Assembly (NCBI GenBank): GCA_029953675.1
Contig: JAMWBK010000001.1
Location: 3,596,001-3,660,000 of the forward strand
Length of the DNA stretch: 64,000 nt
From: Rhodosorus marinus CCMP1338
Taxonomy: Eukaryota > Plantae > Rhodophyta
Direction: 5' to 3'
The notes beneath the pieces were generated by a model. The model saw only the letters and a list, made by a program, of their open reading frames with translations, had not been told where the DNA came from and ran no database searches. The translations under genes and the position numbers were made by a program. Shown here one piece after another: positions 1 to 64,000 of this stretch. Within the stretch, counting starts at the first letter, position 1. Each line of letters starts with the position of its first letter.

Positions 1-242
1 TACTAGCAAATATAATTTAATTATGATATTTGTTTTAAGTAATATTATGTAAATTAAGATTTATGATCGGTGAAACTGGATGTTGTTTTGATTTGTTTTG
101 AAAGGTTTCTGTGGTCGACGGCGAAAATAGAATAAATATATGTATATTTGGTTGAAGTAAGGTCGGGGATAGTGGAGTTGAGGACCTGTGGGTGACTGTT
201 GGACGGGGGAGCTTGTTCAGAATTAGATGAGAAAACCACACG

Positions 243-839
243 ATGGGCCGAATGAAGAGAACAAGGAAATTTGCTGAAGTGAAGAGAAAACTGAATCCCA
301 ACGATGATCGACTGAAGACGATGGCGCTGAGCAAGGCGCGTGCAGCTCCGATTGTTGGTAAGGTTTCGGATGAGGATAAGCTGGCGAAGACGCCGACACC
401 GACGTCGATGTTTTTCAACTATAATTCTGCGCTTGGACCGCCCTACCATGTGCTTTTGGACACGAATTTCTTCAACTTCAGCATCAAGAACAAGCTGGAC
501 GTGAGGCGGTCGCTTCTGGATTGCCTTATGGCGCCCAACTTCGGTTGTGTCACGGACTGCGTTATGGGAGAGCTTCAAAAGTTGGGTTCAAAGTACAAAC
601 TCGCTCTGAAAATTGCAAAGGATAAGCGTTTTGTTCGGCTGCCATGTTCACACCAAGGAACCTACGCCGATGACTGCCTTGTCGACCGCGTCATCGCCAA
701 CAGAATCTACATCGTCGCGACTTGTGATCGAGACCTCAAACGAAGAATCCGGAAGGTCACTGGCGTCCCAATAATGTACATTTCCAGCCATAAATACGCT
801 ATCGAAAGGCTGCCGGATGCTATCGCTCCGGCAAAGTAA
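243..839 (+). CDS. FCF1: rRNA-processing PIN-domain protein FCF1/UTP24
   Basis: Intronless 198-aa ORF: [83 protein letters not shown], all typical FCF1 motifs. Confidence 0.96.
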
Positions 840-875
840 TGCTTTGGCAGAATGTATATAAAGATGATTTAATAT

Positions 876-3629
876 TCACAAAAGAAGGAGCCAGTGCTCA
901 TCTTTGCCATCAAGAAACACGCTCTCTACGATGTTTGTCCATCTGCCTAAACGAACCATGATACATACGGTCCTCACCCGACGACAACCGTTCCTCTCTA
1001 CTTCGATATGCGGAACAGCAAAAAGAGTCCTGCAAGAGGATCAACGACCGGTGTCACCAGTGTCGTTTTGACAACAACGAAGACGCTCTGGAGGAGCCCT
1101 ATTCAATCCTCCCGAAACGGACAAGACACAGACTGTCCTCGCCAGCCCTCATCCTCTTCTTTGTCCAGATGAGGAATAGTGAGGGTCCAGCTCTGAGGAT
1201 CACATGCTTGCAGGCTGGGAACTTCTCAAGCACAGACTGTCCGCATCGCCTTTCTAGGTTCGAGATTGAGGAACAGTCAAAAGTCCGCAACGTGCATCGA
1301 CGATAGCAATCCCGGGTCGTTGACTGAGATACGGGTTATTCTCACCAGTCGTCAACGCCTCCTAGTGCGATATGATGACCAGTCAGAATCCGCCGCGGAC
1401 ATCGACGACGGCATTCCCAGCTCGCAGGCGGAGATGCAGACTCTCTTCACCCCTCCACCTCTGCGCTGCTGTTGGCATTGGTCTGGGAGACGAGACGGCC
1501 GGTTACCCGTACGCCTTCTCTTCTTTCCGTATTAAGAGGATTTATGCTGCGAGTTCATCTCCAAACCTCTAATCGTCTGAAACCTGGCAGGATTTGGATG
1601 GGGATGGCTGAGTCACAGAGTGTCCACCTTCCGCAGGAATCAACCATAAGCTTACAATTGTACGTCTTCCGCATTGAGGTATGGACGTCGTCTTTCGTCG
1701 TGGAGTGCCGAGTCTGACAGGATCTCCGAGACGTGTTTGATGTACCTATCGGTGATCGATGTGATCTCTTCAAGATCAGAACTGCCTGCGGGTTTGGAGG
1801 AACAGCATGTCAGCAGGAGGGGACTGGTGTGCCTTTTCACCAGGAAGGCTTTCTTACTGAGTTCTTGAAGCTCGTTTGTCGTCCTGTCAAGTTCTTTGAG
1901 AAGAAGGACTGAGCAGATGACATTGGAGGTTTCTTCTGGTTCAGGAAACGCTGACGATGAATCTTCGGTCGCCTCTCGGTCGAGGTTGTAGCGAAATTTG
2001 AGGTTATGGCCGAGCTGTTGGTTCTGAATTCGAGTCTGTTGAGCAAGCTCTTCAGCGTCACTCTCATCTTCCTCCTCGCTGTGCGTGTGAACGGACCTCC
2101 CGAAGTGGTAACAAGCTGCCGGTTTCCGGCCACTGAGGACCTGTCTCGTCCACATATCCACCAGACTTTTCGGACTGTGAACGACTGCAACTGTTCTCCG
2201 AGGTTCTTCTGGAGATAGTACAACCGTCGTGGTGCTGCGGATTCTCAACGATAGCATTTTCTGGGCGATGTATTCATCTGTCTTGTCCTGGACGAGTCAA
2301 GAACCAATCCGCGTTTGATGAGGACGTCTCGAACCCCTTCATTCTTTTGGAGCTCTTCGGCACAAACAGATCGAAATACCTCGAAACTGCGAAAGTCCAA
2401 CTCGTTCAATACAAAGTCGCAAGCTCGAGAAACCACGGAACCGCTTTCAGGACTCAAGCGTGACGCAACATATACTAGAGATGTGGCCACGGAGATCGCG
2501 GTGTCCGCCATGAACTCGATCGCTTCCGGTTCAGAGCTAATGAGGAATCGATCGTGCTCCTTCACGCTGTACCCATACATCCGACGGAAGAGAAAGTTTA
2601 CGCGAAGAAGCGCACATCTGTTCCCAGGCACAAAACAGAAGATTGAATGTAACAGTCAATGATCGATCGGACTAGACCTTCAATGGCTCGAAGGGTCGCT
2701 GCCTGTTCTAGCAGTAGTGGCAACCATGCAACCTTCTTGCGCCAAACGCCGAAGAATCGCTAGGAACTGTCCTCCGACATCGAATGGACAGCAGCCGCGG
2801 CCGCAGCCGCAGCTGTAGTCGTCGCGCAGCCTTCAAGCCCTTTCTTGAAGGTTCCGTGTCGCGATTGCCTCGCGGCAGGTGGGGTGAAGATCTCCCGCAT
2901 ACTTAGTCTTCTGTATATCATTCAGAGCTTCCCATTTGTTTAGCAGCTTCCGTCGATAGCCAAGTGTGGAGGTCTTGTTCGTCCATTTGATGAGGTTTTC
3001 AAAGTCGCGAGCTTCGCGGCATGTGATGTCTTCGATGATCTCCGCTTCCGTCTTATCGATGTACTTTGATCTAGTCGTACTGAATCGCCTTTGTTTGGTG
3101 TACAGGGAATGCGAAGAACAGGGCAGACTATTCGGACCTTTTGCTCGATGAGAGTGGACGGAGTTCTTACGATTGCGAACTTGGCTTACTTGTGAAACGC
3201 TGAGGACGTGCAGAAAATCGCAGGCAGAATCTTCCCAGCGGATCTCCCAGCTTCCTCATCTCCGAATTCGATGAACCCATCATCTGTCTCCTCTCGCTCC
3301 TCACCATCGTCCAGATCTGAACTCCAGACGCCTCCAACGTCCTCTCTCATCAACCTCGCATCGTCCGAGTCCAAACTCGCAGAGCTAACGTATCCATACC
3401 CAACCTCCTTGAACACCAGACCGGTTTCTGCTTCCTCTTCAGATTGCATTCTTCTTTCTCCGGTCATAGAACTATCTCAGTCCTCCAACAACAGATCTCC
3501 GAGATTCTCATTGATTCTGGGAGACTGCTGCGAAGACCGATATCTCCAGGCTGCTTGTCTATCTCTTACATCAAGCTCCTCCCCCTTCCTTTGCATGCCT
3601 TTACGAAGAGCTTTCAGAAGACGCTTCAT
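876..3629 (-). CDS. Putative multi-exon protein of unknown function (boundaries approximate)
   Basis: A chain of minus-strand open segments (3186-3467, 2245-2631, 1652-2257, 1099-1290) with coding-like composition, separated by plausible GT..AG gaps. A candidate last exon reads ..RWTNIVESVFLDGKDEHWLLLL* and ends at 876. No family motif recognised; exon structure not resolved. Confidence 0.4.
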
Positions 3630-3809
3630 CCATCACCAGCTTAGAGGAACTTTCTTCTTTGTCCAGAGCAGCTCTCTTCTAACGACGCTATCCCACCCTC
3701 CCCAAAGTCAAATAGGACTAGCCAGAGTCCTCCTCACTGTTTCAACGACGGTGACCGTGGGGGTACCGGTCGCCAGCTGGTATATCAATCGGAGGCGTAA
3801 ACGGGAGAC

Positions 3810-4585
3810 TAGGCTAGACGGTTTAGGACCTCCACAACCTGTTCTCTATCCGATAAGGATAGAGAGGAGCAACTGCTTATTCGAAGCAACATCAGTACCG
3901 CTGCTTTACGGTCGTTTCGAGGGCTGATATTGGGAACCAACTAGCTAGTCTTTGCGAGTCCGACTGTTATAGAGAGAGTAGTACGAGAAGAGACCATTGT
4001 AAGTTCTCTAGCCGATAGGGATAGAGAGGAGGCTACAGCTGGTTTCGAGGCAATTCCAGTACCGTCGTTATTCACACGAGTGTTTGGGATGCTGATATCG
4101 TTGTCCACACTCATTCTGGTGTATGATGGTACTGGTACTGCGCTCTCTACATGAATCGGAGCAGTAAAGAACAGCCTAGCCCAGATGGTTTAGGATCTCC
4201 ATATCCTCTTCTCCACCCGACAGGGATAGAGAAGAGCTACTTCTGATTCGAAATAACGCCAGTACCGTCGTTTCGGGGACTGGTGCCTGTGTTCACACCC
4301 ATTCCATGAGCTTATGATGGTTCCAGTATTGGTCTTGCTGGCACCTACTCCTGCCCTTGGGCAGTTGTCCATTGAGTTTTCTCTTAGCTAGATAGGTCCA
4401 GCTTGTTCTAGCCTACGTCTATCTCTACTGTTTAGTTCCTCTAGTTGGGCTCCGACTTGACCTAGGGTTTAGTGTCCGTAAAAGACTCGCTGGCTAGGCG
4501 GTTTAAGGACCCCCGTAACCTGTTCTCTACTCGATAGGGGTAGAGACGAGCTACTGCTGATTCGAAGCAACAAAGTTAGCGTCGT
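3810..4585. repeat. Four diverged copies of a ~60-90 bp structured unit
   Basis: Copies at about 3810-3900, 4003-4066 (partial), 4177-4270 and 4491-4585 share GGTTTA(A)GGA..., the hairpin CTCTAnnC-GATAR-GGnTAGAG, and TTCGA...CAGTACCG. Confidence 0.8.
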
Positions 4586-5071
4586 CTCAGGGACAAGCTG
4601 GTCTGCAGAGGGGTATAGAGAGTCGGGTGCGCGAGAAGGACAACCTGTCCAATCCAATCCCTGCTGTTGGAACCCTGAACTGTGTAGAATCACAGGCCGC
4701 GATGAACGATTCTAAAAGCGTTCTCTTTAGGAAGACAAACCAGGAAACGTGCGACACAAAACCCATAGAGGAAAGCACAACCAAAAAGGTGAACATACCC
4801 GAAACGGGCTTTGGGGGAATCAATACATAAAAAAAAAGGGGATGAAAGTCCCAACCAAAAAGATTCGGCAATCTCCCAAATGCTTTCCAGCGCGTTGAAA
4901 GCCTCTTTAAGGAGGGAACAGAAAAGTATACTGAGGGTATGCCGGGGAGGTCGACAGCTGTCTAGCAAAACGAATTCGATTTCTATCCCCACAGAGGGGT
5001 TGATCTCTTCGTTTGAAGAACAGCGCTCTCGGTACTAGTATACAATAGGCGCCTCCGATTGCAGTGCATCT

Positions 5072-5968
5072 TCATTCGTTGACGCTGCTGTTTAAATCAC
5101 TCTCTTCCTCCGAGGACGAGTCCTTTGTGATACTGCTTCCCGTGGCCACCTCCACGCTTCCGCTTTCACTTCCAGACTCACCGATGTCATCGTCGTCCAT
5201 CTTCTCCTCCTGTAATCTTCTCCTCGCGGCATCCAGCTTATCCCTTCGGATTGATCGGTACCTCTTCGCCATCATTGCAGCTTCAGCATACGGTTGCTGG
5301 CTCCGCTCCTCACCCCCACAGTAGTGCTCACGACCGTGCGAATAGCCACAGGCCTGTCCATGACAAGGAGGAGGGGTTCTCCACATATACGTTCCCGAAG
5401 GTGTGTACGGATACTCATACACGGGTTGAGGGTATGGATACATGTCCTCGACCCTATACATCGATCGATGAACTGGCATCCCCCAATGGCGATGTGGAGA
5501 CGTTTGGTGCACCCACATCGATTCCAGCGAAGGTGAACTGCTTGACCCGCTATTACGTGACGACGCTGAGCTCATATGCGCATGGATGTACTGTGCGTGC
5601 TGTGGTTTGGAGTACACCTGCTCTGGAGCTTGGATTCGCTGACGAGGGTACGGATGGGCTGCCTTCTTCTTCGGCCGCGGGGGCGGGACGTACTCTCCCG
5701 TCGACTGCTTCTTCACCTTCATGAAGTACTTCTGCGCATGAGACCGAATCTGCAGAATGTCCTTCGTCTTGACGTGCTCCTCAATCTTCTTCCAGTCGCG
5801 CTTGTACAGGGACACCGCCTCCACAAACCTACAGTGCTCCTCCTCAGTCCACGCCTGTCTCATCCTCCGACTATGATAAGGCTTTCTCATCCTGGCCGGC
5901 ATCGTTGCACCTCCTAACTGCCCATCACTCACAGACACCCCCGCACCTCCCATATACTGCTGATTCAT
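5072..5968 (-). CDS. Single-repeat [10 protein letters not shown] transcription factor, REVEILLE/CCA1-like with LCL motif
   Basis: [50 protein letters not shown] followed by [18 protein letters not shown]. First ATG is at 5968. Confidence 0.92.
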
Positions 5969-8660
5969 CCTTAACAAAACACTCCTTCAACCCTCACCCA
6001 GCTTCCATCTCTCTCTCCAGCTCCCCCTCCCCTAAAAACAGATAACCCTTCTCCAAACCTAAACTCCCTCCCTCCCTCTCTCCCCCTCCCACATCCACAA
6101 ACCTTTTACTAAACCAGTTCAAACACACACATATATATATACATACACATATCCCTTACCACAAAAAAAAGAAAAACAACAAAAAGCTAAATCACTAATT
6201 CCAAATCAATACCGAACCCCCCTCCCTCAATCTCCCTTTCCCAGTCGGACAATTAGTGACCCAGCTTTCCACAGACCAACGAAAAAAAAAAATGGAATCG
6301 AATCATCAGTTGAACACATACAACCTCACCAACCAGAAAGAAATATATATATCAAACCAAAAAAACCGCCACCAAACTCTCCCCTCCCTCCCCCTCCCCC
6401 CGCGCCTCTCTCCCCTCCACCTTCAAAAAAAATAAAAATAAAATAAAATGCCCTATCGACAATCCGCCTCTGAAACAAAAACCCTTAAAACTCCAATCGA
6501 TTTCCAAATATCTTTTATCAATGTTACAAAATTCATCTATAAAACATCCTGAAAATATCCTTGAATATTTATTACTTTAAGGGTTTGTAGATAAACCCTA
6601 GAGAATGAATCTACCCGTACAAGATATAATCTAGAATCTGTATTTATTTGTATTTATGTAGTTTTAGTGAGTAAGTAGAGGTGAAGGTGATAGTTTTTAC
6701 CCCCTAGAATGGGCGGCGGTTTGTAGATATTTAGAGGCTGGGTGTGGAGGCGTTTTTGATTTGATTGGTTGATACTTTGAAGTGGAATACATTGATTGGT
6801 TAATTGTGAGATAGATCTAACTGGCATGGTTTCTTGATTGGTTGAAGTCTTTTGTTGATATTTTCATATGAAATCAGTCAGAATGGGAGTCTAGGATTCT
6901 CTTGTATTTACAAAGGGTGGAAGTGATTAGCTTTATCTAGATCAATAACTTCGTATAAGTTATTGATTTATTATAAATATGAATTTTGGGGTATAGTGAC
7001 AAGGGGGTAGGTTGGGATTGGATGGGTTGCCTGCAAATGGGTTGCTTGGCGGCGTTTTGTAGGATTGGTTGGAGGATACTTTCAGCACGCCGGAAAAAGA
7101 GGCGGCTCGAGAGGAGGGAGGCGTAGTAGTTCGGATCTACTTTGTTTTTGAAAGTGTACTTGCGGTTCTGGGAGGTTTTTTGTGAATCCGGCGAGTGTAT
7201 AATAGACAGCCTCAAGCGAGAAGGGGGATTAGGATTTTTACCCCGGGCGGTAGGACACTAGTATACCCACCCAATTTTGGTTGGGTGCTTGTTAATCTTT
7301 TATCCAGTTCACTTCAGTCGGGTCTAACCAAGCTTTGGCACCTTGAGTAGACGCTAGACGAGTCCGATTATCTATTGATTGAGACCGCGAGCCAGTGGTT
7401 ACGCTTTTCACAGATCAGGGTTGGCCGGCGAGCTCCCCTAGACTCCAAAATGGGGAAAGCTCAAAAGCAGATTCAGTCCGCTACTTCATAAGATTCCCCG
7501 CTGCTCAAAAACAAGATGAGCAGTCTTCGGACCTCCCAGGGGCGGTTTGGTTGCCCGTGCGTGCCTGCGAGAATGGTCTCATGCTCCGTCTTGACTGTGA
7601 AGCAAACGCAGGCCGCAAAGCCTCAGCGAGCAGCTAGTGCTGGATTCAAGCCAGGTTGGAGGGGTGGTAAGGTAGGGGGGGAACGACATCAGATCATTTG
7701 CCCCAAATCTTTATCCGAAAAGGAACAATATCAAAATTTAAACCTCCTCATGAATCAAAATCTCCTGACTTAACGAGCTCTGAGGAGGCCTGTCGGCGTG
7801 AAGCCGACGAGAGCGGCTTAGCCCTCGGATGACGATTTTAGGTGTGAAAACCGTGAAACCCCTCCCACAGAAAGGATATTAGTGAACCACAGGGTTAAAA
7901 AGGAGTTCACTGGGAAGTAGATAGAATTAGAGCAAAGGGAACGGGGTATGGAACAAAAGAGGGGAGTCTCTTTGGGTGTAGATTGAGATAGTGGGTCGCG
8001 CTCCCTGCGTATAATCTAGGCTAATTAAAAACATGGGGCTGGTTCCCCTACGACAAAGGTCCTAAAGGCTTCATCTTGCTATGATCATTCGGCTATTGAG
8101 GCTACGCTAAAACGATCCTGCACGTCTCGTGATCATCAGTCTGCCAGCTGTCTCGCCATCCGTGAATGCCAAGTCTCCTACCTCATTCACACCGGTACTC
8201 GGGATCGAAGAAAATCGGGGGTTACGATTACGTCATCACCCACCACGCGGAACTCTCTCCCCCATGGTAAGCGCCCTCCGTTTGTTTTTTTTTGCCATAG
8301 TGGTCAGAGCTCCTGGGACAAGATTTCCAAAAAAAGTTGATGGGACAAACTTTATTTGGACAGCTGTCGTGGGACAGAATGTCCCAAGAATATTTTGTGT
8401 TGGCGGGACAAGGAAAAATCCACCGCCAAATGCTTGGCGGCGGAATCGAAGAGGAGGTTTGAGGTGGATGGATGGATCGATGGAGGGCTGAGTGAGCATG
8501 TTTGGGAAGTGAGAGATTGATCAGGACAGGACAGGACAGAACAGGATGATGTTTTATCCGGAGAAGTCTGATCTGAAGAGAATGGACTGAGACGGAAGGT
8601 TTCGAGGGTGGGGTGAGGGTGGGGGGGAGAGGGGTGGTTGGGGTTTTGGGATCGGATGCG

Positions 8661-11600
8661 ATGTGTCAGTGTGGGTTTGTTCCGTCGATGTTTTTCGGTA
8701 GTGAGCGGTTGGTTGGAAGATGTGCAGTAGTTGCGAGGTATGGACGGTCTGTTGTTCGTGCGTGTTCGAGCGTGGCTGGCTCTGTGGGCGTACGGGACTC
8801 AGACCACAGTTCGTTCTGGAGGCGTGCGCTGAAGAGGTCGACCCGCCCCTCTGCGAAGGAAATGGTGGAACGGGTCGACCTCACAGACGCTCTCGGCGTT
8901 TCCGCGCAGCTTCTCCAGAAGAATAAAAGACCTCCGCTCCTCGAGTACTTCCGAAGTAGAAAGGTAAGATTCCAAAGCACATGACCAGCGCGAGTCCGAA
9001 ACCTAGCCAGACGCTTACAATGGGCGTGTGTCTTCCCCCAAAACAGAGTGAACATCCCACAAAAGTCATCCTTGTCAGAATCGGAGAATTCTACGAAGCA
9101 GTAGGCGTCGATGCCATCATGCTAGTCCAGCACGCAGGCCTCAACCCAATGGGCAGAGGCGTACCACGAGCAGGATGCCCCGCAGTCAACCTCAGAAGAA
9201 CACTTCGTGATCTTGTCCTCGACGCAGGATTTTCCGTTGTCGTCTGTGAGGAGGTACCAGAGCTCTATTCATATGGAACAAGAACCAAAGGTAGGAACAC
9301 ATAAACAGAGAGAAAATTCTCCTACCCAAAATCGAGTGGTACAATGCTGTCTACTACTTTTCCTCCTCACTCCGGACCCTCTCTGATGGAGGGAGAAAGC
9401 CTAACCAACGGCCGTGATCCTCCGAGGAGGAGTCAGCTCTGGTCGGCTCACGCAGACAGGTCTTCTCAGCGCTGTTTATCCAGTTCTAGTTGAGCCAAGA
9501 CGAGCGAAAGATATCTGGAGGAACGAGAAAGCCTGACCAACGGCCGTGATCCTCCGAGGAGAAAGCAGCTATCGTCGGCTCACGGCGCGCGGGTCCTCCT
9601 CAGCGCTTGTTTATCCAGTTCTAGTTGACCCAAGAAGAGTGAAAGAGATCCGAGAGCGCTTGTTGAATTTTATTGTTTGCATGCCGCGTAGGAAAGGAAC
9701 GTTATGTTGCGCAGATTGTATCACCTGGAAATCCCAACTATCTTGTTGGACTGGTCGATCATGAGGATGGGGTGGTAGACTTTGAGAGGGAGCGACTGAC
9801 TGTTGGAATCTCAGCGGCGGTTGGTGGATTCTCGCTTACGGAGGTTGACGTTGGGATGATGACGTACTCGGTGAGCGATGAAAGAAAAATTGCTGACCAT
9901 ACAGCAGTGATCACCGAGATCCGCTGCTGGGTAGAGTTTTGCTTTTTCTGGAAAGGAACAGGTTCTGAAAGGATGTTTTCTTGACGTAGGTTCACACCGG
10001 ACAGACGATTGAAGGAGTGATAGCGAGGCTTCAGAGTGGAATGTACGCGGCGCCGATCTATCTACATGAATCGTTGTACAAGGGATCTTCACTTGGCTCG
10101 TGGAAGACGACCGGCGGCGATGTGGATGCTATTCTCAGGGTCGCGGCGTCGTTCCAGAATGAGGTATGCAAAGTGGTTAAAACCTGTTCCGGTTTGATAG
10201 AACGATCGTGCTTTAGCTAAGGTTCTTTACACCGTTTCGGCAACGATTCCTTCAGGCTGGTGGGGTAGAAGCCTTCTCGTCGCCAGACGCCGTGACGGGC
10301 CTGTTGGATTCCGTTAGCCGAAACTTGAGATTGGACAGAGAGGGTTTTGCGAAGACTACAAAAAAGCATACAACGAGGCCGCTCTACTTTTCGACTGCAT
10401 CACAGCTCGGTATTCACAGAACCAGGGGAGTTCCTGATCTAGTTGGACAGGGTAAGCGGGTCGACGCTCTGGTGGCAATGTAGGATTGATCTTTGCGAGC
10501 TGATTCAGTTTGTCGTCGTCGTCTTGGATCGATGTTGTGAAGTCGCTGGAAGGGACGCACCAGCTCTTGTCCGGCAGTGGATTAGAAAGCAGCTCCTGCT
10601 CCCACCGCCTCCGTCAATCAGCGCACAGCTTCGAAACGCGTCACTGTTCCTTCTCAGCCACCTCGAACCGCTTCCTGACTTCCCAACGATTGCTAAACAC
10701 CAAGTCGCACAGCTGGTTCGGTCAAAGGAGGCGAACGAAGTCTTCTTTCGTGAGCTACGTGATGCCTGTCAGTCCGTAAGATGTTCGACCCAAATCCCCC
10801 CCCCTTCAAACGCCCTCTAGTACCCAACAACCCCTCGGACTCATCATTCACAATATGCCTCCAGGTTTACACTGCGGGAAGCAACGACAAGACCAAGGAC
10901 TTTATCCAGTCTCTGACCGCATCAGCTGGCGTAGAGATCGGATTTGAACTTGACCTTGACGATGTCCTGTCGACCTGCAAGACGGCTATTCAGCTCATCG
11001 AGGACACCATCATCGTCGAACCGAGATCGGATCTCGACGAAGTATCCGAGCAGTTTTCAGATGATAAACGTAAGCATATCGTTGAAGGCTCTCTTTGTGA
11101 GCTCTCGAGCTCAACCCGCATCGAAGCGGTGATGCAGCGTGCAGCTAGATTTCAGCTCTGGTCTGCTCTTAAGCGGATCGAGGAGGCGGAGGTGGAAACG
11201 TATGCACGAGGCACATCTGCTTCCCAAACCACGTCGAGCGTAGCGTAGTCGTAAGGATCCACGGGCTGGTCAACGACATCTGAAGTCTTGTGCGTTGCGA
11301 GAAATGAAAGGGCTGCGGTAGGACAGACCCGCTCCCCAACACGATGGCTGGGGGCTGCGTCCGTCGAAGATGCAACCGGGTCAGAGGACAGACGGGGGCG
11401 CGTTGGTCGCCGCTGAGCGACGGGGGGAGATTTCAAACCTTCTCCCTGACAGGGTGGTTCGGGTCTGCCTTCCTTCGAAGGGGCAGCGGGTGTGAGGGCA
11501 GGCGATGACGAGTTGTCGGTCGCGGAGACCTTATCAGACGCATCGCAGCAGACTTGATCGGAAACAAACGCCGGAGTTTTGCTGCCCATTCGGGCTTAGT

Positions 11601-13977
11601 TCGATTGGCTTTTTGGTGGCCTTGGGCACGTCCTGTGCGCGGCTGGTGGTCTGAACGTGGAGCTTTTTTTTGCATTGTTTCAACAGGATTTTTGTTCTCT
11701 TTGAGAAAGTCGAATGAAAGCTTTGTCGGTAAGGTTCATACGGCCAAGTTCGAGAAGGAATGGGAGCGGGCTGAAGCAGCTAGGGCGGCGGTAAGCGTTG
11801 CGGCGGAGGAGCTTGCGCAGTTGGGTGAGGAGATCCGGAAGGAAAGAAAGCTCGGCGATTCGAAGAAGGACGTGGTCGGGATGTCTTTCGACCTGTTTAA
11901 CAATGCGGTGTGGTTGAGGTTGCCTAGTGGTCAGAAGGTAAGCCTTTTTGGTCTGGCTGACTCTCTGTGGGTGTCTACCCGTCCCCCCTGACAACTCCAT
12001 CTCTATCGTCTAGCTTGTGGGTCCCTTGATCCATCCAAAGGACCGAAACGGGATGGTAGTTGGCAACAGGTTCAGCACAGACAAGCTGGAAGCGGCCCAG
12101 GATGAGTACAGACTGAGCTGCTCAGAGTGCGCGAACGCGGTCCGTGACCAGCTGCGACATCTCTCCACGACTTTGGGGGGAGAGTCCCTACCACCGCTCG
12201 TGGGAGCTTGCGTACTGGCCACTATTGCCTCAGCCATGGTCCATCATGTAACGCACGCGGGTATACTCAACGGTTGGAACCCAGCCAGTGAGGTACGTCC
12301 TGTATCCTTGATCAGAGCTTCTACTTAACCTACATCTGAAACCGTAACGGGTCTCGAACAGCGCGGGTCCGATGTTGGCGATAGATCTATCGCTTTGAGA
12401 CAGTTCTGGCCGTACTGGCTGGATGGAAGCTCCAACAGAACGATCGCAAACTCGATCGACCTAGACAGCCTAGTGATCCTCTCCGGGCCCAACATGGCTG
12501 GTAAGTGGATCGATCAGGTCAACCCTCCGCAGAGAACGCGCGGGGTGGGCTTATAACTTATGCTTTGATTTCTTGTTTTTCTTTCGAACACAAAAGGCAA
12601 GTCGACGGTTCTAAGAAGTGTCTGTTCGATAGTTTTACTGGCGACGAGTGGGTTCCTCGTCCCCGCCAAGGAGGCGAGCGTGCCGTTCGTAGACTACATC
12701 ATGTTGAGAACATTCAGCTCTGATAGTCCTGCTGAAGGGAAGAGTGGTTTTGCTGTTGAGATGCATGAGATGAGATCTGTTCTGGAGGTAAGAGAAGGTT
12801 GGAGGCGGAAATGCACAGACTATCTCGCCACCCGCGGGGCGGGAGTGGCTATGCTCTCCAACTCGGATAAGGAGGGAGCACTGAACGAGAAGTTTGGTTT
12901 CTTCAGGATGCGACTGAGAACTCACTGGTTTTGGTGGATGAGCTTGGGAAGGGCACGGAGATGACGGCGGGAGCAGCGCTTGCGGGATCGATTTTGGAGA
13001 CGCTTGATAGGAGCGGATGCTATGGAATCTTTGCGACGCATCTACACGCGTTGTTTGATATGGAACTGGATGCACCGAACATGAAGGAAATGATGATGTG
13101 TTCTGAGAACGAGGTAGGGGAGTGAGATCTGGTCCTCATCGAGGGGTGCATTCGCTTAACCAAGTCTCCCCCTTTTTTAGGGAGGACGCGTTCGTCCCAC
13201 GTTGAAGGTTGCTGACGGACGGAGCTTGGAGTCGCTCGCGATGACCGTCGCGCGGGATTGCGGAATGCCCACCTCGGTAGTGAACCGGGCAGAGGAGTTG
13301 TTGGGACAGCTTCGGGGTAGGAGGAAGCTCGGAAAGGCTGCGGACGGGGCCAGCAACGGCAAGCAGGCTTTTAGTGCAGCAACGGCGGCGACACCCGACC
13401 ACCGTGTCCCTCCAGATCTTCAGGGCGCCGAACTCGTGCTTCGAAACGTCGTTTCCCATTCCTTATCGTGTGAACCGGTACGAGCAGCTGCCAGAAACCC
13501 TCAAAGGGTACCCCCTCCACCTTGCTAATATTCACACGAATGTCTGCTCCCGATAGTCATCCCTGGAGTCCATGGTTATTGAAGACTGCAAGAGAATTCG
13601 ACCGCCTCCAGCAGCGCTCAAGTCCTCTTGTGTGTACATAGTCGAACGGGAGGATGGACTGCTGTACTGCGGTGAAACCGATGATATTTGTGGACGACTT
13701 CTCTCACATCTGAAGGAGTTCCAGAGACAAGGACTCTACAGAATGAGGTTTGCGTTTCCCTCTATCCACAATACACCTCAGCCAGTGAACTCATTCAGCT
13801 CCGTCTCTGCGTAAACCGAACAGGTCGGTCTTCATACCGCTTCCGGAGTCAAGTAGTGGAAAGAGTGCGGCGAGGTTTTGTGAGACTAAAGTGATCGAGC
13901 AGTTGAAGACGGAGGGGTACCCGCTCTTATCGGATAAGGATCGATCTCATCGGTTTTTCGCTTCTGGAAGTAGGTAA
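8661..13977 (+). CDS. MSH1: Plant-type organellar MutS homolog MSH1 with C-terminal GIY-YIG endonuclease; many short introns
   Basis: Mismatch domain KVILVRIGEFYEAVGVDAIMLVQHAGLNP; Walker A ILSGPNMAG|KSTVLRS; DSPAEGKSGFAVEM; Walker B LVDELGKGTE; GIFATHLH; GIY-YIG CVYIVEREDGLLYCGETDDICGRLLSH; C-terminus GKSAARFCETKVIEQL..GYPLLSDKD. Transit-peptide-like N-terminus MCQCGFV. Introns checked at 8964-9046 and 9291-9691. Confidence 0.92.
9393..9650. repeat. Two-copy ~132-bp tandem duplication inside MSH1 intron 2
   Basis: GAGAAAGCCT(A/G)ACCAACGGCCGTGATCCTCCGAGGAG...GTTTATCCAGTTCTAGTTGA begins at 9393 and again at 9525. Confidence 0.9.
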
Positions 13978-14343
13978 AGCGCCGGCGTTGTTGTGTCTGG
14001 GGGATGAGACCCCAGCCATTTTAGTTGGCGGGGAAGGGCGTTCAATGTATACGAGAAGAAGGGCGTCGTGGGACGGCGAATCAAGAGAGGGATTGAAATA
14101 ATTTCGGACCCGCGAGAGAGCAATAAATATAGCAAGAGATGAATATCATATCCGCTTTGAGTCCCGGCGGTTACGATAGTCTGGGGTTGCGTAATTCTGC
14201 GCAACGCGTCTGCGAGTTGGTGGATAGGTCGCGTTGATTCTCGCACAAACAGGTCACCTCGTTCGCTCTGACTTTGACGCGATTCACGGTGCGTTTGATG
14301 ACCAGAGGGTGGGTTCTTTCAACCCAAAATGATAAACGGTCCT

Positions 14344-15676
14344 TCACGTTTTGGCGGCTTTGGCCGTGTAGTCGTCTTCGTCAGTGTCCTTGGCCCCGGG
14401 CCGTCGCACCTCCTTCTTCTTTGGAATGAACTCAAGCACTCGTTGAGGATCTAAGAATGTCGCCCTCCTAAACACACACGGTGGAGAAAAAACAGGCCAA
14501 CCGCTCAGTTCAATGCGCGACGAGCCAGCGATCGCGCTCTACCGCTCGGATGGGCTCTCTAGAAGATCTCTCAAAGCTCGTCCAATTCCACAGGATGCAA
14601 ACACGATCGCATCAGCTTACCCCATATCTAGATGAAACACTTTCACGCCACTTCTGCCCTGATCGAGAAACAGGTCGAAAGTGCCTTCCCTGGTGCTCGA
14701 CATATTGTGGTTTCCAGCATTCAATGCGGCTAGTCTGAACTGCCTCGAATACAGGGATACGTGCTTCAGTTTCACCTTCCTCGTCGTAAATGGCATCCTA
14801 AGATTTACATAATAGACGACCAGATCTTGTCCTTTAGCTCTCCAATGCCCACTTGAATAGGTCAGCGCCCCTCGGAATCGGAGAGAGGTGATCAGTTCCA
14901 ATCTGGAACTCGAGGGGAATCCATGTTGGGGGCGGAGCGGGGGGTGGAGTCGGCATTTCTTACCAAGGTAGATAACCAGGTGTCTTGAGCTCCAAGTAAC
15001 CACCTGGACAGAGCTTAAGCTCCAGGACGAGATGATCTGTCCATCTGTGGGTTACTCTGGCAGTGAGGATGGCAACAACGATTAGGCCCATGGTGATGGA
15101 GAATTTTTGAGGGGCCGTGGTGAAGTCGACGGTTTCGACGTAGTGCCAGTAAAGCCCGGCGAGGGCGTACATTCCGGTGGTTGAAAAAGTCGCGATGGAG
15201 ATGCTGCGCGACCACACGCTGTGGGGGCGTTTGAAGAGGATCACCTCCTCCTTAACCTGCGGTATTTCTTCCTTGGTGATGATGTACTTTGCCTTGTCGG
15301 CTGCTTTGAAGGTACGCTCAGGGTTTCTGAGCTCATTGAACAGCGGCGAACGTCGTTTCTTCCTCCGGACGTTTCGGTACTCGCGCAGCATCTCAGCACT
15401 CGTCGGCTCCCTATCCTTCGGCAAAACCGAATCGTTAATGGAGTAGCCGACCTCCTTTAGCTTCGGTAAGGGTTTCACCTTCACCGGAAGTTTTTCTTCC
15501 TCCTTCTTGTTCTTCTTCACTGGCTCACCAGCGTGGTCAGCCAAACCCCTTATAAAATCCAGTCTCCACACGCCCAAACCCATTCCATGCTTACCACTCA
15601 CTCCCACCTTCCGTAAAAACGTCCGCGGGACCGCCCCGCTCGTCAAAAGCCGGCCGTACGTAAAAAACTTCGACAT
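14344..15676 (-). CDS. Putative mitochondrial inner-membrane protein, TMEM70/TMEM186/TMEM223-like
   Basis: Basic presequence-like start MSKFFTYGRLLTSGAVPRTFLRK, then two hydrophobic segments (ISIATFSTTGMYALAGLYW; FSITMGLIVVAILTA), then LVLELKLCPGGYLELKT. Two GT-AG introns give the in-frame continuation MPFTTRKVKLKHVS..VFHLDMGRATFLDP..*. Family assignment is by general resemblance only. Confidence 0.55.
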
Positions 15677-16520
15677 CGCTATTTCCTTTCGCTTCTTTAT
15701 CCTCCAATAACCACAAAATATTCTTTCCGTTTTCACTATCTTCACCTAAACCCCTTCAAGACAGAGTTCACATCAATCTAAGCTCCCCATTCTCCGTCCC
15801 CAGAAACAAGACTGTGGCCGGATCAATCCCCACCAACCTCAACCACATCCTCGCGAGGCCACTTTTCAATCAGCTCTCTTAATCCAAAGCCCTCATCCCT
15901 ACAAACAGAATCCTAAATTCCACTTCGGACAACCCCCTTCACTCCAACAGAAACCACTTCTTTCCTACTCAACGCCGATCACAAACAGAATTTCTCGTTG
16001 ACGAAAACCGTTCTGATTCTTCCCGTCCTCCCCACTTTATGATCAGAGGTCTTCCTTCAAACCACTCCCTCGCCAACCCAACCCGATGAAGACCTCTTTG
16101 GCATTCCTTCAAGAATCACTCAACACCTTCCTCGCCCTCCCGCCCGCCCTCCCGCCTACGCGTTTAGATCAGATCAGATAAGATCAATCAGGAGCTTTAT
16201 TTCGCTAATGACAGTGGCAAACCATCTCAATCCATCCTTCTCAAACTCGGTGAAATAAACAAAAACCAAACGCTCTCTTTTTCCCAAGAACCCCCCGATC
16301 CTTTCCGTCTTCCTACCAAACTCAACCCCAAGTCTTTCCTTCCATCACCAAAACGAACTGATGACGACGATCAGCTTTGTCATTCCCAGAAAATCACCAC
16401 ACCTCCACACACTTCAATATCAAATCAGTTCAACCAGAGTTTCGATTAGGAGCGTGCGAACTAGCTAACTCTATCACCTCCCAAAACATGCTCTGCTCTC
16501 CTCACTCAACGTACAACAAA

Positions 16521-16748
16521 CTCTCTCTGCTCTGTCGCTCTATTTCTGTCTCTCTTTCTCTGTCTCTGTCTCTCTGTCTCTCTGCCTCTCTGTCTCTTTC
16601 TCTTTGTCTCTGTCTCTGTGTGTCTGTCTCTGTCTCTCTTTCGCTGTCTCTCTTTCTCTGTCTCTCTTCCTCTCGGTCTCTGCGTCTCTGTCCCTTTGTC
16701 TCTGTCGCGCGTCTCTGTCCCTTTCTCTGTCTCTGTCTCTGTCTCTCT
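16521..16748. repeat. Imperfect (CT)n/(TCTCTG)n microsatellite
   Basis: About 230 bp made almost entirely of TC/TG dinucleotides. Confidence 0.95.
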
Positions 16749-17925
16749 TAAGAGCCAGATTCTTCGATCAAGTTTATCTTCGTCCGTCTTCCTTTTCTTT
16801 AATCAGATGAGTTCAATCAGAGCCTTGTGAAGCTAGCCTTTGATGCCGAGAGTGCTAGTCACCTCAGTACCTCGCTTGGCAAGAAGACCGGAACCAGATG
16901 TCCTCGATCCGATTGCCATACGACAAAACTAGTCCCTGCCTGGAGCTGGTGAGAGGGTGATTACCTACGCCAAATCATTTCGCTGTGAGCGGCTGGACCA
17001 ATGGGTCGCACTCGTGGAGAGAGTATGAGGACTGGCGCTGGTGGTAGAACAGTGAGTGCCACACTCACGCGTCACCTTCCTCATGCTCGCGATAGTACAG
17101 ACCTCAACTACACCGTTTGATCCATCAAGTACTTTCTTAACGGGTATGAGAGGGACGACAGCCCGAAGCATCGGGACTCTGCGAGCGGACCAATGTCCGT
17201 GGTAGTGGTGGTGGCTCACGCGAGTCACCAGTTCAAGCCGGCTTTTGGATAAGGGCGGCTCCGTCTGGTCCCATTGTTTTCTGAAGCCCGCCTTTAGCGG
17301 GGGTATGTGTCGTAAGTTTGCTAGACAGCTCCCCACTCTCCTCAGGTAGCTTGGCTCTGAATGGACTGATTTGATCGTATCCATCAGACAGAATTACGTT
17401 CCGCAGTGGCGAGCAGTGCACTTCGCCCACACATACTGTCATGGACCTCCACCCATCGACGCAACTCAGCTAGGAGGAAGGTGGTGAGCTGAATCTACCA
17501 TCTTCACACCAGCAGTGAGAAAAGAGCAAGCAAGGACCCTCACTGGGCAACTCCTCACAACAGGAAGGCTTTTGAGCTCAAGGGGGAGGAAGGTGAGCCT
17601 CATCCGTTTTCGTCTTCTAGAGGAAAACTAAAGTATCAAGGAAAAAGAAGAAGTGTCTTGCTCGGATTCCTCTGACGCAAGAGTCTGAGCATCCCATCAT
17701 TCAAGAGCAGCTCTGTTGAGGACAAAGAGGGAGGACTGAACGGAGTCTGGCGAGGTGCTGATTCAACTCGGAGCGGGTTGAACAGGATCAGTGCTGGTCA
17801 ATTCCTTATCTACCAGGTTGTGTCTTTACCTTTGAATAAATAACGGTCTGCACTTCTCCTCTTCCTTCCAGCTGACTTCCTATGAAGAGAGAGGCGGGGA
17901 GATCTGAGCTGTGCCCTCAAAAGCT

Positions 17926-19707
17926 TCAGATGGTATCGGGATCTGTCAGCATCTCGGAGATTTTCATGATCGTCTTCTGGAGCAGCACTGGCCTGGTGCT
18001 CGCCGATGGGATCACGATTCCCTCCTTGGCGTGGCGATCAGCTTTGCGAAGGCCGGCCAGTGCAAAAGGACGGAACACCTCGGATAGCGCGACCTCACAG
18101 CCCACCGTGCAGCAGAGGGCCCGGAGTAGTCCCATCGTTCTCAACACCATGAAGAGCTCAGCTGGGAACTCTGATATCGGTACTTCTCGGAGAGGGCTGG
18201 AGTTTGCAAAGGGGTTGATATCGATACCATCAGGGAGAGGCCCGGTGTCGAACAGTCCATTGGCGTAGATGGAGATCAAGTAGTTGGAACGAAGCTGGCT
18301 CGCCTCGACGGGGATGTCCAGAACAATGCCTAGCTCCCGGAAGGTCTGTGCAATCGCGTTCGGATCCTTGGAGCATATGGAAAGGTAAAAGGCGCAGAGC
18401 TTGAGGCGAAGCGTCTCGTCAAGGTGCTTGCACTGGCCAAAGTCCAGCATCGCCACGCGAGAATCCGGCAGCACGAGGAGATTGCCCGGGTGCGGATCCG
18501 CGTGGAAAACCCCATCGACAAGGATCATCTGCCCGTATGCTTCACCGAGGCTCCTGACGAGCTCCTCTCGGTTAACATTCCATAGGTTCAGGGTCTTCGT
18601 ATCGTCTACGCGTACCCCTTCAATGTAATCCATCCCGAGCACCCTCCGAGTGACCAGGTCCTCCTCCACCTCCGGTATCACCACCTTGGCCGGGCATATT
18701 CCGACCTTCCTCAGGTTGTCTCCGATGGTCTTCATCATCGAAGCCTCCTCGATGAAATCAAACTCTAGGGGTATCTGCGCCTCAAACTCGGAAACCACAG
18801 ACAGCAGGTCGAAGAACTTCATGTCGTGGGTCTGAAGAAAAGACGCCAGATTGCGTAGGTTCCGCAGGTCCAATTCCATCAAGCTCTCCTGGTCGTCGTA
18901 TTGCACTTTGACCACGATGCTCTTCGCGGTTCTCGTAATGCCAAGGTGTACCTGCGCTATCGTAGCGCTCGCCAGCGGCCGCTTATCAATCGCCTTGAAC
19001 ACCTGGTATATCGAGTTCACCTGTGCCTCCGAGCAGAGAACCTTATCGATCTCTTCAAACTTGACGGGCGGAACGTTGTCCTGCAGGAGTGCCAGCTTTT
19101 CTCCCCATTCCTCCGGAATGAAGTCGGCTCTAGATCCGATGAACTGTCCGTCCTTAAGGTAAAATCCTCTGAGCTCAACGCACAGGTTATATACCGCTTC
19201 CGCTCCCCACTCGTGCCGCTTTTTCCACATCCTAGCCTGCCTTGCTTCGTTCATCAGCGGCGCCACCACCTGAGTGTATTTGTAGCCGACGTAAATGGGA
19301 ATCACTCGCGTCCAGAAGTCCACAGACCTAGAGTGGGCCTTTACGACCCACGAAGAGGCAAGGATATACGACCTCAACATCACCAGCGCCGGCAGTGTCC
19401 TCGCAAACTTGCCGCGCTCTGGATTCGGGACTGCAGCACCGATGACCAACCCTGCGCGTAGAATGTGAAGCCATGGGCTGGGCAGCAGTACTTGAGCGAG
19501 CATAACCGCAGCCACCCTCCCGAACAGTCCAAGGCTGTACAAAACTCTCGAAAAGATGCTCCTGGTCCTCGAACGTTCATCCAACTCCTCCACAGCAGCT
19601 TTCCTCCTCGCATCTCCTACTATAGCATCCACCGTAAACGCGCTCGGACCAACGAAACTCAAATGACGCCTCCGCGGTGGTCTTCCAGATCCCCCTAAAC
19701 CCCCCAT
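17926..19707 (-). CDS. ABC1/UbiB (ADCK/ABC1K) atypical protein kinase
   Basis: 593-aa ORF with GFYLKDGQFIGSRAD, LQDNVPP, PLASATIAQVH, VVKVQY, DGVFHADPHPGN and MLDFGQCK. Confidence 0.93.
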   Translation of the reverse strand: MGGLGGSGRPPRRRHLSFVGPSAFTVDAIVGDARRKAAVEELDERSRTRSIFSRVLYSLGLFGRVAAVMLAQVLLPSPWLHILRAGLVIGAAVPNPERGKFARTLPALVMLRSYILASSWVVKAHSRSVDFWTRVIPIYVGYKYTQVVAPLMNEARQARMWKKRHEWGAEAVYNLCVELRGFYLKDGQFIGSRADFIPEEWGEKLALLQDNVPPVKFEEIDKVLCSEAQVNSIYQVFKAIDKRPLASATIAQVHLGITRTAKSIVVKVQYDDQESLMELDLRNLRNLASFLQTHDMKFFDLLSVVSEFEAQIPLEFDFIEEASMMKTIGDNLRKVGICPAKVVIPEVEEDLVTRRVLGMDYIEGVRVDDTKTLNLWNVNREELVRSLGEAYGQMILVDGVFHADPHPGNLLVLPDSRVAMLDFGQCKHLDETLRLKLCAFYLSICSKDPNAIAQTFRELGIVLDIPVEASQLRSNYLISIYANGLFDTGPLPDGIDINPFANSSPLREVPISEFPAELFMVLRTMGLLRALCCTVGCEVALSEVFRPFALAGLRKADRHAKEGIVIPSASTRPVLLQKTIMKISEMLTDPDTI

Positions 19708-22350
19708 TTTTCAATAGCCACAAGAAAAGCTAGAAAACCCAAACCGCAAACTCCAAACAAATACGACCCACCGAAACCGCCCCGGGGAAAACAACGTCAG
19801 ATGAAATCACTAGGACGCCATTCCTCGTCTTCGAAAACCCATTCGCTTCCCCCAAGATCCCTTCAGACTCTCCAGGAAACAAACGATTCTTATCCAAAAT
19901 TCCTAGCAAACCTCCATCTTCTCCAACCCCCCCCCCAAAAAGCAGCACCTCTGTAGACTTTCCACCCCCTCTCACCACATCGAAGCGGAAGCAAACCCGC
20001 TCAGAGCAAAAACTGATCAAAGACCGTTCTTTCCTAGTTCCTACACACCTCAACCAAAAACCCAGAAACAGACCTCCCAAAAAACTTCCTTCTCCAGAAG
20101 AAAACCTTCCCCTCAAAACAGCAATAAAAACTCTTGGGGTTGTTGATTTTTCTTTTCTCTACTCCGTAATCAGCTTTTCTTATCCTTCGTTTGTTCTCTT
20201 CCCTTGCCTTTCCCCTTACCGCTAAAAAAGTTGTCTCCTCTCCTCCCCTCGTCCTCCCTCCACCTCCCGGTCACCCTCCCCAAGACCCTTTTTATCCCTC
20301 CCCAACCTCCAAAAATGCCTTTCAGACAATCCCGAAAAAGTCACACAGCGACTGAAGACAAACAAACCGCCAAAACCATAATTTTGTTCTTGGGTTGTCA
20401 TAAACAGTCCAATAAAAACTTAACGCCAAACATGTCATAAGACGTTTAATATTAAATAAACAAATCTAATTCCCATAAACGTCATTAAACTTTTCACAAA
20501 ACCTGTCCAAGTTGTGACACCTTTTTTCAAAGAGTTTTATCCATATGACCTATTTTTCTCCTTTTACTACATATTGATTTTGCTGAGATTTTTTTATCGG
20601 ACCAAATATGACATGTAATTTCCTATCTTACTAAAAAAAATTCAAAAAAATAGATTTCCATCTTACACCCCCCCAACTGAAGTCTTGAAAAAAGTTTAAT
20701 ATTATCAATGGTTTGATCCATTCCCGCTTTTCATTGGATAGAATTGTAACGTGTGGCAAACGAATTATGTTTTTTTTTATTTCGGATTGGACAGGCTGTC
20801 ATGGCCTTGTTTGGAACGTTTTTGATGTCGTGCGTTTAGTGGCTTCAGGGTAGGTTTTGGATGGAGTGGCAGGGAGGGAGTGAGGTACGTGAGTGTGTGG
20901 GTGAAGGCCGGAATTTTGCTTTAGAGTGGATGTCGCCGTATGGTATTCTTTACAGACCCTTGAAATCGGAGGATTGAACCTGACTCTTGGTATATCAAGT
21001 GACGAGGTCCCTGGTAGTGACAACCGACGGAGTTTTGGATGTTGTGGTGGGTGGTGTTGAGATGGTTTGTGGATGGACTTGGCTTTCCGCGAGGTTGGAA
21101 GTGACCCTAAATGGAAGCAGTCAGTCATCAAAACCATGGAGTCAAGTATGAGAGTGGGAGGGTGAAATTGCACGGGTGGTGCTCGCAGCCCTGGATGGTT
21201 GCGCACTCAGGGCGATGCGCTCGAGCGTGCTGTTCGTCTAGAAACCACGATTTTTACGAGTTGCCTTTTCGCGCCATATCTCGCTCGTCCGAAAGTGCTT
21301 GCCCACAAATCAGCATCGAACGTCTATATTATACTAAAGTAATCAATCACATGGATTGGATGCGGCGGGGCTCGATGGTGCTCAAACAGTACAATTATCT
21401 CACATATGATCACCCTTCTCGCACAGACTGCGTAGGTCTCACACCTAACAACCAGAAGAGCCCCTAGCATTCCTTTCGTTCCCAATGAAGAACACTCTCC
21501 CCACCCTGAAGTCTTCACAATGAGCTATCCTTCAAGAATACATTCCAACAAAAAATCGACACGTGCAATAATTTAATTCGCTTATAAATCCTCCAAGAAC
21601 AGACGTCAAAATATAATTCACTCAATATCTTATTTTGATAGGATACATTCTCATGGTGTTAGCACCACATCCATGAAACTTCCACAAAAACACACCTCCA
21701 CCCTTCTACCCCCCTTCACGCTTTTTAAAACTAGCACCGCTTGCAGGATGTCCGGACCGGCCTCCGCGATATCCTGCCTAAAAAGTATCACATTTCAAGG
21801 CCTGTACAATGTGTGGCATGCAGAGATGGACAGTCTGTCTCAATCAATTTTTCATAACACGTGGTTGATTATGGTTTGGTAAATGCAGCACTGATAATAT
21901 CCATATAAATTGGAAGAAAATCACTTTCATGTTTCTTAGACCAATTATTGTCCGTGAAGTGTCCCAACGAAGAAAGTAGTTTGATTTAGTCGTAGATGAT
22001 TGGTTTAAGTTTGGTAAAAAGTGGTAAAGTAGCGAAGTAGCGGATGACGCCAGTGCGTGTTTTTTTGTTTTTTTCGGGGGTATTGAAAGAGAGATGACCG
22101 GACGTGTTCGGGTGGTTGTCGATCGAGAGGGGGAGAGCCGTGATTTTTTTTTTGTTGTTTGTGGTTTGTTGCCAATCTGAAAATCGATCTTTGAGGCGGA
22201 GGAAGGGTAGTGTCGGGTATTGGAGGTGTGTGGATTGGTGTTAGGGTGGGAGGAAGAGATCTGGGGGGGGGTTGGGGGTGAGTGGATTGAGGGTGGGATT
22301 GGTTAGGAGTTTGGAAAGTTGTTTTTGGTAGTGGATTAGTTCTGGAAGAG

Positions 22351-23666
22351 ATGGCTGCGTTCGTGGGGAGTTCTGTGTCTGTTTTTGTTGGGGACCGGAG
22401 TGTTCTGTCATGCTCAAGAGCGGGCCGCCGGGTGTCTGAGTCAGGCAGGAGGGCGGTGGTGACCCCCGTGAAGATGACCTACGCTGCCGGGATTTTCGAG
22501 AAGTCGAATCCTTACGCTGATGAGCTCAAGGCGACTGCTAGGTACATCTCCCAGAGGGGAAGGGGAATCCTTGCATCGGATGAGTCGAACTCGACTACCG
22601 GCAAGAGGTTGGCAATTGTTGACCTTGAGAACGAGGAGGTGAACAGGAGAGACTGGAGAGAGTTGCTGTACACCGCCCCGGATCTGGGCAAGTACATCTC
22701 TGGAGCTATCATGTTCGAGGAAACCCTGTACCAGAAAGCTGCTGACGGAACTCCGTTCGTCGACATCCTCAAGGACCAGGGTATCTTCCCTGGAATCAAG
22801 GTTGACACCGGACTCACTGCTCTTCCAAGGACCGACGCTGAGACCGCCACCACTGGACTGGACGGACTGCCGGATCGGTGCGCGGCGTACTACAAGCAGG
22901 GTGCCAGGTTTGCCAAGTGGAGGGCCGTGTTGAGAATTGGTGACGGTTGCCCTTCTGATGCTGCGATCATCGAGAACTGCCACGCTCTGGCGCGGTATGC
23001 CCAAATCTCCCAAGCTGCTGGACTCGTCCCCATCGTCGAGCCGGAAGTCCTCCTTGACGGTGATCACGACATCGACAGGACCGCCTACGAGACTGAGAAA
23101 GTGCTCTCGTACACCTTCCGGTTCCTGAACGAGTACGACGTCTGCTTGGACGCTATACTGCTCAAGCCAAATATGATCAACCCGGGCGGTGACTACCCCA
23201 CCCCTCCCACGCCCCAAGATGTTGCGTCATACACCCTGCGAACGATGCTGCGCGGTGTTCCAGGGGCCGTCCCAGGAATTCACTTCCTCAGCGGAGGTAG
23301 GTTTCTTTTCTCATGCACGGAAACCACTCGCGAGTCGAAATTTCGCTTTCTTAACACGATGGGATGTGCGTTTCTTCCTTTCCAACAGGAATGAGCGATG
23401 CCGAGGCAACCGAGAATCTCAACCTGCTCAATACCATTGAGGGCTCAGAGAGGGCCCCGTGGTCTCTGACCTTCTCCTACGGCCGTGCTCTTCAGATCGC
23501 GGTTCTTAAGACCTGGTCCGGAAAGCCCGAGAACAAGGAAAAGGCCCAGACCCTCCTCACGGCGCTCGCAAGGGCCAACTCTCAGGCCCAGCTCGGCAAG
23601 TTCGAGGGTGAGCACCCGTCCCCCGAAGCCAAGACCCGCAACTGGCAGCCACTCCGCCTTGTCTAA
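22351..23666 (+). CDS. FBA: Plastid-targeted class I fructose-bisphosphate aldolase (one intron)
   Basis: Transit peptide MAAFVGSS; GRGILASDES, PGIKVDTG, AKWRAVL, VPIVEPEV, LLKPNM (Schiff-base Lys), FLSGG|MSDAEAT across a GT-AG intron, and FSYGRALQ. Confidence 0.96.
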
Positions 23667-24347
23667 ACATTCTAAACGATGAGCTATGCAGAACATTATA
23701 AAATTCAAGAGTCAATTATTGCACACATCTGGACCAACCCGCCACCATCGCGATGCGCTGATTGTATCCTTCATCCTCTATCCACCAAACTACTTCACAA
23801 AGTTGTGCAGGAAAAGGTTCCGTCCGTCATGTAGAAGATTTCGTCATCAGCGACATGCCGAGAACGCACATTCAAGGCATCTCACCGCCCGTCAGAATCA
23901 GGACCCTCCCGAGCAGTCATCAGGAACCCGATCAATCCATTCTACCATGCACAAAACATCAATCCTCGGCTTCCAGCGACGTCAAGAGGCAATCAAACGC
24001 GCTCATGAATATAAGAAGTGGTCCAGAGGCTACACAAGTGCCGTGATCATTTGTGTCTCATCAGCTTCACACCGTCAAGCAGGGTCAAAGTGCTTTTGGA
24101 TTCCATGCATAGGGATTGCTCTGACTAGGTGTTGGACTGGGACTGTTTCGGTGACAGGAGAGGCAGACGGAGGGTTCGGGGATGAACTCGAGAAGGACTA
24201 CGAGGCTCGTTCTCCCGCTCAGGAGAAAAAATACAGCTGTTAACACGAGAATCTGTATTTTCGATCCGTTTTCGGGTATTCATGTATCGTTGAATTATTT
24301 CTATGAAAACATTTAACAGAAAAAGAGACACCTGTCCATATGAAAAA

Positions 24348-24609
24348 TGTCAATGGTTACGTCCTGACCGAACAAGTCAGCCGTCAGGAGTGTAGTCCAA
24401 AACAAGGCTAATAATAGATAAGTCTAGATCTAATAATAGTACTCTAGCATACCCAGGACATGAACTGGAAGCCTATAGATACGGAAGTTACGACCTTCCG
24501 TCCTAGGATTAGAGCTAGAGGTGGGTATCCAAGATAGATAAAAGATAAAAACAAAAAGGGAATTTATAATTATTTTGGATCATCGATACGCGAACGCGAG
24601 AGCGTGTCA
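24348..24609 (+). repeat. 5' LTR of element 1 (left edge uncertain)
   Basis: TG..CA-bounded ~260-bp segment immediately upstream of the primer-binding-site region shared with element 2. Confidence 0.6.
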
Positions 24610-24744
24610 ATTGGTCTCATCGCATGAGTTGCGATTGAGGAACGGGAATGAGCCCAAAACCTGAAAACCAGAAAAACCTGATGAACCTGAAAAACCTGAA
24701 AACCTGACAACCTGACAACCAGAAAAACCTGACAACCAGAAGCT

Positions 24745-25597
24745 GGCATCACTAATCAAGATTCAGGCTCCGCAGCCGAAAGCCTACGACGGGCGACGTG
24801 ACGCCTTAATCATAAGTACGTTCTTGAATCACTTAAGAACCTACTTCAAACTGGCGCGACTGCCCAACGACGATGACGAATACAAAATCACCTTAGCAGA
24901 AGGATATTTGACTGGTGACGACTCCTCCTATTGGTGGTCGCTAATTCCCGACAACCAGAAACCGTCGACATATGAAGGATTCGAGCATACGCTTAAAGCC
25001 CAGTTCTACCCAGCGGACGCTAAGATCCGCGCGAAACAGCAACTCGCACAGGCGCAGCAGAAAACGACTGTTGCAGCATATTCGGCATACTTCAATAAAT
25101 GCCTGATCCAGGTTGGAGCAATCTCGGACTCGGAGAAATTTGATAGATTCGTCGAAGGCCTCAAACCGGACATCAAAAAATACATACATATCCTAGACGT
25201 GCAGACTTTCGAAGCGGCGCAGGCACTAGCCCTGAAAATTGAGGGAGCTGAGGCAGCCAGTCAACCCTCTAGAAAGGAAGAGAAATTTCCCCCAAAAATG
25301 GCAACGCCCCAGACCACTGTAAGCAGGGGAACCAGGTCTGGACGCAGTTACCAACCCGGAACGCAAGAGCAGCAGAAGCGTAACTACGCCAATGTTGTTT
25401 GCAATTATTGCGGGAAAAAGGGGCATACCCAACGGATTTGTTGGAACAACCCTGACAGAGACCCGACAGTGTCAAAGTCTTCACCCCATAAGCTACAGGA
25501 GTTAAACGAGGAGCAGCAGTTGGAGGCGCCGACACTGTTGCTGACAAAGGCGTTCGGGTTCCCTTCAGTGCAAACTTCACGGTCACAGGGTTCTTGA
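24745..25597 (+). pseudogene. gag of element 1
   Basis: Aligns with element 2 gag (ASLIKIQAPQPKAYDGRRDAL..). The position equivalent to the element 2 ATG reads CTG. CCHC zinc knuckle present. Confidence 0.85.
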
Positions 25598-28015
25598 ATG
25601 GGAAGAAGCAGGCCCTCCTGATCGATACCGGAAGTAGCCATTCCGTCCTACGGGGCATCCCAGACGCCACTCCAATAATCCCAACTCAACATGGGCGATT
25701 GGACACCGCTGCCCCAGGAGCATCAATTGAGATTTTGGGCGAAGTGAACGTAAACTTACAGCTAGGTGATCACTACTTTGAGTGGCAGCCCTATATCGTA
25801 GAAGAAGCAGCGAGCCCGGGATACTTGGGACAAGACTTCCTACGCAACTATCATGATCGATGATCCGTTTATTCAGAGACGGAAAAATCTGTGCTAGTCG
25901 ACATCTCCAACCAGATGCTGATCTTAAACTCAGTCGGAATGATACCTGAAACCAGAATACAACCCGAAAAGAAACCAGAAAATGAAGCAGAAAAAGTTAA
26001 CACCAGAAAAAATTGAAAAAGAGAAGCCGGATGTGAGAACCCAAGAAGCAACACGAAAGAAGGAAGCTATGGAGTTGAAAGCTTGGATCACCTCATCATA
26101 CGAAACCGTATTCGCCGACGAAGTTCATGAGCTACCTCCATGGCGCGAGGTTAACTTTGAAATCGAGCTACGACCAGGAGCGGAAGCAGTGGCTCAACGA
26201 CCATACCGAATGAATCTCCCAGACCAACGCGAACTAAAGGAACAGCTAGAGAGCTAGTTACAGAGAAAGCTGATTCGGCAGAGTTCATCTCCTTTCGCGT
26301 CTCCCTGCCTTTTTGTTGACAAAAAGCATGGCGGTAAGCGGCTGTGTATAATCAATACAGGAGATTGAACCGGCAGACAATTGCGAATCAAACGAATCCG
26401 CCGCGGATTGATGATTGCCTCGATGCGTTTGGTACCGCATCTTACCTCAGTGTGGTCGATCTGCGGAGTGGATACTGGCAACTAAGAGTGAAAGAGGAGG
26501 ATATCCAGAAGACGGCATTCACAACACCATTCGGACTATACGAATGGCTTGTCATGCCATTCGGTCTGACAAATGCACCGGCAGTGTTCACCAGACTTTT
26601 GAACCACATCTTTTTCAACGAGCTTAATGACTTTGTCATGATTTTTGTCGACGATATCGTCATTTAGTCGCCGAACCTGGAGACACACCGAAGGCACCTG
26701 GGTATAGTGTTCAACAAACTACGCAAACATAAATTGTTTGCCAAGCTACCAAAGTGTACTTTTGGAGTTCCCGAGACAAGGTATTTGGGTCACCTAGTTG
26801 GAAAGGGGAACGGCGACCGGACCCCGGCAAAGTAGCTGCTCTCAAAAACTGGGGAACCCCGAAGAATGTTCAAGACGTCAGATCCTTTCTGGGGTTTACG
26901 GGTTACCTACGAAATTGCGTATCGCGATTCAGCCTAATTGCGGCACCGCTGACAGAGTTGACGAAGAAGGGAGATAAGTTTCAGTGGGGAGCACAGCAGC
27001 AAAAAGCTTTCTATAGTTTGCGGACAAAACTATCAAACGAACCAGTTTTGCACAACCGTGACTTCGGAAAAGGGTTCATCGTGTGTACGGACGCGAGCAA
27101 TAGAGGAGCTGGAGCTGTCCTACTTCAAAAATTTGACGATGGCGCACACCCAGTCGCCTACTTTTCGAAGAAATTTTCGGCCGCCGAAACAAAGTACTCA
27201 ACGTACGAACAGGAGTTGTACGCGCTATCAACGGCAATCTTGCACTTCCGGGTGTACTTAGAGGGAACCCGATTTACCGTGAGAACCGACCCCAACCCGT
27301 TGAGATTCTTGCACTCGCAGAAGGAGCTTACCAAACGTCAAGCGAGGTACATAAACCGGTTGATGGCGTTCCAGTTCACTATCGAGTACAAGAAAGGCGA
27401 GGAGAATATCGCCGATGCGTTAAGTCGGCATGCCATCCAACACTTGACAATTTCGTCGATCAACAACGACCTCAACTGGCAGGCTGTCAGGCTTACCTTC
27501 AAGACCCAGAATTCAGCGAGGTGTACCGGGAAGACCAGAAGTATGCTGCCCAAGGTTTCACTCGAAGGAACGATTCCCTGTTCTTGCATAATAGAATTTG
27601 CGCTCCGGAACGTCTCGTACCTGCTCTACTACGAAGCTATCATGAGGAGCCAACCGGAGGACACTTTGGAGTAACGAAAACCCGGAACCTGATTAAGAGG
27701 AAGTATTTTTGGTCAACGATGAAATAAGACATCGAACAAATGCTACGAAACTGTGATGTCTGTCGAAGACAAAAACCTCTACGATCTACAGCGGGCACAC
27801 TCCAACCTCTACCCATTCCAGATGGGAAGTTCCAATTAATTTCTATGGACTTCATCATTCGCCTACCTATGACTTCGGAAGGGTTCGACTCCATCTTGGT
27901 CATCGTTGATCGATTCACCAAGTATGCTCGTTTCATTCCGACAACCACTGACGTTTCCGCGCAGAAGGTTGCAGAGCTATTCCTACGCCATCGGGGTTAG
28001 TTTGCGGGGTTATCC
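25501..28015 (+). pseudogene. pol of element 1 (PR-RT-RH-partial IN) with stops and frameshifts
   Basis: Fragmented ORFs 25594-25863, 25982-26257, 26344-26667, 26754-27674, 27521-27727 and 27740-28000 each carry consecutive pol motifs. Confidence 0.9.
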
Positions 28016-29235
28016 AGGGAAGCATAGGAACTCGCGAAAACCACTGGTGATCGTCAGGAGCCAGTTCTCCGTGCTATGTCATCAACCAATGGAACTCCGC
28101 GAAGAGCTGAGCATCCACCGCTTGAACTAATGTATTTTTATTTTAGCAATTATTGTGGGAGAGCTCTCGATGCGAAAGGTTCAGGGTCTGGGTTGTTCAC
28201 GCAGCTAGGTGACGAGATTTCGCCATGAGAAGCTCGAGCCTTCAAGGCGAGCCTTGCTGGAAGAAATGAGACTAGGCATCGTCTACGGTAGCCGACCTGA
28301 CACATGCGCCCAGCGAAGCAGGTGGGCCCTGAGCATTGCCGGTCCCATCCAGCGGCCACAAAATCACGGCTCCGGACGACCAACGTGAAACTATCCCCTA
28401 CTCGGAGACCGACAGCCATGGGATCTTCGCGTCCCCATCGCAGAGGATGGGAACTCCGCCGGGACGGGCTGCATGCTGGCTGCGCAAGCAGAGGGGCCAT
28501 TGCAAACGAGATTGTCGGCAGAGGCTTGCTCACTTTCAGGTGAAAGTGACGCTTCTATCACGGCTCCAATCAGAGTTGACTCGGGGCGACCACTCGGAAA
28601 ACTTAAGGACTTTGGGCGAAGGATGCTGTCTGAGACAATCGTAAAGCATCCCCAAAAACGTCGAGCTGGAGCAGCGGCGCAATGAAGTCTCAGTTGCAGC
28701 TCGAAGTTTTAGGTATGCTTTAGGATTGTTTTGGACAGCATCCTGAGCCATCCTCCTCGAGCAGGTAGCACAGAGCCCGATGCAAGATATTGAACTCTTT
28801 TCCGGCTGCTCATATTTTTCCTTGAATTATTCTATTTTTCTGATAGTATTTATAGCTGAAAAACCTTTAGAGGACAGCTGTCCATAAGAAAAGATGAGAT
28901 TTCGATACCATTTTCGCGTATTCATTTTTATTTGAATTATTATAGTTTTATGGATACCTTGGAGTTTCCACGTTGTCAGCGTTTCCTTTTTTGGGGGCTC
29001 TGAAGAAGATGGTAAAGTTTGGTAGGATTACTGTGCCTTCTTGAGGATAGATGATGAGTGGCTCGCCTTCTGAACTAGAGCGCTTTTTACCAATTCTATC
29101 TTTTTCAAGTTTTGAATGAAACGAAGCGTTATTTTTTTTGAAGAATTGTCTTTCTGTGGCGAGCTGTTGAAGAGTCCTTTTCTTTTTGAGCTGTTTTGTT
29201 AAATTTTTTTTTTCTGGGACGTTGTTGCTGGCGAT

Positions 29236-30282
29236 ATGGCGTCTTCTTCCGGGCCCGGCAAGGTCGCAACTCGCCCAGAGAAGGTTGTTTTTATCACGGC
29301 GTTCTTAATTTGCTTGGATTGATCTTTTTTTGGGGGGGGGTCTGTTCTGAATGAGGTTACTACGCGATTTTGGGCTTAACAGGATGAGTACGAGCTCGAG
29401 GATGATTTCGATATCGGCACTTCCGTTGCTACTTGCTCAGCTACTGTTCGAGTCGGTAAGCGTTTGCGGTTTCTTCCCAAAATGCTTAGAATGTCCCTCC
29501 TGGCGGCTGAACCAGTCAATCCTTGCTGTGGTCTCTAGGCTTTATCAGAAAGGTCTATGGCATAGTTTCCATTCAGTTGCTGACCACTGTCGTCATAAGC
29601 TTGTGTGTAATGCTGAGCACCATCGTCAGAACGTTCGTCCTTGATTCAGCCAACACAATTCTTCTCAGCATGTTTGCAAGCTTTGTGGTATTCTTTGTTC
29701 TGCTGAAATACAAGGATAGACACCCGACCAACATCTATCTGCTTGCCGTATTTGTGAGTGGCTTTTCAGCCTTCATAGAGAGCGAGTTTCACGCTCTGAC
29801 TTATTTATTCCTTTGAAATTCTGGCTGCTGTGCTGTTTCCTCTTGCGCAGACTTTTGCAGAGTCGTACGTGGTTGCGTGGATTTGTGCGATCAACTATGA
29901 GACGGGCTACGGTCACTGTATCGCGACCGCGTTTTCGTTGACGTTGATGATTTTTTCTTCACTCACAGTGTTCTGCTTCGTGACAAAGAAGGATTTCTCG
30001 TTTCTCGGTGGATTTCTATTCGCGTCTATCGTTGCGCTGTTCTGCGCTGGGCTTTTCTTTGGCCTCGCGACCGGCTACGGCGGAAAAATCCCACCAGTTC
30101 TGTCGTTTTTGTACTCGTTCCTCGGAACAATCGTGTTCAGCGCTCATATACTTTTCGACACGTCTCTCCTGATCCATCGATTATCGCCTGATGATTACAT
30201 CTTGGCCGCCGTGAGCATCTATCTGGACGTGATCAACCTCTTCGTGCATATCCTCCGAGTATCGAGGCAGTCAGACAACTGA
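29236..30282 (+). CDS. Bax inhibitor-1 family (LFG/TMBIM4-like) membrane protein, with introns
   Basis: DDFDIGTSVATCSATVRV|GFIRKVYGIVSIQL, KDRHPTN, TKKDFSFLGGFL, ILFDTSLL, SPDDYILAAVSIYLDVINLF. Confidence 0.93.
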
Positions 30283-31826
30283 TAGGCTTACCTGTATCCT
30301 ATCGCTTGGAGCTGACGATTGAAACAGCGGAATGTATAAAAGCTCGACGCATCCGCTCCAGAAGACCGAGTGTGAAAACTCAGCTGGTGGTACACCGACA
30401 GGTTGTTAGCTATGAGAGCGAGTGCGACTTTTAAGCAGGGCTTCATGGAAATCTATGCTCTCGATGCCGAAAACCGTCTGCTCAGCTTCTGAATGCTGCC
30501 CTCATTTTGCTCCCAGCAAGCAGCGAGCAGAGCTCATGGACTTGTCAACCACGGCCGTGATCGGGGTTGCTGCCACATCGTCGAGGTGGAAGATGAACCC
30601 GAGACTGAAGAAGAATATCGACTACTGAGGCAGATATTATCAGTTGCTACAGAAGCACTCAGCTTGGGAATCTGAAGGGCCGCTTGAACCCGAACTGTCT
30701 CCAGAAACGGCGAAAGCCCTGCTTCGGAGAGTAGATTATCCCCTAGGCTCTGAAGATGAAGGCCTATCGGGAATCTTCTCTTCCCCTCCCTCTCTACGCG
30801 AGAGCGCAAAACGAACCACGAATGATTTCAGAGAGATGGTAGTGCACGCTTGAAGTTCGACTCAGGTCTATGGGGAGGAAGTAGCAACTGGACTTGGGTC
30901 GAAAGTCCGTCCCAAACTCCTGACACTTGTCTACTGGACGCTACACCGGGCGCAACCAGGGCAGTTTTCAAGCTTTCTTTAAAGCATAGCTGAAAAAAGC
31001 TTAGGATTTTGGAAGTAGTCTTAAAAATTGTTCCCTCAGGCGCTTCAGTGGTCTTTCAAGCTTCCCTTCCTCGTCACGGCGTAAGAGCCTACCACATCCC
31101 GGCGACCGTTCAATGCTTTATTGGGACTTGGGACATTTTGCAACAGTTATCGGGACATGTCCCAAGGGGAATTAGTGGTCTTCGATTGGACTTTGCAGTC
31201 TCCTCAAAAGGGAAAGCGAGATCAGAAATGGAAAGAAAACAATGAGAAGGCATCCAAACAAGTTAGAGGGGAGCTCCGTAACCCATCTCTGTCGCAGCCT
31301 AACGTTCTCACTCGGTTCTGTCCTGCGATGTCCCCCTTTTTCCTGTCCGAGAAGTTGCAGAAGGGGGAAACACGGAAAAAGCTGACCTAGTACAATCTTC
31401 TAACCAGAATTGTGCTCTTGAAGAAGGAGAACGAGCCGATCAAAACCTCCATGGCGCTCCCCGTGCTCATCTTGCCCCCTCCTCCACACCAGAGTAATCT
31501 AGAAACATGATCTATATTTAGAAGAATAATAGTCTCGGTCGAGACAATTTTTAACATTAATATAGATCTATTCATAATTATGAAGTATTTTGACTTTAAT
31601 TAAGAATTTCACGGCGAGTACCGCTTTCGCAGCATTTTTCGATACTTGACGAAGAAGGCGGTCGGAATGGGGTTGGGAAGATGACTACCTGAATGTTCAG
31701 AGAGATCTGGAGTAGCTTTCTTAAAGGAATGACTTGTTAGACTTGTTTGTTTTGTGATGAAAGTTACAGCTCATTGGCGCATTTAAAAGCGGAATCTGGG
31801 GGATCTATTGCGGGTTCTAGATTGCA

Positions 31827-34800
31827 ATGGGTTGCCGAGCTATGTCAAAGTCTGGACTGACTAGCTTAAAGCTGAATGACTGGCCTGTATATTTTGCTAG
31901 AAGGGGATTCAGGAGGGAACCTACAGCTATAAGAAAGCATGCAGTAACGATTGAGTTTGAAGACGGTAAAGTCGAGCACGTGCAGAAAAGAGGCCACCGG
32001 TTTGCTGATGACAAAGCGGTATCAACAAAGCCTGAACTTTTGGAGGCGTTCGGAGACGACGGAAGGATTGAAACATCGAAAACACGCCGCCAGAATGCCG
32101 TTGAGGAGGAGTCATTGCCTAAATCGTTGGTAAATAGATTCGAGAACGCGCTGGATTCAGATCAGCCGGACTTGATGGTGTCACTCTTGGGCTCCATGAC
32201 CGCGAAGCAAGTTTATCCTGCTTTTCCACTGTGGAAGGACATTCTTGAGAAGACAGTCAACTCGCCGACACGCTGGGAAAAGCTTCGGTCTTATCCCAAC
32301 GTGGTTTCATCAGAGGACTTTCTCCGTGCACGTTTCGAGTACTTGACAGACAACTATCAGCCCAAAGTTATGCTAGAAGCACTTCAAGATATGAGAACTC
32401 ATGACATCAAAGCGGATCCAATAACCGCGAGCTTCGTTGCACAGGCTTCGGAGAACCATCTGAGAGGAGCTGAAGTGTATGCCACGAAGAAGAACCAGAA
32501 TAGAGCCGAGAAAGCCGTCAAGGAGGAAGCTGCAATGGTCACGCCGCCGGAGCCTATATCTGCTGAAGCAATTAAAAGCATATCCGAGAAAGTCGTTGAG
32601 AAAGAAGCTGCTCACGTCAAGCCACCGCAGCATAAATCTGCTGAAGCAAGCAAAAGAATATCAGATGAATTGGAAAAAATGCGTGGCGTGGCGAAGCAGC
32701 ACGATAGAGGCCGCTACTTGTTTGACGAAGACAGCGATATGGATTTCGGGAAACTTCGACTTCAGATCGACAAGCACTGGTGGAAGGACTACAACCAGAG
32801 GCCACACGCCGAGCGGTCGACTGTTCTGTTAAAGGACGGGATCAAGTCCCCGTCAGTTGGCTGGGAGTGGTTTCTGATCACCTTCTTCCAGGCCTTCTCC
32901 AAAACAGATTCACGCCATATCAACTTACACACTTGGATAGCGGCCTTCACCGGTGCATCAAGGCTCTTCCCCAACAAGGACTACGCCTATAAACTTCTGG
33001 AGAAGCGGTATAATGAAAACAGGCTTCAAAAGGACGATGGCGGGTTTATGTTCGTTTCAAAAAACTTGAACGGGACGGCTGATATTCTTCGTTTGATGAG
33101 CTTTTGGCAGAAGCTGTCAAAAGAGATTGACTCTAAGAGCTATGCATTACTTCTGAGGGCATGCCTGTCGACAAGCAACAGATGGCTTGTTCACTATATC
33201 CTCTCTGATATGAAGAAGCGAGAAAGGCCGCTGGAGTCGGAAACCTACGCGGCGGTCATCGAGCTCTTGGCTAAGCACGAATCGCTCTCCGAGGCAAGAA
33301 AATTTGCGATGAGTGCCGTGCAGGAAATGAAGAAGCGCGAGGATGAAAACGGCGGTGATGTTTTGAGAGCTATGATGAAGATCGAAAGCGACGACGTTGC
33401 TATTGAGGTGTTTAAGACCTTCAAGACGCACCTCAAACTGAAGAGAGAGAACTACAGGGACTACCTCTTCGCGATAGGGGATTGCAGCGATCCGAGTCTG
33501 AGGTCAATGAACCATCTAAACTCGGTAGCGGATGACTTCATTAAGGAGTTTGATATCGAGCAATGGCCAGTTGCAGCAGTGGGTCCTGGGAGGCTACAGC
33601 CCTATGAACCCAAATGGAAAGATGCTATTGTGACCAATGCGTTCCTCTACGCCTCCGGGGATGAACAGACGATTCAAAGGACGCTGGATATCCTGGTACG
33701 ATTTGGCGAAGTGAAGGACAGCGAGACTAGGGCAGTACAGTACTACACTTTGGTCAAGCTTGGCAAGGATGAATTGGTGGAAAGCATGGTTAAACGGATC
33801 CCGCAAAAGCTTCTCAAGATTTACAATGACATCTTTCCCGTGTTCGCGGAGAATGATCGTTTGAAGCCGTCGCTGAACTTGCTCAAGTGTCTTCATCCAT
33901 TGGCTTCGAGGTACGCTGTCTCTCTCCGGGTTGCCGAGGGCATGCTTCCAGGAGCATATATTCGTTCTGGTAACTTTGAGAGTGCTAAGGCGGCGATAGA
34001 GAGTATTCCAAACCCGCACGTGACCTCGAGGCTCCATATATTGAGCGAGAGTTCGGCGCTGTTGGGAAAGCCGGACGGTTTCGAAAATGTCGATGCATTT
34101 GCTCGGGCCTTCAAGCTGATAAACTGTGACATTGCTGATGTTGAATGGATGACGCTTCTGAAGGGTACGATCGCGTCAAAGCAGGTTCAGACCAGTACGG
34201 ATATTGTTGCAAAGATTGATCAAACTGGTGTGGCAACGCCTCTACCGGAGATGATGGAGATGATTCCGATGATTGTGGAGACGTTGGAGTCTGGAGCTCG
34301 CGAGAAGGCTGTTATGCGCGCGACAAAGCTGTTTCTGACCAACAGCTCAAGGCTAAGGAATGCGATCTTGATACGCCGCCTGGTTGATCTCGAGCAGCTT
34401 TCTGCGGCGAGCTTTGCGGCGAAGCAGTGCGATGAGGCGGAAGCTTTAGTTTGCGTACTTGAGGCGTATATGGATAGGAAACTTTTGGCAGAGGCAGTGG
34501 AGTTTGTGGGTGGCCTGAAGGCTCCGCGGATTGCGGAGATAAAATTCTATCATGGTCAGTCCATCAAACGGCTCGAGAAGGCGCTGAAGGCATCAGCGGC
34601 TAAGAAGCTGAGGGAAGTTTGGGCGAAGAGGATGACGGCATTTGACGAATCCGTTGCTGGAGTTTCCACAAAAGAGGCGGAGGCAAGCGGACATGAGAAA
34701 AAATCGGAAGTCAAGGTAATCGAGAGCAGCGCTCTGAAGGAGTGGAAGCAGCTTGTGGAAGAGAGGAGCAAGTCTGGAACTAGCTGGGACGTCCTGGTCG

Positions 34801-35174
34801 ATGCTACAATAGGAAATCACAATAGCGACCTGTCCAAGTTTCGGAAGAGAGTGTTCAGCACGTTTGCCGAGGCCTGCTCGGAGACGGCCGCAATGAAGCC
34901 GGCTGACTATGATCTAGCCATCGAGGTCCTGGACGAACTAGATAAAGCGGAGGAGGTCGTTTCCAGAGCACTTTACAGAAAGATACCGTTAAGCAAGGCG
35001 TCGACAGAAACCTTGAGGACTGTCGCGTCAAAGACCTCGAGAGGGGAGGAGGTCTGGTACGCTTCAACGCTATTCAATGAGACTGAAGACAAACAAACGA
35101 TTCTGAGCAGGCTATTGCTGAATCCATCCGTTGAAGGTCTCAAACCCTCCCACGGGGCAATGGATACTGACTAA
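31827..35174 (+). CDS. Large helical-repeat, PPR-like protein
   Basis: 1115-aa ORF with degenerate ~35-aa repeats, e.g. DSKSYALLLRACLSTSNRWLVHYILSDMKKRERPL / ESETYAAVIELLAKHESLSEARKFA. Start codon uncertain. Confidence 0.65.
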   Translation: MGCRAMSKSGLTSLKLNDWPVYFARRGFRREPTAIRKHAVTIEFEDGKVEHVQKRGHRFADDKAVSTKPELLEAFGDDGRIETSKTRRQNAVEEESLPKSLVNRFENALDSDQPDLMVSLLGSMTAKQVYPAFPLWKDILEKTVNSPTRWEKLRSYPNVVSSEDFLRARFEYLTDNYQPKVMLEALQDMRTHDIKADPITASFVAQASENHLRGAEVYATKKNQNRAEKAVKEEAAMVTPPEPISAEAIKSISEKVVEKEAAHVKPPQHKSAEASKRISDELEKMRGVAKQHDRGRYLFDEDSDMDFGKLRLQIDKHWWKDYNQRPHAERSTVLLKDGIKSPSVGWEWFLITFFQAFSKTDSRHINLHTWIAAFTGASRLFPNKDYAYKLLEKRYNENRLQKDDGGFMFVSKNLNGTADILRLMSFWQKLSKEIDSKSYALLLRACLSTSNRWLVHYILSDMKKRERPLESETYAAVIELLAKHESLSEARKFAMSAVQEMKKREDENGGDVLRAMMKIESDDVAIEVFKTFKTHLKLKRENYRDYLFAIGDCSDPSLRSMNHLNSVADDFIKEFDIEQWPVAAVGPGRLQPYEPKWKDAIVTNAFLYASGDEQTIQRTLDILVRFGEVKDSETRAVQYYTLVKLGKDELVESMVKRIPQKLLKIYNDIFPVFAENDRLKPSLNLLKCLHPLASRYAVSLRVAEGMLPGAYIRSGNFESAKAAIESIPNPHVTSRLHILSESSALLGKPDGFENVDAFARAFKLINCDIADVEWMTLLKGTIASKQVQTSTDIVAKIDQTGVATPLPEMMEMIPMIVETLESGAREKAVMRATKLFLTNSSRLRNAILIRRLVDLEQLSAASFAAKQCDEAEALVCVLEAYMDRKLLAEAVEFVGGLKAPRIAEIKFYHGQSIKRLEKALKASAAKKLREVWAKRMTAFDESVAGVSTKEAEASGHEKKSEVKVIESSALKEWKQLVEERSKSGTSWDVLVDATIGNHNSDLSKFRKRVFSTFAEACSETAAMKPADYDLAIEVLDELDKAEEVVSRALYRKIPLSKASTETLRTVASKTSRGEEVWYASTLFNETEDKQTILSRLLLNPSVEGLKPSHGAMDTD

Positions 35175-35428
35175 TAGACAGTCTTTTTTTTGGCGACAAG
35201 CAATCTACCTCTCCCTCGAGCTTTGTAGCGTTTTTCACAGAAGGGAGTCTAACACCAGAATAGAAAAGACAATGCAGAAGTCTTCTTCCGTTCATAGGTT
35301 TTTCTTTGACGACTAGGTTTCTGCTTTTTTTTTTATAGCAGGCTGTGCAATGCTTGTCTGTACATCTATAGGACACTATATTACAACAAAAGTCAAAACT
35401 AACACAACACAAGGAGGCCAAGTTCAAG

Positions 35429-38122
35429 TTAGTCGTGATCAGCTGCACTCGATTGGTCGCTTTCCATCCGGTCCGAGCTCTTCCGGGGAAGCCGAATTGA
35501 TGAAGAGTTGTGGTTTTGAGGAGCGGAGGATGTAGTAGAGTTGGCTTCGAGTTGTAGACCGCTGGGGCTGGCTGGACTTAGGCTTAGACTGATGTCGCTC
35601 AGCGCCGGCAACTGAAACGCGGCCTCTCTGTCTCGCTCTCGCGCAATTAGCTTCCTCAGGAGGGTCCTATTCGGAGGGTACTGAATGTGACGATGCGATA
35701 AGTCCCTCATCATTTGCTGGACCTCCTCCGTGAATGGGATGTTGCCTCGGAACGCCATGCACCTCAGGACGGTGACAGCGTCATCGTGCAGGCCATGTCT
35801 CATCAAAGTTCTAATCATCTTCGCGTTGGGCCCCGCTCTTTGCAGGTCTATTCTCTTGTTAAGACTTGCATTCCGAATCTTGCGATTAAGATCAGGCTCG
35901 TACGATGTTTTGAAGGGCAGCCCATCGCCAGTCTTACCTTCACGAAGCGTGAAGGTCCTTCCCAGCCCATGGGATGCTGGGTCCTCCTCTCGGTCGAGAG
36001 GCAGCTTTTCAGCCTCCTCCTCAGACGGTGCATAGTCTCGCTGTTCCAACAGCGACACCTCTTCTCCATCGGAATGGTAATCCTCCTCCATGGACCCATT
36101 CAACAGCTCCGAATCGTTCAAGTTGTCCTCACCAGCCACTCCGGAGGCCGTGTGAGCCGCAGACGGAGCTTCTTCGTCTTCCTCAATGGGCTCGTATTCA
36201 CCTCTATCATCGTCCTCAACCTCCTCTTCTCGTACATTGCGCTGCTCACTCAGCTGCGCTAGGATCAACTTGAGCTCTTCTGTATGACCATCGGTATGTC
36301 GTTGTAAGTGCATCACCAATGCGTAAACTGACTCGACAAAGCCACGACTCTCCAGCTCTAAGCCAGAGCGCACCAGGTTCTTGAGAAGAGGCAATGCCTT
36401 CACAACGTTCCCACTGCGCACGAGCTCAATCACCAAGGCCATGTCGAGGGAAGTATTTCGAGCGAGATTATTCCGCTCCATCTCCTTAAGCTTACGCAGC
36501 GCCTCCGGTAGATTTCTGCTCTTCACTAATGCCCCCACAAGGAGCTCGTACTGCTCCGCGGTTGGCCTGAACCCATCCCTCTCCATGGAAGCGAGCACAT
36601 CCGTGACCTCGGAGATCTTCTCAGTAGACAGCAGCGTTTTCATCATGTTCGTGTACATTTGTTCACTGATGGGAACACGGAGATCACGACAGATCTGCAG
36701 GGTCATAAAACTACCATCGACATCCCGATTGGCAATGTCCATCATCTGAATACCCTCCATCATCGCCGTGTCCACGTACGCCGAGTTGAACACTTCCTTG
36801 ATCATCTTTCTGATCATGTTCGCATCGCCAACCTTCCCAGCTGTCGAGAGAATCCTTATTAGAGCTCTCATGGTCATGGGATCGACCTCGATCTTCTCCT
36901 CCAGAACGAGTTCCGCTGCCGCTACGACCATTTCGATTCCACCACCATCGTCACATCTGAGCTTCAGGTGACGCACAAGGAACTCCCTAGGGATCTTCAG
37001 CTGCGATAGGATCATCGAATCGACCACGGCGAGCTGAAATTCTGGATTGAATTCTGACGCATTCAGCATTATCTTGAGCAGCTCCGTAGGATCTCGACGC
37101 CTACCCATCCGCTCCATCAGTACGCCTCTTAGGATAGTCATGATGGTATCTGGGAGCTCGGACTTCACTTCGTACTTCAGCGCTGCTCGCAGATACCGTT
37201 CAAAAAGGGACTGAAACCATTCTGGATTCTCTAAAGTCCTGAAGTTGACCAGACTCTCTGTGAGGAGATTTTTCTCGCTTTTAGCGGTGTAGAGCTCTAC
37301 CATTCGAAGCATGAGCTCGTAGTTGTCGAAGATTGAGGATCCCTTCGGCGGAGGAGACTGGGCCTCCCTGGTTTTGAAGGCTTCGATCGACTTGTGGAGG
37401 TCGGTGAACTGATCTCTCGACGACAAAAAGTTTGCCAGGGCGAGGAGAGCCTCCGGTTTCTTTTCCGACGCGTGGTACCACTTGTTGGCTTCTTTCGCGC
37501 TTCCGCTCGAGGATATGAGGAGCGACGCCACGCCAACGGGGATTCCGGTCATGTCATTACGACGTTGAAGAAGATACGCGGCAGTAATTGCTGCAGATCG
37601 GCTGCTGATCTTGGTTGCATCGACGAATCCGTAGACGATCGCCTCCAACCTTTCCAGATCAGTTTCTTCCCTCTGGATTTGGCTCACAACAGCCCGTTCT
37701 CGGTCGGATCTCACATATGCCGACGCGAGGTGGCGAATGACAAGCGGGGAAGTCTTTACATGAGCTGGGAGAGTCCTGTACCAGGCTCTCATAGGTCCAT
37801 TGATTCGATCAGAACAGGCCAAAAGAGCCGAAGTGAATCCGATATCGTCTCGAAACCTCGATTTCAGATGTTCAAGCTCTCCGCTTGTCATTTTGGGAAG
37901 GTATTCAGACCATCGAACATGTCCATCAGCTCCTTTACCTCTCAGAGCTTCCAACTCGTCTTCAACAAGAGGCAGGAACGTTACCGGTGCCAAAGCCCCC
38001 GGAGTACGTAAATCACGGCCCGTCCGTTCAACATTTTGACCAACTCCCGGCGACTCCAGGTTCGAAATTTCTCTCGTATGCTTTCCTTTCAAGATTCTAA
38101 GATTCCATCTAGGACTATTCAT
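35429..38122 (-). CDS. Pentatricopeptide-repeat protein
   Basis: 897-aa ORF with consecutive PPR-like units: SEQMYTNMMKTLLSTEKISEVTDVLASMERDGFRP, TAEQYELLVGALVKSRNLPEALRKLKEMERNNLAR, NTSLDMALVIELVRSGNVVKALPLLKNLVRSGLEL. The true 5' end may lie further upstream. Confidence 0.8.
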   Translation of the reverse strand: MNSPRWNLRILKGKHTREISNLESPGVGQNVERTGRDLRTPGALAPVTFLPLVEDELEALRGKGADGHVRWSEYLPKMTSGELEHLKSRFRDDIGFTSALLACSDRINGPMRAWYRTLPAHVKTSPLVIRHLASAYVRSDRERAVVSQIQREETDLERLEAIVYGFVDATKISSRSAAITAAYLLQRRNDMTGIPVGVASLLISSSGSAKEANKWYHASEKKPEALLALANFLSSRDQFTDLHKSIEAFKTREAQSPPPKGSSIFDNYELMLRMVELYTAKSEKNLLTESLVNFRTLENPEWFQSLFERYLRAALKYEVKSELPDTIMTILRGVLMERMGRRRDPTELLKIMLNASEFNPEFQLAVVDSMILSQLKIPREFLVRHLKLRCDDGGGIEMVVAAAELVLEEKIEVDPMTMRALIRILSTAGKVGDANMIRKMIKEVFNSAYVDTAMMEGIQMMDIANRDVDGSFMTLQICRDLRVPISEQMYTNMMKTLLSTEKISEVTDVLASMERDGFRPTAEQYELLVGALVKSRNLPEALRKLKEMERNNLARNTSLDMALVIELVRSGNVVKALPLLKNLVRSGLELESRGFVESVYALVMHLQRHTDGHTEELKLILAQLSEQRNVREEEVEDDDRGEYEPIEEDEEAPSAAHTASGVAGEDNLNDSELLNGSMEEDYHSDGEEVSLLEQRDYAPSEEEAEKLPLDREEDPASHGLGRTFTLREGKTGDGLPFKTSYEPDLNRKIRNASLNKRIDLQRAGPNAKMIRTLMRHGLHDDAVTVLRCMAFRGNIPFTEEVQQMMRDLSHRHIQYPPNRTLLRKLIARERDREAAFQLPALSDISLSLSPASPSGLQLEANSTTSSAPQNHNSSSIRLPRKSSDRMESDQSSAADHD

Positions 38123-38257
38123 TTAGATTTCATCCAAGAAAAAGGTTCAGAGTCACACAACCTCCTAAACTTAAAGTGGCGTCACCCATCGACCTCCCCT
38201 CGACCCCGCTCCGGCGTTCTCTGTCATGACGTACTACACCCACGCCCAAAATCCAGC

Positions 38258-38562
38258 TTTCACATCTCCAACAGCCAGCTGGGTATTACTCAAATTATTC
38301 CATATTTCGAGTTTTATTCCCCCCTAATTACTCCCAAATTAGGTAATATATCCCAATTCTATCTTGTTCTTCTCTATCTTCTTCTTCTTCTCTCCAGCTA
38401 ACCTGGGAAATATCGAGTTTTGCCCATCGTACTTATACTCTTGCTCCATCGGGATGTGCAATAACTATTAAGCTCAAAAGGGTGTTGCACCTCCGGAGAT
38501 TTTGGCACAGCCCGAGCATAATTTTGCATAGCCGGACATTGCTGGAAGGTGGAGACGTCACA
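38258..38562 (-). repeat. 3' LTR of element 2
   Basis: 305 bp; differs from the 5' LTR by 4 substitutions and 1 indel by manual comparison. Confidence 0.97.
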
Positions 38563-41500
38563 TCCCTCCCACCGAAGAAGAAGCGCGGGGTCGGGCAGAT
38601 TCAGCAGCACGATGAAAGTTCATGTAGTAGCGAATTTGCCTTTTTGTAGCAGAGGTTTGTGGCAACTGGTGAGCTGCAATCCATCGAGCATCAGCTACTG
38701 TTTCCCCCTCGAAGTATACCATATATTCGCTGGTTCCCTCTGGTTTCATCCGATGACTAAGTACGGATGCGATTTCGCCTCCAGTCGCTGCTTCAGCTAC
38801 CAACTCGGGTATGTCGGGTTGTACGTTGTCGGGAGAACCGACAAATTTCCTCAGCAGGGAAACGTGGAACGTTGGATGTACCTTCATTTCGGTTGGTAAC
38901 TGCAGGATATAAGCGACATTGTTCACCTTACGCTGGATTCTGAAGGGTCCGGTGTATCGAGGTCTGAACGGTTTGGGATCTCGTAGCGGCAAGTTCGTGG
39001 TTGATAAGAGCACCATTTCGTCAGGGAAAAACTCAGGGTCACGCCTTCCCGCGTCGTAGCGGATTTTCTGTACTTGCTTTGAGTACAACATGTTGTTCCT
39101 TGCTGCCATGTATTGATCCTGCTGATGTCGTAAAAGAACTTCGGCTGCCTCAGGTAAGGGAGAAACGATAGCCTCCTCTGCACGTGGTACTATTAATGTT
39201 CCCGGTAGCTCAGGGTTTCGTCCGTACAGAAGTTCGAAGGGCGAATACTTAGTAGATTCCGATATTTGCGTGTTGTAGACCAACTCCGCCATGGAAAGAT
39301 CTGCGGCCCATGTAGTTCGGGTACTGTTGCATCGGAGGTATGTCTCCAACGTCTGATTGACTCGCTCCGTTTGTCCGTCCGTTTGCGGGTGATAGGCTGT
39401 ACTCAAATTCGTTCTGACCTTAAGTATACCCATCAGTCGTTGCCAGAATAGGCTGGTGAACTTAGAATCCCGGTCTGAAATTATGGTTCGGGGTAATCCC
39501 GCGAACCGTACCCAGTGTTCGAAGAATAATTCTGCCGTTTTCGCCGCATCTGCGTCCGTCCGGATTGGTATAAATTTCGAATATTTTGTGAGGCGATCGA
39601 CAATTACTGGGATTGGTCTTCCCATGACTACATCGGGAGCTGATGCAATCCTAGATCGCTTCACAAAATATTCGAAATTTATACCAACCCGGACGGACGC
39701 AGATGCGGCGAAAACGGCAGAATTATTCTTCGAACACTGGGTACGGTTCGCGGGATTACCCCGAACCATAATTTCAGACCGGGATTCTAAGTTCACCAGC
39801 CTATTCTGGCAACGACTGATGGGTATACTTAAGGTCAGAACGAATTTGAGTACAGCCTATCACCCGCAAACGGACGGACAAACGGAGCGAGTCAATCAGA
39901 CGTTGGAGAAACGATAGCCTCCTCTGCACGTGGTACTATTAATGTTCCCGGTAGCTCAGGGTTTCGTCCGTACAGAAGTTCGAAGGGCGAATACTTAGTA
40001 GATTCCGAGATTTGCGTGTTGTAGACCAACTCCGCCATGGAAAGATCTGCGGCCCATGTAGTTCGGGTACTGTTGCATCGGAGGTATGTCTCCAACGTCT
40101 GATTGACTCGCTCCGTTTGTCCGTCCGTTTGCGGGTGATAGGCTGTACTCAAATTCGTTCTGACCTTAAGTATACCCATCAGTCGTTGCCAGAATAGGCT
40201 GGTGAACTTAGAATCCCGGTCTGAAATTATGGTTCGGGGTAATCCCGCGAACCGTACCCAGTGTTCGAAGAATAATTCTGCGTTTTCGCCGCATCTGCGT
40301 CCGTCCGGGTTGGTATAAATTTCGAATATTTTGTGAAGCGATCGACAATTAGTAGGATTGCATCAGCTCCCGATGTAGTCATGGGAAGACTAACGATGAA
40401 ATCCATGGTGATGTCCTGCAACTTTGTTTCTGGTACAGGTAGCGGCTGTAGAAATCCTTGTGATGCCCGGAGTGGTTTCTGCTTTTGGCAGATTTCGCAC
40501 TTTCCAACCATTGATTGAACGTCATCCCTCATTGTGCGCCAATAATAACGTCTCTTCAAAAGGTTGACTGTTTTATGGAGACCGAAATGTCCTCCCGTGG
40601 GTTCCTCATGATATCGCCGTAGTAAGTCCGGTACGAATTTCTGGGGCACACAAACGCGATGATGTTTGTACAAGATGTCCCGCTTTCTACGAAATCCCTG
40701 CTCCTCGTACTTCACTGCTTCTGGGTAGACTGCTGCGAAATCAGGATCTTGTAGATATGCTCCGGTCCAATCTTCTTGGGGTAGTATACCGGAAACCGCC
40801 ATCTGGTTGATCGCTCCCCGGCTGAGTGGGTCCGCAATATTTTCCGCCCCTTTCTTGTATTCGATATTGAAGGAAAACGGCATTAAGCGATTCACATATC
40901 TCGCTTGTCCCTTGGTAAGCTCCTTTTGCGAGTGTAGAAAACGCAAAGGGTTATGGTCGGTGCGAAGCCCAAATCGTTGGCCCTCGACGTACGTCCGCCA
41001 ATGTAATACCGCTAGGGTCAACGCGTAGAGTTCCCGTTCATAAGTGGAATACTTCTCCTCCGTAGTGGTGAACCGCTGTGAGAAGTACGCAATTGGATGT
41101 TCTCCATCTTCAAAGGTTAGCAATAACACAGCCCCTACTCCCTTGTTACTGGCATCAGTACAAATTGTGAAGGTTTTTGTAAAATCCGGATTTCGTAGTA
41201 CTGGCTGCTGCATCAATTTCTCCCGCAGGGTGTCAAATGCTTTCTGTTGCTCCGGTCCCCACAGAAATTCTACATTCTTCCTCGTGAGGTTGGTCAGGGG
41301 TGCTGCTACCAGGCTGAATCGTGGCACATAGTTACGGAGATAGCCCGTAAAACCCAAGAAGGACCTGACATCGTGCACATTTTCTGGGACTTGCCAATTT
41401 TTAAGGGCGGCTACCTTGCTAGGATCCGGCCGTCGTCTCCCACTCCCAACCAGATGACCCAAATATTTCGTTTCTGGTACACCGAAGACGCACTTTGACC

Positions 41501-42932
41501 GCTTTGTATAGAGTCGGTGGTTTCTCAGCTTCGAGAAGACGATGTCTAGATGTCTTTTGTGGTCTTCCTTATTCGCCGAGTAGATAATAATGTCGTCAAA
41601 GAAGATCATGACGAAAACGTTTAACTCGTTGAAGAAAATACTGTTCAATAGTCGAGTAAACACAGCAGGAGCATTTGTCAGTCCAAACGGCATCACTAAC
41701 CACTCGTAAAGACCAAATGGCGTCGTGAACGCTGTTTTTGGAATGTCCTTCTTCTCCACGCGTAGTTGCCAGTAACCACTCCTCAAATCGATCACACTGA
41801 GATATGTGGCTTTGCCGAGAGCATCTAGACAATCGTCTATTCTTGGCGGGCTGGTCTTGTTGAGGATGGTTGCCTGGTTCAGTTTGCGGTAATCGATGCA
41901 CAATCGCCGCCCACCATCTTTTTTGTCCACAAAAAGACAGGGTGAAGCAAAAGGCGACGAGCTAGGTCGAACGAGGTTTTTGCTCAGCAAATCTTGTAGT
42001 TGAGTTTTCAGATCCTTCTGATCTGCAAGACTCATTCGGTATGGTCTTCGGGATGTTGGTTCAGTCCCCGGTTTCAGATCAATTGTAAAGTTGACGTTTC
42101 GCCAAGGGGCCAGGTTCTTAATGTCTTCCACAAAAACGTCAGCGTATTTATCCGTAATAAATTCCTCCAGATCTTTCGCCTCTTCCAGTCGTTTTTGTGT
42201 AAATTTCGTTATATTTTTGATTTCGGGTTCCTCCGTATAATTTTCAGGTTCTGGGTGGTCAGGTTGTTCAGGTTCTACTTCAGGGTTTTGTTCAGGTTCT
42301 TCTTCACTGTAATTCTCCCGGTTTTCTGGTTTCTGTTCAGGCTGAGTGACAAGTTCTTCAGCTTCTTCTGGTTGATTGCTCAGCTTGGCTTCTGGTTTAA
42401 TGGCTGGATCTGTTTCAGTTTCTTCGGGGTATTCAGGTTCTTCTGGGTATTCGGGTTCTTTTTCTGGTTTTCCTTCTGGTTTGATAAGTTTATCTTCTGG
42501 GTATTCGGGTTCTTCTGGGTATGCAGGTTCTTTTTCTGGGTTTAACATCAGCAGCTGGTTTGGTAGGTCGAGTCTCGCTTGATAGTAGCTGAGGAAATCT
42601 CTTCCCAAATATCCAGGGCTCGTAGCGTCTTCAACTACATAGGGCTGCCAATCGAAGTGATGACCACCTAGTTGTAGGGTCACGTTGGCTTCGCCCAAGA
42701 TTTTTATGGATGTGCCCGGCGAGGCCGTGTCCAATTTCCCGTGTTGAGTCGGAATTATTGTGGTGGCGTCCGGTCTTCCCCTCAAGACAGAGTGGCTGCT
42801 GCCTGTATCGACGAGCAGGGGGGTTACCTTGCCGTTGACCAACCCTTTGACTGTCATGTCCCCGTGGAGAGGGATAGGGACGCCTTGTTCAGCAACAGTA
42901 ACGGCGTCCCCTACTGCTGCTCCTCTTTTAAC
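38558..42932 (-). pseudogene. pol of element 2 (PR-RT-RH-IN-chromodomain) disrupted by a 1-nt deletion and a duplication-inversion in IN
   Basis: 876-aa ORF 40227-42857 leaves frame at DADAAKT. The IN core is repeated, and the IN C-terminus and chromodomain (EIASVLSHR..EYMVYFEG..ARWI) lie in ORF 38558-39796. Confidence 0.9.
39343..39909. repeat. ~256-bp near-perfect inverted repeat inside element 2 integrase
   Basis: Arms at 39343-39598 and 39654-39909 are reverse complements with about 2 mismatches. A third copy lies at 40089-40343. Confidence 0.95.
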
Positions 42933-43672
42933 TGCTGGGTTAAAGGCGGTGCCGACTTCGAGACAGTCAGATCCCGATCAGGGTCGTTCCAGCAGATCCT
43001 TTGTGTATGCCCCTTCTTCCCGCAGTAGTTGCAAACAATGTTGGTGTAGTTGCGCTTCTGCAGCGCTTGCGTTCCGGGTTGGTAAATGCGTCCAGACCTG
43101 GTTCCCCTGCTTACAGTGGTCTGGGGCGTTGCCATTTTTTGGGGAAATTTCTCTTCCCGTCTGGAAGGTTGGCTGGCTGCCTCAGCTCCCTCAATTTTTA
43201 GGGCAAGTGCCTGTGCCGCCTCAAAATCCTGCACGTCCTGTATGTAGATGTATTTCTTGACCTCGGGTTTAAGGTCGAATTTCTCTGAATCAGAAATTTC
43301 TCCAACCTGGATCAGACATTTGTTGAAATATGCGGAATATGCTGCTACACTCGTTTTCTGCTCCGCCCGTGCGAGTTGCTGTTTCGCGCGGATCTTAGCG
43401 TCCGCTGGGTAGAATTGCGATTTTAAAGCATCCTCAAATCCGGCGTAGCGCGTGGGTTTTTGCGATTCAGGTATCAGGGACCACTAATACGAAGCGTCGC
43501 CAGTGAGATAGCCCTCTGCGAGGGTAATCTTGTAGTCGTCGTCGTCGTCAGGCAGACGAGCCAACTTAAAATACGTTCTCAAGCTGTTCAGGAACGTAGC
43601 AATGAGCAAAGCGTCGCGTCGCCCGTCATAGGCTTTCGGTTGTGGGGCCTGGATCTTGATGAGTGATGCCAT
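42911..43672 (-). pseudogene. gag of element 2 with premature stop
   Basis: GDASY*WSLIP, a TAG where element 1 has TGG. A 15-nt in-frame deletion relative to element 1 (EKFD-----LKPE). CCHC knuckle intact. Confidence 0.88.
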
Positions 43673-43781
43673 CTGCGGTTTGTCAGGTTTTGGTTCTCAG
43701 GTTCACTGGTTCTAGTAGTACTGGGCTCACTTTTCAGGTTCGCATAATGGTTCCTCAATCGCAACTTGCGATGAGACCAGA

Positions 43782-44085
43782 TTTCACGTCCCCAACAGCC
43801 AGCTGGGTATTACTCAAATTATTCCATATTTCGAGTTTTATTCCCCCCTAATTACTCCCAAATTAGGTAATATATCCCAATTCTATCTTGTTCTTCTCTA
43901 TCTTCTTCTTCTTCTCTCCAGCTAACCTGGGAAATATCGAGTTTGCCCATCGTACTTATACTCTTGCTCCATCGGGATGTGCAATAACTATTAAGCTCAA
44001 AAGGGTGTTGCACCTCCAGAGATTTTGGCACAGCCCGAGCATAATTTTGCAAAGCCGGACATTGCTGGAAGGTGGAGACGTCACA
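43782..44085 (-). repeat. 5' LTR of element 2
   Basis: 304 bp, starts TGTGACGTC and ends ..CGTGAAA before TC-TGGTCTC. Confidence 0.97.
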
Positions 44086-45400
44086 CCAGCTTCGATATTA
44101 AGGACAGTTTGTCCTGGGAAAGAACTGTACTAATATCGCTACTATTGCGTACTAGTTTGGGAGCTTCGGCTTGTCTTCCTCTTCTTTTTCTTCTACCAGT
44201 CGATGCTCACTGATTGCGTGGATGAGAATATCACTATCATTGCGCTCCGTTTCCGCTGTGGTTAACTTCTAAATTAAAGGAGGCAGAACATGGTGAGATT
44301 GTTGCCACGCGACTACTCGTTTTCATCTGGCGCAAAGCCCAACCTGACTCCTTGCCGAGGCAAGAATTATTAGAGATCTGGAGATTCCATATCTTAAGTT
44401 TCTGTTATCAACAGACAGTACCAACACGGTTTTAACGTTTTAACGGAGTGAATACTAAGAGACAGAAGTCGAGACTTCTAGGGATGTGACAACGACAAAA
44501 ACCTCGTGAAAAACCTCATGTCGTATGACAATCAAAAAAGCCCAAACTGCACTGGAAGCTAAATTTTATCATCCATCCGTGCTTGAAACCTCCATTCCCG
44601 CGACTGCATTCACCTCCAAAACTCTGTGATCTACTGATGCGCCCTTTCCCCCCCCCCCCCCCCACCCCCCAACCCGACGCCATTCACGAGAAATCCAATT
44701 CTGAAGTACTTCATGACCAATGCTAAAACGCTACAACTTGCTCCTTCATTTCAATCCACAACAACAACACTAGCACTAGACAAGAGCCCAGCGAGGGCTC
44801 CCAGCAAGACATACCGAAGCCGGAATGAACAGGACGCGTGCCGTACATTGATTTGATATAAAATGTTAAAAATTAAGTATTTTATGTTTCACTATGTTCT
44901 AGTAAGTTCAATCCTTATTTTGAGTTTTCAAAAAGTTGATTGAAAACTCGCCGTTACATCACCCCACCTGGGCTGGATGCCGGGGATCCATTGGAATCGG
45001 GCCTACCTGGGAAATGGGCTGTTGACGCGGAATGTGTGAGATTCTTGGGATGCTTTTTGGATGGGAGGTGAGAGTTTAAGGGGAAGGCTAAGGGATTGAC
45101 CCGGACGGGAAGTAGGTGAATTAGGACCCGAGCGGTTGGTGTTCTGGGGTTGGCGTTGTATGTGTTTGTTGGGTGTGGAGAATCTTGCAGGTAGTCTTAC
45201 GCAGAGTAGACTAGGCTGTACAAGAATTGCGGAAGATGAAAGTGGCGACGTAATAGAGTTTACTGCACTGATTTGTTTTGTGCATGGAGTTCGTTGTTTC
45301 TTTCTCACGAACGGGGGAGGAGTGACATGAGATCGTGATGACCGCTTGCTAGTACGTTGGAAACCAAGGGCTCCAGCAGCGAAAAGATTCAAAAGCAGCG

Positions 45401-48400
45401 ATGGGGTACACTGCGGCTAGGTTCCAGAGCGAGATTCTATGCGACAACGAAGATGGAGCGATCGAGTTATTGGCGGAGACAAGAGCGGAGCTCGATCCTC
45501 TATCCAAGGCCATCTCGAAGAAGACCACACCGTCAAGACTTAGAAACAAAATTGCCGATCTCGCGAACGAGTATGCAAGCACCCTTACGGGCCTGGTAAA
45601 CGCGATGAACCGCAGCCAAACAAGAGAAAAGCTTCTTCTGGAGTTCCATTCCGAGCTTCTGGACTGGCTCAGATTCCTCGCGCCAGGCATCAAACTTTCG
45701 TCCGAAACAGAAGTGGAAAAACATGCCTGCAGCCTATGTCGGAGGTGCTTTGCCGCCTCATTTTTCCAACTGGGATGTCGAGTTGCTCAGAAAGCACTCT
45801 CTAGCCTGGAAAGTCTTCGGAAGCAGAAGGAAAACCATCCAAAACGTGCGGCTTCCAACGAGGATTTTTCCAAAGACGATAAAATGGTAACAAAAGAGCT
45901 CGCAGGAAGACGTTTTCTATAAGTCAAGAAGCCTCTAAAACGCAATTATGTTCATGTGACTCCAAAAGACTGTCCCATCGCTGTTATGCGTCCTCCTGGC
46001 CAGTCAATGTGAACTTCGGTTAAGTGGAGATGCACGAGATACAGCACGAAATCTTTCAGATGAACTTTCGACCTGTTCACGATCGAATTCCGAAGGAGTT
46101 GTGAAGTACGCGTCATCAGCTCGAAGAGCACTTCTTAGAATGGCCTCTGCTCAGTCTTCAGAGGTAAGGAACAGCTCTTCACGTTGAGACGGGTCCGCTT
46201 CGAAGGAATTGAACAACCCTTTCTGTCTGACGAAATAGAATGCGGCGCTTGAAGCCTATAAGACCCGCAGTGAAGCTCTCAATCTGATGGTGATGGAATC
46301 CTGTGGAGGAACGTTCGACTTGATTGGCTTCGCTGATCTCGCTCAAAAGGCTGCACTGAGTTATGAGAGAGCGAATATTGCACAAATCGACTATTCTGAA
46401 TTGATTCTCGGACAGTTGGAAGCAGTGAACGTTTTTGAGAAGCAGCTGGAGAGTTTGAGATCTTGTGAACAGCTCGCAGCTGAAGAGATCTCAGCATGGG
46501 TCGATTGGATGGTTCAGGTTATGCTCAAGTATGGACGCGTTAAGGAGGCGAAGAAGCTTGCTCGTGCGCATATCAGGCGCTTGGAATCTGCTCATCGAGA
46601 AGACCTCGGGAGTATCCTTGAGACTCAGATCCTGCTTTCCGTCGTGGATGAGAATGACTGGACTTCGATTATTGAGATTATTGAAGAGCTCCCGGTTCGT
46701 CCTGATAGTCCGAGCTTTGCGCTGAGGATCTGCAGATCGCTGGAGGTCTATAGACGGCAAATTTGTTCGAAAGCAAATTCGACTACTATAGAACAAAGAC
46801 ATGCGTTCCTTACCCACTATCTCAACCGGATCATCCCCCCTCTGAGCTCAGCCATGGACGAATCCACGCGCTATAAGTTGGTGAAATCGTCTGCAGCAGT
46901 TATGGAAGCTGCTAAACATCTTTGCGAAACCCGAGTTCATCTTTTCATAAAAAGCGAGAGCTCTGATCACAGCCACTATACCATCGATGTTGAGGAATGC
47001 TTCGAATATATCGGACAGGCCGTAGAGTTCGGTACGAGTACAGAAGTACCTAAGGAATGGAGAAAGTGGACTGCTTCTATACTCTACAACAACGCCGTCA
47101 TCCTGTATAATGCAAAAGTCGATTACGGATTGCCTTCAAGGATCCTTTTTAAAGCTATCGAATGGTCTGATGGTATGTTATCCCACACAAACTTCTGGTA
47201 TTTCTTCCGGTCATTGCGTTCTCTACACCTAGACTTGTAGTCTTCAATGACAGCTTGTTTGAAACTGACAAGGATTTGTATCCATCATCAATCAGATGAT
47301 GATCTACGAGCTCGAAGTCTTTTGCTTCAGATAAAGATCAGTACATCAGTAAGTCGTGAGATCTTTGAGGATGTTTTAGTCATGGCGATGGAGGACAGGT
47401 CATTAACTGAGGTGAGCATGAGCGCTGTACTTACTGCGATCGTGAAATCAATGACTTCGGCGGGAAAGGAAAGCACTGAGAGGGTGTTGAGAAGAGTATC
47501 GAATGGTAGTTTAGTCTCGCTTCTGAAGATTCAGCGGGCTCGTTGGAATGATCTTTCGCTGCATGGGATTCGCACCGCAGTCTGTGATGAGGCTGAGCGT
47601 CGAGAGGGTTGTGGTGAAGCAGATTTTGATCAGCTTGTCATCAGCGAAGAGAAGATAAGAGCTGCGCTGCTTGAAGGCGATGCTGCGGAGGTCCGAGCTC
47701 TTTCATATCAGCTGATCACCAGCATCAAGGAGGAGTCTCAAGGACGAGAACTTGAAGACTCGACAAAACTGGCCCTCGCCCAGGCGTATGCATACCGTGG
47801 GATCATGGATGGCGATAGCCGGAGTACGAATTTAGCAGTTCAGATTCTTCATGGGGTCTCCACTGATGACCGTGAGAAGGATCTTCAACAGGGAGTCGAT
47901 CAGCTCGCGAAAGTGCTCATGTTCATAGCAAAGTTGAGCCAGAACATGGTTTTCCTCGGACTTGCGGCAAGCGTCGTTCATGCACGTCTGGCGAAATCGA
48001 GTGCTCTCATTGAGCTCGCAGAGGTGGCAAGAATTCTTGGATTGGAAGCAAGAAGTGGACAACTCCTGAATCGGGTTGAACAGAAGTCAAAGTCCTACAT
48101 CGTCGACCTTGAGAAAGCGTTCGTATGTGTGACGAGGAAAGACTTCAACGAAGCGGTTGCGCTGGTCGAAGACCTTCCTAGAGCTAGAGACCCTCTCTTC
48201 AACGCACGGTACAAGTATCTGAGAGCAATCTTAGACCTTGAGAAGGAGGCCTATCCGGCTGCGGAGTCCGCCTTGATCGAATCCTTGAAGTTGCTTCTCG
48301 CAATCAGTAAGACAATCAATGCACCTGAGCATTCAAGAGGGCCTAAGCTGGTGAGAGCCCTGCTACTATTCCTTGTTCTGTTTTGGCGCTTCCTTCTCGT

Positions 48401-50581
48401 CAACCGATAAGTTAACTCACCCGATGATGGTCGCTCTCTTGCATCGTTTTTCTGTCAAAGAACATAGTTACGGTGTGTGGCATTGATATACCTGCCCCCA
48501 AGGGGTTGGATACCTCCGTATGGAACTTCGCGTACGTACTCTTGGAGATCTTGAGGACCTTATCTTGTGCAGAGGAGCATCTACACAACGTTCACGATGC
48601 CATCTATTACTTGAAGGCGGCTGCATCTGTTGCGAATGCGTACGGAGCGACTGCGGTGGCGGCACAGGTGTTTGCTGATGCTGCGGTGATTGCTGCTCGC
48701 TCCGGTAGTATGGATGACTCAGCGGCCTGCATTGAGTCTGCAAAAGCGTGCCTATCGAGCGGTAACTCGTCGAGATTAGAGCAGATCAATAGTGCGTATG
48801 TAGCGCTGCGCGAGGCGGATGTTTTCTTGCTCCGCAACGAGTTGGATTCTGCCAGCAACCTCGTGAGTTCCGCTCGCAAGGTGGTGTTCTCCCGTGGCGT
48901 CGATATACTTCTTGAGGACGAGTGGAAATTTGAACCGGAGAAAACCCCACGAGAGGCGGCGCTGGTCGGCAAGGACCGTATACATCACGGTCAACAACGT
49001 CGAAGCTCCGAGTTGATCCCTCCAGACGATTACCCGCAGGACTTGCTCGCGCGACGGTTAGAACACGAGGCAATTCTGCTTGAAGCTCGTTGTGATATCT
49101 TTGAAGGACGCGCAGAGAAAGCATTGAAGGACGTTGGAAAGCAGGTGGAAAATGGAGACGGATCGTCTTGCGCAATTCTCGTCCATGCCTTCAGATCGAG
49201 TCACGGTACAGCACTTGAGAAACAGATCGATGCGACGTGGAGAGCGAGGACGCGAGGTCCACGAAACAAGACGCTGGAGACCTATCGCCAGCTATTGCAT
49301 GATGCAGAGGGAAAGAGTCGCCTAGGAAGCTTGGATCAACGCCAGATGAGACTCTTGCTTGCGGAAACAAACGACAACCCAATTCACAACTTGCTCGGGT
49401 CCGTAGGAGTAACTGCGGGCCTTCGTTATCTATCTAAGAACGGCAGCAGTGACACATCGTCTCTTGAAAACGAGTTAGGATTGCTTTCTCTGGGTGATGG
49501 ACAACTGTTGCAACGGATTCAGGAGGCGCTTCCAGAGAAATGGAACGTTGCTGGCTTGGCTTTAACGAGCGACCGCACTCACCTCTTGGCGTATCAGATT
49601 CGCAAGCGCTCGACCAAAATCGAAAGAATTGCCCTACGGTCACGAAGCTACGAAGCGTTGAACGAGGAGTTTCAGAAGATCCTTGGCGACGCGAAGGGTA
49701 CGAGCATCACCGCGGCGACATCTGTAGATTTAAAATCCGAGGACAAGAAGAACTGGTGGCAGAGCCGGCATGATCTTGACAAGCGGCTTGAAGACCTGTG
49801 CAAAAGGCTGGAGAAATCATGGCTACAATCTTGCGTGGACATGGTCCTCAACCAGACTGGCCCCACGATCCTGCTTGCCGATGACTCACTTCAACCGTTT
49901 CCGTGGGAGATGATGCCTTCAGTTCAGAGGAGGCAGCAGCAAATCTCGAGGATTCCTTGTGCCGAAGTTCTTATCGGTGGACTGGAGGCACGCAGCTGGG
50001 AGCGACCAGTCAACGGAAATCAGAGCTACTTCGTTCTCAATCCGGGCGGTGACCTGACGAGAACCCAGGAGCGGTTTGAAGGGATGTTCCGACACGAGTT
50101 TGGATGGAATGGTGCTTCAGGAAAACAAGAGGCTCAACATCTTGCCAGCGCCGGGTTGAGATCGTCCATCGAAAAATGCGAAGTATTTGTATATTGCGGA
50201 CATGGTGCCGCGGAGTCTGTCCTTCCCACGAGAGAAGTGAAGAAGCTGAAACGCGCGCCAGTGTCGCTCTTATTTGGCTGCTCATCTGGGAGACTCGAGA
50301 AGAACGGTATGTACGATTGTTCTGGAACAGTCTTGGAGTATCTGGTGTCGGGTTCCTCTTGTGTCGTAGCAACCCTCTGGGACGTCACAGATAGAGATAT
50401 TGATCGATTCACAGAGGCTATGCTTCGGGATTGGATGACAGGCAAGACTGTTGCTCAAACGGTTCAGAACGCGAGATCGGCCTGCAAGCTCAAGCACATC
50501 GTAGGCGCCGCTCCTATTGTATATGGCATACCGAGTATGCAAATCACTCACCCAGATGGTGTTCACAGAAGACTTTTTTAA
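45401..50581 (+). CDS. ESP1: Separase (peptidase C50), multi-exon; 5' end approximate
   Basis: C-terminal WWQSRHDLDKRL, PFPWEMMP, YFVLNPGGDL, FVYCGHG (catalytic His), LFGCSSG (catalytic Cys), VVATLWDVTDRDIDRF. Upstream + strand ORFs 45401-45922, 46287-47240 and 47247-48410 fit the long helical N-terminus. Confidence 0.92.
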
Positions 50582-50832
50582 GTCGAAAAGAAGCCAGGGA
50601 TCTTCGACGAAGAACTGCCTTGAACCGTTAGCGAAAACTTTCGCCGTTGTGAATAACTTGCTTGAACTTATCATCGCTAATTAGCCTCATTTTTTAACTA
50701 CAAAGATATGTACATAACCAACATTTCCCGGATCATATTCCGGCCTAGTAGCCGTCTGCTGATACTTTTTAGGTCGTCAACTAAGTTCGCCACAAACGTC
50801 ATGAGTTGCAACACGAAGCTTCGCTGGTCACC

Positions 50833-53026
50833 TCACTCTTCCAGTTCAAGGCGAAAGTGCGTTTCAGGATTCACGAGTAGCTCGTCTTGCTTGTCTTCTT
50901 GTCCAATAATCAGCTCCTCTACTCGGCCCACGTCCACTGGGGATCCGACGAACATAGGAACCGACATTTCAAGACTCCTGCAGATGCCAACAGGAGCCAG
51001 GTACTCTTGTTAGTTTCTGCACGCAAGATCTCTTGAGTTGATTAGCGCGCGGCAGACATGCACATTGTGGGGCTTACCAGGAGTTAAGTTCGAGGACCTG
51101 GCGTTTGCCAACTGATGCCCTTCCCCCGGCTTGCCTCGCCAAGAAAGCCAACGGGGCAGCTACGCCGAGGAAGTGTGCCAAGTCGTTACCTTGAGGACCA
51201 GGCTTCATCAGGATACCGCCTTGCGTGAGGACTCGATGAAAGTTTGCAACGTCGTTATCCTCGTATCGGTAATATTTTACAATACGGTCGCTAGCTCCAG
51301 CTGCATCGCACTCCTCGACGTACTGCCTTACCGCCTCCTTCATCTGCGTTTGGTGGACAAAGAACAGGTTAGTTCCACAGATTAACCGAATAGAAGCATA
51401 CTCAACAAAATCGGCGGGACGGACTCACGTGACGGAGGTAAGTACAGTTGAGGCTGTAGACTGGCCCCATCTCAGGAATCTTCACGTGCTGATTCGAGAC
51501 AACAAAATGTCCCGAGACTGCATCCAGGATGAAAATATGCGTTCCGTACCCCATCGAAAGCACGAAAGACGTGTAGGAAGCATAGAAACAATATCCAGCT
51601 GCAACTTGCTCGTATCCAGTACGTGATAAAAGGTCCAGGGAGTCACCACTGTCGCCTGCATTGGACTTCCTGGAATATACTGAGAAGATTGTTCCCATTG
51701 TCCCGCCTTGAGACCCAACAAGCGGGTTGTAAACAACGATGTACTTGCCATCGGATCCAGATTCCAGAGGCATATTGGTCATGTACTGCGTGGAGTACAC
51801 CATACAGCAAAGTCCAGAAGCTGCTAGTGAAGCGTGCATCTGAGCGTTTGCAAACTCTACCAAAGCCGGAAAATCTGCATTCGACATATCGCGGAGGAAC
51901 GATCGAATGCACTTGAACGCAACACCAATTTCGGTCAGAAGGAGCGAAAGATCGTTGCTTCCATGCGGAAATCTTCTTTGAAGTTCCATGCAGAAGTGTT
52001 TGACACCGATCATTCGCTTATGCTTGTTTTCTTCCCTTAAGAAGTCCGGGAGCGGAACGCACTGATCGTCGTGTATAGACTCGCTACGACGAATGCCACT
52101 TTCGGCGCAAGCCGTCAGCGTCTCATTCATGATCTGCTTTGCCTGCTCCGTTGATATGGAGTATTCGTTTTTCAATGTCGTATTCGTTGGATTGACCTTC
52201 TTGCTAGTTAGTTTCCCGTCCATAACTTTTCTCCACGAATCGTGGCATTCCTTGACTATCTCCATCGCGTAGTGCGCGGGTTGCACGGTCTCCCTGAAAG
52301 CGAACAAGTTCTCAGGCTTCCCGTCTGGAATCTTGTACGTTCGAAACCAGGAAAATGTTGCATGCAGGAGTCCAGGCACCATCCTGGCGAGATCCAGAAT
52401 TTTCCGCACGTGCACAGCGCGAGGAAGCGTTCAGTTCCGGAATAGTGCCTCCCTTGGTGCTCTGCAATGGAACATGCGGAGCAGTCTCACCTCTTAAGAT
52501 CTTCGACGTTGTTAACCTGCTCTGCCAGGGGATCTCCTACTCGAATAACCAAGACCTTCCAATCCATTTCTCCTTCGTCAATCATTCCCAGTACACCGAG
52601 GACTTTGACCTGGTGAACCTGTCCGATATTAGCGATGGAAGAACCGATCTCGCATACATCCAAAGGGTCTCCATCTCCAAGTGCACCTGTCTCCATGTGG
52701 ACTTCTGATGGGTTCTCCCATGTCTGAGGAAAACATCCGTAGTTCCAAATGTAACCCTTATACGGAAACACGTCATGAACATACCTCTTCTTTCCTTTCT
52801 TCTTATCCTGAATGACTTGCGACAGAGGATCCCCGGTCTTCAGCTCCAACTTGGCATTCGTTTCTCTCGGGATCTCAACGACCATGTTGAGAATCCCCTT
52901 CTCCGCATCTGCGAAGAGAGGAATATCGTTCAGCGGATTAATCAACCCATGATCCTTTTTCTTAAAGAAGTACGTCTCCTCGTGGGATTCACCGCCAATC
53001 ACACTGTATTCGTCTTCAAACTCCAT
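50833..53026 (-). CDS. Family I inorganic pyrophosphatase fused to a C-terminal degenerate fructose-1,6-bisphosphatase-like domain (633 aa, 3 introns)
   Basis: Exons 53026-52491, 52383-51429, 51343-51078 and 50977-50833 total 1902 nt, in frame, with GT-AG introns. PPase motifs: EIPRETNAKLE, YIWNYGCFPQTWE, DGDPLDV, GMIDEGEMDWK, FRTYKIPDGK. FBPase-like motifs: GKYIVVYNPLVGS, GTIFSVY, QVAAGYCFY, VKIP..GPVYSLN, FHRVLTQGGI, APLAFLARQAGG, PMFVGSP. Confidence 0.9.
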
Positions 53027-54549
53027 ATTGTCATGGACAGGCCCTCCCACAAAAAAACAACTCTACTCTACAAACCAAAATTTCCCAAGACTTTGTGGCT
53101 GATCTACCCTCTCTATCCTCTTAAGCTACCGCTCTCTCAGACACCCAGTCCGTGTCACACCTCTTTCCTTCTTTTAAAAGCTTCAGAACAGAGAAAAAAT
53201 CAGCCCACCCAAACGACCAAATCCTACCCGACAGTTTTTTTCAAAGTTTCCATACGGCCACAACCGACCGGCTGATGTTACCTTCCGCACCATTGGCCTT
53301 TTACCAATCGCCCCGCAACCCCCAGTATGTATCTCCTCGGAAATATTTTTTTTGAGTTTCTATACGGCCACAGATCCCGCGGCTAATGACACTCCGCCTG
53401 GGGAACATTGGCCTTGACCGCCTTCCCCCTTTGGGTCCACCTAAAATGTTCTGTAAAACATACACCCATTCAGCCAACTCTGACGTGGAATATCATCCAC
53501 TCGAAGCGACAGCCTGTCAAAAACCTTTTTCGGAAAAAAAGAGCTGGGTTAAGTCTCCCTCGTCGGTCCACCCAATTCTATTTTGGTTAAACGTGGGTAT
53601 GGAAGCGGAATGTCCCGGCAGGTGGGACTGTCCCAGATGTTGTGCCTTTCTGGAAATCTTGACTACAGACAAGCCGGGCGAGAGTGTGAAATGTCGATGA
53701 TCAATATCGGCGCACTCGTTGTATTACTCGCTGCTCGTAATGTTCATGATAGGCTTATTGATGTAGAAGTGAACTCTCCCACATTTTGGATATATCACGG
53801 ATCCTTCTTCGCTCCCGAACTCAAGAGAGTGGTTTCATCGCGCTCGAAGTCAATATGGTGAGACAGAAAAGCAGTTTCGCTCGCCAGAGCCTTGCATTGG
53901 GGTTGGGTTCTAGATGGTGGTGACGTGTTGTGCAGGCGGTCACATAGCCTGCACTGAACTACAGGGTCGAGTCAGTTGCAACGACTAGAAGCTCTACTTG
54001 CGAATGACTAGATCTTCCTCACAAAGAACCAATTCGAGTTGCTTTCCCGAAGCGAAGCTGCCATAGCCGCCAACAGAAGGCGAGAACACTTCGTCTTCCG
54101 AACATACTCGTCTGCACCTCGGTTCGGGGAAGGGGAAGGCTCTCCGTGGTAGTTGGAGCAGTGGCTGTAACCTCTACAGAAGCAAAGGGACGTGCAGATC
54201 TTGGTTCTATGATTTTCCAAATTTTTACCAGACACAAAAAAGCTATTGTTGCAAATTAAAACTTCTCCACCTTCGACGCCCTCCCAGCTCAATCTTCGTT
54301 ACGTCCCAGCCACAGCCAAAAAAGGAAACAAACCCACACAATCCAAACCAAACCGAAACAGCGACGGGATGGGTAGTCTCTGTTCCCTCTATATGTCTTT
54401 TCCTCTCGACCTACTTTTCTAGTTCAATCCTGGCTACAATCTCTCCATAGCAACCAGACCCCACGATATGCTTCTGCGATTTCATTGGGCTACTTGCTAG
54501 GAAAGAGTTATTTATCGTCATCCCATTGAGGATACGCACTCTACAAAGT

Positions 54550-55776
54550 TTAGTTAGCGCTGAGCTGCGTTGCTACTCGTCGCTCTGCCTCATCATAAGT
54601 TACATACTCGCCGTCGTCGTACACTTGACAGTTAGAGACGATCTCGTCGCACAGTTTCAACGAGAATGATGTTTCGTTGATGTACTGTCCCCAATTCTTC
54701 TGGATGGACTCGTGAGCAGCCTTCAAGTTGTAGCTCGGGATTTTCGTAGACACGTGATGCGGAATGTGAACGTTGATATCGTGGCACAGAATCTCAATCC
54801 AACGCGGAAAGTCGCAGTGCACGGTTCCAGACAGTTGAGCCTTGGCTGCGTTCCACTCCGATTTGTCAGTAAACTGGATATGCGGAGCAGTGTGATGGAT
54901 CAAGGTGAACGCAGACATCCAGAAATGATATCCCAGCCACGGCATCAGCCAGAACTTCACGAAAGCCCAAGGGCCACCGAGGGCGAAAAGAGTTGGGAAG
55001 GCGATTCCGGCAAAGATGGCACAGCACAGCCAAGAAACCTTAACCTTGGGCAGCTGCTTCTCTGTGAACTTCTTCGGGTTGAAATGGTAGTTAACCCAGT
55101 GAAGAATTGAGAGCTGATACCACAGTGTCGTCCATATCAACTTGAGTACCTTGGCGACGGTCTTCGGGCGGCTCACCCCCCTGAACATGGACTTCTGAAG
55201 TGGCTGCCATGCATTGTCGGCCACGAACCCTTCTGGGTCGTCACGGTTGCGGAGCATGTTAGTATTCCTGTGGTGAATATTGTGCTGAATTCTCCACGGC
55301 TCGAACGGATAGATAAGCATCGATAAAGATACATTTCCGACGATGTCATTCAGCTTCTGGTTCTTCGAGAATGAGTTGTGCCCGGCATCGTGACCGATAA
55401 CGAAGATGCCAGTCGCTGCAGTACCCGCGAGAAACCAAGCGACCGGAAGAAGATACCACGGGGAGAAATGGATTGCTACAAGCGACAGAGGGACGGCCAC
55501 TGCCGTAACAAACACATGCAGCCATGACTTTCTCTCGTCAATCTCGAAAACCTCCTTAGGCATCGTCCTCACCACATCCGTCAAGGACACACCATCGGGA
55601 AGAACCTTGGCCGGTCTTGACCTGAAGGCCGACTCGTCTTCCGGAATCTTATACTGCACAGTCTCAACCGGTTTCGCTTCAATCACCGACCGAACCACAC
55701 GCGACCTTCTCGTGGTCTGAACTTTTCTAGACGTCATCACCCCGCCACATCCTCCAACAAATCCAAGAGAACTCAT
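54550..55776 (-). CDS. FAD6: Plastid omega-6 (delta-12) fatty acid desaturase
   Basis: Three His boxes (HDAGH, HNIHH, HIPHH); KFWLMPWLGYHFWMSAFT; transit peptide MSSLGFVGG from the ATG at 55776. Confidence 0.94.
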   Translation of the reverse strand: MSSLGFVGGCGGVMTSRKVQTTRRSRVVRSVIEAKPVETVQYKIPEDESAFRSRPAKVLPDGVSLTDVVRTMPKEVFEIDERKSWLHVFVTAVAVPLSLVAIHFSPWYLLPVAWFLAGTAATGIFVIGHDAGHNSFSKNQKLNDIVGNVSLSMLIYPFEPWRIQHNIHHRNTNMLRNRDDPEGFVADNAWQPLQKSMFRGVSRPKTVAKVLKLIWTTLWYQLSILHWVNYHFNPKKFTEKQLPKVKVSWLCCAIFAGIAFPTLFALGGPWAFVKFWLMPWLGYHFWMSAFTLIHHTAPHIQFTDKSEWNAAKAQLSGTVHCDFPRWIEILCHDINVHIPHHVSTKIPSYNLKAAHESIQKNWGQYINETSFSLKLCDEIVSNCQVYDDGEYVTYDEAERRVATQLSAN

Positions 55777-58123
55777 TCTTGCTGAAATACCAGCAACCAC
55801 CACACCCAAACAACCCACAACGATCGAGCTCCTCCGCCTTCCCGCACAACCCTCCGACCCAACCCTTTCCCACACCCAACTTTATATACCAGTCTCCCAA
55901 GGTTTTTACAAAGACAAGCAATCTTCCACGTTCTCACTTGCCAACCCCTCGTGCTACCAATCTCACCCTGACGCTACCCTGTCGTAAGAACCACTGCCCT
56001 TACCGCCGCCTTTATCCGAAATCATGCACCCCCGCACACTCCTACAGTCCAATGGAAGACCTGTTATTTTCCATCAAAAAACCCCCATCGATCGAAAATA
56101 AAAGAAATCCACATGTACTATTTATCTGTCACTATTCCTAAACATTCCATTTATTCAGTATTCAATCATTATCATGAAGAATATCAACCCTTTGCTCTTC
56201 CTATGGCGCAGTGCATTTTATGCCATAAAATAACCTAATTAGAGGTTAGATGATCCTGAAACAGTTGAAGTTAGCTTACCCTTGGAAAGATTAAAAGTCT
56301 CAGTCTTTCTTAAATATGTCTTTTGCTATTAATTTGCGTACAGGATCGATTGTGAGGTGACGCTTAAAAGATAAGTTTGAACAATAGCAATGGGTGGGGA
56401 GTTTTTTCCGTCAACGTGAGGCAGCTGGTTATCTTTCAGGGTTTTTAGATTTTTTAATGATTAAAAATTATGAGGAAACCCGATTGGCGGGAGGTGAAGC
56501 GCTCTTGATTTAATTAGAATTTGTAGAGAGATAAACAAATTGGTTGGATGAGGTCTTCAGGACTACAATCAATATTCTGTTACCAATAAATCGATTGGTG
56601 ATCGATACGAATAAAATCCTATGATCTGCCAGTAATGGAATGCTATCCACCCTTCATTGAGGCAGTTTTCAGTCAATATGGTATTGATGGAGTAAATGAT
56701 TGGATAGGCTATATATTAAAACGTAAATTATTTTTGATGGCTTTCTGTTAAACAAATTATCTGCTCTTGATCAATCAAATCATCCCACGTCTGAGTATCC
56801 AATCAATTTCGTACGCATGTATCCAAGTTTTGTTGAGAGTAAGTTCCATGGAAGCTCGATACCCGCTCAATGATTTGACGTCTTTTTTTTTTATTTACTT
56901 TCTTTGTTCTTTCTTTCCACTATTTTGGGGAAGGGGTTGGGGGGGGGGGCCGTTGAGGGGGCCGTTGAGGGGAAACGTTGAGTGGGGCCAAAAAAGGCAC
57001 GTTCTCGGAGGTGCAGACCTCCTCTTGTTGTCCGCCTTTCAAACCCCCCGCCTCCTGGCCCTGCCCGATCTGTGCAACTTTGAACGTATATAGAGTATTT
57101 TTCTTTTATTATTTGAAAATGAATCTGATTTTTCCTGCTTTTTCAGCTGGGGTATGTGGCACGAGCCTAGAAAATCCGTTTTGAGGGATTCCTGCTCCAA
57201 TTTTGTAGAGGTCTATCAACTTATGTGCTCGGAAGTGTATAAGTAATGGCTGTATATGTAAGGTATATAACCTACAAGACCTTTTTTTATTACTTGAAAC
57301 AATTTTAATATCGTTTGGAAGCGTTAGCGGCCACGGTCTAAAGATGATTAGTACAGAATACGAATAGTACTAATATCACTAATCGTGTTTGATTGAACTG
57401 AACGCATACATTGACTGGCCTCCGCAAATGCCAACAGCTGTATTGTGAATGTTGTACAAATAATTACTTTATATTGAAGGTATATATGTTATTTGTATCG
57501 TTTCAAATTATAAAAATTCGAACTTATAGGGTATATACGTTCAGGACAAATCTTAGCAGAACTATGGAGTGGTCAGTAGAACATTTACTTGGGCAAACTT
57601 TGTAAGATCGATCATCTTCAACTCGCCCTCAGGAGCCAGGCCACGAACTTCGACTTCAAAGTCGCTGGCTTGGCTCCTGAGGGCGACGATTCCGCGGCGC
57701 TCTAAGCAGCAGGAAGCAGCTCGGGAACGAACGGTTGTCGGTGCTTGCTGTGCTCACAGGCAGTGCATTGCGGGTAGGTGCGAACCTTACAACATGGAGA
57801 TTTAGATGTTCCGGATGCATGTCTGTCGAGAAGCATGGAGCGATATGGGTCCAAGCATAAGATAGCCGCCGGTTAGACATTTGACCGGCTGTGCCTCTGC
57901 TACAACGCATACAACGTGTTACACACATTCATTAGAAGAGAACTTCTGAATATATACATGTTGTCCCGTGGAGGGAGACGCTTCGAGCGTACGCGCTGAA
58001 TTCATGTTCAGCGGATATGCAGATTCATATCTGCTCCTCAACGGGTAACCAAACTGGCGGTGGAGATGACTCGAGCGTATACGCTGAACATGAATCTGCT
58101 CCTCAACGGTAACGGAACTGGCG

Positions 58124-58524
58124 GTGGAGATGACTCTTCAGCTTTCCATCAATCCATTTCATGATCATTTATTTAGAACCACACTAGGGGTAGGAAGAAA
58201 GGAATCAGGAATGCAAAAAAAACGACAATAGGAAAACGAAATAGGGAGGGTGTTCCCTCATCCTACCCACAGATAGGAAAGACACCGAAAACTTGTATGA
58301 GCAAAAAATACAAAAGGTGGTTCGTGGAGATGACTCTTCAGCTTTCCATCAATCCATTTCATGATCATTTATTTAGAACCACACTAGGGGTAGGAAGAAA
58401 GGAATCAGGAATGCAAAAAAAAACGACAATAGGAAAACGAAATAGGGAGGGTGTTCCCTCATCCTACCCACAGATAGGAAAGACACCGAAAACTTGTATG
58501 AGCAAAAAATACAAAAGGTGGTTC
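58124..58524. repeat. Two-copy ~200-bp tandem direct repeat, preceded by shorter nested duplications
   Basis: GTGGAGATGACTCTTCAGC...AAAAGGTGGTTC starts at 58124 and 58324; the copies differ by one A in a homopolymer. Confidence 0.95.
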
Positions 58525-58892
58525 GGTCCTAATTAAAAAGGCCCGAAAGCAAAAGGAAATCAAAACTTTGTGCAAGGGTTCCTTCCACCCTCTCTGAAAG
58601 CTGCTCGTTGAGAAGGGGATTCCCGCAAAAAAGGAAGAAACGTCAGAGGTCTTTTTTCCTCGCTAACGTTCCTCAAAACTCCTACACCTACCTATCCGAG
58701 AGTGAAGAATGAGATCTACGGACAAACGGATTATGTCCTTAGACCAGTTTTGGAAGGGGGCACAGACTGACCGATTCGCCGCTCTCTGAGGAATCAATCC
58801 TGTTCTCAACGATTATTTGTACAGTTTCGAGCGACGAACTCTTCGTTTGGAAGGCGGTGGTATTGTAAAGGTAGGAGGATTTCAGCACTAAC

Positions 58893-61800
58893 TCATTCCT
58901 CATCCTCGTCGGCGCCAATCCGCTCTGCATTGTAGACGTTACTCTCCGAGAGAAGATCGCCGATCAGTGCACGACAGGCCGCGAATTTCATGCTTCTCTT
59001 AACTGGATCTTCGTAGCTCATTTCGTCCTTCTCCGAATCGTCAATGTAATCCAACATCTCCTCAGCTCCTCCAAACATGATCGTCGTTTCATCGAAGTCC
59101 CCGTCGATTCCCTTGGCGAGGATCCTTGCCATTGAGCTTGCCTTGGGGTTGAAGCTCGAGGTTCTCTTAACAGGCGTACTGCCACTACTCCGATTCGACT
59201 GCCTCTCCCTATAAAGATCCGTCAACTTGGATCCCTGCCTTTCGATCCTTGACTCAATCGTTGAGATCTCCAGCACCTTACTGGTATCAATGTTCGTGTT
59301 CCGAGAGCGGTCCGGAGTCCTCTGTACTGAAGCAGAAGCTGACCTGTGGCCACGTCCCTTAGTCATGTTATTAATAAGGCGTTCCACTTCAGCGTCCTCC
59401 TTCTCCTGTCGGATCCTTGACTCCTCTTCGGCGGTCAAGGTTCGACCTTCATCATCGTCCCATTCATCTTCATCGTAGTCGTCCTCTTCATCGTCTTCAA
59501 AGTCCTCCTCATAGGGAACCTCCTCAAGCGCATCACCTTCGATCATCTTATCGTCAGGCAAAGGCACTTCATCAAGCTCAGCGCTCTCTGATACAAAGCT
59601 CTGATCGTCGTCCTCCTTCTCACCAAAGATCTCAGCCTCGTCCTCAACAACTTGAGCATTCTCAGCCGCCTCCTTGTCCTCGGGGGGGATCACTGCCGTT
59701 GGTACAGCAGTAGTCTTCTTCACCACAGGTTCCTCGGCCTTGGTAGCTGGTACCTTTGTCACCTGTTTTGGGGTTGAAGGTACTACTTCGGCTTCCTGCA
59801 CGTTGGAGGCGAATCCAGACCTCGAGATCTTAGGAAGGCTCCTCCTGATAAACGCCTTGATCGAGCTGTTCCTTCTAAGGATCCCCAGTCCAGCAGGAGT
59901 AGCAGCTCCTGATGAGGGCCCAGTCTTCTTCTTGTTCCGATCCATCTTGGATACATCTGCAGCTTCCTTCACCGGCGCTTTCGCTTCCTCAAGGACGATT
60001 GCACTCTGTTCGGCTGCCTTGGGCTGTTCCTCAGACTTGTCCTTCGCAGTGTGCTCAGACATCGCCAAGCTTCGGTCCGAAGATTTCGTCTGCTCAGCCT
60101 CCTTTACAGCCTCTAGGTCGGCCGCCTTTGCTGCCTCCTGCTCAGCCGCCTTTGCTGCCTTTAGCTCGGCCGCCTTTGCTGCCTTGTGCTCGGCCGCCTT
60201 TGCTGCCTTTAGCTCGGCCGCCTTTGCTGCCTCTAGCTCGGCCGCCTTTGCTGCCTCTAGCTCGGCCGCCTTTGCTGCCTCTAGCTCGGCCGCCTTTGCT
60301 GCCTCTAGCTCGGCCGCCTTTGCTGCATCTAGCTCAGCGCTAACGGCCTCTTGCTCAGCAACAACGGACGGTGAGAGTATCGCGGGCATTGGTGCCGTGG
60401 ACGCTGCTTTCAGAGCTGCCGATGTGAGCTTCGGCAGAGCGATGGGTGCTGGTGGCTCCGCTGCCGCCGCCAACGTTGTCGTCGTTGGTGGTGTCGTCAG
60501 TGAATGAGAGTCTGAAACGTTCTTGTCTGGATATTCAGAAGGCCGCAGCTCTTCAACGAGTTCCTGCTTTGCAACTTGTGGCGTCTCCCCCGCAGAAGGC
60601 TTTGCCCCATCTGGTTTCTGACCGATGGGCGTCGTCATGAAGCTATTGAACCTCTTCAGAGATTCACGAGGGAGTGGAATACGACTAACCCGCGAGGGTT
60701 CTTCTTCCTCCCCATCTGCCGACATGTCCATCCTGAGCTCGTCCTCGACGGTGGAATTGCGCCTTACAAAGCTCGAGAGCCTTTGAAGGGACTGTCGAGT
60801 AACCACTCGTCCAGTGCTCCTCTCTTCACCATCCTGACTGGTCTCAACAGGATCATCCTCCGGTACCGGTGTCACTGCTACAGTCTCATCCTCCTTCCCG
60901 TTCGTTCTAGCAAAGCTCGACAGCCTCTTCAGCGATGCTCTCACCAGAGTAGCCTTTCCGTTCTGAGCTATCGATGACGATGACAAAGACCTCGGAATAC
61001 CCTCAGAAATGTCATTCATTTCCTGGGTATCCGCAGACGGACTTCCAGTCACATCATCGGCGTCAGAACTCAGCTTCATAAAGCTCGAGAACCTCTTAAA
61101 CGACGGCTTCTGAAGTTGATTTCTTCCAGTTGTCTTATCGATTCCTCCAGCCTCCTGCTGAGGCTGCCGTTGTTGTTGCAGCTGCTGCGAAAGTTGATCA
61201 GATGAAGATTCCCTTTGGTTTGAACCCCTGCTAAGCTGTCCATCAGTCATTGGACTTATGTCTCGATCAGAAAGTCTCGGACTTGTCGTTTCCTGAAATT
61301 CTGAGGCGGCCGAGCCGGTTGTTGCTGCTGTCGCCTTGGACGATCGAGTGGCTTGACTTTGGCTTGATGAAGAGGTCATCGTCTTCACCTGCGGTGATGG
61401 CGGTGTTGATTCGGTCAGGTTGCTCATGTCGCCTTCCGAAGATCTTGGCGTTGTAGTATCCTTGGAAGGCAGCTGACTCGCTGCTGCTGCTGCTCCTGCT
61501 GCTCCTGTCTCAGCCTCTTTGTTACTGTTGAGTCTGACGAAACTCGATAATCGCTTCAAGGATGGTCGTGGAATCTGTACTTTGCCATGGGCGCGATCGT
61601 TGGTTTTGTCTTCATCTGGTAACGGACTGATTGTCGCCTCTGATGATCTCGGGCTGCTGTCTATGGTGACCAACGAGCTTGTCTTCGGGATAGTGGGAGT
61701 TTCGTTCTTGTCGGGATATTCCGATGGGCGAATTGACTCCTTCTCCTGCGCCTTGTCGTTGGATTTCAAAAAGCTCGGGAACCTCCTCAATGAGCTCGTG

Positions 61801-61991
61801 ATTGACATCTTCTTCGTCGGATCGGCTCCTGCTTTCTCCTCCTGAAGAGATCCACTTCTCCCTCGATCAGATGAAAGGATGGGCGGCTGCTGTGTGGTGC
61901 ACTGTGCCGGCCGCTGGCTCATGTCTTTGGTACCAGTCTTCCGTGAGCGTCGACCATTGAATGGACCCGGGCTCGATACTACCTTGAACAT
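58893..61991 (-). CDS. Large low-complexity protein of unknown function (Ser-rich repeats, Ala/Glu/Lys helix repeat, acidic tract)
   Basis: Uninterrupted ORF of over 1000 codons; six S[LF][KRQ]R[LF]xSF motifs; about 9-10 ELEAAKAA units; D/E-rich stretch. First ATG at 61991. Confidence 0.8.
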   Translation of the reverse strand: MFKVVSSPGPFNGRRSRKTGTKDMSQRPAQCTTQQPPILSSDRGRSGSLQEEKAGADPTKKMSITSSLRRFPSFLKSNDKAQEKESIRPSEYPDKNETPTIPKTSSLVTIDSSPRSSEATISPLPDEDKTNDRAHGKVQIPRPSLKRLSSFVRLNSNKEAETGAAGAAAAASQLPSKDTTTPRSSEGDMSNLTESTPPSPQVKTMTSSSSQSQATRSSKATAATTGSAASEFQETTSPRLSDRDISPMTDGQLSRGSNQRESSSDQLSQQLQQQRQPQQEAGGIDKTTGRNQLQKPSFKRFSSFMKLSSDADDVTGSPSADTQEMNDISEGIPRSLSSSSIAQNGKATLVRASLKRLSSFARTNGKEDETVAVTPVPEDDPVETSQDGEERSTGRVVTRQSLQRLSSFVRRNSTVEDELRMDMSADGEEEEPSRVSRIPLPRESLKRFNSFMTTPIGQKPDGAKPSAGETPQVAKQELVEELRPSEYPDKNVSDSHSLTTPPTTTTLAAAAEPPAPIALPKLTSAALKAASTAPMPAILSPSVVAEQEAVSAELDAAKAAELEAAKAAELEAAKAAELEAAKAAELEAAKAAELKAAKAAEHKAAKAAELKAAKAAEQEAAKAADLEAVKEAEQTKSSDRSLAMSEHTAKDKSEEQPKAAEQSAIVLEEAKAPVKEAADVSKMDRNKKKTGPSSGAATPAGLGILRRNSSIKAFIRRSLPKISRSGFASNVQEAEVVPSTPKQVTKVPATKAEEPVVKKTTAVPTAVIPPEDKEAAENAQVVEDEAEIFGEKEDDDQSFVSESAELDEVPLPDDKMIEGDALEEVPYEEDFEDDEEDDYDEDEWDDDEGRTLTAEEESRIRQEKEDAEVERLINNMTKGRGHRSASASVQRTPDRSRNTNIDTSKVLEISTIESRIERQGSKLTDLYRERQSNRSSGSTPVKRTSSFNPKASSMARILAKGIDGDFDETTIMFGGAEEMLDYIDDSEKDEMSYEDPVKRSMKFAACRALIGDLLSESNVYNAERIGADEDEE
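60097..60336 (-). repeat. 24-bp coding tandem repeat (ELEAAKAA)n
   Basis: GCCGCCTTTGCTGCCTCTAGCTCG with period 24 from 60121 to 60336, plus one diverged unit. Confidence 0.97.
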
Positions 61992-64000
61992 AGTACACAA
62001 GTCTATCAAGGGACAAACTCCCTCTCCTTACGCTTTCTACTTCTTCTCCAAGTCCCGATCAACTCAGGACCCCATATACCCCAGACTCCAACAGGGTTTC
62101 CTAGTTTGTACCTCTCCTCCTCACGCTACGAACAGTGAGTCTCTCTCTCCGTCCCAGGTAAACCCGTCTACCTCCCCGTTTCTCCGTTCCTTGCTCCCCC
62201 AAGTCCTCCTTCCTTCCTCCAAAGAACGAATACAATGTATATATTTGGTTGCACACTAAAACATATCCAAACATGAAGGCTATATCACCCTAGTAGGGGG
62301 ACTGAAGAACCAATAAGGGCAAATGATTGTTACCAAATTCCACTCTAAGAGGGACTCAAATGCACATCTAATATAATATTATCCCATCCCTTACCCTCTA
62401 ACCAATGCTAAGCCGTCAACGTCTAGACAGACAGCTCAGCTCAACACTCAGATTCATGGTGCAAGCCTTGCAAAAACAAATAAAATTGATAGCTTGCACT
62501 TGGAAGGTACACGTTAAGCATCTTACATTTGCACTCCACTGACTGTATGTCCGACGACCCCTTTGCTGAGAGTATTAGAAGTGATTGCTAGACCTGGAAA
62601 CGGTCATCCTCTGATGCCATATCCTCTTCTCTATTGCTTTTGGACAGAAATTTTTCTTTTGCAATGTTCTTTTAGGTGTCCAGCAAGAATCACTCGGCCG
62701 CCTACTGCAAAGATGTGATATGAGATTTGCAAAATACAAAGGAGGGGTGTGGATAATAGCTTCCATCGATGAACAGGAAGACTGTTAGGACCGAGAACGG
62801 ATTTAGTTACGTTGAGGATGAGTCAATTTTGGAGAAGTGAAGAGCGGGAAAGGGGGGGAAGGGAGGGGTGGGGATGTTGCTGGCTGATGATTTGCCACTT
62901 TCGAAGTACGAATTTACTTGCTGAAACGGGCAAAGTTGTAGGATGGAACTTGGCAAGGGGCTGGCGGGCGGGAAGCTTGTCAGCTTGCGCAGGTGGCAAA
63001 GCAGCCGTCAGCTTCTTTTTTCCCGGGGGCGGGTTATACAAAAACATCCCACCAATCCGTAAATCCATGCCGGATTGGGGTGCTGTTATACTCACCGAGT
63101 ATAACGAAAACCCTAGCAGCTGTTCTCAACTCTTCCACCCAGAGGCAAACGTGAATTTTTTTTGTTTTTCTTGCCCTTTCTGCAGCAAAGCACTCAAGTA
63201 CTCCACCCATCTCATCGCATACTTAGCTTACCACCCCAAAATACAGCCATAGACGTTTCATTCCCAAAATCCCAACCAACCTCACAACAGAAAATACTTC
63301 ACAACCAATCTTCTCCACCCCCCTCCCCTTCCCCTCTCTCTGCCTTTCGCTCATCATTGTTCTAATCCCACTAGTACAATCTCCAAAATCTTGAATTGTG
63401 GTTTAAATTATGACGGAAGTTGATCATAACAGACAGTTGATGATTGGCTGAATAGAGGGGATAGACCATCAATTATAGGAGAAAAAGAAAACGTATTTCC
63501 CTGAATAGACCAATCATCTACAAAATAATATGTGTTTTGCTTAAATTGTTTCGATGGGATAAGGCGGCTAAATTTTCCTGCAACGTCCTCCCACCTGAGA
63601 AATCGTCTGGAGGGAATTTTTTGGACCTGACCGTTGGCCAAACGAAAATAAAAGAATTTCCTGTTTTCTTCGAGGGTGAACGGTAACATTGGTTCTCTCC
63701 TCCCCCTCCAAAAAACGTTGAACATAAACAATGTGGTATTGATTTTCTTCTTCGTTCTTCCCTCCCCCCCTTATAAGAGATAGTCACTAAACGCTAAGTT
63801 ATTATCAATTGAATTCAAAATTCAATAGTCTCAGGTAGGATGTGTACCTATACAGGGGAGAATAATATATTAGATTCTGATCGTTCGCCAAGCAGTTAGG
63901 CAATAGGCGATGATTAAAGGGGGGGAGGGGTGGGGTGGGGAATGGAACTCCCTCGGTAGCACAAAAACAGGTTGATTTATTCCGTAATTTATGAAATAAT

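What the first reader, a model, noticed from the sequence alone, without database searches (positions are those of the whole stretch)
50833..53026. Active-looking pyrophosphatase fused to a catalytically dead FBPase fold: candidate metabolite-sensing PPase
Seen: one 633-aa reading frame, with the domain junction inside exon 2 (no stop or intron), so the fusion is not a gene-model artefact. The PPase keeps its catalytic set (E.PR..NAK, NYG, DxDPxD, DEGExDWK, YK). The second domain follows class I FBPase along its whole length and resembles the cytosolic type (VAAGYC.Y; YSLN..; QYVEEC). However, the metal and catalytic ligands are replaced: SEE to STQ, DPLDGS to NPLVGS, KKLD to PALV, the RLLYE Glu is lost, and the dynamic loop is deleted. 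There is no transit peptide, so it is likely cytosolic. Established: cytosolic PPi and fructose-1,6-bisphosphate are linked through PPi-dependent phosphofructokinase and UDP-glucose pyrophosphorylase. Inference: the dead domain may bind sugar phosphates or AMP, or oligomerise with true FBPase, to tune PPi hydrolysis to carbon flux. I do not recall this architecture being characterised.
Basis: partly seen in the sequence, partly recalled or inferred. Interest (0 to 1): 0.85.

Follow-up and report, generated by a model that had tools for sequence, protein, structure and literature searches.

The report
Pyrophosphatase fused to dead FBPase domain
This red-alga gene (Rhodosorus marinus) encodes a normal-looking pyrophosphate-splitting enzyme joined to a full copy of a sugar-phosphatase fold that has lost its catalytic residues yet has been kept across red algae and their sister lineage Rhodelphis; no paper found describes it, and the extra domain probably regulates or assembles the enzyme.

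Summary
On the minus strand, four exons (53026-50833) give one 633-aa protein. It is 100% identical to Rhodosorus marinus NDN08_005895.

- **PPase part:** residues 10-260 are a eukaryotic-type family I pyrophosphatase. All 14 yeast active-site residues are present and invariant in 18 orthologues.
- **FBPase-like part:** residues 305-610 are a complete class I FBPase fold (AlphaFold pLDDT 92, TM 0.84-0.93 to solved FBPases). The metal ligands, the catalytic loop and most 6-phosphate ligands are replaced or deleted. This holds in all 17 relatives aligned.
- **The fusion is real:** the junction lies inside exon 2. The gene is one intron-less ORF in four other red-algal contigs, and whole transcripts encode the fusion.
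- **The fusion is old and narrow:** it occurs in cyanidiophytes, Rhodosorus and florideophytes, and in the non-photosynthetic sister lineage Rhodelphis. An exhaustive profile search found it nowhere else.
- **The dead domain is under selection:** its dN is 0.04-0.09, against 0.04-0.12 for the PPase core, with synonymous sites saturated.

The sugar-phosphate site is gone, so canonical FBP or F2,6BP sensing is unlikely. The AMP-loop region and a linker R-x-x-S motif are invariant or nearly so. I read it as an active cytosolic PPase with a regulatory or assembly pseudoenzyme domain. Nine literature searches found no description, only database names.

The parts
50833..53026 (-). Whole coding region of the PPase/pseudo-FBPase fusion gene: 4 exons, 633 codons plus stop (R. 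marinus NDN08_005895).
   Evidence: splice model and translation; 100% identical to P0001 over 633 aa.
52491..53026 (-). Exon 1: residues 1-178 and two bases of R179. Intron 1 is 52384-52490 (107 nt, GT..AG).
51429..52383 (-). Exon 2: residues 179(part)-497. It contains the PPase/FBPase-like domain junction. Intron 2 is 51344-51428 (85 nt, CTAAC branch site).
51078..51343 (-). Exon 3: residues 498-585 and two bases of W586. Intron 3 is 50978-51077 (100 nt, CTAAC branch site).
50833..50977 (-). Exon 4: residues 586(part)-633 and the stop codon (50833-50835).
52140..52999 (-). Family I (eukaryotic/yeast IPP1-type) inorganic pyrophosphatase domain, residues 10-260 (interrupted by intron 1). All 14 active-site residues are intact.
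52008..52139 (-). Inter-domain linker, residues 261-304. Poorly conserved (12-34% identity) except for one motif.
52065..52094 (-). Conserved linker motif I276-R-R278-S-E-S281-I-H-D-D285. The pattern is hydrophobic(-5), R/K(-3), S(0), hydrophobic(+1). It is a candidate phosphorylation site.
   Evidence: S281 invariant, R278 at least 90%; motif in all 36 red-algal sequences listed, not in Rhodelphis.
50905..52007 (-). Class I FBPase-like pseudoenzyme domain, residues 305-610 (interrupted by introns 2 and 3). The fold is intact; metal ligands, catalytic loop and most substrate ligands are lost.
51945..51968 (-). Invariant P-H-G-S-N-D-L-S (residues 318-325), at the position of the AMP phosphate-binding loop of FBPase (human A24-T31).
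   Evidence: The loop is also kept in Rhodelphis P0040.
50836..50904 (-). C-terminal tail, residues 611-633, beyond the end of ordinary FBPases. It is partly conserved in the family and the model has low confidence there.
53236..53372 (.). Two 27-nt direct repeats (53236-53262 and 53346-53372; core TTTCYATACGGCCACA), 210-350 bp upstream of the ATG. Possibly promoter elements; function untested.
   Evidence: 2 matches in the window, 0 expected by chance.

Best explanation
The gene encodes a cytosolic, catalytically active family I inorganic pyrophosphatase. Its C-terminal half is a full-length class I FBPase fold turned into a non-catalytic pseudoenzyme domain.

Shown:
- The PPase active site is intact and invariant.
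- The FBPase-like domain folds like FBPase but lacks the metal ligands, the catalytic loop and most substrate ligands, in every member examined.
- The fusion is one transcript and one ORF.
- It dates to before the split of red algae and Rhodelphis.
- The dead domain is under purifying selection as strong as that on the PPase.

Inferred:
- The pseudo-domain is a regulatory and assembly module for the PPase.
- The most likely mechanism keeps the parts of FBPase that do allostery and oligomerisation. These are the invariant P-H-G-S-N-D-L-S loop at the AMP phosphate site, Y113, V160, R22, K42 and R243. Through them the domain would bind an adenine nucleotide or another phospho-ligand at the former AMP site, and/or switch quaternary state.
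- That would gate PPi hydrolysis.
- An invariant R-x-x-S site in the otherwise free-evolving linker would add control by a protein kinase of the SnRK1/AMPK/CDPK type.

Physiological reading (inference): red algae make floridean starch from UDP-glucose (and, from my own knowledge, in the cytosol, along with floridoside). UDP-glucose pyrophosphorylase therefore releases PPi there. A PPase that is switched with energy or carbon status would set how strongly that flux is pulled.
For: - Gene model and identity.
- PPase: 2e-84 to yeast IPP1, about 55% identity to fungal cytosolic PPases, 14 of 14 catalytic residues invariant in 18 sequences.
- Fold: AlphaFold pLDDT 92.4, pTM 0.90. Foldseek TM 0.84-0.93, rmsd 1.9-3.4 A to human, pig and E. 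coli FBPases.
- Dead site family-wide: E97 to S/T/A, D118 to N/T/S, D121 to C/V/T/S, loop with D68 deleted, D74 lost, Y264 to L/K/M, K274 to L.
- Retained: S321/N322/D323/L324/S325 loop (D, L and the first S in 17/17; N in 16/17; last S in 14/17), Y393 17/17, V439 17/17, R523 (R243) 17/17; R315 (R22) and K336 (K42) invariant in the 18-sequence A2 alignment.
- Selection: identity to the window protein is 53-73% for the FBPase-like part, 63-78% for the PPase and 12-34% for the linker. dN is 0.042-0.086 for the FBPase-like part and 0.043-0.123 for the PPase core, while four-fold sites differ at 67-82%, i.e. saturated. Both R. marinus paralogues are equally conserved.
- One ORF, one mRNA: four intron-less ORFs. 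Whole transcripts exist in R. marinus (MMETSP), Eucheuma (TSA) and Rhodelphis (Trinity).
- Range: the exhaustive profile search gives one full-length cluster at 647 bits, then Rhodelphis, Cyanidium and fragments, then a drop to 200 bits or less for ordinary FBPases.
- Linker motif.
- Red algae also have ordinary cytosolic and plastid FBPases (PMC7195585). They make storage starch from UDP-glucose via UGPase (PMC13560127 and PMC13306765).
Against: - There are no biochemical data of any kind: PPase activity, ligand binding, oligomeric state, phosphorylation and location are all untested.
- The AMP site is not fully canonical. G28 is N. K112 is N in 16 of 17 (K only in the window protein). The R140 equivalent depends on gap placement.
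- The retained 'allosteric' residues are also conserved in many ordinary FBPases, so they could be kept for folding alone.
- The full-length model failed (pLDDT 38), so nothing is known about contacts between the two domains.
- Rhodelphis lacks the linker R-x-x-S motif.
- The roles I assign to R22, K42, R243 and the AMP-loop residues come from my own knowledge of pig and human FBPase work, not from a tool result.
Confidence: 0.45

Rival explanations
1. The domain is a pure assembly scaffold. It binds no ligand. It only supplies FBPase-type dimer or tetramer interfaces, so that the PPase works as a higher-order oligomer (for stability, cooperativity or localisation).
For: - The whole fold and its helices are kept at high model confidence, and the best structural matches are tetrameric FBPases.
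- Conservation is spread along the whole domain.
- Yeast-PPase position H87 is K in 18/18. Position W52 is E in both Rhodosorus paralogues and G in one other sequence. From my own memory, these two positions lie at the yeast PPase dimer interface, so the usual PPase dimer contact may be altered.
Against: - A scaffold does not explain why the short loop at the old AMP phosphate site is among the most invariant stretches of the domain, even in Rhodelphis.
- It does not explain why the linker keeps one R-x-x-S motif.
Confidence: 0.25
2. The domain partners with the true FBPase, in the manner of a prozyme or a metabolon. The dead domain would form mixed dimers or tetramers with the alga's real cytosolic FBPase. 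This would tether PPase to it or modulate it, for example by donating R243 to the partner's active site.
For: - R243 reaches into the neighbouring subunit's 6-phosphate site in ordinary FBPase (my own knowledge). It is invariant in 17/17 although the domain's own site is dismantled.
- Red algae do have ordinary cytosolic FBPase (PMC7195585).
- FBPase and PPase are both irreversible steps on the route from triose phosphate to UDP-glucose.
Against: - There is no interaction evidence.
- The pseudo-domain is only about 30% identical to ordinary FBPases, so interface compatibility is doubtful.
- R243 may be kept for structural reasons.
Confidence: 0.12
3. The domain has a new catalytic activity. 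The FBPase-like part would have evolved a different, metal-independent or differently liganded reaction, so the protein would be bifunctional.
For: - Strong purifying selection.
- Family-specific invariant residues: H471 for E, N531 for D, R567 for E, the inserted R433, and the conserved cysteines C310, C337, C371, C372 and C444.
Against: - Every acidic metal ligand that defines this phosphatase superfamily is gone in the window protein.
- The one acidic ligand that survives in most members (E280, 14/17) is V here and in Cyanidiococcus, and M in the R. marinus paralogue P0002.
- No alternative constellation of invariant catalytic-type residues is evident.
Confidence: 0.05
4. The fusion is a gene-model artefact, or the domain is a decaying remnant.
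For: None found.
Against: - The junction lies inside exon 2.
- Four intron-less single ORFs exist in other species.
- Transcripts span both domains.
- dN is as low as in the PPase.
- The fusion is kept from cyanidiophytes to florideophytes and in Rhodelphis.
Confidence: 0.01

Closest known systems
Eukaryotic family I soluble inorganic pyrophosphatase (yeast IPP1, human PPA1; PF00719)
   Same: The N-terminal 260 residues are an ordinary member. The match to solved yeast PPase is E 2e-84 and identity to fungal cytosolic PPases is about 55%. All 14 active-site residues are present.
   Different: It carries a C-terminal extension of about 370 residues (linker plus FBPase fold). Yeast position H87 is K throughout the family, and W52 is E in Rhodosorus.
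Class I fructose-1,6-bisphosphatase (PF00316 + PF18913; Li+-sensitive phosphatase fold)
   Same: It has the full two-subdomain fold, with TM 0.84-0.93 and about 30% identity to human, pig and E. coli enzymes. Structural Gly/Pro positions, R243, Y113, and residues of similar chemistry in the AMP loop are kept.
   Different: E97, E98, D118 and D121 are replaced. The 52-72 loop (D68) is deleted and D74 is lost. K274 and R276 are lost and Y264 is replaced. E280 is V in this protein. It cannot be an FBPase in the known sense.
CBS-domain family II pyrophosphatases of bacteria (nucleotide-regulated PPases). Analogy from my own knowledge.
   Same: The concept is shared: a PPase made regulatable by an added non-catalytic domain that binds adenine nucleotides.
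   Different: The PPase family is different (family II, DHH). The regulatory fold is different (CBS/DRTGG inserted within the enzyme rather than a C-terminal FBPase fold). No CBS domain is present here. Regulation of the red-algal protein is not shown.
PPase fusions to PPi-producing enzymes (ATP sulfurylase / APS kinase / PPase proteins of stramenopiles and other algae). From my own knowledge; PMC4220642 and PMC2705460 turned up but were not read.
   Same: A family I PPase is joined in one polypeptide to a second metabolic fold.
   Different: In those proteins the partner is an active enzyme whose PPi product the PPase removes. Here the partner is catalytically dead and does not make PPi.
Pseudoenzyme partners of metabolic enzymes (trypanosomatid 'prozymes'; non-catalytic roles of mammalian FBP1/FBP2). 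From my own knowledge.
   Same: An enzyme fold is kept under selection for a non-catalytic, regulatory or binding role.
   Different: Those are separate polypeptides or still-active enzymes. I found no report of a dead FBPase fold fused to a PPase.

Membership tests
Family I soluble inorganic pyrophosphatase (PF00719) | Profile match above the curated threshold. | tested here: met
   148.5 bits against a cut-off of 23.5. E 2e-84 to solved yeast PPase.
Family I soluble inorganic pyrophosphatase (PF00719) | Complete set of active-site residues (yeast E48, K56, E58, R78, Y89, Y93, D115, D117, D120, D147, D152, K154, Y192, K193). | tested here: met
   All 14 are present and invariant in 18 family members.
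Family I soluble inorganic pyrophosphatase (PF00719) | Mg2+-dependent hydrolysis of PPi. | not testable with these tools
   Needs an enzyme assay.
Class I FBPase (PF00316 + PF18913) | Profile matches and the two-subdomain fold. | tested here: met
   92.8 and 70.5 bits, above cut-offs of 34.8 and 27. Model pLDDT 92; TM 0.84-0.93 to solved FBPases.
Class I FBPase (PF00316 + PF18913) | Metal-binding acidic residues E97, E98, D118, D121 and E280 (motif D-P-[IL]-D-G-[ST]). | tested here: not met
   The window protein has T377, Q378, N398, V401 and V558. The first four are non-acidic in all 17 members.
Class I FBPase (PF00316 + PF18913) | Catalytic dynamic loop 52-72 with D68, and D74. | tested here: not met
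   About 15 residues are deleted in all 17 members. D74 is V in the window protein and A/S/Q/L/E/R in the others.
Class I FBPase (PF00316 + PF18913) | Substrate 6-phosphate and sugar ligands N212, Y215, Y244, Y264, K274 and R243'. | tested here: not met
   Y264 is K544 and K274 is lost in the window protein. N491, Y494, Y524 and R523 are kept here. In most relatives N212 is D, Y215 is V and Y244 is H; only R243 is invariant.
Class I FBPase (PF00316 + PF18913) | AMP allosteric site (T27, G28, E29, L30, T31, K112, Y113, R140, V160, M177). | tested here: inconclusive
   The window protein has S, N, D, L, S, K, Y, (S or R by gap placement), V, M. The loop is invariant in the family, but G28 is N, and K112 is N in 16 of 17. 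Binding needs an experiment.
CBS-type regulated pyrophosphatases | Family II (DHH/DHHA2) catalytic core with inserted CBS domains. | tested here: not met
   Only PF00719, PF00316 and PF18913 are found above their thresholds. This is an analogy of concept only.
SnRK1/AMPK/CDPK substrate site | Hydrophobic(-5), basic(-3 or -4), Ser(0), hydrophobic(+4). | tested here: inconclusive
   The motif is present in all 36 red-algal sequences listed. In the window protein I276, R277/R278 and S281 fit, but +4 is D, not hydrophobic. Phosphorylation is not testable here.

The most novel reading that the evidence does not exclude
The dead FBPase fold is an allosteric sensor of an adenine nucleotide (or another phospho-metabolite), re-used from FBPase's own AMP site and quaternary switch. 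Together with a kinase site in the linker, it would turn a housekeeping pyrophosphatase into a gated valve for cytosolic PPi in the whole red-algal lineage. That would be a eukaryotic counterpart of the bacterial CBS-pyrophosphatases, built from a different fold. The fusion itself would be a rare genomic character shared by Rhodophyta and Rhodelphidia.
Probability: 0.3. Interest if true: 0.75.

Novelty: new variant of a known kind. Interest (0 to 1): 0.6.

Why it matters
How cytosolic PPi is controlled in photosynthetic eukaryotes is an old question. Land plants keep cytosolic PPase activity low and use PPi as an energy donor (my own knowledge).

Red algae make their storage glucan from UDP-glucose, and do so in the cytosol (my own knowledge), so PPi is released there. 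A PPase with a built-in, strongly conserved regulatory pseudo-domain would be an obvious control point for carbon storage. That bears on starch, floridoside and agar/carrageenan precursors in farmed seaweeds.

It would also be a clean case of an enzyme fold kept for over a billion years (my rough estimate) after losing catalysis. And it supplies a discrete fusion character linking Rhodelphis to red algae. If the domain proves to be only a scaffold, the finding is a modest addition to the list of pseudoenzyme domains.

Tried and rejected
1. **Full-length AlphaFold model** with 18 orthologues failed (pLDDT 38.5). Domain arrangement is therefore unknown. The domain-only model with 109 sequences worked, but its coordinates are not readable, so I could not map conservation onto surfaces or inspect the AMP pocket.
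2. **A formal dN/dS** could not be obtained. Even the closest pairs (86-89% protein identity) have saturated synonymous sites: NG86 dS is undefined, and YN00 gave 1.44 once and failed otherwise. I report dN and four-fold-site differences instead.
3. **Ancestry of the FBPase-like domain** (cytosolic, plastid or bacterial type) cannot be told. Scores to E. coli, mammalian and chloroplast enzymes are nearly equal, and the library representatives carry no names.
4. **The PPase-domain homologue search** listed only fungal-type PPases in its best 120. It did not show whether red algae also have a stand-alone cytosolic PPase, so that question stays open.
5. **Nine literature searches** and four papers read found no description of the fusion. 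One further search failed on syntax.
6. **Genomic neighbours** give no functional hint and were not pursued: separase, a fatty-acid desaturase, a retroelement, an ABC1 kinase and a PPR protein.
7. **Longer FBPase-containing proteins** from the exhaustive search were scanned for other PPase fusions. Only Rhodelphis has one.
Full report
**What is there**

The finding lies on the minus strand. Reading the three frames of the reverse complement and joining four exons gives a 1902-nt coding sequence and a 633-aa protein. The exons are 53026-52491, 52383-51429, 51343-51078 and 50977-50833. The three introns (107, 85 and 100 nt) are GT..AG, and the last two carry CTAAC branch sites. A residue-to-coordinate map was checked. 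The protein is identical in sequence and length to a deposited protein of the red alga Rhodosorus marinus, 'hypothetical protein NDN08_005895' (P0001).

Pfam finds three domains far above threshold: Pyrophosphatase at residues 48-229, FBPase at 306-475 and FBPase_C at 481-608. Exon 2 encodes residues 180-497.

**The pyrophosphatase half**

Residues 10-260 align without gaps, up to residue 238, to solved yeast IPP1 (E 2e-84). Their closest database relatives outside the family are fungal cytosolic PPases at about 55% identity. With the offset from that alignment (window = yeast + 3), all 14 yeast active-site residues are present. All 14 are invariant in 18 family members. The protein starts only three residues before the position where yeast IPP1 starts, so there is no room for a transit peptide. 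I take a cytosolic location as the simplest reading; it is an inference.

**The FBPase-like half**

Sequence searches of solved structures match class I FBPases over the whole domain. E. coli scores 127 bits, human liver 122 and pea chloroplast 121.

An AlphaFold model of residues 300-633, built on 109 sequences, is confident (pLDDT 92.4, pTM 0.90). It superposes on human, pig and E. coli FBPases with TM 0.84-0.93 and rmsd 1.9-3.4 A. The fold is therefore intact.

The chemistry is not. In human FBP1 numbering:
- E97 and E98 are T377 and Q378.
- D118 and D121 are N398 and V401.
- E280 is V558.
- K71-K72-L-D74 is P-A-L-V.
- About 15 residues covering the dynamic loop, with D68, are deleted.
- Four residues of the SSNID turn are deleted.
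- K274 and R276 are lost.
- Y264 is K544.

**It is a family, not a one-off**

A search with the C-terminal half found 26 relatives at 46-77% identity. Most of the full-length ones carry all three Pfam domains. The next hits are ordinary FBPases at about 32% identity. Named sources include:
- Gracilaria domingensis, whose annotators called it 'inorganic pyrophosphatase fused with fructose-1 6-bisphosphatase';
- Galdieria sulphuraria, G. partita, G. yellowstonensis and G. phlegrea;
- Cyanidiococcus yangmingshanensis and Cyanidium caldarium;
- Hildenbrandia rubra and Eucheuma denticulatum;
- a second R. marinus gene, NDN08_000775;
- a JGI name, 'fructose-1,6-bisphosphatase/inorganic pyrophosphatase'.

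An exhaustive profile search of 1.84 billion cluster representatives used the dead domain alone. It returned one full-length representative at 647 bits, then a few fragments, then a steep drop to 200 bits or less for ordinary FBPases. One hit in between, P0040, is a Trinity transcript of Rhodelphis limneticus. From my own knowledge, Rhodelphis is the non-photosynthetic sister lineage of red algae. Its protein has the PPase C-terminus followed by the same loop-less FBPase fold without the acidic ligands. The fusion and the loss of catalysis therefore predate the Rhodophyta/Rhodelphis split. Nothing like it was found in any other group.

**The fusion is real and expressed**

Besides the single-exon junction, four red-algal contigs carry the gene as one intron-less ORF of 644-650 codons (L001-L004). 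Full-length fused ORFs also come from transcriptomes: MMETSP Transcript_14856 of R. marinus (the paralogue), a Eucheuma TSA record and the Rhodelphis assembly. I found no transcript of the window gene itself.

**The dead domain is under selection**

Across 17 members, the metal and loop residues are non-canonical in every one. The structural Gly/Pro positions are kept.

Identity to the window protein:

| Region | Identity |
|---|---|
| FBPase-like part | 53-73% |
| PPase | 63-78% |
| Linker | 12-34% |

In three codon comparisons the synonymous sites are saturated: four-fold sites differ at 67-82%. dN is 0.042-0.086 for the FBPase-like domain, 0.043-0.123 for the PPase core and 0.17-0.42 for the linker region. 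In one pair the dead domain is the better conserved of the two (90% against 83%). A formal omega cannot be given because dS is saturated, but it is clearly far below 1. The two R. marinus paralogues are equally close to 16 outgroups, so neither is decaying.

**What is kept, and what that suggests**

The sites that would hold fructose phosphates are largely gone in the family: Y264 to L/K/M, K274 to L, Y215 to V, and G246, S247 and M248 replaced. Sensing of F1,6BP or F2,6BP in the known manner is therefore unlikely.

In contrast, some stretches are invariant:
- The loop P-H-G-S-N-D-L-S (residues 318-325) is invariant or nearly so, and it is kept in Rhodelphis.
- Y393, V439, R315, K336 and R523 are invariant.

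From my own knowledge of pig and human FBPase, these positions correspond to the AMP phosphate loop (T27-T31), Y113, V160, R22, K42 and R243. That is the allosteric site, the inter-subunit relay and the trans-acting arginine. This is a lead, not a test: G28 is N, and K112 is N in 16 of 17.

A second conserved feature sits in the otherwise variable linker. It is one motif: hydrophobic(-5), R/K(-3), Ser(0), hydrophobic(+1). S281 is invariant and R278 nearly so. The motif is present in all 36 red-algal sequences I listed, for example LGRSNSWLDM, LTRNQSLAEI, LRREASISQL and, in the window, GIRRSESIHDD. It fits the minimal SnRK1/AMPK/CDPK recognition pattern (my own knowledge). Rhodelphis lacks it.

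**Most likely mechanism**

I commit to an active cytosolic PPase whose pseudo-FBPase domain is a regulatory and assembly module.

| Reading | Probability |
|---|---|
| Regulated: a ligand at the old AMP site and/or a quaternary switch, plus linker phosphorylation | about 0.45 |
| Ligand-free oligomerisation scaffold | 0.25 |
| Heteromer with the true cytosolic FBPase | 0.12 |
| New catalytic activity in the dead domain | 0.05 |
| Artefact or decaying remnant | 0.01 |

The metabolic rationale is inferred. Red algae have ordinary cytosolic and plastid FBPases as well (PMC7195585). They make floridean starch from UDP-glucose through UGPase (PMC13560127, PMC13306765). PPi is thus produced in the compartment where, from my own knowledge, storage carbohydrate is made. 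The pathway maps in the passages of those papers that I read do not include a PPase.

**Comparison with what is known**

- The N-terminal half is a member of family I PPases.
- The C-terminal half is a structural member of the class I FBPase fold, but it fails every catalytic membership test.
- The nearest concept is the bacterial CBS-domain PPase, which is regulated by nucleotides. Both the catalytic and the regulatory folds differ from those here.
- The PPase fusions to ATP sulfurylase/APS kinase known from other algae join it to an active PPi-producing enzyme. That is a different logic.

Nine full-text searches and four papers read found no description of this fusion. The library lacks most subscription journals, so an existing note cannot be excluded. 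The database names show that annotators have seen the architecture.

**Verdict**

The finding is a new variant of a known kind: a PPase with a previously uncharacterised, lineage-wide pseudoenzyme module. Interest is 0.6.

Noticed in passing
window 52065-52094 (-), residues 276-285: The only conserved feature of the variable linker is an R/K(-3)...Ser(0) motif with flanking hydrophobic residues. S281 is invariant and R278 at least 90%. It is present in all 36 red-algal sequences listed but not in Rhodelphis. It fits the SnRK1/AMPK/CDPK recognition pattern, so it is a candidate phosphorylation site.
   Followed up: partly
P0213 (R. marinus NDN08_000775, 653 aa) compared with the window gene: R. 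marinus has two paralogues of the fusion, about 71% identical. Both are equally close to 16 outgroup sequences. The MMETSP full-length transcript belongs to the other paralogue, not to the window gene.
   Followed up: partly
window 53236-53262 and 53346-53372: Two 27-nt direct repeats lie 110 bp apart, 210-350 bp upstream of the start codon (core TTTCYATACGGCCACA). They are the only two matches in the window; 0 are expected by chance. They may be promoter elements.
   Followed up: partly
window 51074-51079 (start of intron 3); P0003: Reading into intron 3 gives '...LELNSW' and then a stop. The MMETSP protein P0003 (312 aa, a relative at 68% identity) ends with exactly LELNSW. This looks like a transcript with this intron retained, and suggests the intron position is shared.
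   Followed up: no
window residues E55, K90 and W94 (52862-52864, 52757-52759, 52745-52747, minus strand): Yeast PPase positions W52, H87 and H91 are changed. H87 is K and H91 is W in 18/18 family members. W52 is E in both Rhodosorus paralogues. From memory, W52 and H87 sit at the yeast PPase dimer interface, so the usual PPase dimer contact may be altered.
   Followed up: partly
P0040 (Rhodelphis limneticus, EukProt EP00735): The Rhodelphis orthologue has an insert of about 110 aa, rich in Ser, Thr and Gln, between the two FBPase subdomains. It lacks the linker R-x-x-S motif. The record is N-terminally incomplete.
   Followed up: partly
P0149 (658 aa; origin not looked up): This is another degenerate FBPase fold. 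D121 is M, the E97/E98 region is non-acidic and the loop is missing. It is fused to an unrelated 350-aa N-terminal region with no Pfam match. Dead FBPase folds may have been recruited more than once.
   Followed up: no
P0041 (766 aa, ENA/JGI metagenomes; 91-member cluster): A tandem double class I FBPase. Its first copy also lacks the 52-72 loop, while its second copy is canonical.
   Followed up: no
window 38558-42857 (-): ORFs of a Ty3/gypsy-type LTR retroelement: aspartyl protease, reverse transcriptase, RNase H, integrase zinc domain and a Tf2-1-like SH3 domain.
   Followed up: no
window 48473-50581 (+), 54550-55875 (-), 17926-19707 (-), 35429-38122 (-): Neighbouring genes are a separase C-terminal part (Peptidase_C50; convergent, ending 252 bp from the fusion gene's stop codon), a fatty-acid desaturase, an ABC1 atypical kinase and a PPR protein. 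No functional link to the fusion gene is apparent.
   Followed up: no
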